A DNA stretch of 64,000 nucleotides, taken from NCBI RefSeq assembly GCF_963921235.1, contig NC_086108.1:26848001-26912000 (forward strand), written 5' to 3'. The notes beneath the pieces are model-generated. The model saw nothing but the letters and a program-made list of their open reading frames with translations. It did no database searches and had not been told where the DNA came from. This stretch comes from Mobula hypostoma. Taxonomy: Eukaryota. Shown one piece after another: positions 1 through 64,000 of this stretch. Positions within the stretch are counted from its first letter, which is position 1, and each line of letters starts with the position of its first letter. The position numbers and the translations under genes were made by a program.

Positions 1-464
1 TCTTTCATTTCCTTAAACTTTCACTTAATTGAGCTGCATAGAGTATATTCTAAAACTAGATCTGCTTTTGGACCTCCAATTTTTCATAATATCCTTGTTT
101 CATTATCATCTGTTGTAGCTCAGATAGAGAGGATACTCTTGATTCTGAAACATAGTTCCAACCTGCTTATGTCTTTCTTCCACATCTTTTTCTGATTTAT
201 AGCGGCACCGGTGAATTATTTGACAGCTCAGCCCCACATCAAGCATATGTCTCCATTTCTGCTGTAGCTCACTGATACCATTTTGATCAGTACATAACAG
301 GTACTTCAAGCAGAAGTTATGTTTTTCATTTCCCAGGTGATGTATTCACTGATACTCTGACAACTCTACTGAGATTAAAGTGTTTGAATACAGCTGCTAG
401 TAACTTCTTCCAAGCTATTAAAACTTAGTTTTCTCTCTCTGTTCAAAGGATTCCTGTTTCACTC

Positions 465-1165
465 ATCATCATCAGTTGCCATGCCCAGTTTGAGCTTTGA
501 CTGCCATGGCCCACACACTCCTGTTTCGGGTCAAGTGGATCAATTCATTGGTATTCATTTCCAGTTCTCTGGCTGCTGTCTCCATCATCATTTGTCTTTG
601 TCTTCCTCTTGCTTTCTTCCCTTCAATCTTTCCCATAATTACCGTGCATTCTAACTCCTCTTTCCTAATCACATGTCCAATGAAGTTACGTTGCCTTTTC
701 ATGATCTCATACATTATTTCTCTTTTTGTGTTTGCTCTGTTCATGACATCCTCGTTAGATATTTGCTTCGTCCATGAGGTTCTTTGCACCCTCCTCAAAA
801 ACCACATCTCTGCTGCTACAATTCATTCCCTCATGTTACTAGATATTGTCCAACATTCTGATCCATATAACATAACTGGATAAACGTAACATTTCAGTAC
901 TCTGAGGCGGGTTGTTGTGCCTAGTTTAGTGTTGGTCAGTATACCCTTCATTCTCAAAAAGGTGTCTTTTATCATCCCTATTCTTATTTTGATGTCCATG
1001 TCGCACCTGCCATCTGATGTCACCCAGCTTCCTAAGTAGCAAAAGTTCTGTACTTTTTTATGTCTTCCCCATTTATTCTCAGTCTGCAGATAGGATTCTC
1101 CTTCCTTGTGGATATCACCATACATTCTGTCTTTTTGCAATTGATAGATCGACCCATTTTTTTGT
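465..1165 (-). mobile_element. 5'-truncated RTE-clade LINE (C-terminal RT region, frameshifted)
   Basis: ORFs 823..1140 (FCYLGSWVTSDGRCD...VMLYGSECWT) and 472..807 (MWFLRR...FIGHVIR...IEGKKARGRQR) are typical RTE C-terminal motifs. The element ends in a (TGA)n tail. An 11-bp TSD CTGTTTCACTC sits at 454-464 and 1166-1176. Confidence 0.9.
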
Positions 1166-1242
1166 CTGTTTCACTCGGACAAAGCTTTTAGGCCTATTTG
1201 ATCTTATCCTTTTATAAGTGTTCCTTATTTTCTTTCTATTCT

Positions 1243-2050
1243 TAGAATCATAGAAGCACACAGTGGAGATCTAGACCCACCTTGTCCATGCCAATCCTGA
1301 TGCCTGTTTATGCTCGTCCCATTTGCCTGTGCTAGACCCTTCTCTTCAACTTTTCCAGCAAAGTGAATGTCCACATACATTTTAAATGCTGTAGTGCTAT
1401 GTACCTCCACATCTTTCCAAAACAGTTCATTCTGTAGGCCTCCGTCAGTCTCGTGTGACCATGGATTTGCGCCTTTGGAAGGTTTCCAGGGCGCAGACCT
1501 GGGCAAGGTTGTATGGAAGACCAGCAGTTGCCCATGCTGCAAGTCTCCCCTCTCCACGCCACCGATGTTGTCCAAGGCAAAGGCATTAGGACCCTTACAG
1601 CTTGGCACCGGTGTCGTCGCAGAGCAATGGGTGGTTAAGTGCCTTGCTCAAGGACACACACGCAGCCTCGGCCAAGGCTCGAACTAGCGACCTTCAGATC
1701 ACTAGATGTATGCCTGAACCACTTGGCCACGTGCCAACACATAGTTCATTCTATGTAACCATTATTGTCTATGTGATAAAACCTACCCCTCAGATCTCCT
1801 TTAAATTTGTTCCCTTTCACCTTAAACTGATGCCCTCTAGTTCTGGATTCCCCTGCTGTGAGAAAAAAAGACTCTGACTGTCTATCCTGTCAATGACTCA
1901 CATAATTTTATGAGCCTTTATAAGAACATTCCACAACCTCCACATTTCACTGAGTATAAGCATAACTTATCCAATCTCTCATATAACTGCAACCACCTTT
2001 TCAGGCAATATCCAGGTGAGCATCTTTTGCACTCTCCCCTTTGCCACCAT
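1243..2050 (-). mobile_element. Old CR1 LINE 3' fragment, interrupted by a SINE
   Basis: CR1-type 3' tail (AGAATCATAGAA on +) and degraded ORF2 C-terminal sequence on both sides of the 1434-1742 insert. Confidence 0.7.
1434..1742 (-). mobile_element. tRNA-derived CORE-type SINE
   Basis: On the minus strand: A box TGGCCAAGTGG, B box GTTCGAGCC, then a CORE-like segment TGTGTCCTTGAGCAAGGCACTTAACC. A 10-bp TSD AGTTCATTCT sits at 1424-1433 and 1743-1752. Confidence 0.8.
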
Positions 2051-2053
2051 ATA

Positions 2054-2124
2054 CAGTACTGTGCAAAAATCATAGCCACATATACAGTATACATCTAGGT
2101 GCCTAAGACTTTTGCCCAATTCTG
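2054..2124. mobile_element. ~72-bp Tc1/mariner-type mini-MITE, copy 1
   Basis: TA|CAGTACTGTGCAAAA...TGCCTAAGACTTTTGCCCAATTCTG|TA: terminal inverted repeats (TIRs) flanked by TA. Confidence 0.75.
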
Positions 2125-2233
2125 TATATTGGTCAAAATAGGAAGGTAGGTGGGAATCAGAAATAAGAGTATGTGGCTTTCTATGAGCTCAGCAGTATTA
2201 AGTGTTACTTGGTAACTGGAGAGATGTAATATA

Positions 2234-2306
2234 CATGACTGTGCAAAAGCCATTGACACCCTAGCTATATACAGTATATATATGTCTAAGTTTTATGCAG
2301 TACTTG
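2234..2306. mobile_element. ~72-bp Tc1/mariner-type mini-MITE, copy 2 (opposite orientation, more degraded)
   Basis: TA|CATGACTGTGCAAAAG...CACCCTAGCTATATACAG...TGTCTAAG...GCAGTACTTG|TA. Confidence 0.6.
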
Positions 2307-2734
2307 TACTTCCTATAGCATGGCAGCCAGGAGCGCATGGAAGACTCCAAGTGCAATCTAACCAATATATTGCACAGCTGCAATGTATCATCCCCAGTTA
2401 CAGCTTTTAAATTGCACTTTGATCTCCAAAATTTAAATCTCAGCTATCACTGCATATAAGTAGACCTATTTTTTAAAATCCTTCAACATCAGTCTATTTC
2501 TCTTTGGTTCCTGTACATCTATCCTTTCAGATGCATTGAAAAGATTTCATGGATATTCTGCTCACTGTGAAGATCTTGCAAGAAATCTTTCCAGTTCATT
2601 CTTTAACCAGCTATTCTACTCCTCTCCCCCTAATAATTTGACATTATTGTTATCGCACTCCATAACTAGCTGTTTTCAGGAAATTAACTTGATAAGACTT
2701 CTTTTCCTAAGCTAGATCTCCTGTTAAAAAATTA

Positions 2735-2878
2735 AAAAAGAAATTGCAAATATTGGAAAACTCAAGCAAATACAGAAATTGCTGGAAGTATTAAAGACAT
2801 CAGACTACACCCGTGTGTCTTTTTTTCCCAGAGACTTTGCCTAACCGGCTGAGTATTTTTATACTTTTATCATTTTTA
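2735..2878. mobile_element. Degraded inverted pair of Penelope-like element 3' termini
   Basis: The left part resembles the reverse complement of the PLE terminus (compare 19510-19585). The right part resembles the forward terminus (compare 33730-33780). Confidence 0.45.
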
Positions 2879-3512
2879 GCAAGAAATGTGTTTTTTCTGG
2901 GTGTACTGAAAGGTATTACAAGGGTATTAAAAAAACTTGGGCCTTTTTCAAATCACCTGACAAGCAAATGACCTCTATCCTGTTTCACAGCTGTGAGATT
3001 TTGGTTTGAGGTGTGGTAGTACCCTATCTTCTGCAGGGAATGCTGAGTGTTGTCTTAACATCCAGTGAGTACTCTCACTAGTCGCAGAATCTGTGGGGAG
3101 GATTGATGATGAAATACAGGGCCAAAATCTGGGTATGGAAGAATCATAAAGATCACTAAAATCTGCAACTTTCTCTACCCAGGTTATCGAGACTGACTCC
3201 AAATGAACATTCCCACAGGCAAGTGTTCTGTTAATGGAATAATACTAAAAGTTTGTGGAATTAGCTTAATGGGGATAGACTCAACAGGCAGGCAGAATGA
3301 CCTGATGAGGTGGAAAGGCAGTTTGGTTTTCCACAGATTGATGAAAATATTACACAAACCACCAAGCCAAACTTCCTTTGTCCTCAGCATTCAACTGTAG
3401 ATTGTGTTATGCAGAAGCTAGCCAACTTACCATCCACTCCTGAATTTCTGGGATTCATGTTCCTCATTCCTTGCTTCATGATGGACTATGCCACAAACCA
3501 TTTTGTTATACT

Positions 3513-4057
3513 TATAACACCCCGGGAAAGCTTTCACTGCCAATGTAATGGTTTCTCTGTAGCAGCAGTGTGTTTGGGTTATGACTGGAGATAACGGGGG
3601 CTTTGGAATATGCCGCATCCAGTGAAGGAATGTTCTTCCTTCTTGTGTGCCCGAGAGCAAGGAATTCACGGGCTTTTGTTTGGCGGAAGATGGAGAGAGA
3701 AGACGCTAGAATGGAGAAGTCGTAAACTGCAGGATTGAGTGGGCGTAGAATAGGGTCGAGAGTCGACGATGCCTGGGGGAAATCGATGGAGAACGAACGG
3801 CCGGGAAAATCATGAGCTCCAACGTGCGCATTAGACTGTTTCATTAAATGCATCCTTTTCTTTTTGTTTTCTTTACTAACCCTCTTAGTCAAATTAAGAA
3901 TTATAAAGCTAAATCATCAATTGCATATGGTGTACTGTTTGTTATTTCATGATACTGATTTGTAACAGGGGAAAACATCACGCAGCATCCACACAAACAA
4001 GATTTCATAAGTTTGGCGGGATGGAGACTGATGCGGCCGACCAAACCTAGGGTTACA
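3513..4057 (+). repeat. 5' LTR of Gypsy element
   Basis: Direct repeat of 9858-10414. Begins TATAACAC (mutated TGTAA) and ends GGGTTACA. Confidence 0.92.
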
Positions 4058-4061
4058 ATTG

Positions 4062-4081
4062 TGGGGGTATCATTCCAGGAT
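4062..4081 (+). promoter_or_regulatory. Degenerate primer-binding site, tRNA-Pro-like
   Basis: TGGGGGTATCATTCCAGGAT just after the LTR resembles the canonical tRNA-Pro PBS TGGGGGCTCGTCCGGGAT. Confidence 0.6.
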
Positions 4082-4155
4082 TGATTCCGTTGGATGCTGT
4101 GTGATTGCCCTGAGCATTGAAGCTGTGGGTTGTGTGTTTTAAGTCTGTGCTAGTA

Positions 4156-5330
4156 TGGATGTTGCTGGGGTGAAGCAGTTGTGTTCATCCATGGGGGTTA
4201 CCGGCAACTAACACGTGTGTGTTGAGTGGGGTAGATATTCATACTTCAGATGAATTGTTAATTCGCCTCTTACGTACTGTTAAAGTTGTTAGCAAAGTTA
4301 CGATTGCATTTGATAAAATGGCGGGTGCAGCCCTTGTTTTACTGCAGACTAGCACTGACGTAACGGCATCCGAGCAGGCCAAATCACAACATGATTTTCC
4401 CGTAGCTGGGGGCAGAGACTTCAAAGACAGGGTTCTATCATTTCTGAGGAGTTCGGGATCGGATTTGGAATGTCTAATTAGTCCCCGTCCCCCAGTGAAA
4501 AGTGAGAATTCTGAGTTATTATCTGCCCTTACCTCTCCAGTGAATAAATGGAAAAGTGCCGAGGTCCAAAGTCCCAGCTATGGAAGGCTCTACCTATTCT
4601 CTGGAATAACGCCCACACCTAAAGGGGAAGAGGAGAATGAGAACTGAGCAGACCTCTCGGTTGTTAGATGAGTGGCAGTGTTCTGATGACGTAAAGCGAC
4701 AAAGATTGTTTGAGAGTTTGAGGGGGCGGGCTGCTGAAGTTGTGAGAGATGTATAGTTCCAGTGCCCCCGAGCCAAGGCGGCTGATGGGAGCACTGGAAA
4801 ATGCCTTTGGCATGACAGGAAGCTGAATGGAGCTCATGACCAGGTTTCAGAACATGCTTCAGGAGAAAGGGGAGAAGCTTTCTGCCTATATCTTATGGCT
4901 AGAGAGGCAGTTAAATTGTTTGCAGCGCAGAGGGACCATTCAGGCAGCTGAGGTGGATCAGTTAACAATGGATCAGATAGCAAAGAGCGCCCAGTCCCAG
5001 GACCTGATTGCTTGGGGTCTCCGACTGTCTCGTAAGACGAGCCTCCCTCCCTTGTTTGTTGACCTGATCAGAGAAGTACGAGAGGAGGAGAATGCGTCAC
5101 AGGCACACAAGGCCTTCGGCAGCAGGGTACAGTCCTCAGTAGTGGTCCTCTGTGGTGAAGTGACCACGGATAGCCTGGCCTGGGGAGCAGTTGAGGAGAT
5201 TGGTGCAGAGTTGAGAACTGAGATGTCCCGGTTGTTATCAGCAGGTGTGACCCCCCCCCCACCCCCCATATGAGGGAGCTGATCCTCTAAGGGAACGAAC
5301 AATGCGGAGGGCTGATAGCAGCTGGTGTCA
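4156..5330 (+). pseudogene. Gypsy gag remnant, PNMA/paraneoplastic-Ma-like
   Basis: Motifs YGRLYLFSGITPTPKGEEE and FQNMLQEKGEKLSAYILWLERQL...LFVDLIREVREEE match the PNMA-type capsid region. Broken by stops. Confidence 0.8.
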
Positions 5331-5489
5331 CGCAAGAAGGAGAGTGACCCCCCCCCCCCCCGGGTACCTGAGCAGAGAGAGTCGTTGGGAAAACTTAGAG
5401 GAGAACAGCTTGGTGACTCTGGGGGAACACATTCCCAGCAATATACCAAGGAACCCCAAAAGCGAAAGACCCCATTTCTGAAGGCCTAG

Positions 5490-8400
5490 TGGGGCTATGC
5501 TCCAGTGTATCACAACGGATAGAGGGTATTTATGCTAAAGCCATGCTCATCGCTGGGTCGCAGGTCACGTTGCTGTACTGTTCATTTTACAACCGGTATC
5601 TGATGCATTTACCATTGATACCATTCAGCGCACTGGAGATCTGGCGTCTTAGTGCTGGTGATTATCCATCCATACGATGGTTATTTGTCAGTGAGGCTGG
5701 GGTTTTCGGTGGCCGATGTGGGAGTGGCCGAGGTCCTTGATACATTAATGCTGGTTTGTCCATACCCCGTAGAGAGGGGCGGCAGTTCAATTCTGGTGGG
5801 GACCAACGCTCCTCTGGTGAGGAGGATTATGGGGGCCTGCAAGGAGAAGGCTGGGGAGAGCTTTCTGGGAACACTGTCCGTTCACCCGGTGTTTCGAGCA
5901 GCTTTTGAGGAAGTGCAGGGCTGCATTGTGTCGGATACTGAAATTAGATGAGGGATTGTGTGGTTCACCTAGTCAAAGCCAATGGTGGTATGGCCTGGAG
6001 AAGTAACAAGAGTGATGGGGACCCCCAAATTTCCCGGAATACCTGAGGGCGAGGCCCTCTTAGTGGACGGTCTGGAAGACCATGAGGGGGAGTCAGGATT
6101 TCCTGCTAGGGTACTGGTGAGGCCTGAATTGCAGAAGCCTTCTGTTGTACAGGCGAGCAGGATGGCAGTGATTGTCAGGAACACTGCAAAGAAGGAGGTT
6201 ACTTTCAAGCAAGGGATGCCCCTGGCGCATTTGTTCCCGGTGACGGTAATGTCTAGTGTCCATGTGAGACAAGCCAGGAGAAACCCTCTGTTAAGGGGAG
6301 AAGGTTGATTGCAGAGTCATTCAACTTCAGGGACTCCCAGGTACCTGCAGGTTGGAAGAGGAGGTTGGTAGAGAAAATATTGAAGCTGGCAGGTGTCTTT
6401 TCCACTGATGAGTTTGATGTGAGTTGTTCCAAGAACACTCGTCACACCATCTGGGTGATCAAGTACACCCCGTTCAGAGAGAGGTCACGGAGACTGGCCC
6501 CGCAGAGGTGGAAAACATTCAGCAACAATGTTGTAAATTGAAGGAAGCTGGGATCATCACCGAGTCCCGAAGCCCCTATGCGTCCCCAATTGTAGTGGCC
6601 CGAAAGAAGAATGGGAAGGTATGGATGTGGGTACACTATAGGACTCTGAACAACCGTACCGTCCCTGACCGGTATACTGTCCCGAGGATCGAAGACGCGC
6701 TGGCCTGTCTGAATGGGGAAGCGGTTCAGTGTGCTGGACTTGAAGAGTGGATATTGCCAGATCCCCAAGAGTGAGGCTGACAAAGAGAAGTTGGCATTTA
6801 TATGTCTACTCGGATTCTCCAGTTCGAAAGGATACCCCAGGGCATCTCAGGAGCTCCTGCAACCTCCCAGCATATCATGGAGAAAACAGTGGGGGATATG
6901 AACTTGCTTGCGGTATTGGTGCATCTGGATGACCTCATAGTGTTTGGATCCACCTTGGAAAAACATGAAGCGAGACTACTGAAGGTACAAGACCACCTGA
7001 AAGCTGAAGGGTTAAAACTTTCCTTGAACAAGTGCCAGTTCAGAAAGAAGTCTGTTAGCTATGTTGGGCACATTGTCTCACGGAAAGGAGTAGCTATTAT
7101 CCATCTAAGTTAGAGATGGTGACCACCTGGCCAGGGACCCAGACTGTGAGCGCTCTGCGCTCATTCCTTGGGCTCTTGGTTACAATCGGAGGTTCGTGAA
7201 GGGCTACATGGAAGTGAGTCACCTGTTGAATCAGCTGCTGTGTGGTTACTCTCCCTTGGGGAAGAAAGGAAGGAGGACAAAAGGAGAGGAGGGTGCAGAG
7301 TATCTTAGCCCTTCGGAGCCTTTTGGACCGAGGTGGGATGCAGAATGTGAGGAGGCCTGTCAGTCACCGAAGGAGTTGATGACCCAGGTGCCTGTGCTGG
7401 CTGTTTTGGACCCCTGATTGCTGTATGTACTGCATACAGATGCCAACAGAGAGGGCTTAGGGGGTGTCCTGTATCAGGATCAGGGCACCGGGTTGAGAAT
7501 TGTTGCGTTTGTCAGCTGGAGTCTGTTGCCCTCTGAGAAAAACTATCCCATCCACAAGCTGGAGTTCCTGGCATTAAAATTGGCCATGGTGTATAACTGA
7601 GTGACCACCTCTATGGTGCCAAGTTTGAGGTGAAGAAGGACAACAATCCCCTAACTTAAATCCCGACCTCAGCCACAGACCATCAGTGTTTGGTGGCATT
7701 GTCTGCCTATGATTTCAGCCTGAATTACCGGCTGGGAAGCAGAAACGTTGATGCTGATGCTTTGTCCCAACATATGCATGAACGGCTGGATGGGGACAAA
7801 AAGTGGGAGAGCATTTCTGCCCCAGAGATGAAGGCCATGTGAAGGCAGGTGGAAGCCAAGGGCAGGATAGAGCGGCAGATCAACTGGGAGCTTCTGATGA
7901 CACTATTCTACAAGCTTACTGTATCCTGACTGCTCTGAAGACAACCCAGTTACCGGAATTGAGTCCCGGGGAAGTGGCAACTGCTCAGCAAAATGATCCG
8001 GGCATCGGTACCATTTGGTCAGTGATCGAAAAGGGAGACATGGCTCAGGCGGAGAAGAAGAACCATGCTGTGGTGCCTCCATTACTGGGAGAATGACCCT
8101 GGTTGGGGTTGTGGAACCTGATCCTTTACTGGGTCATGTCATCTCCGGACCAACCTCGGCGTTCCCTGCTGGTTCTGCCTGAGATGTATTGGAGGATTGT
8201 GTTGAAGTCACCTCATGATGATCTGGACATCTGGGGGTTGAAAAGACCTATGGATTGCTCAGAGACCAGTTCTACTGGCCCCAAATGAAGCTGCAGGTTG
8301 AGGAATCCTGCAAGTCGTACATTTGAAGCATTCAGCAGAAGATTCTGCCTATTCAGGCAGCTCCCTTGCCTCACCTGCAGAGTGTGGGCCCCCTGGACCT

Positions 8401-9460
8401 GGTGCATATAGATTTCCTGTCAATAGAGCCAGATGCCAGCAACATGGCGAATGTCTTAGTCATCACGGATCACTACACCCGATATGCGCAGGCTTTCCCT
8501 ACCAAGGACCAGAGGGTGTCTACGGTGACCAAAGTGTTATGGGAGAAGTATTTTGTTTATTATGGTCTTCCCAGGTGGATACCCAATGATCAGGGATGGG
8601 ATTTTGAAAGCCAACTCATCCATGAGTTACTGAGTTTGCTTGGAGTCGAGGAGTCGAGGACTACTCCCTATCATCCGCAGGGTGATCCCAGTCCAAGGGG
8701 TTTAATCAGACCTTGCTAGACATGCTAGAGACCTTGCAGATCAGCAAGAAGAGCAGGTGGAGTCAACATATTGGACATCTGGTCCACAGTTACAACTGTA
8801 CCCAAAATAAAGCTACCGAGTACTCGCCGTATTACCTGATGTTTGGGTGCGAGGCAAGCTTGCCCATTAACCTCTGTTTTGGAACTGACGAGGGCGACCT
8901 ACCAGCGAAGACTTATTTGAAGTATGTGTCTGACATGAGAAGAGAGCTGAAAAGGGTTTATGAAATAGCGAGGGTCATGGCTGCCAAACAGGATCAGGGA
9001 AATAAGAGGAGGTACGATCAAAACGTGAGGTTCTTCCAACTCCTGCCGGGAGACTGAGTCCTCATAAGGAACTTGTGGCTACCTGGGAAGCATAAGTTGG
9101 CTGATCACTGGGTGGCTGAGCCTTATGTGGTGGATAGTCAGATGCCAAACATATCAGTATTCCGGGTGAAACCAGAGGATGGGAATGGGCCTGTCTAGAT
9201 TCTCCATCAGAACCACCTTCTGCCTCTGGGACAAGAGGTGCAGATTGACCCAGAGCCTGACCTGGAGCCTACGCTTAGTAAGAGGACTCTGCGGCAATGT
9301 GGGGCAACACCAGCTGGAGAGGTTAGGCTGGGCCCTGCCCCTGAATGGGATATTGATTTGGAGGATAAGGACATGGAGCTGTGGTATATGCTGCCTTTTA
9401 TTAACTCCCCACTGATTGAAGAAGAGGCTCCCAACCCTTCTCACGTTTGCTGAGTCAGGT
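5490..9460 (+). pseudogene. Gypsy pol remnant (protease, RT, RNase H, integrase)
   Basis: Protease AMLIAGSQVTLL (decayed LDTGSQV); RT SPYASPIVVARKKNG...PRIEDAL and VLVHLDDLIVF; RNase H LHTDANREGLGGVLYQ...EKNYPIHKLEFLAL; integrase LVHIDFL...ITDHYTRYAQAF...TTPYHPQGD. Confidence 0.92.
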
Positions 9461-9838
9461 GAAGTGGGGCTGGGGGGTGGAATCTGTGGGCAGCCTGGGT
9501 TGTAGCGGGACCCTGCAAGGGATGAAGCAGAGCTTAGCCAGGGGATAGAGGGGTCTGAGTTGTAAGTGGGCATGAGTAATAAGTCAGAGGAGGCCTTGCC
9601 AGGCAGACCAGAAGTATTCCCAGTAGTGTCAGAACATGAAGAGGTGGATGAGGGGGTATGGAGGTTTCACAGAATCAGGAGACCACTGGACAGGCTGGCA
9701 TATGTAGCATCAGGGGAACAGAGTGTGGCCCCGACCGCTTTGGGAAGCTATGTCATTGCCTTTTACACGTGGGTTAGAGTTTGTGTTCTGCAGGAAGGGT
9801 TGGCAAATTAACTCAGTCATAAGGGCATGACTAAATTT

Positions 9839-9857
9839 GGTGGGGGGGGGGGAAGAG
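9839..9857 (+). promoter_or_regulatory. Polypurine tract
   Basis: GGTGGGGGGGGGGGAAGAG immediately before the TG of the 3' LTR. Confidence 0.85.
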
Positions 9858-10414
9858 TGTAATGCCCTGGGAAAGGTTTCACTGTTAATGTAATAATTTC
9901 TCTGTAGCAGCAGTGTGTTTGGGTTATGACTGGGGATAACGGGGGCTTTGGAATGTGTGGCATCCAATGACGGGAGGTTCTCCTTTCTTGTGTGCCCAAG
10001 AGCAAGGGATTTGCGGTGTTTTGTTTGGCAGAAGATGGAGAGAGAAGATGCCAGAATGGGAAGGTCATAGACTGCAGGACTAAGTGGGCATGGAATGGGG
10101 TCAGGAGTCAATGACGCCTGGGGAGAAGTTGATGGAGAACGAACGGACAAGAAAATTGAGCTCCAGCGTGAGCATTAGACTGTTTCATTAAAATGGGCCT
10201 TTTTTTTGTTTTCTTTACTAACCCTCTAGTCAACTTGAGAATTATAAAGCTAAATCGTCTAATTGCATTTGGTGTACTGTTTGTTATTTCGTGGTACTGA
10301 TTTGTAACAGGGGAAAACATTATGCAGCATTCACGCAAACAAGATTTCTCAAGTTTGGCGGGGTGGAGAGTGTCTTCCCCTGGACTATGGTTGCTGACCA
10401 AACCTAGGGTTACA
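9858..10414 (+). repeat. 3' LTR of Gypsy element
   Basis: TGTAATGCCC...GGGTTACA, a direct repeat of 3513-4057. Confidence 0.92.
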
Positions 10415-10519
10415 TACTTCAGCTCTTCAAAATCTGAAGATTGATTTTTGTACACATTCCGGCCTAAAAAGATTACAATTCTACTGTATGTATTTCAGTC
10501 GTCATATCGTATATTGGAT

Positions 10520-10790
10520 GAATTAATTTTATTTATTAGCTTGTGAGCATGGACATTGTTGGCTGTAAATATTGCCCATCCTTATTTGTTGTCTGAATTG
10601 AATGGCCTGCAAGGCTATATCAGATGTTATTAAAAAGAGTCAACCATATTAAAAGGTCTCAAGTCACAAATACTGTAGGCCCAGGTAAGAATGTCAGATT
10701 TCTTTTCCTAAGCAACTTAAGTGAGCCAGATGATTTTGTTTGTGGCAGTTTTGTTTTATGGCTCTGGTAGTTTCAGATCCTCAGATCAAT
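10520..10790 (-). mobile_element. Old degraded SINE-like repeat (same family as 48150-48400)
   Basis: The reverse complement resembles 48150-48400 (GGAAGGA...CTGC..TCCTT...CCAGA..CA...ATGT..TTGACTC). Recognised by eye only. Confidence 0.4.
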
Positions 10791-11321
10791 CAGGCAGGTC
10801 TCCGGATACATATCCAATAACATAACCTTAACGCTAACATTGAATGAAGAAAATCCTAACAGATGTGCAGAAGATTGGGAATGTGCTTGAAATATTGTTG
10901 GAACATAAATCCATGTCTGTTAAAGGTAGTTGAGTGTGGCAATATGCTGGAGGCTAAATCAGATGAACTTCCAGAAACAATGCTGACACATCAGTTGTTT
11001 TAATGTGTTTACTTCACCAGCTTATTAAGTGGTACTTGGAGCAAAACAACATTGGAACAGTGAAGCAGGAATGGATGATTTGGCCCCTTGAACCAGGTTA
11101 TAGTTAATGTGACATTGGTTCACTTGTTGCTTTTAAAAGAGGTTTATAAAACAGATTGCTAAAAATCTGATAATTTCAGATTTGAAATTGACAATCATTT
11201 AAAAAGTAATTATATTTCATTTCAGGCAGTTTGTGCTTTCACCACAGTTTCAGAGAACATAAGACCATATTTACCATGCCAATTGCCCTTAAATATTCAT
11301 TTTAAGTTTCAGTTCATGTAA

Positions 11322-13337
11322 AGTAACACACAAAAATGTTGAAGGAACTCAACAGGTCAGGCAGCATCTATGGGCTCCCTTCATCAGGACAGGAAAAGAA
11401 GGAGAAATGACCCAGAAGATGAAGGTGGGGGGGAGGGAATGAACTACAAAGAGTAATGTGACTGGTGAATCAAGGAGGGTGGGGAGTGGTGAAGTAGGAA
11501 GCTGAGAAGTGATAGATGGATAAAGTAAAGGGCTGAGGGGAAAGGAAACTGATAGGAGAGGAGAGTGAAACACTGGAGAAAGAGAAGGAGGAGGGACTCC
11601 AGAGGGAGATGATAGGTAGGGGAGGAGAAAAGGAAGGGTAGGAGAAGAGTCAGAATGGGGAATAGAAGAGGAAATAAGGCAGAGAGGGAGAAATTACTGG
11701 AAGCTGGAGAAATCAATGTTCGTGCCATCAAGTTGGAGGCTACTCAGATGGAAGAAGAGGTGTTGTTCCTTCAACATGTGAGTGGCCTTACATGGATCAA
11801 CATGTCAGAATGGGAATGGGGAGTGGAATTAAAATCCTCCTTGTTGCAGACAGGGTGAAGCTGCTTGTGAAAGTGTTCCCCTGGTCTACATGTGCTCTCA
11901 CTGACATAGAGGATACCGCATCAGGAACCCTGGATATTGTAAATGACGCCAACAGACTGGCAAGTGAAGTCTTGCCTCACTCGAAGGGATGTTTGAGGCC
12001 CTGAATGGTGGTGAGAGAGGAGGTGTAGTACTTGTGCTGCTTTCAGGGGTAGGTGGCAGGAGAGGGGTCAGTAGGGAGGACAAATGGACAAGGGAATCAT
12101 GGAGAGGGTGAACCCTGTGGAAAGCAGAGAGTGGGGGAAGGTAAAGTAGTGCTTGGTGGTAGGATCCAATTGAAAATGATGCAAGTTGCAGAGAATGATG
12201 TGCTGGATGCAGCACCTCATGATTGTGGTAGGTAAGGACAAGAGGAACTCCATCCGTGTTAAGGCGGTAGGAAAATGAGGTGATCTCGGATGTGCAGAAA
12301 ATGGAGGAAATGCAGATAAGGGCAGCATCAATGGTAAAGGAATGGAAATCCCATTCTTTGAAGAAGGACATCTCAGATGTTCCAGAAAGAAAAGCAGCAC
12401 AGAGGCAGCAGAAATGGAGGAACTGAGAAAAGGGAATGGCATTTTTACAAGTGACAGTGTGGGAAGGAATATTTTCAAGATAGTTGTGAGAGTCAGTAGG
12501 TTTATAAAAGATCTCAGTAGGCAGTCTTTCTCCAGAGATTGAGCCAGAGAGATTGAGAAGTGGGAGAGATGGACCAAGTGAACAAGGGCAGGGTAGAAAT
12601 TGGAGGCCCAGTTAATGAAATAGATGAGCTCTGCATGGGTGCATGAAGTGGCACTAATGCAGTCATCAGTGCAGCAAAAAAGAATTGGGGGCATTACCTG
12701 GGAAGGGTTAGAACATGGACTGTTCTACATAGCCAGTAAAAAAAGCAGGCGCGGCTGGGTCACATGAAGATGCACATGGGTACACATTGGATTCAGAGCT
12801 AAAAGAGAAACTGTTGAGAGAGAGGACCAGTTTCACCAGGCGGAGGAAGGTTGTGTTGAATGGGAATTGATGAGGTCTTTTGCCTTGAAAGAACTTGAGA
12901 GCTTTAAGGTCTTTTTGATGAGTTATAGAAGTGTATAGGGACTGGACATACATAATGAAAATGAAGCGATCAGGGCCATGGAACTGGAAGTTGTTGAAGA
13001 GGTTGAGAACATCTGAAGTGTCATGGATGTAGTAGGAAGGGACTGAACTAAGGGGGATAAATGGACTTATATGGACACAACTTTAGTGGACAGGAGCAGA
13101 CAGAAACAATGGGCCTAACTGGTCAGTCAGGTTTGTGGATCTTGAGTAGGGGATAGAAATGAACAGTGTGGAGCAAAGAAACTATGGGGGTGGCGGCAGT
13201 GGATGGGAGGTCTCCAGATTTGATAAGGTTGGTGATGGTATGGGAGGCAATGGCCTGAGTGGGTCCTCTTCAAAGGTAAGTAAGTGGAGGAGTCTAAGAG
13301 TTGCCACCTGGTACTAACAAGATAGAGGTCAGGACCA
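11322..13337 (-). mobile_element. Penelope-like element (RT plus GIY-YIG), decayed and 5'-truncated
   Basis: ORF pieces YVQSLYTSITHQKDLKALKFF, CCTDDCISATSCTHAEL (YIDD region) and VPLVLTYH. The 3' part is homologous to the GIY-YIG region and pyrimidine-rich UTR of 33021-33815. The hammerhead motif is partly deleted at ~11372-11392. Confidence 0.85.
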
Positions 13338-14254
13338 CTTTGTTGAGCCAATTCTGAATCCACGAAGCTAAGTTCCCAGCAACTTATGCCTCTAAAATTT
13401 CTGAAAGCCTTACTAAAATCCATATACACTACATCCACCACTCTATCTTTTGCTTTGTCTTCCTCAAAAAAATCATTTGGACTCGTAAGCCATGACCTGT
13501 CCCTCAAAAATCCATGCTGGCTATTCCTAATCAGACGATGTTTCTCCAAATGCTCATAAATCCTGTCTCTAAGAATCGTTCCAATTGTTTTCCCAACACT
13601 AATGCAAGTCTCACTGGTCTATAATTTCTAGGACTATCCCTCTTACCTTTCTTAAACCAAGAAAAAACATTTGCCACCTTCCTATCTCCAGGACCTATTC
13701 CTGAGACTAGAGAGGACACAATAGTCATCAGCAACAGTGCCGCAATCCTTTCTCTCACTTCCTGTACTAACATCAGTATGTATCATCCAGCCCCAGAGAC
13801 TTATCTATCCTAATGTTTTTCAAAATTTCCAACACTACCTTTTTCTTAACCTTGATGTATTCCAGCACATTAGCCTATTCTTCATGTGCATGTAGAATGC
13901 CTTGGGGGTTTCCCTAATCCTAATTGTCATGGCCTTCACAGGTCCCCTTCTAGCTCTCCTGTCTATTTTTAAACTCAAGAGCCCTGTCTGAATTTTGCTT
14001 CCTTAACCTTTAGTATGTTTCCTTCTCCCTCTTGGCTAAATGTTCCACCTCTCTTGTTAACCATAGTTCCTTCACCTTACAATAATTTTTCCTGCCTCAG
14101 AGGGACAAACCTATTTAGAAACGCATGCAAGTATGTCCCAAACAATCCCCATAATTTCATTGTTCTTTTCCCTGAGAACATCTGTTCTCAATTTAAGCTT
14201 CCAAGTTCCAACCTAGTACCATTATAATTAGCCCTCCCCAATTAAATATTTTAG

Positions 14255-14585
14255 GACATAGAACATAGAAATCTACAGCACATCACAGGTCCTTCGGCCC
14301 ACAATGCTGTGTGGTAGGGAACCTACTCCAGAAGCTGCCAAGAATTTCCCTACCACATAGCCCACTAATTTTCTAAGCTCCATGTACCTATCCAAGAGAC
14401 TCTTAAAAGACTCTATTGTATCCACCTCCACTAACGTCACTGGCAGTGCATTCCACGCACCCACCAATCACTCTGAAAAACTTACCTCTGACATCCCTTG
14501 TATCTACTTCCAAGCACCTTAAAACTATGCCCCCTCGTGTTAGCCATTTCAGCCCTGGGGAAAAAGCCTCTGGCTATCTACACCT
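14255..14585 (-). mobile_element. Young CR1 3'-end fragment
   Basis: (CATAGAA)n tail. ORF VGAWNALPVTLVEVDTIESFKSLLDRYM is the CR1 ORF2 C-terminus. Confidence 0.85.
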
Positions 14586-14701
14586 CCTATTTTGTCCAAG
14601 GCTATGCTAAAGGTCAGGGTTGCTGTCACTGTCTTCCCAATGAGAGAACTATCACTTGACCAGTTTCATTGCCATGTTCCAGATCCAGTATGGTCCCTCT
14701 T

Positions 14702-16029
14702 TGTCATGGTCCGGATCGGGGCCCCTTTAAATTTAACTTGTTTATGTTACGATCCGGACTGTTGATTCCCTGTTTTCCCGTGTCTCTCGACTTTGGTGAT
14801 TAGAGGCAATTAACACTCGGCTGAACTAGTAGTTTATAGTCTCCGGCTCTCAGCTGTTCGGTGCGGGAGCGTCTGCAAAGTCATCCAAGGTACAGTGTAC
14901 CGATGTCATCTGGCCGGAGCAAGCCTAGTCTCTGCCCGAAGCGAGTGCCGGTAATTCACCTTTCCTTACTGGAACAACCCTGTCCAGTTACCTCGCCAAA
15001 GCGAGCCTGTAAAGTTTCTTTACCGAGGTGGGTCTGTCAGTTAACTCGCCGGAGGGAATCAAGAACCGCTGTCTGCTGTTCCCGGGCCGAGTTGAGAGCT
15101 CGCCACTACCCGGAGGCTCCAAGTCAAGTCCTGGCTCCGGGGGCATTCAAGTACCAAGTCAAGTCCTGGCTCTGGGGGCATTCAAGCACCAAGTCAAATC
15201 CTGGTCCTGGCGGCTTCTGAGTTCTGAGTCAAGTCCTGGCCCTGGCGGTCTGTGATTCCTGTCCTTCCCCCTGTCTGAGTCCCTTCTCTGCCCCTCTCGC
15301 CTCTAGTCCTCATCTGCAGCCCTCGCCTGCCCTTCAGTCTAGTTCTATCGCCGGAGCTAGATAGGTATTGTCTGGTGTGCTTTCATTTTGGTCTTGTCCT
15401 GTCCTCGCCTCCGTGGGGTAAGTCTGGCCATTTTGCCGTTGCCCCGCGGAGAGTCACGTTTTGTCTCGTCTTGTCCTCGCCTCCGTGGGGTAAGTCAGGC
15501 CATCTTGCCGTTGCCCCGCGGAGGGTCATGAGTCCCGGCCCTATGTCCTGTACCCAAGGAGGGGTCCCGGCTCTCTGTTCTGTGTGTGAGTCCTGGCCCT
15601 ATCTCCTGTACCCAAGGAGGGGTCCTGACTCTGTGTTCTGTGTTTGTGTCCATGGTTCCATGTACCTGCTCCCTGAGACCGAGGCTCTGTGTTCCCATGT
15701 TCCTCCTCTCCCTAGCCCATGTCATGCCCTTGCCTGGTTCTGGGGTCTGATCCCGAGGCAAGACCCAGGTACTGGGTCCTTGCCCAGTCTCTGGCTCGGA
15801 GTCCATACCCTAGCCTCTTCATGTCTCTTCTAGTTCTGGGAGCTGATTCCGAGTCCAAGCCAGACCCTTGGTCCCAGCCGAGTTGTAGTCCTGAGTCCTA
15901 GTCCAGTTCGTTATTTCCTGCTCCTGCCTTGCTCTCCTGTATTGAACAATAAACTAAATCTATGTAACTTCACAAGATGTGTCTTGCATTTGGGTCCACC
16001 CTTGCTCCCAAAGCCCCGCCCCTATGACA
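14702..16029 (+). repeat. 5' LTR (1328 bp) with internal minisatellites
   Basis: Direct repeat of 16215-17545. TATA-like TTTATA at 14833-14838 and AATAAA near 15948. Confidence 0.9.
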
Positions 16030-16214
16030 GAACGCTTCCGCCAAACATGGACCCAGCAGACACAAACTGCTTTTTCCAAACACTTTTCAGCCTGAAAGTT
16101 AAGGGGTTGTTGTTCTGTTTTGCCCGCCGTCCAAATTCCCCCCACCTACCCGGGTCATCGATAATACAGGCAAATCTGTTGTTCGCCTGGAGGCTCCCAT
16201 TGGGAGGGGGACAC

Positions 16215-17545
16215 TGTCATGGTCCGGATCAGGGTCCTTTTAAATTTAACTTGTTTATGTTATGATCCGGACCGTTGATTCCCTGTTTTCCCATGTACCT
16301 CGACTTTGGTGATAAGAGGCAATTAACACTTGGCTGAACCAGTAGTTTATAGTCTCCGGCTTTCAGCCGTTCGGTGCGGGAGCGTCTGCAAAGTCATCCA
16401 AGGTACAGTGTGCCAATGTCATCTGGCTAGAACAAGCCTAGTCTCTGTCAAAGCGAGTGCCGTTAATTCACCTCTCCTCACCGGAGCAACCATGTCCAGT
16501 TACCTTGCCAAAACGAGCCTACAAAGTTTCCTTACCGAGGTGGGTCCGTCAGTTGACCCGCTGGAGGGAATCAAGAACTGCTGTCTACTGTTCCTGGGCT
16601 GAGTCGAGAGCTCGCCACTACCCAAAGGCTCCAAGTCAAGTCCTGGCTCCGGGGGCATTCAAGCACCAAGTCAAGTCCTTTCTCTGGTGGCATTCAAGTT
16701 CCAAGTCAAGTCCTGGCTCCGGCGGCATTCAAGCACCAAGTCAAGTCCTGACTCTGGCGACATTCAAGCACCAAGTCAAGTCCTGTCCCTGGCAGCTTCC
16801 CAGTTCTGAGTCAAGTCCTGGCCCTGGTGGTCTGTGATTCCTGTCCTACCCCCCTGTCTGAATCCCTTCTCTGCCCCTCTCGCCTCTAGCCCTCATCTGC
16901 AGCCCCCACCTGCCCTTCGGTCTAGTTCTATCACCGGAGCTATATAGGTATTGTCTGGTGTGCTTTCTTGTTGGACTTGTCCTGTCCTCGCCTCCGTGGG
17001 GTAATTCTGGCCGTCTTGCTGTTGCCCCGCGGAGAGTCATGTCTTGTCTCGTCTTGTCCTTGCCTCCGTGGGGTAAGTCAGGCCATCTTGCCGTTGCCCC
17101 ACGGGGGCTCATGAGTCTCGGCCCTATGTCCTGTACCCAAGGAGGGGTCCCGACTCTGTGTTCTGTGTTTGTGTCCATGGTTCCATGTACCTGCTCCCCC
17201 AGACCGAGGCTCTGTGTTCCCATGTTCCTCCTCTCCCTAGCCCATGTCATGTCCTTGCCTGGTTCCGGGATCCAAGCCCGAGGCAAGACCCAGGTACTGG
17301 GTCCTTGCCCAGTCTCAGGCTCGGAGTCCATACCCTAGCCTCTTCATGTTCTGGGAGCCGATTCCGAGTCCAAGCCCAGACCCTTGGTCCCAGCCTAGTC
17401 GTAGTCCTGAGTCCTTGTCCAGTTTGCTATTTCCTGCTCCTGCCTTGCTCTCCTGTATCGAACAATAAACTAAATCTAAGTAACTTCACAAGATGTGTCT
17501 TGCATTTGGGTCCACCCTTGCTCCCAAAGCCCCACCATTGTGACA
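16215..17545 (+). repeat. 3' LTR (1331 bp) with internal minisatellites
   Basis: Direct repeat of 14702-16029. Six ~35-bp CCAAGTCAAGTCCTGGC units from ~16631. Confidence 0.9.
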
Positions 17546-18465
17546 CTTCTCCAGTTGGCTTAACCACATATTATATCAAGAATCCTTTCTGGACACACCT
17601 AATAAGTTCTTCCCCCTTTAAACCTCTTGCTTTAAGGAGGTATTAATCAACATTAGGAAATTTGATGTCACCATAACTACTACATTGTTATTTCTGCACT
17701 TTTCCAAATTCTGCCTTCTGATGTTCTTCAGTATCCCTGTGGCGACTGGGGGCGTATAGAAAACTCCCAATTGAGTGATTGATCCCTCCCTGTCCCTTTG
17801 AAATATCTAAACTCTGGAACATGCAGCAGCCAATCCACGTCTCTGTAAGTCATCGTATTTCTGAGTACTGATCCATGCTCTAATTTCATCAGCCTTGTTC
17901 CTGATACTTCTCACGTTAAAGTAAACACATCTTAAAACCACCTAATTGACTGTTTTTATGCCCTACCCACGGCCCATCCTTCCTCTACATCTCTCTGTAT
18001 ATTGCATCTATCTTTACACCGACTGCTCTATCATCTGACCTATCTCTCTGGTTTCATTCTCCTGACAACCCATCTTAAACCCACCCCAATGGCTCAAGCA
18101 AACCTGCCTGCAAGGATATTGTTCCCCATGGATTTCAGATGTACCCCATCCTTTTTGTATCTTTCCCAAAAGAAATCCCAGTGGTTCCAAAATCTGAAAC
18201 CCTACCACCTGCACCATTTCTTCAGCCACACATTCACTTGTTATTTCATTCTGTTCTTATCCTGACAGGCATGGGGCACAGGCAGCAATCCAGAGATGAC
18301 CACCTTCAAGGTGCTACATTTTAAATTCCTACTTAGTTCCCTACTCTTCAGGACCTCATCCTAAGTCATTGTTACCAATATGTACCACCATTTCTGTCTG
18401 CACTCCTTAACAATGCTGTGGACTCAGTCTGAGATGACCCTGACCCTGGCACCTGGAGGCACATA

Positions 18466-19068
18466 CAGTGCCTTGTATGCCTGACCTAGGCAGTATGGTT
18501 GCGGCTTCATATTTTTTCCACTTTTTAGAATAAACAAACTGAACTCAGAGGTACGTTCAGTGCTTTTGAGATTGTGTTGTACCCTTCCCCAGATTTGTGC
18601 TTCTCTATTATAATTTCATTGACTTGTTAATGACATAATATTTTCTCTATTATAATTTCAATGCTCTTTTGTCTTCATTTTGGTTTGGTCTGTTGAATTA
18701 TCTACCACACTGTTTGACCTTACAGAGAGAGGGGATATTTATTTTTTATGAATTCATTGAAACCAGGTGATCCTCCGATTTTCTATATCAACAAATTGGG
18801 AGAGTTGGTAAGGTTAATACTGTTTGTTGCATCTGGGGAAAGTTAGCGTAGGTGCAAAGGAGATGAATGCTTTTTCTGCCTCAACGTTTTGGTTTTTAGT
18901 TAGAATAAATTGCTGATGGGGTTTGGAATTTTTCTTTTGATTTGATATAATGCACAATGTTTTGTAGATTAGCTCAAATGAATTCGACTTCAATAATTTT
19001 AAACTTAGAAAATGAAACAGTAACATTTGAAAACAGTTGTTGGGGCTGAATACTTTTTCAAGGCATTA
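18466..19068 (+). mobile_element. Tc1-family DNA transposon remnant (no transposase)
   Basis: TA|CAGTGCCTTG at the left end and GGGGCTGAATACTTTTTCAAGGCATTA|TA at the right end (Tc1-type TIR). It is inserted at a TA within CR1 ORF1, which resumes CCATCCGGGA. Confidence 0.75.
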
Positions 19069-19495
19069 TACCATCCGGGAATCTCTTTCAATAGAATCAC
19101 CTGCCTGTTCCCCTAACTACTGAATCCCCTATTACCAGCAGTCTCCTCTTCTCTCCCTTTCGCTTCTGAGCAACAAAGCCAATATCAATGCCAGAAATCC
19201 GGCTACTGAAGCTTTTCCTTCATAGTTCACCACCAATCCCCTCCCTCCCCCAGCCAACAGTATCAGTGTACTTGTTATTGATGGGAATGTCCACAGATAT
19301 AGAACATAGAACATTACAGCACAGCGCAGGCCCTTTGGCTGAACTTTTAACTTAAAAAGATTTTACTCTAGGTTCTCCAGCTTTCTTTCACATTCTAAAG
19401 AAGTACAGGTTTGTGTCCTTGGACGGTGCTGGTTATTGATGCGAACAATGTATTTCATCGAACGTTTCAATGTACAACTAAATAAAGCTAATCTT

Positions 19496-19767
19496 TACAT
19501 AAAGAAGAGAAAATCTGTAGGTGCTGGAAATCCAAGCAACACACACAAAACACTGGAGAAACTCAGCAGGCCAGCCAGCATCTATGGAAAAGAGTACAGT
19601 CAACATTTTGGGCTGAAACCCTTGAGCAGGACTTGAGAAAAAAAGATGAGAAGTAGATTTCATCTCATCTATTCCTTATCTTTTTTGCTCCAGTCCTGCT
19701 GAAGGGTTTCAGCCAGAAATGTTGACACTACTTCTGCTGAGTTCCTCTAGCATTTTGTATGTGTTGC
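19496..19767. mobile_element. Palindromic mini-insertion of two inverted Penelope 3' termini, each with a degenerate hammerhead motif
   Basis: Arms 19598-19633 (-) and 19692-19726 (+) both read AGTCCTGCT(G/C)AAGGGTTTCAGCC..AAATGTTGAC. A 12-bp flanking duplication AAAGCTAATCTT sits at 19484-19495 and 19768-19779. Confidence 0.82.
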
Positions 19768-20299
19768 AAAGCTAATCTTGAAATTGTTAACTGGGGTCTG
19801 CAAGAGGTACAATCCACAAACCTGCTAAGCAGAAATGATCAGCATGCAAGCAAGGCTTAGGTGGGATTTTCACACCAATCCTGAAGGCCAGTGCAAGAGC
19901 TGTTCACATTAGCAGCATGTCAGGCAACAAACCCAGCCTTGTAAAGGAACAATACAGACTGAACAAGAAATTACAAAATAATACAGCAGGTTATTGGAGC
20001 CTGAAGCTTGCCAGCACTGAATCTGCGCCTCTGTTCAGAACTGGTGTCAGATGCACCACATGCTTTTCTAAGAAGATTGGTGAGCAGTGAGCAGTTAGTA
20101 ATGACAAGAAAAATGAGGTAGGAAATACTTAACCATCAGCACTGTACAAACACCAGCATGCAACCAATGCCTGCCATTTGCACTAGACAAAAACCTGGCA
20201 CCACTTACAAACATAAGAGACAAGGTTTTAAACATATATGGGAACACTGAAATAATCCAATGATTAAATGCAAGAATTTTGTAGTTCTGATCTGTTCCC

Positions 20300-20660
20300 T
20301 TTGCCTCTCCTGACAGTCACTCAGCTACTTGCCTCATACAACTTAGATGTGACTCGCTCCCTGTAGCTCCTATCTATTAACTCCTCACTGTCCCAAATGT
20401 ACCAGAAATCATCCAGCTCCGGTTCCCTTAAGAGGTCTGCAAGAATCTGTGACCAGATGTACTTATTGCACGTGTCAGGGTCATTGGAAGTCACCCTGAC
20501 TTCCCACATCATGCAAAAAAAAAGTACATCACTGCACTGGGTTCCATTCACACTGCCCTACCTGTGCAACGATAAAGAGAAAGTTAGCAGAAACTCACCA
20601 TAGCCTCTGGCTCTGCCTGCCAAAGCTTCTTGAGACAAAACCTCAACTCCCAAGTTCATT
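20300..20660 (-). mobile_element. CR1 ORF1 N-terminal (zinc finger/leucine zipper) and 5' UTR fragment
   Basis: ORF 20321..20551 CMMWEVR...PDTCNK...LLREPELDD...IDRSYRERVT matches the CR1 ORF1 N-terminus. Confidence 0.7.
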
Positions 20661-21164
20661 CCCATCACAGTTTTGAAAGGATGTCCTTTCACTCTAAGGC
20701 TGTAGTTTTGGATCCTAGACTCTTCAGCTAATGGAAACTATCTACTTGCTTATGACAACACCATCCTCGTCACCAGGTTTGGTGACAATATAGTTGATGA
20801 CCCTTAGAGTGCTGCATGTTTTAAAGGGCAGGTTGGATGAATTAAATGCAATGCAGAGTCAAACTAGATTTATGCTTCACTACCTCAAAGGCTATCTTAT
20901 CCATCTTAAAGCATACACTGATTATAGTCTAGCCAAGACTTTTAGAGCCATCGACAGACCTCTCCCACTTGTTATACCTGCCCTCTAGATCCCATTAAAT
21001 ACTGTATTTCAAGTATTTCTAACTCTGTCCTTGAAGTGTTAATGCTTACCATGAAATAACCTTCAACTGATTTATGCTTTCCAAACAACGACTCAAAAAA
21101 ATAACATGCACAATGACAGCAACATCTATTTTAATAAAACAAAAATCCTGCAGGGTATTTAATT

Positions 21165-21358
21165 CACCGCTGCAGATGGCTGTGGAGGCCAAGTAATTGG
21201 GTATATTTAAAGCAATTAGTTAGGGTGACAAAGGTTACCAGGAGAAGGCAGGAGAATAGGGTGAGAGAGATAATAAATCAGCCATGATTGAATGACAGGC
21301 CAGATCAGATGGGCTGAATATCCTAATTCTCTGCTCCTATGGCGTGTAGTCTTATGGC
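21165..21358 (+). mobile_element. CR1 3'-end fragment
   Basis: GCTGTGGAGGCCAAG...ATATTTAAAGCA...GATGGGCTGAAT...CTGCTCCTATG...CTTATGG is CR1 3' end and UTR sequence. Confidence 0.7.
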
Positions 21359-21359
21359 A

Positions 21360-24300
21360 GTTCATTTTGAACAGTGTCAACATCACGCAGGCACTGGAAG
21401 TGCTGAATACCATGATCAACAGTCACATGGCAACAGCAATCTGATGCCTTCCATATCCATATAACCATATAACAATTACAGCATGGAAACAGGCCATCTC
21501 AGCCCTTCTAGTCCGTGCCGAACTCTTACCCTATCCTAGTCCCACTGACCTGCACTCAGCCCATAACCCTCCATTCCTTTCCTGTCCATATAGCTATCCA
21601 ATTTAACTTTAAACAACATCGAACCTGCCTCAACCACTTCTGCTGGAAGCTCATTCCACACAGTTACCACTCTCTGAGTAAAGAAGTTCCCCCTCATGTT
21701 ACCCCTAAACTTTTGTCCTCTAATTCTCAACCCATGTCCTCTTGTTTGAATCTTCCCCACTCTCAATGGAAAAAGTCTAACCACATCAACTCTATCAGTC
21801 CCCCTCATAATTTTAAACACCTCTATCAAGTCCCCCCTCAACCTTCTATGCTCCAAAGAATAAAGACCTAACTTGTTCAACCTCTCTCTGTAACATAGGA
21901 GATGAATCATAGTTTCCATAACTTCCCTACTTGTTTCCTTTACCTTACACAATTCAATATCCTTCTCCTTAGTGAGTACCGAAGAAAAGAAATTGTACAA
22001 AATCTCCCCCATCTCTTTTGGCTCCGCACATAGCCGTCCACTCTGATTCTCCAAGGGACCAATATTACCCCTCACTATCCTTTTGCCACTAACATAACTA
22101 TAGAAACCTTTTGGATTTATTTTCACCTTACTTTCCAAAGCAGCCTCGTATCTTTTAGCTTTTCTAATTTATTTGTTAAGATTCTTTTTACATTCTTTAT
22201 ATTCCTTGAGTACCTCATTAACTCCAAGCTGTCTATATTTATTGAAGATCAGATTTCAACAAGGCTACCTTTAAGAAGTTTCTGAACAACTACCACCAAC
22301 ATTTCATCTGTGGAACCAGAGAAGCCAACACACTTGACCACTGTTACACCACCATCAAGAATGCTTACTGTGCTAACAAACCAATGCCCTCACTTTGAAA
22401 AGTCTGATTACCTGGCTGTACTGCAAATTTCCAGCATACAGGCCAACACTGAGAACCACAGCCCAAGTGGTGAGTACAACAAAGGTATGGTCACAGGAGC
22501 TGGAGGAACGCTTACTGGATTGCTTTGAATTGGTGAACTGGACAACATTCATGGATTCATCTTCAAATCTGCATGAATATGCCATAGTTGTCACTGACTT
22601 CATCAAAACCTGTGTGGATGAGTGTGCGTCTTCAAGTGGACATACTGGACATACCCAAATCAAAAGCCATGGATGAACCAGGAGATATGAAGTCTGCTAA
22701 GGACTAGTTCTGTGGCATTCAAGACCAGTGATCCAGAACAATACAAGAAGTCTTGGTACAACCAACGGAAGGCTATTTTAAGAGTGAAAAAGCAATTCTG
22801 ATTGAAGTTAGAGGTAGAATAGGATGCATGTCAGCTCTGGCAGGGGTTGAAGCCCATTAATTCCTACAAAGTTAAACCTAACGTCATGAACGGCTGTGAT
22901 GCTTCTCTCCCAGGTGAGCTCAATGTCTTTTATGTACACTTTAAAAGGGAGAATAAAACTACATCTGTGTGAATCCCTGCAGCATCAGGAGACCCTGTGA
23001 TCTCTGTTTCATAGGCCGATATCAGTACATTTTTTAAAAGGGTGAACCCTCGAAAGGCATCAGGCCCTGATAGCATACCTGGTAGAGCACTGAAAACCTG
23101 TGCCAACCAGCTAGTGGAAATGTTCAAGGATGTCTTCATTCTCTCACTGCTGCAGCTGGAGGTTTTCACCTGCTTTAAAAGGGCGACAATCTTACCAGTG
23201 CCCAAGAAGAGCAGTGTGAGCTGCCTCATGATCATCACCCAGTTGTACTCACTTCTATTGTGATGTAATGCATGGTCATAGCCAGAATCAACTCCTGCCT
23301 TAGCAAGGACCTGGACCTGCTGCAACTTGCTTGTTGCCACTAAAAGTTTACAGTGGATGCAATCACACTGGCTCTCCATTTGGCCATTGGAATTCTAGGA
23401 CAAACGCAATACCTACATCAGACTGTACAATCATACTCACGGTATCAATCAACAAGCTCCAGGACCTCGGCCTCTGTACCTCCCTCCGCAAATGGATCCT
23501 TGACTTCCTAACCAGAAGACCGCAGTCAGTTCAGGTAGGTAATAACATCTTTTCCTTGCTGACAGTCAACACTGGTGCATCTCAAGGATGCATGCTTAGC
23601 CTACTGCTTTACTCTCTGTACACCCATGACTGTATGGCTAGGCACAGCTTAAATAGTTTCTATAAATTTGCCAGTGACACATCTACTGTTTACAGATGGT
23701 GATGAAGAGGCATACAGGAACAAGGTCAATCAGCTGGTTGAGTGGTGTTGCAATAGCAGCCTTGCACACAATGTCAATAAGACCAAGGGGTCAAACTCTC
23801 TGAAGATCTATTCTAAACGTTATCTGTTGATGCAATTACAATGAAGGCACAACAGTAGCTATACTTCAATAGGAGTTTGAGGAGAATTGGTATGTCACCA
23901 AGGACTCTTGCCAGTTACTTTTGGCATCACCATCTGATATGGAAAGGCCACCTCACAGGATCAGAAAAGACTGCTGAAGGTAGCAAACTCAGTCTGCTGC
24001 ATCATTGTATGCCTCCCCAACATTGACGACATCTTTAAAAGCCGATGCCTCAAAAAAGCAGCATCCATCATTAAGGACTCCATCATCCAGGCCAAGCCCT
24101 CTTCTCATGGACACCATCAAGAAGGAGGTACAGGAGCCTGAAGACATACACTCAATGCCTTAGGAACAGTTTCTTCCCCTCCAGCATCAGATTTCTGACT
24201 GGGCAATAAACTCATGTACACTACCTCACTTGTTTTTGCTCTGCTTTTGCACTACTTATTTAATTTAATTATATATGTATTTCATATTGTCATTTATAGT

Positions 24301-24390
24301 CTTTGTTCTGTATTGCATTGTACTGCTGCCATAAAACAAGAAATTTCACGACATACAGTATGCCACTGATATTAAACTTGATTCTGATTA
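21360..24390 (+). mobile_element. Rex1/Babar-clade LINE (EN plus RT), decayed, with a nested CR1
   Basis: EN motifs (T)RE.NTLDHCYTTIKNAY and PHFEKSDYLAVL; RT motifs NPRKASGPDSIPGRALKTCANQL and TGASQGCMLSLLLYSLYTHDC. The 3' tail is TGATTCTGATT. Confidence 0.85.
21458..22250 (-). mobile_element. Young CR1 copy with the RT domain internally deleted
   Basis: ORF 21536..22138 joins the pre-RT tether (NPKGFYSYVSGKR...FFSSVLTKE) directly to the C-terminus (YRERLNKLGLYSLEHRRLRGDLIEVFK). (CATATAAC)n tail. Confidence 0.85.
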
Positions 24391-25708
24391 AGAAAGAAGG
24401 AACAGATCCTTCACATATCACAAAACATTTAATCATTGCCATTGTTACAATCTTCCTCAAAGCTTCTGTGTTCAAGGCTATTTTGATACCTTCCATAAAT
24501 AACATCCACTGAAACTTGCTCTGAAATCTCCACAAAGTACTCTGCGAACATGATTGCCAATGGTAACCAGTCTTGGCTATAATCAGGCTCAGAATGGGAA
24601 ATGAAAACATATGCTTACCAACTCCATCTTCCAGGCAGAACAAACTGGGTCTGGGAGTCTGTGTTTGATCACCGACTTGCCAACATGATGATATTTGTGC
24701 TCTGAAATCTAAAGGTACAAACTCACTCAGATTCTGCCTCTGAATCCAGTCTAAATGGTAATGCACTGTTCAATAACGACTTTAGCAGCAGCTAAGCCTC
24801 TGCATACCCTTCATTGTTATGTTTTATTGAATGTTCCTCTGGCCTGAAGAAGCTTGCAAGGAGCTCCCTGCAGTGCTTCTGCCCTATTGAAGGGACAGGA
24901 TGACTGTCACATAGTCCAGGTGTCAGCACATTTCATCAGGATATGCTCTTTTCAATCGTCTTTGATCAATTCTGTATGTATAGTTGTGAACTTGTCAACA
25001 GGACTTACTTTCAGCTGCTGTGATCAAACTCATAAATATTCAGGAAGAGAAATTCAATTGAAAAAGTAAACATTGTACAGAGGCCAGAGTTCATACACCT
25101 CCTGAGCCTGTATATCACAATAGCTGCACACTCTGAGGGCTGAGTGCCAATCATTGTACACTTTCTATTATTCCAGTTGCTTTGTCTCATTGTACTGTAA
25201 ATTCAATAAATACTGGATAGACCAGTGGTGTCCAATCTATATTCAAAGAGAGAGTCAAACTTTTCTCAGCTCACTTGCTATGTGAACACAACAGGTCATA
25301 GCTCACTGCTTCTCTCAGGTTTAGTGAGTCAGCAGGTGGGGGTGGGGGAGGGGGCACCTGATGGTTTGAACATCCTCTTAGCCACATGTCGTTGGCTAAG
25401 CTTAGATAGTGGTTGTTTGGACACTATCTTAAGGTAGAAGTTGTCATATCAGACATAAATAGGAATGGGCAATGAAGCCCCTGAAGTCAGCTTCACCTTT
25501 CAGTAAGATCATAGCTGATATGATTGTTGGTTTCAATTTGACTTTCCTGCCTGATCCCTTAATCCTTTGATGACTTTGTCGTTCAGTCTTCTCTCCGTGT
25601 AAGCACTTACTCAATTCTCCGTCATACAGAATTCCAGAAATTCACAAGACACATTTATTAGCCAATCCCCTACCCTGAGACTTGTGAGATTTATCTGTTT
25701 ATTACTGA

Positions 25709-25903
25709 ACACACGCACACACACCCATGCATGGACACACATGGACACACACATTCACACACACATGCATGCATGCTATATGTTTTCACATACACACGCA
25801 AACACATGCATGCACACATATATGGAAACAGAGACGCAACCACACACATTTATCCACACACATAAATGTACACAAACACATACGTGAATGGATATGCACA
25901 CAA

Positions 25904-25954
<51 letters not shown>

Positions 25955-25965
25955 AACACATGCAC
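25709..25965. repeat. Degenerate (CA)n/(CATG) simple repeat with a pure (CA)n core at ~25909-25948
   Basis: Seen directly in the sequence. Confidence 0.95.
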
Positions 25966-26074
25966 GTGCATCCGCTGCTGACGGCTTGTGCATCCTCCGA
26001 TATACAATCCTAATATTCTTCACAAATCTCCTGCTGGTGACCCCAACACTAATTATAAAGCTTCTATTTCAATT

Positions 26075-27200
26075 CAGAAATTAAGGTGAACGGGGAAAGT
26101 ATAAAGGAAATATACTGTACAGGTAATTTTGTTTTTACATGAAGATGGCAGTGGGCGGATTTAAGATGGTGCAGGTGAACCTTGGCGACTGCTTGCTGGT
26201 GACAAATAAAACAAAGAAAACAACTAAATACTTCATTAATTACACTTTTTCAGCTAAACAATCACTACAAACAATAGTCTGTAACTTCCCTGGTGGAGCT
26301 GAACTTTTGAACCGCCTGTATGACCTGGCATTTTTGCAGTGGGAACTCAAGTCTGGAAGGTCAGGATGACTGCGGAGTTGTGTATATAGGCTGAATTAAG
26401 GCAGCGGGGTCCAAGCCGGAGAGTGGGGAATGAGCTAACGTTTGGCCATTCCTGGGGTGAACTTGGAGGCAATTGGATTCGGCAGAAGTGAGGCGAGGCA
26501 ACACAGAGTCGAGGCAATGGGGCGGACCCAGGCCTGAGAGCAAGGAAAGACCGGAGGTTTGATCGATTTAAGCAGCAAGCTGAAATGGAAAAATTGGGTC
26601 CGGGCCGAATTAAGGTGGCGGGGCACCAGCCTGAGAGCTCATTGAGACAGCAGGGTCCAGATCTGAGAGCAAGGCTGACGATTTAAGCGCTGGGCCAGAT
26701 TGAAAAGGACGGGATTTCAGGGCCAGAGGTGAAGGACAGGCCGGTTCAAAATCACTGCTCCGCGAGGTTTACTCATCTCTGCACTGAGCTGTGACTGTGA
26801 CCCACAACTATCACAGTGTGAACTCACTTGTGAACTTCAGCTCTGAATGCTACTTGCTTACTTTTCTTTGAATGGGTTCTATTAGGTTTCTTTGTTTTGT
26901 AGCTGCCTGTAAAAGATGAATCTCAAATTTATATAAAGTACACATACTTTGATGATAAATGTACTTTGACTTTGACTTTGAATGGTAGATGCCAAGAATG
27001 GGCTGCTAGTGCTGGAAGCAGATATAATAGTGGTATTTAAGAAGCTTTTAGACAGATACATGAATATGAAGGCAATGGAAGAATATAGATCATGTGGAGA
27101 CGGAAAGATTTAGTTCAATTTGGCAATGTGCTAAGCACAGACATCATGAGCTGAAGTGCCTGCTCCTGTTGCTGGGCTATTGTATGCCCTGTGTTCTATA
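26075..27200 (+). mobile_element. Old CR1 3'-end fragment split by the 26154-26981 insertion
   Basis: CR1 C-terminal and 3' UTR-like sequence at 26075-26150 and 26982-27200 (GCTTTTAGACAGATACATGAAT...GTGTTCTAT). Confidence 0.6.
26154..26981 (+). mobile_element. Non-coding, non-autonomous retroelement with a Rex1-type 3' tail
   Basis: Starts near AAGATGGTG (26163), has a GC-rich body with no TE ORF, and ends (ACTTTG)n like the Rex1 copy ending at ~54045. Confidence 0.6.
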
Positions 27201-28115
27201 ATTCATCATGAGCTAGGAAGTGCTGCCGAGCAACCACCTCGTGTCTACATTTTTTTTATGCTGCTGACCTGACTAACAGTGGTTGAAGCCTTTTAATACA
27301 CAGCAGCTGATTGTCATGGGTCATTTCAATCTTAAAGTGGTATGTGCATTTACAAACCACAGTTTGAGATAGTAATCTGGCAGTTTGACAGACTGCTGGT
27401 AACAGCCTGCATGCCTGTTGATGCAGACTATCATACATACAATTGTGCGTCCTCTTGCCAGTTTCAGTGTTGACCCAGTTCCATTAAGGAATGCATTGTC
27501 CCAGTCTGATTACTGCCTAATTCAAGGACATTGCTACTGATTATAGCTCTTAAAGAGTGACATCTATTATCTTCTCATAAATTGCTGTTTCTAGAACGTT
27601 CAGTTAGTTCATTTAATACAGAGCAGGCAAGCTGTGTTCTGATGGGAGAAATAGATTAATGTTGGATGAAAAGACGCCTTCCATTCTCAGATAAACATCA
27701 GAGCTGCAATCCTTGAAAAGAAACCGCCTTCATGTGAGAAGTCATCGCCTCTAGCACAAATGGTAATATCAATTTAGGTACACTATTTCTTCATTTAACG
27801 TATTAATGGTTAATTTGCATGAACATGATTCTTTTCATAAAAGGGCTCAAAGGAACAGTATCTTCTAGCATTCCATTAGGATTTGGGAATGAATTATCTC
27901 ATTATATTTGTAAATTATGACTAGAATTTACTTTCTTTTAATTCCTGTGGATGTTTTTAATGCTGTGATGGAACCACATCCTTTGCAGGTAGAGTGTTAT
28001 AGTGGCTGCCATGAATCCAACTGTGTGATGTTTCAATTACCAATCCATATAACCTCCATTATGGGTCCATTCTTCAAATGACACCACAAGTAACTCTGCT
28101 TTGGAGTTTGCTTTA

Positions 28116-28413
28116 GGATGTGGTATTAGAGTATTGGTTAACAAAACGCTCTACAGTGTCAGCGACCCAGGTTCAATTCCCACCTCTGTCTGTAAAGAGT
28201 TTGTACGTTCTCACTCTGAACACGTGGGTTTCCTCTGGGTGCTCCGGTTTCCTCCTACAGTCCAAAGATATACCGTTTAATTAGTTTATTGGTTATTGTA
28301 AATTCTCCCATGATTAGGCTAAAGTTAAATCAGGGGGTTGCTGGGCAGCATAGCTTGAAGAGCCAGAAGGAGCTGTTCCAAACTATATCTCAATAAATAA
28401 ATCAATAAATAAA
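28116..28413 (+). mobile_element. tRNA-derived V-SINE
   Basis: B box GGTTCAATTCC (28170), V domain GTGGGTTTCCTCTGGGTGCTCCGGTTTCCTCCTACAGTCCAAAGA, and a (TAAA)n tail. Confidence 0.85.
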
Positions 28414-29092
28414 AGGGCACACATTATTCCAGGAAATCTATTAACTCTCAATACTCTCTTTAGATATTCAGAAACTCTTTGTAAGCAGAGTTTTATAGAC
28501 TAAACCAATTTAATAATAATCAGCAAGCTTTTTAAAAATTGATGCCATCATATTCAGTACATTTTAAAAAATTAATTAAAGAATAAGTTGAAAGTATAAA
28601 AATAATGTGTGGGTGCTGGACATCAGAAGGATGACCAGAAAATGCTCAAAGCTCAGCAATTCTGGCACCATCTGTCTAAGGAGAAAGATTCAATCTTTTA
28701 GGTCTGGGACTCATGAACATTGCTCAGCTCCTTCTAAACAGAATCCTCGCCCAATGCAAATCAATTGTATCTAAAAATTTCAAAGCTATTGAATTTCTCC
28801 CTTTCCTCTTAAAAGTCAATCTCAGGGTCATGTAGATGTTAACAATAACTCAGAAATTTTCGTTCCTGAAATTTGAATAAACATCATTGTAATAGTGCAG
28901 GAAGCTACAGATCAATAGGTCAGAGTAGGATAGCAACAGAGAATAAAGTGATTTCTGTTCTCTTTATTTTATCGTGAAAGACTCTCAAACACTATTGTAC
29001 ATGCACCTAAATTGCCACAAATATAGATTACCCTTGAGACACACTTTTATCCCATTTTCTGACCTAAAGAAGGCCACTACTGCACACAAGGT

Positions 29093-32000
29093 TGTTGTGT
29101 ATTTAATATTTCAGAAATATGTGAGTAATATTGTAAATCTATTGTTTGATTAAGCATTCTTTATTTTTTAAATAATTTATTACAATTTAAATAAAATCAT
29201 GTAAAATAATTTATTACAAATTTAAGTAAAAGCACATTCTATTATGACGTGGTGGCATATGTTATTACACCACCACATCATAATAGAATGCCTCAATAAA
29301 GTAAAAAAAAAGAAACTAGAATACATGCTTATCCCAGTCTCACTGTGTTTTTCTTCCAATTAATTTCTGGAGATACAAAGCCTTACTCAAGGAAGTTTTA
29401 AACAAACTCAAACCAGCTAACGACCTGTTGAAGCACAGTGAGACATTCGAGTTTTAAAAGAAGCGCAGTGAGAAGTTCAAGTTTTAAAAAAGGCAGAAAA
29501 TGAATGAGTTAATAAACAGTGAGTACTGGGTGAAAATAATTATAAATAAATAAAAAAAGAGAACAGAAATGGCTGGCTACATCGGAAAGATAGAAGCAGT
29601 TTATTGCACTACATTACTGGTTGATGGATACTGAATGCATTGAGCAGTATTTTAAAAGCACATGAGAATTGAGTGCCAAGCTTGCTGAGAGCTATTGGTG
29701 GAAGAGCATATAGTTTGCTTAGAAATTTGACTGCTCCAACAAACCAGCTGAAAGGAGCTTTGCTGATATCATAAATGTAATGCAGGAACATTTAGAACCA
29801 ATGTCATTGTTGACTACAGGTTTCATAAGTGGAATCAAAAGGAATGGGAGTCCATTTCAGCTTAGTAGCTGAATTGAAGAGATTGTCTGAGCATTCTCAG
29901 TTCTGTGATAGGCTTAATGACACACCAAGAGATTGTTAAGTTTGTGGAATTTTACAAGAAAACATTCAAAAATGCCTCCTAACTGAAGAGCAACTTATTA
30001 CAAACTGCAGTTGAAATTGCTGTATCAATGGAAATGGCAGCCAGAGACGCAACTGATTTGCAATCAGGAAGGAAAGTGAGCATGAACAAAGTTACAACAT
30101 CTAATCAGAAGCCGACCTGGCCAAAGAGATCATGTCACCATTGTGGCAGGAGCTCACCTTCTCCAGATCAATGCAGATTTAAAGGCAAAACTTACAGAAA
30201 ATATAATAACGTAGAACACATACAAAAAACATTCCAGGCAGACAAAAATAATGGACTGCACAGAGAAGAGAAAAAGATAAAAGGTCAATTTGCAGTTTCA
30301 AAAAGATAACTAATCTGCACACTATTGGTGACAAATCTGAAAATAATGAGAGTGACACAGGAATGGGTAGCCTTGAGATTTACATTGTGAAAACCAACAG
30401 AGCCAAGCAACATGGCTTACACCAGATGTGAATGGCAAATTAATTAAACTGGAACTAGACATCAGCTTGGCTGTTTCAGTCATTCCACAAAATGGTTTTG
30501 AATGGCATTTCAAAGATACTGAACTGAAGCCTGTAAATATCCAGCTAAGAATATACTGGAGAAAAAATAACTCCTGTGGGAATAGCATTCATCACAGTAA
30601 ATGGCACATTAGGCTTGTATGTGGTAAAACCAGGAGAGCCGGAATTATGGGGTCATGGTTGGCTGAGACAACAATATGATTAAACATCCATCCACTATTT
30701 GCTTTCCACATCCCCTGCAATAAAGTCAACTGAAAGTGAATTAAGAAAGGTACTGAATAATGCCACAGCAGTATTCAAGGATGGCACTGGAAAATTCAAA
30801 CATATCTTGGGTAAAATAGTGTTAAATGAGAATGCCACATCCATTTTACAAAGCATATCTGGTTCTTCTATCATCCAGGATAAAATAGACAGTGAGCTAG
30901 GTCACATGGAGGCGGAAGGAATTCTTTCCAAAGTTGACTGGAACCCATGGACAATGCCGATGGTCCCAGTAGCCAAGAAGAATGGGTCAGTCAGGAGCTG
31001 TGGTGATTTTAAGGTCACCATCAAACCAGCACTGAAAGTAGATAATTGTCCCCTGCCCAGGATAGAGGATATCTTTGCAAACCTTTCTCGAGGGAAACTT
31101 AGCTGGACTTAGCTGAAGCCTATTTGCAGATAGAGATAGAAGAAAAGTCCAAAGTGTAGTCAATTGCGACAATAGGTTCCTGCAAAACTTTGCTACTGTG
31201 CTCCACCCCTTGAACTCATTACTACAGATCAGAAAGAAATGACAATGAACAAAGCAGCGTGAGATAGCTTTCCAAAAGGTAAAGGAAATAATGATATCAG
31301 ACACTGTACTCACACATCATGATCCACATGTTCCAGTGAAGCTTGCTTGTGATGTTTTGCCTTATGGTATAGGTGCAATCATGTCACATATTATGAGTGA
31401 TGGAAGTGAACACCCATAGCCTTTGCATCAGTTGCCCTTACTGCTCCAGAGAAAAATTATGCACAGGTGGATAGGGAGTACTCAAGTCTGTTTTAGGGTG
31501 TAAAACATTTTGACTAGTGAAAAAGGATCTAATGCTTTCCTGGTATACATGATGAATAAACACTTCTAGGGCTTCCAGTCGGGTACAGGTATCAATTTTA
31601 ACCAATGTTTTGATGGAAAACTCTGCCATCTTCATCAGGGATAATGATTGGGCCTGTCTGGTCTGGTGGTATTTACACCCCGTCATCTTCCCTCCTGATT
31701 GATTAGTCTCATCCGATCAGATTTCTGCTATCCCACCTTGTTTAAAATCAAATTTCAGTTCTTACTTAGAGCGAGGCCTTCACCCTTATTGAAATTATTT
31801 TCTTCTAGTTTTATTTCAATGGTTTCCTTTAGCAGGGGTTCCAACAGCCATTGGCATGTCTCAGTATTTTTGTACCATCGAAGTCAGTCCTATGGCCATC
31901 GCGAATGCAATGTTCTCCTACCACCAATTTCTCTGGGTACCCCAAATGGATATGTTTCCTGTGCTCCTTGATGTGGGTTTCCACCGTACATCCCTTCTGA

Positions 32001-32665
32001 CCAATGTGTGCTGCTTACAGGGAATCCTGTAAACGCCAGCTATCCTGAGTCCTGGGTCATCATTCGCACACACACGTTGTGATTTGAGCTACCTTACGAG
32101 GAAATAAGATGATTACACACAATGTTCCTACAGAATGGCTACAAGATAAAGGAAATCAATCAGGCCAATGGAAAAACCAGGAAACTTAACAAAAGGGAAG
32201 AACCTGCAGGTACCGCCCACCTTCCCTACATTTCCGTGCTTTCTGGAAGGATTCCCAGGATCCTAAAGAAATACCAGATTAATACCATCCACAAACCTGT
32301 AAGGAATTGATCATCAACCACCAGTTTCCATTTTCAATCCACAGAAAGGCATTCCGTGTACAGCAGCATGAATGCAGGAATGGGCTCCGGTTCTTGGAAG
32401 ACATAACTCCAATCTGGAACTTAGGAGGACAACTAATTGTGGAAATGCTGATGGATTACTCTTGGGAAAAGAAGTACCTGAAAAATTTACATAAACAGAC
32501 ACTCCTCTTGACGTATTCTCCCTAATGCAAATTGAAAGTCTCCCTAATATGGCAAAGATGATCAAAGGGGAAACCAGAAAAGACCACACTCTGTCTCAAG
32601 TCTACATAGCCGCCCAAAATGGCTGGAATATGCAGCAGAAATTCCAGTTCCACCATTTTTACCAG
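29093..32665 (+). mobile_element. Mag-like Gypsy LTR retrotransposon, heavily decayed, internally deleted and 3'-truncated
   Basis: AT-rich LTR-like segment from TGTTGTGT (29093 to ~29378). gag starts at 29569 (MAGYIGKIEA); double zinc-knuckle remnant CHHCGRSS..DQCRFK; protease VNGKLIKLELDISLAVSVI; RT PMVPVAKKNGSVRSCGDFKVTI..PLPRIEDIFANL; RNase H PVKLACD..YGIGA. No integrase core or 3' LTR is seen. Confidence 0.85.
31540..32370 (-). mobile_element. Second Penelope-like family: 3' end on minus with an inverted (+) upstream segment, nested in the Mag-like element
   Basis: Hammerhead-like motif on minus at 31602-31640. Degraded GIY-YIG C-terminus on minus to ~32050. Plus-strand linker ORF 32122..32310 (LQNGY...AHLPYISVLSGRIPRILKKYQINTIHKP). 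Confidence 0.7.
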
Positions 32666-33020
32666 CAGCCTCCTTCTCTTCTTAAAGAGTGAAGTTTCAT
32701 TTGCAATTTTCTTGTCCTCCAGATCCAACCCAGAATTTAGTTATTCTTGAAAAATCATTACTAATACCTCCAAAATCTCTTCTGCTACCTGAACTACCTC
32801 TTCAGCATCATTTTCCAGCAGTTCAATATCCACTCTCACCTCTCTTTTAAACTTTATCTATCTGAAGAAATTTTTAGTATCCTCTTTAATATTATTGGCT
32901 AGCTTTTGTTTGTTTTCCATCTTTATATTCCTAATGACTTCTTTGGTTGCCGTCTGCTGCTTTTTAAAAAGCTGTCTAATCCTCTAACTTCCTACTAATC
33001 CTTGCTGTATTGTATGCTCT

Positions 33021-33815
33021 TTCCCACCATTACCACCATTCAGGGCCCCAGACAGTCCTTCCAGGTGAGACGACACTTCACCTGTGAGTCGGCTAGGGTG
33101 ATATACTGCGTCCGGTGCTCCCGATGTGGCCTTTTATATATTGGCGAGACCCGATGCAGACTGGGAGACCGCTTTGCTGACCACCTACGCTTTGTCCGCC
33201 AGAGAAAGCAGGATCTCCCAGTGGCCACACATTTTAATTCCACATCCCATTCCCATTCTGACATGTCTATCCACGGCCTCCTCTACTGTAAAGATGAAGC
33301 CGCACTCAGGTTGGAGGAACAACACCTTATATTCCGTCTGGGTAAGCCTCCAACCTAATGGCATGAACATCGACTTTTCTAACTTCCGCTAATGCCCCAC
33401 CTCCCCCTCGTACTCCATCCGTTATTTATTTATATACACACATTCTTTCTCTCTCTCTCCTTTTTCTCCTTCTGTCCCTCTGACTATACCCCTTGCCCAT
33501 CCTCTGGTCCTCCCCCCCCGTCTTTCTTCCCAGACCTCCTGTCCCATGATCCTCTCGTATCCCCTTTGCCAATCACCTGTCCAGCTCTCGGCTCTATCCC
33601 TCCCCCTCCTGTCTTCTCCGATCATTTTGGATCTCCCCCTCCCCCTCCCACTTTCAAATCTCTTACTAACTCTTCCTTCAGTTAGTCCTGACGAAGGGTC
33701 TCGGCCTGAAACGTCGACTGTACCTCTTCCTAGAGATGCTGCCTGGCCTGCTGCGTTCACCAGCAACTTTGATGTGTGTTGCTTGAATTTCCAGCATCTG
33801 CAGAATTCCTGTTGT
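33021..33815 (+). mobile_element. Young 5'-truncated Penelope-like element: GIY-YIG endonuclease, 3' UTR and hammerhead ribozyme
   Basis: FTCESARVIYCVRCSRCGLLYIGETRCRLGDRFADHL...PVATHFN...EEQHLIFRLG, then a frameshift to SLQPNGMN. A pyrimidine-rich UTR and a CTGACGA...GAAAC motif follow. Confidence 0.93.
33684..33719 (+). ncRNA. Minimal type I hammerhead ribozyme motif
   Basis: AGTC-CTGACGA-AGG gtctcgg CCT-GAA-ACGT-C-GACT: intact catalytic core, stem I AGTC/GACT, palindromic stem III ACGT, predicted cleavage after GUC (33715). Confidence 0.8.
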
Positions 33816-33949
33816 ACACCCATATCAGAATTGCTTTTCCTCTAGTGGGCTTAGCTTCGAGCTGCTCTGAAAAGCCATCTCATAGGATTTCTACAAATTC
33901 CCTTTCTTGGGAGACAGCACCAATTTGATTTTATGAATCTACTTGTATA

Positions 33950-34211
33950 GTAGGTACAGAGGAGATGTCAGGGGTATGCTTTTTTTAATGCAGAGACTGG
34001 TGAGTGCATTGAATGGGCTGCCAGCGGTGGTGGTGGAGGTGGAAATGATAGGGTCTTTTAAGAGACCTCTGGATGGATGCATGGAGCTGAGAAAAATAGA
34101 GGGCTATGGGTAAGCCTAGGTAGTTCTAAGGTAAGGACATGTTTGGCACAGCTTTGTGGGCCGAAGGGCCTGTATTGTGCTGTAGATTTTCTATGTTTCT
34201 ATGTTTCTATA
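33950..34211 (+). mobile_element. Young CR1 3'-end fragment
   Basis: GGTACAGAGGAGATGTCAGGGG...GTGGGCCGAAGGGCCTG... followed by a (TTTCTATG)n tail. Confidence 0.85.
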
Positions 34212-35215
34212 TCATAGCACTGTCTTTTCTACCTCCCATTGTAATTTGTATCCCCCTTCCTGGCTACTATTTGGAGGCATGTATGTAACTTCTGTCAGGG
34301 TCTCTTTACCTTTGCAGTTTCTTAACTCTGACAACAAGGGTTCTACATCACTTCTTTCCAAGGATTTGATATAATTTTTTACTAGCAGAGCCACCCCATC
34401 CCTTGTAGCTACCTACCTGTTCTTTTGACACAATGTGCATTCTTGGGTTTTAAGCTCCCAGCTATGATCATTTTTCAGCCAAGACTCAGTGATGCCCAGA
34501 ACCTCATACCTGTCAATCTCTAACTAAGCTACAAATTCATATACGTTATTCTGTTTATTTTGTGCATTCAAGTATAACACCTTCAATCCTGCATTTATCA
34601 CCCTTTTTGATCTTGCCCCCATGTTACACTTTAACTCATCCAATGACCGCAATTTTGGCCTATAATCTGCCTGTCCTTCCTCACAGTGCTTCAGTACACA
34701 CTGCATCTACTTGTCTGACAATTGACCGTCCTCAGCCCTATTTCTCCAGTTCCTATCCCCTGCCAAATTAGTTTATACACTCCACAACAGCTCGAACAAA
34801 CTTGCCCACAAGGCTATTAGTCCCCCTCAGGCTCAGGTGATTTTGTACAAGTCATACCTTTCCCAGAAGAGATCCCAATGATCCAGTAATATGAAAACCT
34901 GTCCCTCACACTAATTCCTCAGCCACACATTTATCTGCCAAATTACCCTATTCTTACCCTCAATTCCGCATTATTACCCTGGTTGTCCTGTTTTTCAGCT
35001 TTCTACCTAACTCCGTATATTCTCTCTTCAGGACTTCCCCTCATCTCCTTCCTATGTCATTGGTACCAATATGTACCACACTTTTCTGCTGTTCACCCTC
35101 CTCCTTTAGAATGCTGTGGATTTCATCCAAGACATCCTTGACCCTGGTACCTTGGAGGCAAAATATCATCTAATTGTCTTTATCATATCCACAGTATCTC
35201 CACTCTTTTCCCTTA

Positions 35216-36641
35216 ATAGAACATAGAACATAAAACATAGAATAGTACAGCACAGTACAGGCCCTTCGGCCCACAATGTTGTGCCGACCCTCAAACCCTG
35301 CCTCCCATATAAGCCCCCACCTTAGATCCCTCCATATACCTGTCCAGTAGTCTCTTAAACTTCACTAGCATATCTGCCTCCACCACTGACTCAGGCAGTG
35401 CATTCCACGCACCAACCACTCTCTGAGTAAAAAACCTTCCTCTAATATCCCCCTTAAACTTCCCACCCCTTACCTTAAAGCCATATCCTCTTGTATTGAG
35501 CAGTGGTGTCCTGGGGAAGAGGCACTGGCTATCCACTCTATCTATTCATCTTATTATCTTGTATACATCTATCATGTCTCCTCTCATCCTCCTTCTCTCC
35601 AAAGAGTAAAGCCCTAGCTCCCTTAATCTCTGATCATAATGCATACTCTCTAAACCAGGCAGCATCCTGGTAAATCTCCTCTGTTCCCTTTCCAATGCTT
35701 CTACATCCTTCCTATAGTGAGGTGACCAGAACTGGACACAGTAATCCAAGTGTGGCCTAACCAGAGTCTTATAGAGCTGCATCATTACATCGCAACTCTT
35801 AAACTCTATTCCTCGACTTATGAAAGCTAACACCCCATAAGCTTTCTTAACTACCCTATCCACCTGTGAGGCAGCTTTCAGGGATCTGTGGACATGTACC
35901 CCCAGATCCCTCTGCTCCTCCACACTACCAAGTATCCTGCCATTTACTTTGTATTCTGCCTTGGAGTTTGTCCTTCCAAAGTGTACCACCTCAGACTTCT
36001 CCGGATTGAACTCCATCTGCCACTTCTCAGCCCACTTCTGCATCCTATCAATGTCTCTCTGCAATCTTTGACAATCCTCTACACTATCTACAACTATCTA
36101 CAACACCACCAACCTTTGTGTCGTCTGCAAACTTGCCAACCCACCCTTCTACCCCCACATCCAGGTCGTTAATAAAAATCACGAAAAGTAGAGGTCCCAG
36201 AACAGATCCTTGTGGGACACCACTAGTCACAATCCTCCAATCTGAATGTACTCCCTCTGCCATCACCCTCTGCCTTCTGCAGGCAAGCCAATTCTGAGTC
36301 CACCTGGCCAAACTTCCCTGGATCCCATGCCTTCCAACCTTCTGAATAAGCCTACCATGTGGAACCTTGTCAAATGCCTTACTAAAATCCATGTAGATCA
36401 CATCCACTGCACTACACTCATCTATATGCCTGGTCACCTCCTCAAAGAACTCTATCAGGCTTGTTAGACACGATCTGCCCTTCACAAAGCCATGCTGACT
36501 GTCCCTGATCAGACCATGATTCTCTAAATGCCTATATATCCTATCTCTAAGAATCTTTTCCAACAGCTTTCCCACCACAGATGTAAGGCTCACTAGTCTA
36601 TAATTACCCGGACTATCCCTACTACCTTTTTTGAACACGGG
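35216..36641 (-). mobile_element. Young 5'-truncated CR1 LINE with a nearly intact RT domain
   Basis: [57 protein letters not shown], then LYKTLVRPHLDYCVQFWSP. Frameshifts at ~36083 (10-bp ACTATCTACA duplication) and ~35546. (CATAGAA)n tail. Confidence 0.95.
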
Positions 36642-37099
36642 AACTATGGAATACCTTATCACTACTGCACTCCTCTTTTTTCCCCCTTCTAAGCTACGTA
36701 GCCAGATTCAGTGCTAGAGAACCATTCTCTGTGGCTTTTCCTTTGTAGATCAGCACCCAACGGTATCCAAAGTGGTATACTTATTATTGAGTGGAAAGCC
36801 ACAGGGGTACTCTGTGCTGGCTGCCTATTCCCTTTTCCCTATCCTGGCAGTCACCCAGTTGTAGCTCCAGTTCCTTAACATGGTCCTCTGCCTGTGTTTG
36901 CCTAATCCTGTTAACCCAAAGCTGGACCACTCCAACAACAGTTGCTCTGCTTACACCCCCTTTCTTTTTATTGGCTCAAATAAGACTCACTCCCAATGAG
37001 ACTTGCAGTTTTCAAATGGTTTCTGCCCTGCAGGATGATGATCTGTCAATCACTAGTTCAACAATAAGTCACTCCCAGCGACACTGGTAGTTTTCAGAT

Positions 37100-38790
37100 A
37101 GCTCCCACCCTGTAAGATGTCACTTTCTTATAACATCCCAATTCTAGAATTCAGTTCCTCAACTAAAAAAGGTGAACATTTCTTTACTGTCCTATTAACT
37201 TTTGTAGCCACCTTATCAGAACTGTGAAATTGGACTCCAAGATCCTTCTGATCATCAATGCTGATAAGAGTCTTGCCATTAACAACATACTGCCTCTTTA
37301 CATTTAACAATGCACACTTGGCTGGGTTAAACTCCATCTGCCATTTTTCCACCTTTATCTCTAGCTGATGTATATCCCACTGTATCTTTTGCCAGTCTCC
37401 TACATTATCCATAACACTACTAATCTTCATATCATCTGCAAACTTACTGATTTACTCATCAAAGTTTTCATCCAGATCATTAATACACATCATAAACAGC
37501 AGAGGTCTCAGTAAAGATCTTTGTTGAACTCCACTGTCATAAACCTCCAGCCAAAATAAATCCATCAACCACTGCATTCTGTTCTCTAAGGGCGAGCCAG
37601 TTCTGAATCCAAGCAGCTAATTTACAATGAGTCAGTGCATCTTATCTTCTGGATGAGCCTCCCACAAGGGATCTTGTCAAATGCCTTATGTGAACAAAAT
37701 TCATGTATACATTATCCGCTGAATATACAATATTCTACCTTCATCAATCACTTTGTCACCTCCTTGACAAACTCAATCAAGTTATTAAAACATGACATGC
37801 AATGCATAAAACCATACTGACTGTTCCTAATCAGGCCGTGCTTTTCTAATATCTCATAAATCCTATCCCTAAGGATCCTCTCCAATAAATTCCCTACCAC
37901 TGACATGAAACTCACTGATCTATAGTTTCCAGATTATCTCTATTTCTTTTCCTTAATCATGGAACAGCATTAGCTACTCACCACTATTCAGGACGTTGCC
38001 TGTGGCCAGACAAAGATATTGGTCAAGGCCCCACTGATCACTTCTCTTGCTTCTCTCAGTGACCTGGGGTATATCCAGACTGCTGAAAAGGCAAGCAATG
38101 AGAGGCCCTGGGGGCTTATCCACCTTAATATTCTTTGAGACCACACACTACATCCTTCTTTATCTTGAAATGCCCTAACAAATCATTTTATCCTCTATAT
38201 CCTTCTCTTTCATAAATACTAATGCAATGTACTCATTTTGGACTTCACCCACATCTTTCGCCTCCAAAGACATTATCATCTTTATCCTTGAGTGTTGCTA
38301 CCCACTCCCTAGTTAACTCCCTACTCTTGATGTAAGTATAGAATACATTGGGATTTTCTTTAATTCTTCTTGTTAAGGACTTTTCATGGCCCCTCCTGAT
38401 TTTCTTAATTTCCTTCTAGAGTTCTTTTCTGGCTTCCTTATGAGTGTCAAGGGCTCTGTTTGATCTTAGTTCACTCTACTTAAATCTACGAAATGTTTAG
38501 TAGATTTTCCTTTTCCTTCTTGACTAAATTCACCATCTGTCTCAACATCCAAGGCTCTTTTATTTTTCCATCCTCATCCTTGGCAGTACTCTGTACAGTT
38601 AGTCTTTCAACACCTTTTACATGGCAGGTGTGGATTTGGCCAAGGACAGCTGCTCACTATTGACTCTTCCCAGCTCCTGTCTGATACTTCCGTAATTTGT
38701 CCTGCTCCAATTCAATATGATCCCACTAGGTCCATACTTACCCTTATCAATAGCTACCTTAACACTTAAGGAGTTTCCCAAAGGACAATG
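37100..38790 (-). mobile_element. Old CR1 ORF2 fragment
   Basis: ORF 37128..37430 (EKWQMEFNPAKC...QKDLGVQFHSS) and degraded RT sequence homologous to 36084-36640. Confidence 0.8.
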
Positions 38791-38829
38791 CCGGAAACCA
38801 GCAATTCTTAGTAGCTATTTTAAGGTTTA

Positions 38830-40215
38830 AAGTTATGTTTGTGTGGTGTCACAACAGCAATCTCATAGTCAATGCCAGCTGGACAAAGAAACCAATTGTG
38901 AACTCCAGGAAGGAAAAGTCAAGAGAACCTACACCAGTCCTCATTGAGGGATCAGGAATGGAAAGGGTGAATAGCTTCAAGTTGCTGGATAAGATATTAG
39001 CACTCAAAGCTGCTATGCAGGTTGACTCTGCGGTTAAGAAGGCATACGGTGCATTGACCTTTATCAAACGTGAGATTGAGTTTAAGAGCCGAGAGGTAAT
39101 GTTACAGCTATATAGGACACTGGTCAGACCCCACTGAGTACTGTGCTCAGTTCTGATCGCCTCACTACAGGAAGGATGTGGAAACCATAGAAAGCGTGCA
39201 GAGGAAATTTACAAGGATGTTGCCTGGATTAGGGAGTGAGCCTTATGAGAAAAGGTTGAGTGAACTCGGCCTTTTCTCCTTGGAGTGATGGAGGATGAGT
39301 GGTGACCTGATAGAGATGTACAAGATGATGAGAGGCATTGATTGTGTGGATAGTCAGAGGCTTTTTCCCAGGACTGAAATGGCTAGCACGAGAGGGCACA
39401 GTTTTAAGGTGCTTAGAAGTAGGTATAGAGGAGATGTTAGGGGTAAGTTTTTTACGCAGCGAGAGCATGGAATGGGGTGATGGAGATGGAAATGATAGGG
39501 TTTTTTAAGAGACACCTGGATAGGTACATGGAGCTTAGAAAAACAGAGGGCTATCAGTAAGCCTAGGTAGTTGTAAGGTAAGGACATGTTCGGCACAGCT
39601 TTGTGGGCTGAAGGGCCTGCATTGTGCTGTCGGTTTTCTATGTTTCTAAGTGTTTAACATCGCAGAGGATTTATTCTTGGTCCAGCACATTGGTGCATCA
39701 TAGAGAAAACAAGGCAGCAGTTCTACTTCATGAGGAGTTTGAGGAGATTTGGTATGTCACCAAAGACTCTTGCGAATGTTTGCAGATGCAAGGTGATGAT
39801 CATTTTGGCTTGATAAAGACATCCTAGTATGGAGTTTCCAATGGCAGGATCACAAGAGACTGCGCAAGGTTATAGACTCAGCCAGCTGTAAAACATGCAC
39901 AACCATCCCAACTATTGAGGACATCTTCAGGAGGCTGTGCCTCTAGTAGGTGGCATCCATTATTAAGGATTTTCACTGTCTATGACACGTAGTACTGTCA
40001 GGGGGATGTACAGGAACCTGAAGATCAGTAGACAATGACTTAGGGACAGTTTCTTCCCCTCTGTTATTTCTCATTATTCTATCTCTTATTCCTGTTTTTG
40101 TAGTACTTATATTTATTTATCTTTTAATTTGCAGATTCTTATATCATGCACTGTAATGCTATTACAAAACAGCAACATTTCATGTCATTCTTCCGTAATA
40201 ACAAATCCGATTCTT
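38830..40215 (+). mobile_element. Rex1/Babar 3' fragment with a nested CR1
   Basis: WCHNSNLIVNASWTKKPIVN...PVLIEGSGMERVNSFKLL. Resumes after 39650 and ends ACAAATCCGATTC. Confidence 0.75.
38990..39650 (+). mobile_element. Young CR1 3' fragment
   Basis: LKAAMQVDSAVKKAYG...LYRTLVRPH; GDLIEMYKMMRGID...TRGHSFKV; TTTCTATGTTTCTA tail. Confidence 0.9.
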
Positions 40216-40461
40216 CACCAGCCCTAGAGCCATGCATTCATCTGCTGTATCCTTGTCTTCCATCACTCACTGGCACCCAGGAGGTAATGTGCGACTATGA
40301 AGTCTCTTTCATAGCCTATCTGTCCCTCTATCTATCTGTCTCCTAGAAGTAGAGCTCTCCATGTCTCCACATCCAGTTCTTGTGCCACAGAGGGTAATTT
40401 CTGCAGGATGTCAGAAGTTGGAGAAAGTGTCAGCACCTTATTGCAAAGTAACAATGGATGT

Positions 40462-40790
40462 AAGGGTGGTAGAGCGGCCTGACTAAGTGAGCTGATGCCT
40501 CACAGTGTCGGAGACCAAGGTGCCATCCTCTCCTCAGATGCTGCCTGAGTAGAGTTTGCACCTTCTCCTTGTCACTGTGCCGATTTCCCCTGGGTACGCT
40601 AAATCTCTTCCACATGCAAGGACATGCAGATTGGTAGGTCAACTGGCCTCTATAAATTTCCCCTTATGTGTAGGTGAGTGATCGAATCTGGGAGGCAGTT
40701 GTTGAGAATGTGGGGAGAAGAAACCATAGGATTAATATAGGATGGTCAATGTGAACTCACTTCCAATCTATATCTCCCTACGACTGTACG
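40462..40790 (+). mobile_element. Old V-SINE
   Basis: Degenerate tRNA head (GCCTCACAG..GAGACC..GGT..ATCC) and V domain GAGTTTGCACCTTCTCC...CCCTGGGTACGCT...CCACAT.CAAGGACATGCAG. Confidence 0.65.
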
Positions 40791-41291
40791 TCACATGTTT
40801 GAAAACATCTGAACAGTTGAGAGTTGAATGTTAGTGTGGACACAAAATAGGCTGACTGAATTATCACAGTCAAGATTAACATCTTACTTTCAGCTTGTCA
40901 ATGAAAAACTGGTGAGGCACCTCAGGGATCAGCACTGGGGCCCCAATAATTTGCAATAGACAATAGACAATAGGCACAGGAGTAGGCCATTCGGCCCTTC
41001 AAGCCAGCACCGCCATTCACTGTGATCATGGCTGATCATAGTAATAACCGTGATCATGGCAGTCTATAGTAATAACTTGGATGGAGTGTCAGACATACTA
41101 TGCTCATATTTCCCAGGACACAAGTTGTGAAGAAGGGAAAGGGTTTGTATTGGGGTCCATATAGGTCAAATGAGTGGGCACAAGGTGGCAGATGGAGTAT
41201 GATATGGAAAAAAATGTAAGGTTGTATATTTTTAAAGGACAAGTGAAAAAGCAATTCAATACATAAGTGGAACATCAAAAGTATGTACAGA

Positions 41292-41365
41292 CAGTACTGT
41301 GTAAACGTCTTAGGCAAACATATACGGTATATAGCTAGGATGCCTAAGACTTTTGTATAGTACTG
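41292..41365. mobile_element. ~72-bp Tc1/mariner-type mini-MITE, copy 3
   Basis: CAGTACTGTGTAAACGTCTTAGGCA-aacatatacggtatatagctagga-TGCCTAAGACTTTTGTATAGTACTG: ~25-bp TIRs. Confidence 0.8.
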
Positions 41366-42027
41366 TTGTAATTTTAGGTATTGCACTGTACTGCTGCGGC
41401 AATAAAAACAAATTTTGTGACATGTGAGTGATGATAAACTTGATTTTGATGTGTGTCTCTATTGTGGACTGGGAGAGGGAAGGGGGCAGGGAGAGGGGCA
41501 TCATGGTTGGATATAGGGGAATGGAGAGGGGAGGGAGTGAGAAACACCAGAGAGACAGTCTGTAATAATCAATAAACCAATTGCTTGGAATCTAATGACC
41601 TTGTCCGATGTCTCAGAGCTGGGTGCGTCTGCACCCGTGTCACCACCCCCACCCCTGCCCCTGGCTCTGCTTCTCTGTCACCTGTCCTACACTCCTCCCG
41701 CGGTGGTCCACCCTCAGCACTCCCAGCATCCTTTGCTGCTGTCAGATTTACAAGCTCGCTCTCCACTCTCTGTTGACAAATACAGTGCAGTGTAAAAGTC
41801 TCTAGGTTAAAAAGTCACTAGGTTAACTCCTGAAGTTAAGAAAAAACAATATATAAAGTGAAGCTGAGCATGTTAGGCCTATAATGTTGGAGTTCAGAAT
41901 GAAATTGGAAAAGTGGTTTATTATAGTCACGTGAAAAACTTTGTTTCACATGCCACACATTCAGGTTATTTCATCACATCAACGCATTGAAGTAATACAA
42001 GGGAAGATCATGATCGACTGACAGAAT

Positions 42028-42713
42028 GACTGGCGGGAGGAGAAGATGGCGACGCGACGCAGCTTGCAGCAGCCAGTCCGGTGGTGATGTCTGTTATTTG
42101 TCAAGTAGGGTGCTGTGCACAATCCTGATTTGATGGAGGCGGACGTGAGAGCACAGAGGAGCATCTAGTGAAACTTCTGAAATGCCTGCTTCGCTGCTGC
42201 TGCTAATGTGTGGTCTGGAATCTTCGGAGGAGAAGGCCCTGAGTCCTCGGCTTTGCCTGTTGCTCGACGGCTGGGGCGGGGTCGAGGATGGTGCTCGGAG
42301 AGGCTGTATTGGAGGGGCTGGTCAGAGGCTCGAAGTTTTCAGATGGACTCAGAGTCGGCTGCAGTCGGGTGCTTCCAATGCATCGGCAAGTTATCGGCGC
42401 TTGGAGGTTCATGGCAGGGAGAGTTTCTCCCTTCTGCCGCCTGTGTTAGATGATGAGTCAATCGGGACTTAGAGTCTTTTTTTTTATCATGCCCATGGTC
42501 TGTTCTTTATCAAATTAAGGTATTGCTTTGCATTGTTGTAACTATATGTTATAATGATGTGGTTTTGTCAGTTTTAGTTTTGGTTTGTCCTGTTTTTTTT
42601 TATGATATATTTCTGGAGGAACGTTGTATCATTTTTTAATGCATGCATTTCTAAATGACAATAAATGAGGACTGAGTGTCCTCATAATCTAATCTAATCT
42701 TAATCTAATCTAA
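42028..42713 (+). mobile_element. Non-coding, non-autonomous retroelement with a (TAATC)n tail
   Basis: CpG-rich 5' end with AAGATGGCG (42043), no TE ORF, AATAAA, an 8-bp stem-loop ATGAGGAC/GTCCTCAT (42665-42685), then (TAATC)n. Confidence 0.7.
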
Positions 42714-42714
42714 T

Positions 42715-43067
42715 AGTTTCGGACTTTATTCCCTCGAGTGCAGAAGAATGAAGGGAGATCTTATACAGGTTTACAATATTATGAGGGTATAAATAGAATG
42801 AATCCATGCAGGCTTTCGCCCCTCTGGTTTGGTGAGACTAGAAACAGAAGTCATAGGTTTAGGGCAAAAAGTGAAATATTTAATGGGACATCTGAGGGGG
42901 AGGTTCTTCGTTCTGAGTATGGGGTGAGTGTGGAATGAACTGCTAGCGGAAGTGGTAGATGCAGGTTCGACTGTAACAATTTAGAGAGGTTTGAATAGGT
43001 ACATTGCTGACATGGATTAGATGGGCTGAAGGGTCTGTTACAGTGCTGTAGTGCTCTATGATTCTAT
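42715..43067 (+). mobile_element. CR1 3'-end fragment
   Basis: GGACTTTATTCCCTCGAGTGCAGAAGAATGAAGGGAGATCTTATA (GLYSLE.RRM.GDLI) through to a CTATGATTCTAT tail. Confidence 0.8.
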
Positions 43068-43069
43068 AA

Positions 43070-43520
43070 TGCACAACAAAGTGGTACAGTTACAGAGAAA
43101 GTGCAGTGCAGGTGGACAATAAGGTGCAAAACCACAATGAGGTAGATTACAAGGTTAAGGGTCCATCTTATCACACTAGGGGACCTTTTAATAGTCTTAT
43201 AACAGCAGGATAGAAGCTGTTCTTGAGCCTGGTGATATGTGATTTCAGGCTTTTATATCTGCTGACTGATGGGAGGGGTGGGGAAGAAGAGAGAATGCCC
43301 AGAGTGAGTGGGGTCTTTGATTATTTTGGCTGCTTTCCCAAGGCAGTGAGAAGTGTTGACAGAGTATATGGGGGGGGTGAATGGTTTCTGTGATGTGCTG
43401 AGCTGTGTCTACAACTCTCTGCAGTCTGTTTGCAGTCATGGACAAAACAGTTGCTATACCAAGCTGTGATGTGCTCAAGCAGGATGCTTTCTATGATGCA
43501 AGTATAAAAATTTGCGTAAG
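43070..43520 (-). mobile_element. Rex1/Babar 3' fragment (its 3' end continues at ~41900-42027)
   Basis: ORF 43245..43478 ANRLQRVVDTAQHITET is a Rex1 C-terminal motif. Confidence 0.7.
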
Positions 43521-44384
43521 TTTCAGGGGAATGTCAAACTTTTTCAGACTGGATTCAAAGTGATTTGATTGAAGCGTATATGATCTGAGAGGGTTTGACA
43601 GAGTGAATGCTAAGAGTTGGTTCCCCTACTGGAGATATAGCTTGAGAATAAGAGAGTATAGTCACTGAATATACTCAAATCAGAGACTGATAGGCATTTG
43701 AACTACAAGAGAATAAAGGTGGACATGAAGAATTTGAGAGTTGGTGTTGAGATCATGACAGATTAGCCATAATCATATTGAATATTAGAGGCTTGAGGGG
43801 CAAGTTGGTCTACTCTTTCCAATACTTATGTGCTCATACAACAGTTTACCAGAAGCATCAAGAAATTAGGCGCTCATTAACAGGTACTTGTTTGTGATTG
43901 GAATAAATTGATAACTTCAATCTCTGGCTGCTGAGAGTTAAAATTGCTCATTTTTTTCTCATGGGGTCAAACCACTCTGGCATAATACAACATATTATAA
44001 AAGGTGTGATAAAAATAATTTTTCTTTTGTGATAGGGATTAATCCCATCATTGAGACAGCATTTATAGTTATCCTGCATTTTTACCCATTACCCATGTTT
44101 GCCAAATGCCATTCTGCCACTTTTGGTGCTTTAGTGTTTAGCATTGTCACTTTTCTCTTTGCATTCCTCATGATGTAACAAAGTCATCCAAGTTCTGCAT
44201 TATTAGCATAAATCAATTGTCTAGTTTTTTTGTTAGGCCTCAAATAAAGATCACTTGAACCAACCTTACTCATTCAAAACAATTAAACTTTATATCATCC
44301 TAAATCCATCCATTCTTCAACAATCTTTAGCATCTTAGCCTAACCTCTGCTTCTTTATCTGATGATATAAACTTCTGTTGGCAA

Positions 44385-44900
44385 TTAGAATTGGAATCAG
44401 AACCAGGCTTAATATTAATGGCATGTGATATGAAATTTGGTGATTTATAGCAGCAGTATTTTGCAATGCATAATAATCAAAACTATAAATTACAATGAGA
44501 AGTACATAGATTTAAAATAAAAAGTGCAAAAAGGGAAAATACTGAAAGAGTATTCATCCGTTCATTGTCCATTCAGAGATCTGATAATGGAGGGGTAAAA
44601 GCTGTTCCTGAAATGTTGAGTGTATGTCTTTATGCTCCTCTATCTCCTCCCTTATGGTAGCAATGAGAAGACGGCATGTCCTGGGTGATGGGGATCTTTA
44701 ATGATGGATGTCGTCATTTTGAGGTATCACCTTTTGAAGGTGTCCTCGATGCTGGGGAGGCTAGTGCCCATGATGGAACTGGCTGAGTTTGCAATTTTCT
44801 TCAGTTTTTTCAGATCCTTTGTAGTGGCCCCTCCATGCCAAAATGTGATGCAACCAGTTAGAATGCTCCCCTCAGTACATCTGTAGAAATTTGGAAGAGC
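44385..44900 (-). mobile_element. Rex1/Babar 3' fragment
   Basis: The reverse complement is homologous to the C-termini at 52198-52539 and 53400-53720. (GAATCA)-type tail at the left end. Confidence 0.75.
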
Positions 44901-47768
44901 TGTAGGGAGGCAGTCACCCTCGATTTCCGAAGGCAGGTAACTGTGTGACTATCTGCAGAAGGAAGGGAAACGGGTACAGAGCACCCCTATGGCTATTCCC
45001 TTCAATAATAAGTATATAGTTTTGGATACTGTTGAGGGGGACAAGCTACGAGAGGGGAGCCGCAACACTGTGGCTCAGAAGAGAAGAAAAGTGAAGAGGA
45101 CTGCAGTAGCAATAGGAAATTAGAGGAATAGAGATGAGATTCTGTGGACCTGATAGAGACATCCAGATGGTATGTTGCCTCCCTGATGCCAGGGTCAGGG
45201 ATGTCTCTGATCAAGTCCACGTCATTTAAAGTGTGAGGGTGAGCATCCAGAAGTCTTGGTACATATTGGCAACAATGACAGGTATGAAAAGCGAAGAGGT
45301 TCTGAAAAGAGATTTTAAGAAAGGCATGGAGGTTCTGAAGAGAGATTTTAAGAAAGGCATGGAGGTTCTGAAGAGAGATTTTAGGAAGCAAGGTAGAAAG
45401 CTGAAAAGCAGGACTGCCAGGGTGGCAATTTCTGATTTGCTGCCTGTACCATATGCCAGTGAGGGTAAGAATAGAAGCATTTGGCAGATAAATGTGTGGC
45501 TGAGGAACTAGTGCAGGGGGCAAGGATTCATTGGGATCACTTCTGCGGAAGTTAAGACTTGAACAAAAGGGACAGGTTATACCTGAACCCTAGGGGGGGC
45601 CAGTATTCTTGAAGACAGTTTTGTGAGAGCTGATCAAGAGGATTCAGACTAATTTGGCAGGGGGATGGGAAAAGAAGTGATAGGGCTGAGGATGAAGCAG
45701 TTTATTTACAAACAGAGGCAGGGTATAGTGAGGCTGCTAGCAGGGGAAGGTTGATGATAAGGCAAAATTGCAGTCAGTAAGATGAGTGGCAACATAAAAG
45801 GGAGACAAAATTGATAGAGGTGATGAAAACAGGACTGAAGGTGCCTTATATGAATGCATGCAGTATACGGAATAAGGTAGATGATCGTGGAGCACAGTTA
45901 GAGATTGGCAGGAATAATGTTGTGGATATCACTGAGTTGTGGCTGAGGGAAGATTATATGTGGCAGTTTAACATCCAAAGATACAAATTGTATCGAAAGG
46001 ACAGGCACATAGGCAAAGGGGGTGGGGTGACTCTGATGGTAAAAAGTGAAATCAAATCCTTTGATAGGGATAGCATAGGATCAGAAGACATAGAATGCTT
46101 GGGAGTAGAGTTAAAAAACTGCAAGCGTAAAAAAGACCTTGATGGCATTTATATACAAGTCTCTGAATAGCATCAAAGATATGGTATACAAATTACAACA
46201 GGAGGTAGAAAATGCATGTCAAAAGTGTAATGTTATGATAGTCATGGGGGATTTCAATATGCAGGTAGATTGGGAAAAGCATGTTAGTTCTGGATCCCAA
46301 GAGGGAGAGTTTTAAGAATGCCTACAAGATGTTTTTTTTGGAGTATTTCATGGTTGAGCCCACAAGGGAAACAGCTATTTTGGATTGAGTATTGTACAGT
46401 GAAGCGGATTTGATTAGGGAGCATAAGGTGAAGGAACCCTTTAGGGACCAGTGGTCATAATATAATAGAATTCACCCTGCAATTTGAGAGGGAGAAGCTA
46501 AAGTCAGATTTAGCAGTACTGTATTACAGAGGAATAAAGTGGGCTACAGAGCTGGCCAAAGTTGATTGGAAGAGGACGCGAGCAGGGCTGAAGGCAGAGT
46601 AGCAATGGATGGAATTTCTGGGAGCTATTTGGAAGTCACAGGATAGGTACATTCCAAAGAAGTATTCTAAAGGCTGGATGATGCAACTATGGTTGACAAG
46701 GGAAGTCAATGCCAACATAAAAGCCAGAAAGAGGGCATATAATGGAGCTAAAATTACTGGGGATTGGGAAGCTTTAAAAAACTAATAGAAGGCAGCTAAG
46801 TAAGTCATATTGAGAGAAAAGGTGAAATACAAAGGTAAGATAGCAAATACTATGAAAAAGTATACCAAAAGTTTCTTCAGATATATAAAGAGTAAATGAG
46901 AGGTGAAAGTAGACATCAGACCACTGAAAAATTATGTTGTGGAGGTAACAATGGGGGACAAAAAAATGGTGGATGAACTGAATAAATATTTTGTATCAGT
47001 CTTCATGGTGAAAGGCACTAGCAGTATGCCAGATTTTTGAGAGTGTCAGGGTAGGATTACGTGAAGAATCCGAGGTACAAAGGGACTTGCGAGTCCTCAT
47101 GCAGGATTCCCCAAAGGTTCATTTGCAAGTTGAGTCGGTAGTGAGGAAGGCAAATGCAGTGTTAGCATTCAGTTCTAAAGGACTAAAATATAAAGCCAAT
47201 GATGTAATGTTGGGGCTTTATAAGGCACTGGTAAGGCCTTACTTGGAGTATTGTGAACCGTTTTCGACCCTTTATCTAAGAAGGATGCGCTGACATCGGG
47301 GAGGGTTCAATGGCATTCACAAGAATGATTCCGGGAATGAAAGGGTTACCATACGAGGACTGACTGATGGCTTTGGACCTGAGCTCACAGGAATTCAGAA
47401 GAATGAGGGACAATCTCAATGAAATTTTGAAATATTGAATGTTGAAAAGCTTCAATAGACTCGATGTGGAGATGATGTTTCCTATGAAGGGGGAAGTCTA
47501 GGACCAGAGTGCACAGCCTCAGGATACAGGGGCGTCCCTTTAGAATGGAGATGAGGAGGAACTTCTTCAGCCAGAGAGTTGTGAAAGTAAAATTCCTTGC
47601 CACAGATGGGTGTGAAGGCCAAGTTTGTGTATATTTAGTCAGGGCATGAAGTGTTACAGGGAAAAGAAAGGAGATCGGAGCTGAAAAGGAAATTGATCAG
47701 TCGTGATTAAATGGAGAAGCAGACTCAAAGGGCCTAATGGTCTAATTCTGCTCCTATATCTTATGCTC
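44900..47768 (+). mobile_element. Old CR1 LINE (ORF1 esterase, endonuclease, C-terminus; RT deleted near 47050)
   Basis: ORF1 EVLKRDF...KLKSRTARVAISDLLPVP..INVWL; EN GLKVPYMNACSIRNK..DITELWL...RKDRHIGKGGGV; C-terminus LYKALVRPYLEYC; 3' UTR CTGCTCCTATATCTTATG. Confidence 0.85.
45296..45383 (+). repeat. 33-bp tandem repeat (~2.7 copies, EVLKRDFKKGM) inside CR1 ORF1
   Basis: GAGGTTCTGAA(A/G)AGAGATTTTAAGAAAGGCATG units start at 45296, 45329 and 45362. Confidence 0.9.
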
Positions 47769-49107
47769 TCAATATCTTTGGTGCCATACCAAGTCTCTTC
47801 AAATTCCTATTGAAATAAAGCTGCTGTCTATAATTGCATCAATACGTTGGGTCCAGGATAGATTGTCAGAGATGTTGACGCCTCGGAACTTGAAACTGCT
47901 CACCATTTCCACTTTTGATCTCTCAATGAGGACTGGTGTATGTTCCCTTCCTGAAGATCAAAAAATCGCTGCTTCTTAACCTGAAAGTTAATGTACAGCT
48001 CCTTCCCTCTCCTGTTAGTAGTACGATACAGTGGTTGCTGCAGCTGTGAACATTGCTCCAGCAGAACAATCTGATACAGGAATAGGTAGGGGTGGTCTGT
48101 AGTAGGGGAGCTCTCTGTATTTGGAAACCTTGGAAATATAGTGGTTATATTACTGTGCAGATAATCCATGAGCCTGGAATAATGATGCATGCAGTAAAGT
48201 TCAAATCCCACTGTGCCAGAAGGGGAATTTACATTCAGTTAATTAGAAATAAATGGAATAAAAATGAGTGTCAGTAATGATGACTGTGAAACTATTGGCT
48301 TATTATAAAATCCCCTAAGTTTTATCCAGGAAGGAGTTCTGCTGTCCTTGGCCAATCTACAATTCCAGAGCCATAAGAAAATGTTTGGCTCCTAACCAAC
48401 AGGAGCTGGCAGTTCCGTGTCGAACAGCTGGCAGGTGTCCACTGTATCAGCAGGTATTTTCAGAGTTTTGATTCAGCTTCTCAGGTTCTACCAGCCATTG
48501 AACCTCAGAGTGATTTCCACCAATGAAGATATTTTGAACAGTTACGAATACAATCACCTGGGTTGTACACTGCTTCCACTCTGGTTTTTCTCTCTCTGTC
48601 GATGCTGCCTTAACTGTTGAGAATGTCTTATTGGACTCCATATGGAGTCTAGCAGTGAGCACAAACTTTCAGGATTCTACTGCACTACTGGTGGGAAAAA
48701 CCTCCTCAGTACTCGCACCATTTAAAACCTGGCACAGGAACACCAGCCCCATTCATTTGAAAAGAGTGGAAAGAGTGTGAGAGAGAAGGCAAAATATAAC
48801 TAAATTACACTTTTGATTTATTATGCGTTTGTACTTACTTCAGTGACTTAGTTATTTGGAAGTGTTTCCAAACAATTTTTAAATAACTTATTTTAAATAT
48901 GCCTGATTTTTAGTACCTTTTGAGTACTCTGAACATCAGAGAAGTTCAGAAATATTCAAAGCTCATGACAATTTTAAAGCTGGTGAAGCTAAAGGAATGG
49001 ACAATAGAGACCATCAAAGTTCTCTGTCAGTCAGATTGGAGGCTAGGTTTGATCTGGTACACTCATGTAATGTATTACCTCATACAAGATCCTAGTTGAC
49101 CTGGCAG

Positions 49108-50456
49108 CAGTGGTGTATCTAAGGTATGGCAGGTATGGCACGTGCCCCGGGTGGGGGGCACTGAGCAGTTTCTATTAAAGTCAGACAAGCCATCCTCGGA
49201 TAGTAATAAAATAATTTTCTTCAGATGCATGATCTGTCTTTGATTATCATGGGTGAGAAGCACTAGGATGGCCTTATTTCAGAACATTGTGTAAGAAGAC
49301 CATGAAACATTTCTCCACGAAGAAGAAGGAAAGTGGAGCTGAAGGACAGAAGAGATGAAAGTTGGAGGCGGAGGAAGCCAGGAAGTCGAGTAAGTTCTTT
49401 ATGCCCTTCTTTGAAAGCCTGGAACAAGTAGTTCGGCACGTTCCATGAAGTCGCCTGCACCTGCTACAAGTTTGTTAGAATCCGAAGGTGGATCAGGTAC
49501 AAATGCGTCACAAGCCAAGGAGGTAGTCAAGTCAGATAAATCCGAGTATGATGAGATTAACAGTGAGGCTGCCACAGAGAACGTGGACATGACAGGAGGG
49601 GTAGACGATGGTGGTGGTGGTGATGTTGAGTTTATTGATGAGATTTTACCTGACTAGATTGAAAGAAGTTGAAAGACGTCAGAGACAAAAGAAACGAATG
49701 GCTGATGAGAACTCGAGAGACGCTGGATTACAGCTAAGGAGGAAATGGAAAGAGTGATGAAGGGAACACTCGACCGTCTTCACAGAGAAATGGACGAAAG
49801 GTTTGCTCGTTTGCACGACACTGACGCCAAGTTTGGGTTCCTTCTCGATGTCGAGGGACTGTGTTACGGCACCAACAGTAACTACCTAAAGAAGAAGTGC
49901 AAAAATTTGGGCGAATTGTACAGCTCTGATGTTTATGGGCAGCTGCTATATGAAGAAATTTTGGATTGCAGAATGTTGCTATCCAGGTGGGTCAAGGTGA
50001 AAATATCAAGACCTGAAGAGCTTCTTGAACTTATTGTTCAGTATGGAGATGAGAATGTCTTCCCCAATCTTCGTATTGCTATTCAGATAATCCTAACCAT
50101 TGCTGTTTCCATCGCCAGCTGTGAGAGATCATTCAGCAAGTTAAAACTAGAACTTTCATATTTGAGAGCCTCCATGGGTCAAGGCAGACTCTGTGATCTT
50201 GCTCTGCTGAGTGTAGAAAGAGAAGAAACTGACTTTGATCACATCATAGACCAATTTGCATCAGTGAAAACAAGGAAGATGCAGTTATAATTTTCATGTA
50301 GTGCCATAATTTGTTAATTAAAAGATTAACGAGCTTGACTTGTATTTTTGAGCTGATATTATGGTAAAGTTATCTAAAAGATGGGTGTCAGATGTTTGGA
50401 CAGGGGTGCAATTTCAGTGTTTGCCATAGGCGCTATTTTCCATAGATACCCCTCTG
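49108..50456 (+). mobile_element. Internally deleted hAT-superfamily DNA transposon
   Basis: Perfect 8-bp TSD CCTGGCAG (49100-49107, 50457-50464). TIRs CAGTGGTGTATCTA and TAGATACCCCTCTG. Contains a transposase C-terminal ORF. Confidence 0.93.
49745..50290 (+). pseudogene. hAT transposase C-terminal fragment (dimerisation domain, ZMYM1/Tip100-like)
   Basis: FPNLRIAIQIILTIAVSIASCERSFSKLKL..SYLRASMGQGRLCDLALLSVERE. The upstream catalytic core is missing. Confidence 0.88.
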
Positions 50457-50671
50457 CCTGGCAGCTGACACTGAGCTACTGTGGGTCACCTGAAATGGCA
50501 GGATCGTATTTGAAGATAACCTGAAAACCCCTTGGCCCAGTGCGCACATTAGTCTGCCATCAAACCACGGGACAAGAATACAGAATGATGTGTGCACTGG
50601 GCCGAGGAGAGCCAATTGTTAATGGGATCACAGAATTCTTCAGGGAAAGAAAGGCCAGGCAATAAAGCACA

Positions 50672-50802
50672 AATAAGAGAGACACAAGATATTGTAAATG
50701 CTGGAATCCAGAGTGAAAAGTAAACTTCTGGAGGGTATCAGCAGATCAGGCAGCATTTGAGGACAGTTGACAGTTTGGGTCAAGACCCTTCACCTGGACA
50801 GG
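50672..50802 (-). mobile_element. Isolated Penelope 3' terminus with a degenerate hammerhead motif
   Basis: Minus strand reads GTCCAGGTGAAGGGTCTTGACCCAAACTGTCAACTG...ATGCTGCCTGATCTGCTGA, homologous to 33684-33815. Confidence 0.7.
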
Positions 50803-51239
50803 GATACAAATGATATGATATACAGAAGGCATGCTGAGAACTGAAGTACAATCAATAGAATATTATAATATGGAACAATGTGCATGCTAAATAGTGGGAA
50901 ATCCCATGCTGCTAAAATGGCTAAACATCATAACCAACTGATCTGATCAGAGCTCTGTTCTGCAACTTTGAAGATGTAAATTATACTAAGCAATGAATCC
51001 ACTGTTGGGAAGAGGGCCAGACCCTAGCCTCAATGATGATGGCTGCTAGTCAAATAGTGCAAAATTACAGCGTCACTGCATTATTGACCATTTACAGTGA
51101 AAGGCACTGAATAGATAATATGTTGGCTCCCATCACAAAGAATTCAGTAATTAAGGAGATTAGATTGTCTCCTCGGGCTGACAAGAAATGGCTAAGGGGT
51201 AAGGTAAGGTTCTGGCCAAAGATTCCAGAAGTGATGCAA

Positions 51240-51625
51240 AGAGAACACAAGAGAACAATAGGAAGAAGAGTAGTTCAGTCACCCTCTGGTGCCTGCCCCT
51301 TCATTCAATATGATGATGAATTATCTATGCTGGCCCCAGCTCTCTACCAGTTTCCCATGGCCTCAATCCACCAATTCTCCAAAACTGTTTCAATCGTCAC
51401 TCTATATATTTCTAATGAGCTACTCCCACAATTCTACGGATAAGAGAAAGTTTGGCATAGCTTGATTTTAACTGATTGGCCTTTTATCTTGAAAATATGT
51501 CCTCTCTTTCAGGGCTATCCCACTTGTGTAAGCACCTAAACAACTCCTTGTAAACACACTTAGGATCTTGCATATTTCAAAAAGTTATATGTTTTACTCT
51601 TTCATTTTTTAAACTCAAAGAATAT
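51240..51625 (-). mobile_element. Old CR1 3'-end fragment
   Basis: Tail-like GAACACAAGAGAACAATAGGAAG and degraded CR1 3' UTR and C-terminal sequence. Confidence 0.5.
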
Positions 51626-51699
51626 GGAGGGAAGCTTAAGGAAGTCAATACTTCAGATGGATTTGTTAGAGATCAGAATCAGGTTTATCATCCTTGACA

Positions 51700-54045
51700 G
51701 GAGCCATGACCAGGTGACATAAGTAACAGAAGGTTTGGCCCCATGCATTTTACGCTTGCTTGGACCAACAGAAGATGGAGGCACCTTCACAATCCTCACA
51801 GACCCTGATGAACCTGTGATTTCAGTCTCTGAGGTAAAAGTGAGAGCATCCTTCAGGAGGGTGAACGCACAAAAATCATTTGGCCCAGACAGGGTACCTA
51901 CCTGAGTACAGAAGACCTGTGCTAATCAACTGGCCAGAGTGTTTACTGACATTCTTATCTTAGCAGACTGAGATAGCCATATTCTTCAAACAGGCTTCAA
52001 TCACAGCAATGCCCAAAAGGAACGTGGGCAACTCCTGCCTAAGGAGTGACTTGGATCCACTCCAATATGGCAACCCTCACAACATTTCCGAGGATCTCAC
52101 CTGGTCCCTGAACTCCTCCATCCTGATCAAAAAGGCGCAATAGTGCCTTTATTTCCTCTGGAGCATTAAGAAAGCTCACCTCTATCCCAGGATACTGATG
52201 GACTTTTACCGCTGTACCATTGAGAGCATACTCACCAACTGCATCTCAGTGTGGTATGGCAATTGTCCCGTATCGGACCGCAAAGCACTCCAGCGAGTGG
52301 TGAAGACTGCCCAGTGGATTATCGGCACCCAATTGCCCACCATTCAGAACATCTACCATAAACGCTGCCTGGGCAGGGCGAAAAGCATTATCAAGGATGC
52401 ATCTCAACCTAACCATGGACATTTTACTCTCCTCCCATTCGGTAGGCACTACAGGAGCCTCCGCTCCCGCACCAGCAAGCACAGGAAGAGCTTCTTTCCT
52501 GAGGCTGTGACACTGCTGAACCTCACATCACAATGTTAAGCAGTATTACATCCGTATTGTACTGTCTCAGTACTTTTATATTTGTGTGCTGTAGCTCTTT
52601 TTTTTATTCACAGTTATTTTGTAAATAACACTATGCTTTGCATTTCTGGTCAGATGCTAAATGCATTTCTTTGGCTTTGTATCTGTACTTGGCACAATGA
52701 CAATATAGTTGGAACTAATCTAATCTAACAGGTCAACAGCAGATGCCATCTCATCAGCTCTTCACTCAGCACTGGAACATCTGGACAGTGACAACAGCTC
52801 AGCCTTTAACACTATCATCTATGCAAAACTGATCAATAAATTCTAAGTTCTAGGCTTCAATGCCTTGTATAGCTGGATTCTTAATTTCCTCACTTGTAGA
52901 CCCCAGTGAGTTCAGATTGGCAACAACATCTCCTCCATAATCACCATCAGTACAGGTGCACTATAAGGCTGTGTGCTTAGCCCCCTGCTCTACTCACCTT
53001 ATACTTATGCCTGTGAGGCTAAGTACAGCTCCAATGTCATATTCAAGTTTGCTGACGACACCACTGTTTGTTGGCCAAATCAAAGGTGGTGACAAATCAT
53101 CATACAGGAGGAAGATTGAAAATCTGTTTGAAAAGTGTAACAACAGTAAAGTTGTTCAATGTCAGCAAACCCGAAGAGCTGATTATTGACTATAGGTGAA
53201 AGAAATTGGGGGTCCATGAACCAGTGCTCATTAGAGTATCGGAAGTGAAGAAACACAGTAAATTAAATTGCTGGGCATTATCGTTTCAAAGAATCAGTCC
53301 TGGGACCAGCACATAAATGCCACTTCAACGAAAGCACAGCAGCACCTCTCATTTTTCAGAAGTTTGCACAGATTTGGCGTGTCATCTAAATCTCCGACAA
53401 ACTTTTATAGATGCACAGTGGAGATAAACTTGATGAATTGCATCACAGCAGGTCTGGAAGCACCAGTGCCCAAGAATGGAAGATGCTACAAGAAGTGGTG
53501 GATACAACCAAGTCCATCACAGGAAAAGTCTTCCCCACCACTGAACGCACCTACAAAGAGTGCTGCCACAAGGAAGCAACATCCATCATCAAGGATTCCC
53601 AGCATCCTGGTCATGCTCTCTTCTCAAAGCTACCAGGAAGAGGGTACTGGAGCCTTAGGTATTATACCACCAAGTTCAGGAACAGTTATTACTCTTCTAC
53701 CATCGGGCTCCTAAACCAGCTTGGACAACTACACTCACCACAACCACATCATTGAACACTATCTTTGGACTCACTCAATAGGACTCTACAACTCCTGTTC
53801 TCAGTTTTATTTATTTACTTGTTTGTTTGTTTGTTTGTTTGCTTATTTATTTATTACGTTTCTTTTTGTATTTGCATCGTTTGCTGGTTTTTGTATCTGT
53901 GTAGTTTTTCATTGATTCTATTGTATTTCTTTGTTCTACTGTGAACACTTGCAAGGAAATGTATTTCAGGGTAGTATTTGGTGACATATACATTCTTTGT
54001 TAGTAAATTTACTTTGGACTTTGAACTTCTGATTTGGACTTTGAT
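51700..54045 (+). mobile_element. Rex1/Babar LINE (RT and C-terminus) with a younger Rex1 nested in it
   Basis: AAGACCTGTGCTAATCAACTGGC (KTCANQLA); GGCTGTGTGCTTAGCCCCCTGCTCTACTCA (GCVLSPLLYS); AAGTTTGCTGACGACACC (KFADDT); (ACTTTG)-type tail. Confidence 0.85.
52082..52727 (+). mobile_element. Young Rex1/Babar 3' fragment
   Basis: ORF 52198..52539 FYRCTIESILTNCISVWYGNC..DRKALQRVVKTAQ...SFFPEAVTLLN, followed by a (CTAAT)n tail. Confidence 0.9.
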
Positions 54046-54229
54046 GATCTTAAACCCAAGAGATTCTGCGGATTCGGCAGATTGAATTGAATTGACTTTA
54101 TTTCTTACATCCTTTACATACATAAGTAGAAATCTTTACATTACATCTCCATCTAAATGTGCAATGTGCAATCATAGTAATTTATAATAAATAGAATAGT
54201 TAATGTAATATGGAGTACACTCAAATCAG

Positions 54230-55000
54230 GATGAAGTGAGAAGCTGGGAGGCGATAAGTGGAAGAGGTAAAGTGTTGTAGACAAAAGAATCTGATAGGAG
54301 AGGACAGTGGATCATGGGAGGGTGGAAGAATGAGGGACACCAGGGGGAGGTGATGGGCAGGTAGGAGAAAAGTAGATGTAAGATGACAGTCAGAATGAGG
54401 AACAGAAAAAAGAAGGAACTCGGAGGGTGAGGAACTACTAGAAGTTGGAGAAATCGTTCACTCCAGCAGGTTGGAGGCTACTCAGATGGAATATGAGGTT
54501 TTACTCCTTAAACCTGAGAGTGGCTTCATTGTGCAGTAAATGAAGCCAGGAATTAAAATGTACTGCCACTGGGAAATCTTGCCTTCCGTGGCAGTCAGGG
54601 TAAAGGTGCTGGTCGAAGGAGTCCCCCAAACTATGCCCAGTCTCACTGATGTAGAGGAGGCCATAGCAGGCGCACTGGATACAGTAGAGGACCCTGACAG
54701 GATTGTAGCTGAAGTGTCACTATGGCTGGAAGGGTTATTTGGAACCATGCGTAGTGGTGAGGAAGGTGGTATAGGGGCAGTTGTAGCATTTCTCCCACTT
54801 GTAAGAGTAAGTGCAGGAGTGAGATCAGTGGTGAGGATAAGAGAGAATAAGAGAGTCACAGAGAGACTAAAAGCAGTGGAAAGCTAGGAGGGAAAGAAGT
54901 GTTTAGTGGTAGGATCCACTTGAAGGTGGCGGAAATTACAGAGAATGATGTACTGGATGTGGAGGATTGTGGGGTTGTAGATAAGGACAAGAAGAACTGA
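54230..55000 (-). mobile_element. Old Penelope-like fragment (GIY-YIG region and UTR)
   Basis: Colinear with 11480-12245 and with the reverse complement of 33021-33650. Confidence 0.75.
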
Positions 55001-55693
55001 TTAAGGAAGGTTACTTTCCCTTAATCTGTTCACACATACACCACTGATGCCTTTAGAGAGCAGTGCATTGGAAGGCAAGATGGACTAGAGGAAACGTCTG
55101 CCAGAACACTGATGGCAGCAGGCAAGGAATTGACTTTTTTCTTCACTGCTGAGGGCAACATTATGCCAACATTTAAGTGATATTGGTCTGGTTTAACACT
55201 CCATGGGGTTCATTTGAAAGCAGAGCTTCTCAAGGTATGTGTGCTGCATCACATTCATTCCATTTCCAATCACTACAAGGTACCACATGAATAGAATTTG
55301 AAATTCATCTTATCTAATTCAATGAAGTGTGATTCATTAATCTGTTTGTAGCACCTCAGGGTTAAAACTCCAACACATTTCTTCAATCATGATTAAAAAA
55401 TTGCATGAATACATAGAAATACAGTCATTGACATCTAATTTGTTTCTCCAGGCTTTCTAAGACTCCTTTGACCAAATTGTGGCAGAGGACGGAGAGGGTG
55501 CCCATTAAAAACTCTTCCCTCCATATTTCCACAAGTTATCAAAGGTTGTCAATCTGGCATCTAAGCCGGAAAGCCAGGTGTTATTATTTCTTTCCAAGAT
55601 TTGAACCAGAATCAGATTTAATATGTCTTGAAATTTGTTAACTTTACAGCAGCAGTGCAATGAATATAAATATCAAGTTGGAATACATAAGAA

Positions 55694-56005
55694 TATTTAT
55701 TTATTTGTTTGTTTGTTTAATTATTTATTGAGATACAATGTAGAATAGGCCCTTCCGGACCTGCGAGCCAAGCCACCCAGCAATCCCCCAATTTAATCTG
55801 AGTTTATTCACGGGACAAATTATAATCACCAATTAACCTACCAACTGGCACATCTTTGGACTGTGGGAGGAAACCAGAGCACTGGGAGTAAACCCATGCA
55901 TTCATTGGGAGAATGTAAAACCTCCTTACAGGCAGCAGCAGGAATTGAACCCGGGTCACCTGTTCTGTAAAGTATTGTGCTTATCACGATACTACCACGG
56001 CACCC
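55694..56005 (-). mobile_element. V-SINE
   Basis: B box GGTTCAATTCC on minus (55941-55951), V domain (+ strand CTTTGGACTGTGGGAGGAAACCAGAGCAC), and a (TAAA)n tail. Confidence 0.85.
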
Positions 56006-56843
56006 TGCAGCAACACGTCTGCTATGATTATTCTCAATTTTGGTGCCCCAGAAGGATGCCTCCTCAGCCCCCAACTCTGTAGAATGGTACCCTAGTATGA
56101 TAGAGGGACTCTGAACCGCACAATCTATCTCGTTACAATATTGCATAATATCGTCTACTTGCCCTGCACCTTCTCTGTGGATGCTGCACTTTATTCTGCA
56201 TTCTGTTATTGTTTTACCTTGTACTACCTTATTGTATTTTGTAAGAATCTGATCTGTGTGAACAGAATGCAAGACAAGCTTTCACAGTACCTTGCTGAAT
56301 GTGACAATAACAGTAAACCAAATCAAAGTGCACTGTGAGACAAGGCAAGGGCAAACCAAATCAGAGTGCATTAAGGGAAGGTAAAGTACCCATGTAATAG
56401 CAAACTAGTTACAAACACTCAGTGAAGGAGGTCTAGATTGTGTATGGCTTTGCATGGCACATTGATGCTGTGACTGAATACTGACAGCAGATTCTTCACT
56501 TAAATGATTTTAATTGAATATACAAGCAGCAAAATAGACAAATAACTTTATGGATTCTATGTGGTACAGCATAACATATTATTTGTGGATGCTCTCTGTA
56601 TAGTTCATGTTACCGTTCTACAGCTATACATGAGTTTTGGCTTGTTATGTTCGAGTCCCATGTCAGAGATCTGAGCACAAAATCTCAGTTTACCCTTTGT
56701 GAAGTGTGAGTAGGTGGGTAGACTGGGTGTGGAGAGAGGAGCCTGAAGTAGTATCAGGATAAAGAAGATGAGGGGAAAAAGCATGGGTTGGAACCTGTGT
56801 TAATGTCCATATGAGCACGAACTGTCAGACCACACGTGTGCAT

Positions 56844-56844
<1 letters not shown>

Positions 56845-56899
<55 letters not shown>

Positions 56900-56910
56900 C
56901 ACATGTGCGC
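56845..56910. repeat. (TG)n microsatellite running into (CG)n
   Basis: Seen directly in the sequence. Confidence 0.97.
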
Positions 56911-58949
56911 TGGTCTCCAGTGGTACTGCCAATGGACAAGTGATGTGAAATAATCACCCTTATCTAACTGATTCATGCATAACTATCCATCACTACCTAA
57001 AATGTCAGAGAATAAGCATCTCATCCTAGATCCTGAGGGTCTGCCTAAGAAGCAGACATTTAAGATAGTAATTAAATTTTGAACAACTAATGGAATTGGA
57101 ATGTTCTGCCATGTGAATGAAAATATCTTTCATCAAAATATAATATATTATCACAAAATAATAAGGAATTTATTTCCAAATTATATATAATGGAATGAAC
57201 AATATTTAATCTAAGCATTATTTAATGCTACATTACACTTTGCATGGAAATAGTGCTGTGTAATTCTATCTAATCCTATGCAACACTGACTGTGTTGTAT
57301 TAATTCATATTGTGGAACACTGCTTGATCCGATGAGAGCACATGTAATATCACATAAAGCTTTAATACTATTTAATAAGATATAACTATTTAACGCAGTG
57401 TAGCTATTTAACAGTATAAGTAGATCCTCAGCCTGAGGTGCATCTGTCATTTATTTAAAAGGATGCAAGCTTTTTTATGGTGATGCAAGATTTAAAAAAA
57501 AATGTTTCATTTTGCCTGTTCTAAAATCAGCAGTTAGCAATAACCACTTAGTTTAGAAGTTACTGCTGAATCCCCGAGAAAACAATGTTGTGCAGTTGAA
57601 AATTGGCTTTCGGCGCTATACTGCACCAGTTTCTGAGTGAATTAGTGAATTACTTGGGATACTTAACTCTTTTTTCTGCAGGTGAATCATTTCCTCTCAC
57701 AGGAGTAGATTCCTCCAAATGATGTTAACTATAGTACAATTTCATAAGTTTGATTATCAACTTCACTACTGTGAGAAACAAAAGCTCTGACTTGCTTACA
57801 GAGCAACCAGATTTTACTGAGCCAATATCCTTGAAACCACACATTAAATAGTTTTTCACCTTCATATTTCATTCTTTATAATTACTGAAATCTGTGTCCT
57901 ACTGGAAACAAAGCCACATGGATGGAGATCCTGAAGGTCAATGTTGTGGTCACTCTCGAGTTTTCCAGGTGGCTGCTGATCTTTGCCATATCACACTGTT
58001 TGCTGTTCATTGCCCAGTCATTGGGTGCATTTAAGCAGAGATTGATAAGTTACTGGTTGATAAGGGGGTTGGGGGTTTAAAGATTATTGGGAGAAGGCAG
58101 GGGAATATAGTTAAAAAATAGCTGCCATAACTGAATGGTAGATCAACTCAATAGGCTTAATGGCCCAATTCTGCTCCTTTATCTTATGGTTTTACAGTCA
58201 CTGCTATATAATTCCATAATCAAAGAAAGGGGACGCAATCTTAATTTTTATTATTCATCTTGCAGATACAGCCAGAGCAGACAAGTGCATTGGGTTACAT
58301 TGTAGGCTTCCTCAGAGTGTGGGTATGCAAAAAGCCCACTCATGTGGAATAACTCCTTGTGGGAGGGAGGGGAAGACCCTGAAAACCTCCAGCCAGAAAC
58401 GCCTATCATGGCTTACGCAGGCTCTCTATGGCCCCCTTACACAAAGTACACACCTGTTCCAGCACTGTCCTTCACCAGCCTATCTCATCACCAAAGTGCA
58501 CTCTCCCACCCCTCCCATTATTGCAGCAGCCATTGTTTAAGCAGCAACACTCCCCAGTGGCTGAAAGAGTGCTGCTGTATTTGGCTTGTCCTCGAAGAAC
58601 TACCAAAGTGAAGATAAATGCCTAGCGCTGAGAGGTCTTGCAATGGGCCAACAAAGCAACACTATCCTGAATCTGGTAAAATGTGAGATTAAGTAGGAAA
58701 ACTTAACAACATTGCTTTAAGAACCTCAACATAAATAATAATAGTGTTGTTTACGGGATTTACAAATGCAGTGATTGTGTCTCACACTAAAATATTTAAC
58801 ATCAAAAATGTAGTAATTAATTCATAGGTGTTCATATTTACATAGAAACGAATGAAGCATGGATTATGAGTAACATGAATGTCCTTCGTTCAGCATGTAA
58901 ACCTCCACAAACTATATAATACAGTATGTCCAGATAACAATCCATTGCC

Positions 58950-61900
58950 CATTCAAGATGGTGGCATGCCCAGTCACAGCAGTTATTATGGCTCCAACTA
59001 ATTGTTCACCCTTTACATCTTTCTTATGATCGCAAGAAGCTGCTGAGTACTAAAAATACCAGGTACCTCAAGTCTTCCTCACTGGTGAGTTGCTGGATAG
59101 CAGATGAGCTCTGCAGCATGGGGATAATGCATACTGTGCTGTTGCCTGCTACAGCCACACAGGGCAGACATGCTGCAGGCTGTGCACTAGGAGACAGAAG
59201 CACGGAAAACATACTGGTATTAGTGTGATACTAAAGGTGAAGCCAGTTCTCCTGTCAATTCTGCTTTTAAATGTTCGATCGCAAGAAAATAAACTGCATT
59301 ACCTGCTTCTGAGACTGAACCAGCTTGGGAGGAAGGAGAGCTGTGTGCTCATCCTGATAGAAACGTGGTTCCAGGATACCATCCCTGAAGCAGCCATCCA
59401 GCAAGAGGATTTCATCTCGGCCCATCAGCATTCTTGTGATCTCTGGCAAGAGCTGCAGTGGAGCTGTATGTATCTACATTAATAAGAACTGGTGTGTGAA
59501 CGCTTCAGTGGTGACAGCCCACTATTCTTTTTGGTGGAGTCCTTAGTGGTGTAGTGCAGGCCCTTCTATTTACCAAAGGAGTTCACTGCTATTGTGATTG
59601 TGACTATATACATTTCCACCTGTGCTAATGCTGGGGAAGTGCTGTGTGAGATCTATGATAGCATCAGTGACGTGCTAACCACACATCCCAATGTTTTCAT
59701 TATTGTTGTTAGTAACTTCAACCATGCTAACTTTAAAGCAGCCTTGCCTAAATTCTATCAGCAACTTTGCCACCAGAGGCTGCAACACATTAGATCTGGT
59801 TTATACCAACATCCCTGATACATAGAAAGCAGCTCCCTGCCCTCCTCTCGGATTCTCTGACTACTTATCTACACACAGACCACTGATTAAACTAGTGAAA
59901 CTAATGCAAAGACCTGGCCAAAAAGACCAACATCAGCAATGTGGGACTGTTTTGAAAACACTGACTGAGCATGCTCAGTAGGCAGCTACCTATAACCATC
60001 ACATTAAAATCAATAATTATGCGAGGTCTGTGACTGTTTACACAGAGAAAAGCATTGAGGATGTCACCATTATTATGCACATCTATGTGCGGGGAAATCA
60101 AAAGCCACGTTGACAGCAGAGGTCTGAGCACAGCTGAGAGATTGGGATGCTGCCTTCAGATTGGAGGATAAGACCACTCTCGGTTCAGCAAGAGTTGGTG
60201 CTTTCCTACACCATCAGAAAGGTAAAACATGATTGTTCACAGAGAATATACACCATTTCTGTAACATGAAGTGTATGTGGCAGGGCATTCAGACAACAAT
60301 GGACTATAAATCCAGCCTATGAGTCAAAGGCATTGATGCTGCTCTTCCTGATAGGCTGAATGCCTTTTATGCTCAGTTTGTTAGTGATGTGCTAGTGAAG
60401 AAGGCTCTCCTTCCCCCCCCAAGGAGCAGGATCTCTGTCTGGCTGCAGCCAATGTGAGGAAGACCCTCGCAATGTAACCCATGCAAACCTGTGGGGCCTA
60501 ATAACGTACCGGGTTAGATGCTGAGGAACTGTGCAGCCCAGTTAATAGAGATTTTAACAGGCATCTTCAACATCCCTCTGGAACTGTCCACTTTTCCCTT
60601 AGGCTTCAAGGCAGCCAACACCATCCCGGTGCCCAAGAAGGCAACAGTGACATGCCTCAACAACTACTGTCCAGCAGCACTGACATCAACAATAATAAAG
60701 TGGTTTGAGTGGTGGTTATAGATCGTATTAAATCCCATTTCCTGCTACATTGGACCCTTTTCAGTTTACTTATCGCTCAAATTGGTTTACTGATGATGTG
60801 ATAGCCTCTGCACACCACTCCATTCTGTTCCACCTGCAAATTGGTGCCTCATACACCAGAATGCTGTTTATTGATTTCAGGTATTTAATATGATCATCGC
60901 TCAAAGATTGGTGGGGAAACTGTCCTTTTCAGGTGTCAGCAACTCTCTCTGTAACTGGATCCTGGACTTCTTGACAGAAAGGCTAGCAGTCAGTCCATGT
61001 TGGTGGAAACAGCTCTAGCTCCAGCACGCTGAACACTGGTGCTCCCCAGGGCTGTATGCTCAGCCTGCTGTGGACACATGACTGCACTGCCAGATTCATT
61101 TCAATCCCAATCATCAAGTTCGCTAATGACGCAACAGTGGTTGACCTCATCTATGATGCCACTGAGATGGTGTGCAGAAAGGAGGTAGAGAGCTGGTGTG
61201 AGCACAGCTTGAGCCTCAACATGGCCAAGACCAAAGAGACGATTGTGGACTTCAGGACAGTACAGTCTCTTCACACAGACGGCTCCATCACGGAGGGAGT
61301 TAGGATCACCCAGTTTCTGGGAGTGCTCATAATGAACGCTCTCGCCTGGTCCCTCAACACCACCTCTTTGGTCAAAAAAGCACGGGAGTGTCTCCACTTC
61401 CTGAGAAGATTGAGGTAAATGATGCTTCCTCCCTCAACCCTCAGTCTACGCATCTACAGGAGCACCATTGAGAGTGCCTTGTCTAGCTGCATCACAGTCT
61501 GTCATGGGAATTGTAAAGCATCTGACTGCACGTCCCTACAAAGAGTTGCTGTCAGGATCATTGGGGTCTTTCTTCAACCCATTAGAGATATTTATCAGGA
61601 ACCTTGCATACACAGAACCTATGGCATAGTCAGTGATCCATCCATCCAAAAATCTCTTTGACCTCCTACTATTAGGCAGAAAGTACCAAAGCATTAGGAC
61701 AAGAACTGTAGGAATGGAAAACAGCTTCTTCCCCCAGGCCATAAGACTACAGAACTCCTTACCTTTATCCAGGTCTCATCACGCGTGAAACAACAGTAGT
61801 GATATACTGTTGACTTTTTAACTCGCGTCATAAATGCACTTTATTATTTCTTACTTTATTTGTAATAATATTACTTTGTGTTTGTGTGTGAGTTATAAGC

Positions 61901-61988
61901 ACCTTTGTCTGGAGGAACATTGTTTTATTTGTCAGTACACATGTGTACACTTGAATGACAATTAATTGAGCCTGACCTTGATCTTGAA
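58950..61988 (+). mobile_element. Near full-length (~3 kb) decayed Rex1/Babar LINE (single EN-RT ORF)
   Basis: 5' AAGATGGTGGC (58955); EN LSILLLNVRSQENK...LILIETWF; IVVSNFNHANFKAALPKFYQ; RT LRNCAAQL...PVPKKATVTCLNNYCPAALTS; GAPQGCML; IIKFANDATVV; YRSTIESALSSCITV. Confidence 0.9.
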
Positions 61989-62499
61989 TAAATAATTGGC
62001 TGGTAATGCTAATTATAAAACAGTATCAGTGGAGCTATTCTTATTATCAGGACAATTCAAGCTGTCAGAACATAAGTTGATAGTTTTTTGTTCGGCATTA
62101 AGAGGAGAAAAGATGTGATTTACTAGGAGAGCACACTGAAATGTTTGAAGGTAGTAGGTAATGGAAGCATTTCAAGAAATAATGCATGTGCAGCACAAAG
62201 TATTCTTCAAAGCACAAACACCCAACAGGAATTGTGATTCATCTGAGGCTGCCAAAAAAAAATGTAGACAGCATTAAATACGAGGAAGGGACACAAGAAA
62301 TGGCTGTAAGTAGCAAGAGGCCCGAGGATCAGTAATTTTAGAATTCAGCAAAGGAAGAACAAGAGTTTGACGTGATAAATTTGCTCCCACATCCTACACT
62401 CATGCAAGTTGGTGGGTTAATCGGCCCTAGTATATAGGTGAGGGGACAGTAAGCATGAGATTAATGGAATATGAGTGGATGTTTGACAACAGAAACATT

Positions 62500-63775
62500 T
62501 ATAATGGGCATGTGACAGAGGAATTGAAAAAATAATCACATGTGTGTTCACAGAAGAGACACACAAGACTAGTCACATATATAAGAGAGTTAAGGGTCAA
62601 ATGACAATAAGAAACATAATTACATATTCGTCAAAAAACAGCACTAGAAAACTTAGCGATCTTGAAAGCTGATAAATCCCAGGACCCAATGATCTACATT
62701 GTGGAACTTTGAAAGACTTGGTGTTAAATATACAGTAGTCAACATACAAGTTTTATCTTCCACAATTCTGTAGGTTGTTGAATTGTTTGGTAACAAATCT
62801 GGATTGGATGGTAACAAACCTGACCCCACTACTTAAGAAATGATGGAGATAAAATAGGGAACTATTGACCTTTTTATCTTAACCTCAATGGTAGGGAAAA
62901 TGCTGCAATCTGTAATAAAGGATACAATGAAGAAAATTAGAATTGAGCAGGGTAACATGGATTTTGAAATTGAGGTAGATTAGTCTGTTGGAGTTATTAG
63001 AGCACATGATTCAAGGAATGAACAGTGGAAAACCAGTGGAAGAAGTGTATTTAAAATTTTAGGAGGATATTGTTAAGGTCCTCCACAGGACCTTTGTTAA
63101 CAAGATCTGAGCAAATGACATTGGGAAAAATATACCGACATGGACTAGAAATTTGGTTTTGGACATAAACCTAGAAATGGGAATGAACAGGTCCTTCTCA
63201 AGTTGGCAGTGAATTGGCTAGTGTGTTGGCATAGTGATTGGTGATTGCGCCTAGGATTCTGCAACTACATCAATCATTTTGCTGAGGAGTTCCATGTTTG
63301 CTGATGGACTATAGTGATGTAGTTTGATGTGGATTGGGAGGAGGATGTAGGATGCTTTTAAGAGACTCCTGGACAGGTATATGGAGCTCAGAAAAATAGC
63401 CTATGGGTAACCATAGGTAATTTCTCAGGTAAGGACATACTCGACACAGCTCTGTGGGCCGAAGGGTCTGTAATGTGCTGTAGGTTTTCTATGTTTCTAA
63501 GATATGGACAATCTAGGGGAAGTGGGTGAAAATACAGGAGGTGGAATACAACATACATAAATATGAGTTTATCTACAGTGCACACAGTAGATACGTTGGT
63601 TAGTGAAAGATGGTTTACTTGGATACAAGTTATTGAAGGCCAGCATGAAAGTGCAGCAAGCAATTAGAGGAACAAATGCTATGTTAGCTTTTACTGAAAA
63701 AGCATGTGATACATAAGTAAAGAAGCCTTACTGCGACTGTTGAAGAACTTATTAAGAATAAGCCTGGGGTGCCGC
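62500..63775 (+). mobile_element. Very old CR1 ORF2 fragment with a young CR1 3' tail nested at ~63350-63500
   Basis: AAAGCTGATAAATCCCAGGACCCAATGAT (K.DKS.GP), GTAGGGAAAATGCTG, TTTGCTGATG (FAD). The nested tail is homologous to 34050-34210. Confidence 0.65.
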
Positions 63776-63781
63776 ATAACT

Positions 63782-64000
63782 TTTTATTTATTTATTCATT
63801 AATTGAGGTACAACACAGAATAGGCCCTCCTGGCCCTCTGAGCTGCACCTCCCAGCAATCTCCCAATTGAATCATAGCCTGATCATGGGACAATTTACAA
63901 TGGTCAATTAATCTACCAGCTGTACATCTCCGGACTATGGGAGGAAACCTGAGCACTCAGAGGAAGCCCATGTGGTCACGGGAAGAATGTACAAACTCCT
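63782..64000 (-). mobile_element. V-SINE, cut by the window end
   Basis: Homologous to 55694-55930 (GGACTATGGGAGGAAACCTGAGCAC...GAATGTACAAACTCCT). Confidence 0.8.

Follow-up and report, generated by a model that had tools for sequence, protein, structure and literature searches.

Metazoan Penelope-like elements (PLEs), including the fish elements Xena, Poseidon and Neptune, carry minimal hammerhead ribozymes in their pseudo-LTRs (Cervera and De la Pena 2014, PMC4209133), and the motif described here from a Mobula ray resembles them. Like those motifs it is of type I, has CUGANGA followed by a bulged base and G10.1, reads GAAA-C-G-U-C without a loop 3, has a 4-bp helix I and a pyrimidine-rich 5' flank, lies after the end of a GIY-YIG open reading frame (ORF), and occurs as a single 3' motif in a 5'-truncated copy (PMC4209133). 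Stem II is unlike that of most PLE motifs in being short, with 4 bp, two G-U pairs and a G-U closure. None of the 56 rows in Fig. S3 of that paper comes from a cartilaginous fish.

A second described system is PAc, the Poseidon of Anolis carolinensis (PMC11167929), which like the ray element is a vertebrate EN+ PLE with a hammerhead in its pseudo-LTR and an optional tail of 30-40 bp. The two differ in that the ray element is placed with Neptune, and protein-assisted cleavage was assayed for PAc whereas for the ray family it is a prediction. Animal non-LTR retrozymes (bioRxiv 10.64898/2026.07.22.740005), one chondrichthyan among the species from which hammerhead retrozymes have been reported, also have repeats akin to PLE pseudo-LTRs, with a hammerhead of type I in them. 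Retrozymes consist of non-coding tandem units, each with a hammerhead, whereas the copy here stands alone and includes 360 bp of endonuclease ORF, and a retrozyme was rejected for that reason. In Penelope of D. virilis, a spliceosomal intron of the pLTR has its 3' limit where helix I starts (PMC4209133), and pyrimidines followed by AG lie at the same edge in the ray; the intron was demonstrated in D. virilis, whereas the ray sequence merely resembles it, and neither a donor in this copy nor a spliced read was found. A literature search, with most subscription journals outside its scope, found no paper on this ray PLE family, and the words Penelope and ribozyme are absent from the available text of a preprint on shark and ray genomes (bioRxiv 10.1101/2025.06.08.657570).

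The window, meaning the whole 64-kb stretch of Mobula DNA that was analysed, contains a complete minimal type I hammerhead motif of 36 bases on the plus strand at 33684-33719, read directly from the sequence (Table 1). The site has the core CUGANGA...GAAA with an NUH cleavage triplet, and the palindrome ACGU occupies positions 15.2-16.2 with no or minimal loop 3. The pattern CTGANGAN{8,30}GAAACGT matched once in the window against an expectation of 0.02 (a match in 2 of 100 shuffles), and a structure-aware scan output this site alone. Core, GUC site, helix I and loopless ACGU were exactly as the first-pass annotation had described them from the sequence, and the pattern scan agreed.

Table 1. 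Features of the hammerhead motif and of the element carrying it (positions in the 64-kb window).
Feature	Position	Strand	Basis
5'-truncated Neptune-type PLE, ORF end and 3' pseudo-LTR, 785 bp	33032..33816	+	contig-depth edges; older-copy alignment
C-terminal GIY-YIG endonuclease fragment, stop TAA 33390-33392	33032..33392	+	translation, Pfam, protein matches
Pyrimidine-rich spacer, ORF stop to ribozyme	33393..33683	+	sequence; older copies with similar C/T-rich spacer
TACTAAC, pyrimidine tract and two AGs (33680-81, 33684-85); candidate 3' splice site	33664..33685	+	sequence
Helix I, AGUC/GACU	33684-33687 paired with 33716-33719	+	sequence
Catalytic core CUGACGA (C3-A9)	33688-33694	+	sequence
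Bulged A and stem II GGGU/GCCU, CUCG loop, closing pair G10.1-U11.1	33695-33707	+	folding probabilities; published register
GAAA	33708-33711	+	sequence
Palindromic stem III ACGU, loopless	33711-33714	+	sequence
GUC cleavage triplet, predicted cut 33715/33716	33713-33715	+	sequence; numbering as in PMC4209133
Pseudo-LTR remainder	33720..33784	+	alignment A1; common to all 4 window copies reaching it
Optional 3' 'tail', about 32 bp	33785..33816	+	alignment A1; in copies A (this one) and B, not C or D

One detail of that description had to be changed. Stem II had been drawn as AGG/CCU, a register ruled out by the ViennaRNA probabilities for the 36-mer, in which G33696-U33707 had p=0.94 and A33695-U33707 p=0.02. 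In the published consensus, too, CUGANGA is followed by a bulged base, with G10.1 next (PMC4209133, Fig. S3); here A33695 is the unpaired base between 9 and 10.1, and stem II starts from the paired G33696. The Rfam hammerhead models, which had been proposed as a check, gave no match at E up to 10 in either 12 kb or 251 bp; the identification is based on the published descriptor and on the element around the motif. With an endonuclease fragment upstream on the same strand, a fit to the consensus and a loopless ACGU, the evidence supports the annotated reading, in which the 36 bases form a type I hammerhead of the minimal kind and of dimer-type design, situated in a PLE's 3' terminal repeat.

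Contig depth rose and fell at the edges of this element, with loose contig ends before 33030-33035 and behind 33815, and an older copy in the window (11321-12012) began to align at 33032. The Pfam GIY-YIG match scored 21.3 bits (E=3.3e-4), under the cut-off of 22.6, and tblastn placed a frame break at 33345/33346. Protein comparison gave 11 matches among 44 candidates, eight of them Mobula or Hypanus gene models with 71-90% identity. The closest relatives (P0001-P0003) have a CX2-5CxxC linker, CKRNKCYTC in P0001, and our copy starts just after it; this linker is a mark of Neptune/Nematis PLEs (PMC8557442). P0003, which contains a reverse transcriptase (RT), aligns with window copy C across RT and endonuclease (EN), and having the GIY-YIG endonuclease C-terminal, after the RT, is the arrangement of a Neptune/Nematis-type EN+ PLE. 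We infer Neptune rather than Nematis from reports of Neptune in vertebrates. The hammerhead lies about 290 bp past the GIY-YIG stop on the same strand, the location of a pseudo-LTR, and the longer RT+EN copy C has the same layout of endonuclease, then hammerhead. The short tail corresponds to the optional 30-40 bp tail described for PLEs (PMC8557442, PMC11167929).

No target-site duplication was found at the two junctions, where the longest common word was 5 bp. The flanks (32795-33023 and 33813-33949) both align to one older repeat at 46258-46947, and about 330 bp of that repeat are absent where the element inserted, a loss that may date from the insertion itself.

The PLE family is very large. 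Contigs aligning to 1,051 bp around the element numbered 251,752, 209,260 and 17,687 in three runs, at a threshold of 82% identity or more, and these counts are not copy numbers. Among the 40 listed of 140 differences to family contigs, 27 fell inside the element; in run X1, 12 of these were carried by at least 85% of the depth and 18 by at least half, placing divergence from the family majority at a minimum of 1.5-2.3% of 785 bp. None of the 40 lay in 33621-33816, with some differences uncounted in X1 and X5. The element has 26 CpG in 785 bp, an observed/expected ratio of 0.56; the ratio for the window is 0.28, and two older copies have 0.12 and 0.25. The description of the copy as young was thus upheld, both by the at least 12 majority differences in 785 bp and by its CpG richness; the copy, 5'-truncated and frameshifted, is nonetheless dead. 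The claim that it retains its CpGs held in part: the 36-mer keeps four, and on the other side 2 of the 18 majority differences, elsewhere in the copy, are CpG decays, and at 33707 the copy has U in place of the C that some relatives show within a CpG.

Contig edges also bore on the history of the motif. Many contigs matched from exactly 33684, or up to 33721, and then diverged, with 810, 609 and 115 loose ends before 33684 and 566 and 451 behind 33721, so the motif forms a conserved island between subfamilies. The motif is common to other subfamilies, which diverge from this copy on either side of it, and this is a sign that selection acted on it in the active lineage rather than at the 33684-33719 locus. 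A few contigs had inverted or backward joints starting from helix I's 5' edge (33685/33773, 33794 to 33684 and 33720 to 33684).

Position 11.1 (33707) is U in this copy, and the closing pair of stem II is a G-U wobble. The consensus closing pair is G10.1-C11.1, at over 80% (PMC4209133), and counting by eye the 56 representatives in Fig. S3 gave 43 G-C, 8 G-U, 3 A-U and 2 U-A pairs. In the window, copy B has C and copy D has A (alignment A1). A protein search covering this position gave 4 matches among 15 candidates, two of the four reaching 11.1; codons of antisense gene models indicated a likely U in P0014 and C in P0015, and those of P0011 a base other than U. Position 33707 was absent from the 40 listed of the 140 differences to family contigs. 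U11.1 is either a subfamily trait or recurrent CpG decay, and on this comparison it would not exclude activity. Private decay disabling this copy was rejected as its origin, a Mobula copy probably sharing the U and G-U closure occurring in published rows. Across helices I and II, 22 of 24 cells were paired with no compensatory pairs, among only three informative copies, all decayed, of the four window copies compared.

Pattern, structure-aware and relaxed scans found no intact partner hammerhead in the 64-kb window. By relaxed search and alignment, the other remnants (19695 plus, 31639 minus, copies B and C) all had broken or deleted cores; the one at 19695 lies 14 kb upstream with a core change, and that at 31639 belongs to another family. 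Copies B and D form an inverted pseudo-LTR pair of the same broad family at 19505-19785, with both cores broken and a tail only in B; an inverted pair with a tail at one end only is an arrangement described for PLEs (PMC8557442). An older and longer copy with RT and EN (11321-13270, minus strand) has a deletion through the 3' half of its hammerhead, and another at 54232-54998 (minus) stops before the hammerhead. A second, older PLE occupies 31555-32310, with an endonuclease end at 31790-32045 (minus) and an inverted piece at 32090-32310 (plus). It also has a minimal hammerhead, near 31639 (minus), which has decayed, with GAAA broken. By its motifs we take this element to be Poseidon-like.

Family loci were also sought elsewhere with a pattern scan, which returned none in viral contigs, none in genome contigs and four in metagenome contigs. 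The four had no blastn match to the window and were rejected as family members. For L001 and L003, both in GC-rich DNA, a chance match seems likely, and about 2 kb downstream of L002 there is a weak match to a PLE RT. L002 (158-192) and L004 (16-50) are minimal-hammerhead-like motifs in AT-rich metagenome contigs, that of L004 with a bulged A and G-C closure.

Folding predictions did not favour an active monomer. In the 36-mer alone, ViennaRNA paired GACG of the core with CGUC of the cleavage site (p=0.97), and in longer context the upstream pyrimidine leader was predicted to capture the core, so that either way the monomer would be blocked. Helices I and II with an open core cost a predicted 7.8-9.9 kcal/mol in context, and two 36-mers had predicted energies of -9.5 kcal/mol as the double hammerhead, -20.0 as a pair of hairpins and -28.3 as their best duplex; these nearest-neighbour energies give no credit for non-canonical core or tertiary contacts and are biased against the active fold.

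Published work on related motifs gives a similar picture. Two minimal motifs in one transcript were proposed to pair their palindromes into stem III, and in S. mansoni a minimal monomer showed no detectable cleavage and dimers and trimers little (PMC4209133); a review, citing Lunse et al., gives the same dimer picture. In Anolis, cleavage by the PLE hammerhead required the protein of the element; the hammerhead was dispensable for insertion in vitro, and RNA-seq had no reads starting or stopping at its cut site (PMC11167929). Among nine retrozyme dimers from Xenopus, one underwent very efficient cleavage in vitro (bioRxiv 10.64898/2026.07.22.740005), and hammerhead activity in PLE-related repeats is therefore not always low. 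5'-truncated PLEs show only the 3' hammerhead (PMC4209133, Table S1).

We consider it very probable that the lone copy at 33684-33719 is an inert relic that does not cut host RNA, and that the hammerhead of its parent element cuts the element's own RNA as a dimer. Judging from other species, such motifs would need a dimer and be slow even then, and one vertebrate PLE needs the element's protein. In the parent element, cleavage would probably occur only when two copies pair through ACGU, and would probably be helped by the element's protein. The lone copy is predicted to be inert because dimer pairing is likely required for cleavage. It would have arisen by ordinary 5'-truncated retrotransposition, and the intact core would reflect recent insertion, not retention by the host.

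An alternative that we regard as unlikely is that the ribozyme is gated by splicing, with an intron of the full-length ray element ending at the AG by helix I and TACTAAC (33664-33670) as its branch point. From the splice consensus, TACTAAC would presumably serve as branch point and the AG as acceptor. Counting both strands, the window has nine occurrences of TACTAAC, and the match was a post hoc one. Copies B and D retain the pyrimidine tract and the AG where helix I begins, but not TACTAAC, copy C is without the AG, and the whole 290-bp spacer is pyrimidine-rich. As a check on exonisation from this acceptor, the 38-aa sense frame was compared with proteins and gave no matches; the 48-aa sense frame gave 2 matches among 10 candidates, neither starting at the AG. 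If this reading were true, splicing would remove the pyrimidine leader predicted to capture the core and so switch the hammerhead on, and through the same acceptor the motif could become part of host mRNAs at numerous loci.

Ray gene models P0003 and P0011-P0017 contain pieces of this PLE in sense or antisense. The models with such pieces include DIPK1C, CHID1, STARD3NL, CoA synthase, Tim8A, TNFRSF5-like, STAC3 and galectin-9-like isoforms, and the pieces may be exonisation or annotation artefacts.

It is very unlikely that the motif is kept mainly for some other role, as splice acceptor at helix I, protein-binding site or ORF start, with cleavage secondary or lost. The splice-acceptor-like signal does adjoin helix I, as the D. 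virilis intron end does (PMC4209133), and in Anolis the ORF starts within the hammerhead and catalytic mutants still insert (PMC11167929). However, the full catalytic consensus is kept here and not just the AG, the 15 listed of 544 joints include no spliced one with its end at 33682 or 33686, and gene model P0012 reads through both AGs.

Host RNA could also be cut in trans, if two transcripts carrying the motif paired through ACGU and helix I and cleaved read-through host RNA, perhaps only with PLE protein; we give this no better chance than the preceding role. The core is intact, the extreme abundance of the family would supply partners, and protein assistance has been published for the Anolis element (PMC11167929). 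Half of the sampled words were present in three RNA-like runs, their RNA status being an automated guess; such runs consist of contigs and cannot show RNA ends, and the raw-read run X21 covered a CT-rich stretch only, with 39 reads. Mobula gene model P0012 has the whole motif in sense within a predicted mRNA, and P0011 and P0013 carry its 3' half. Against trans cleavage, the persistence of sense-strand copies in predicted mRNAs fits tolerance, the inactive duplex or two hairpins are predicted over the double hammerhead (with the bias noted above), the Anolis reads do not end at the cut site (PMC11167929), and no host gene was found among the ORFs of the window that were screened.

The search for host genes found no host-gene domain in 300 of the 407 non-self-repeat ORFs of at least 45 aa plus 11 others, a screen that short exons could escape, and it is possible that the PLE copy lies inside a host intron. 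Its output consisted of transposon-type domains, two ALKBH8_N matches and one SMN_YG-box below cut-off. The ALKBH8_N matches, at 52144-52536 and 60987-61415 (both plus), were above the Pfam cut-off; this model often matches LINE remnants. Elsewhere in the window were decayed elements of LTR-retrotransposon type at about 3500-10400 (PNMA, RVT_1, RNase H and integrase domains) and about 30000-31500 (RNase H-like domain), a LINE-type reverse transcriptase fragment at 35549-36707 (minus), a hAT dimerisation domain fragment at 49709-50287 (plus), and two long self-similar blocks of about 51% GC at 14702-16029 and 16215-17545 (within 14702-17545).

The strongest form of host cleavage, in which the monomer alone would be active enough to cut any read-through transcript, is scarcely credible: every core nucleotide is present and the wobble is not disqualifying, G10.1-U11.1 being found by eye in 8 of 56 published representatives (PMC4209133), but the loopless stem III cannot form within one copy, the one published monomer assayed showed no detectable cleavage (PMC4209133), and a blocked fold is predicted. 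The first-pass proposal that the motif could cut any plus-strand host transcript is unsupported, because its premise needs a partner and the window has none intact; no host gene was detected in the ORFs screened, the published monomer was inactive, and the Anolis hammerhead needs protein.

We thus return to an inert copy of an element whose hammerhead probably acts on its own RNA as a dimer. The motif class has been known since 2014 and is extended here to a Neptune-type family of rays. The single copy at 33684-33719 adds nothing special, and the value of the family is statistical: with very many near-identical copies in one vertebrate genome, it offers a strong test of whether PLE hammerheads cut RNA in vivo.
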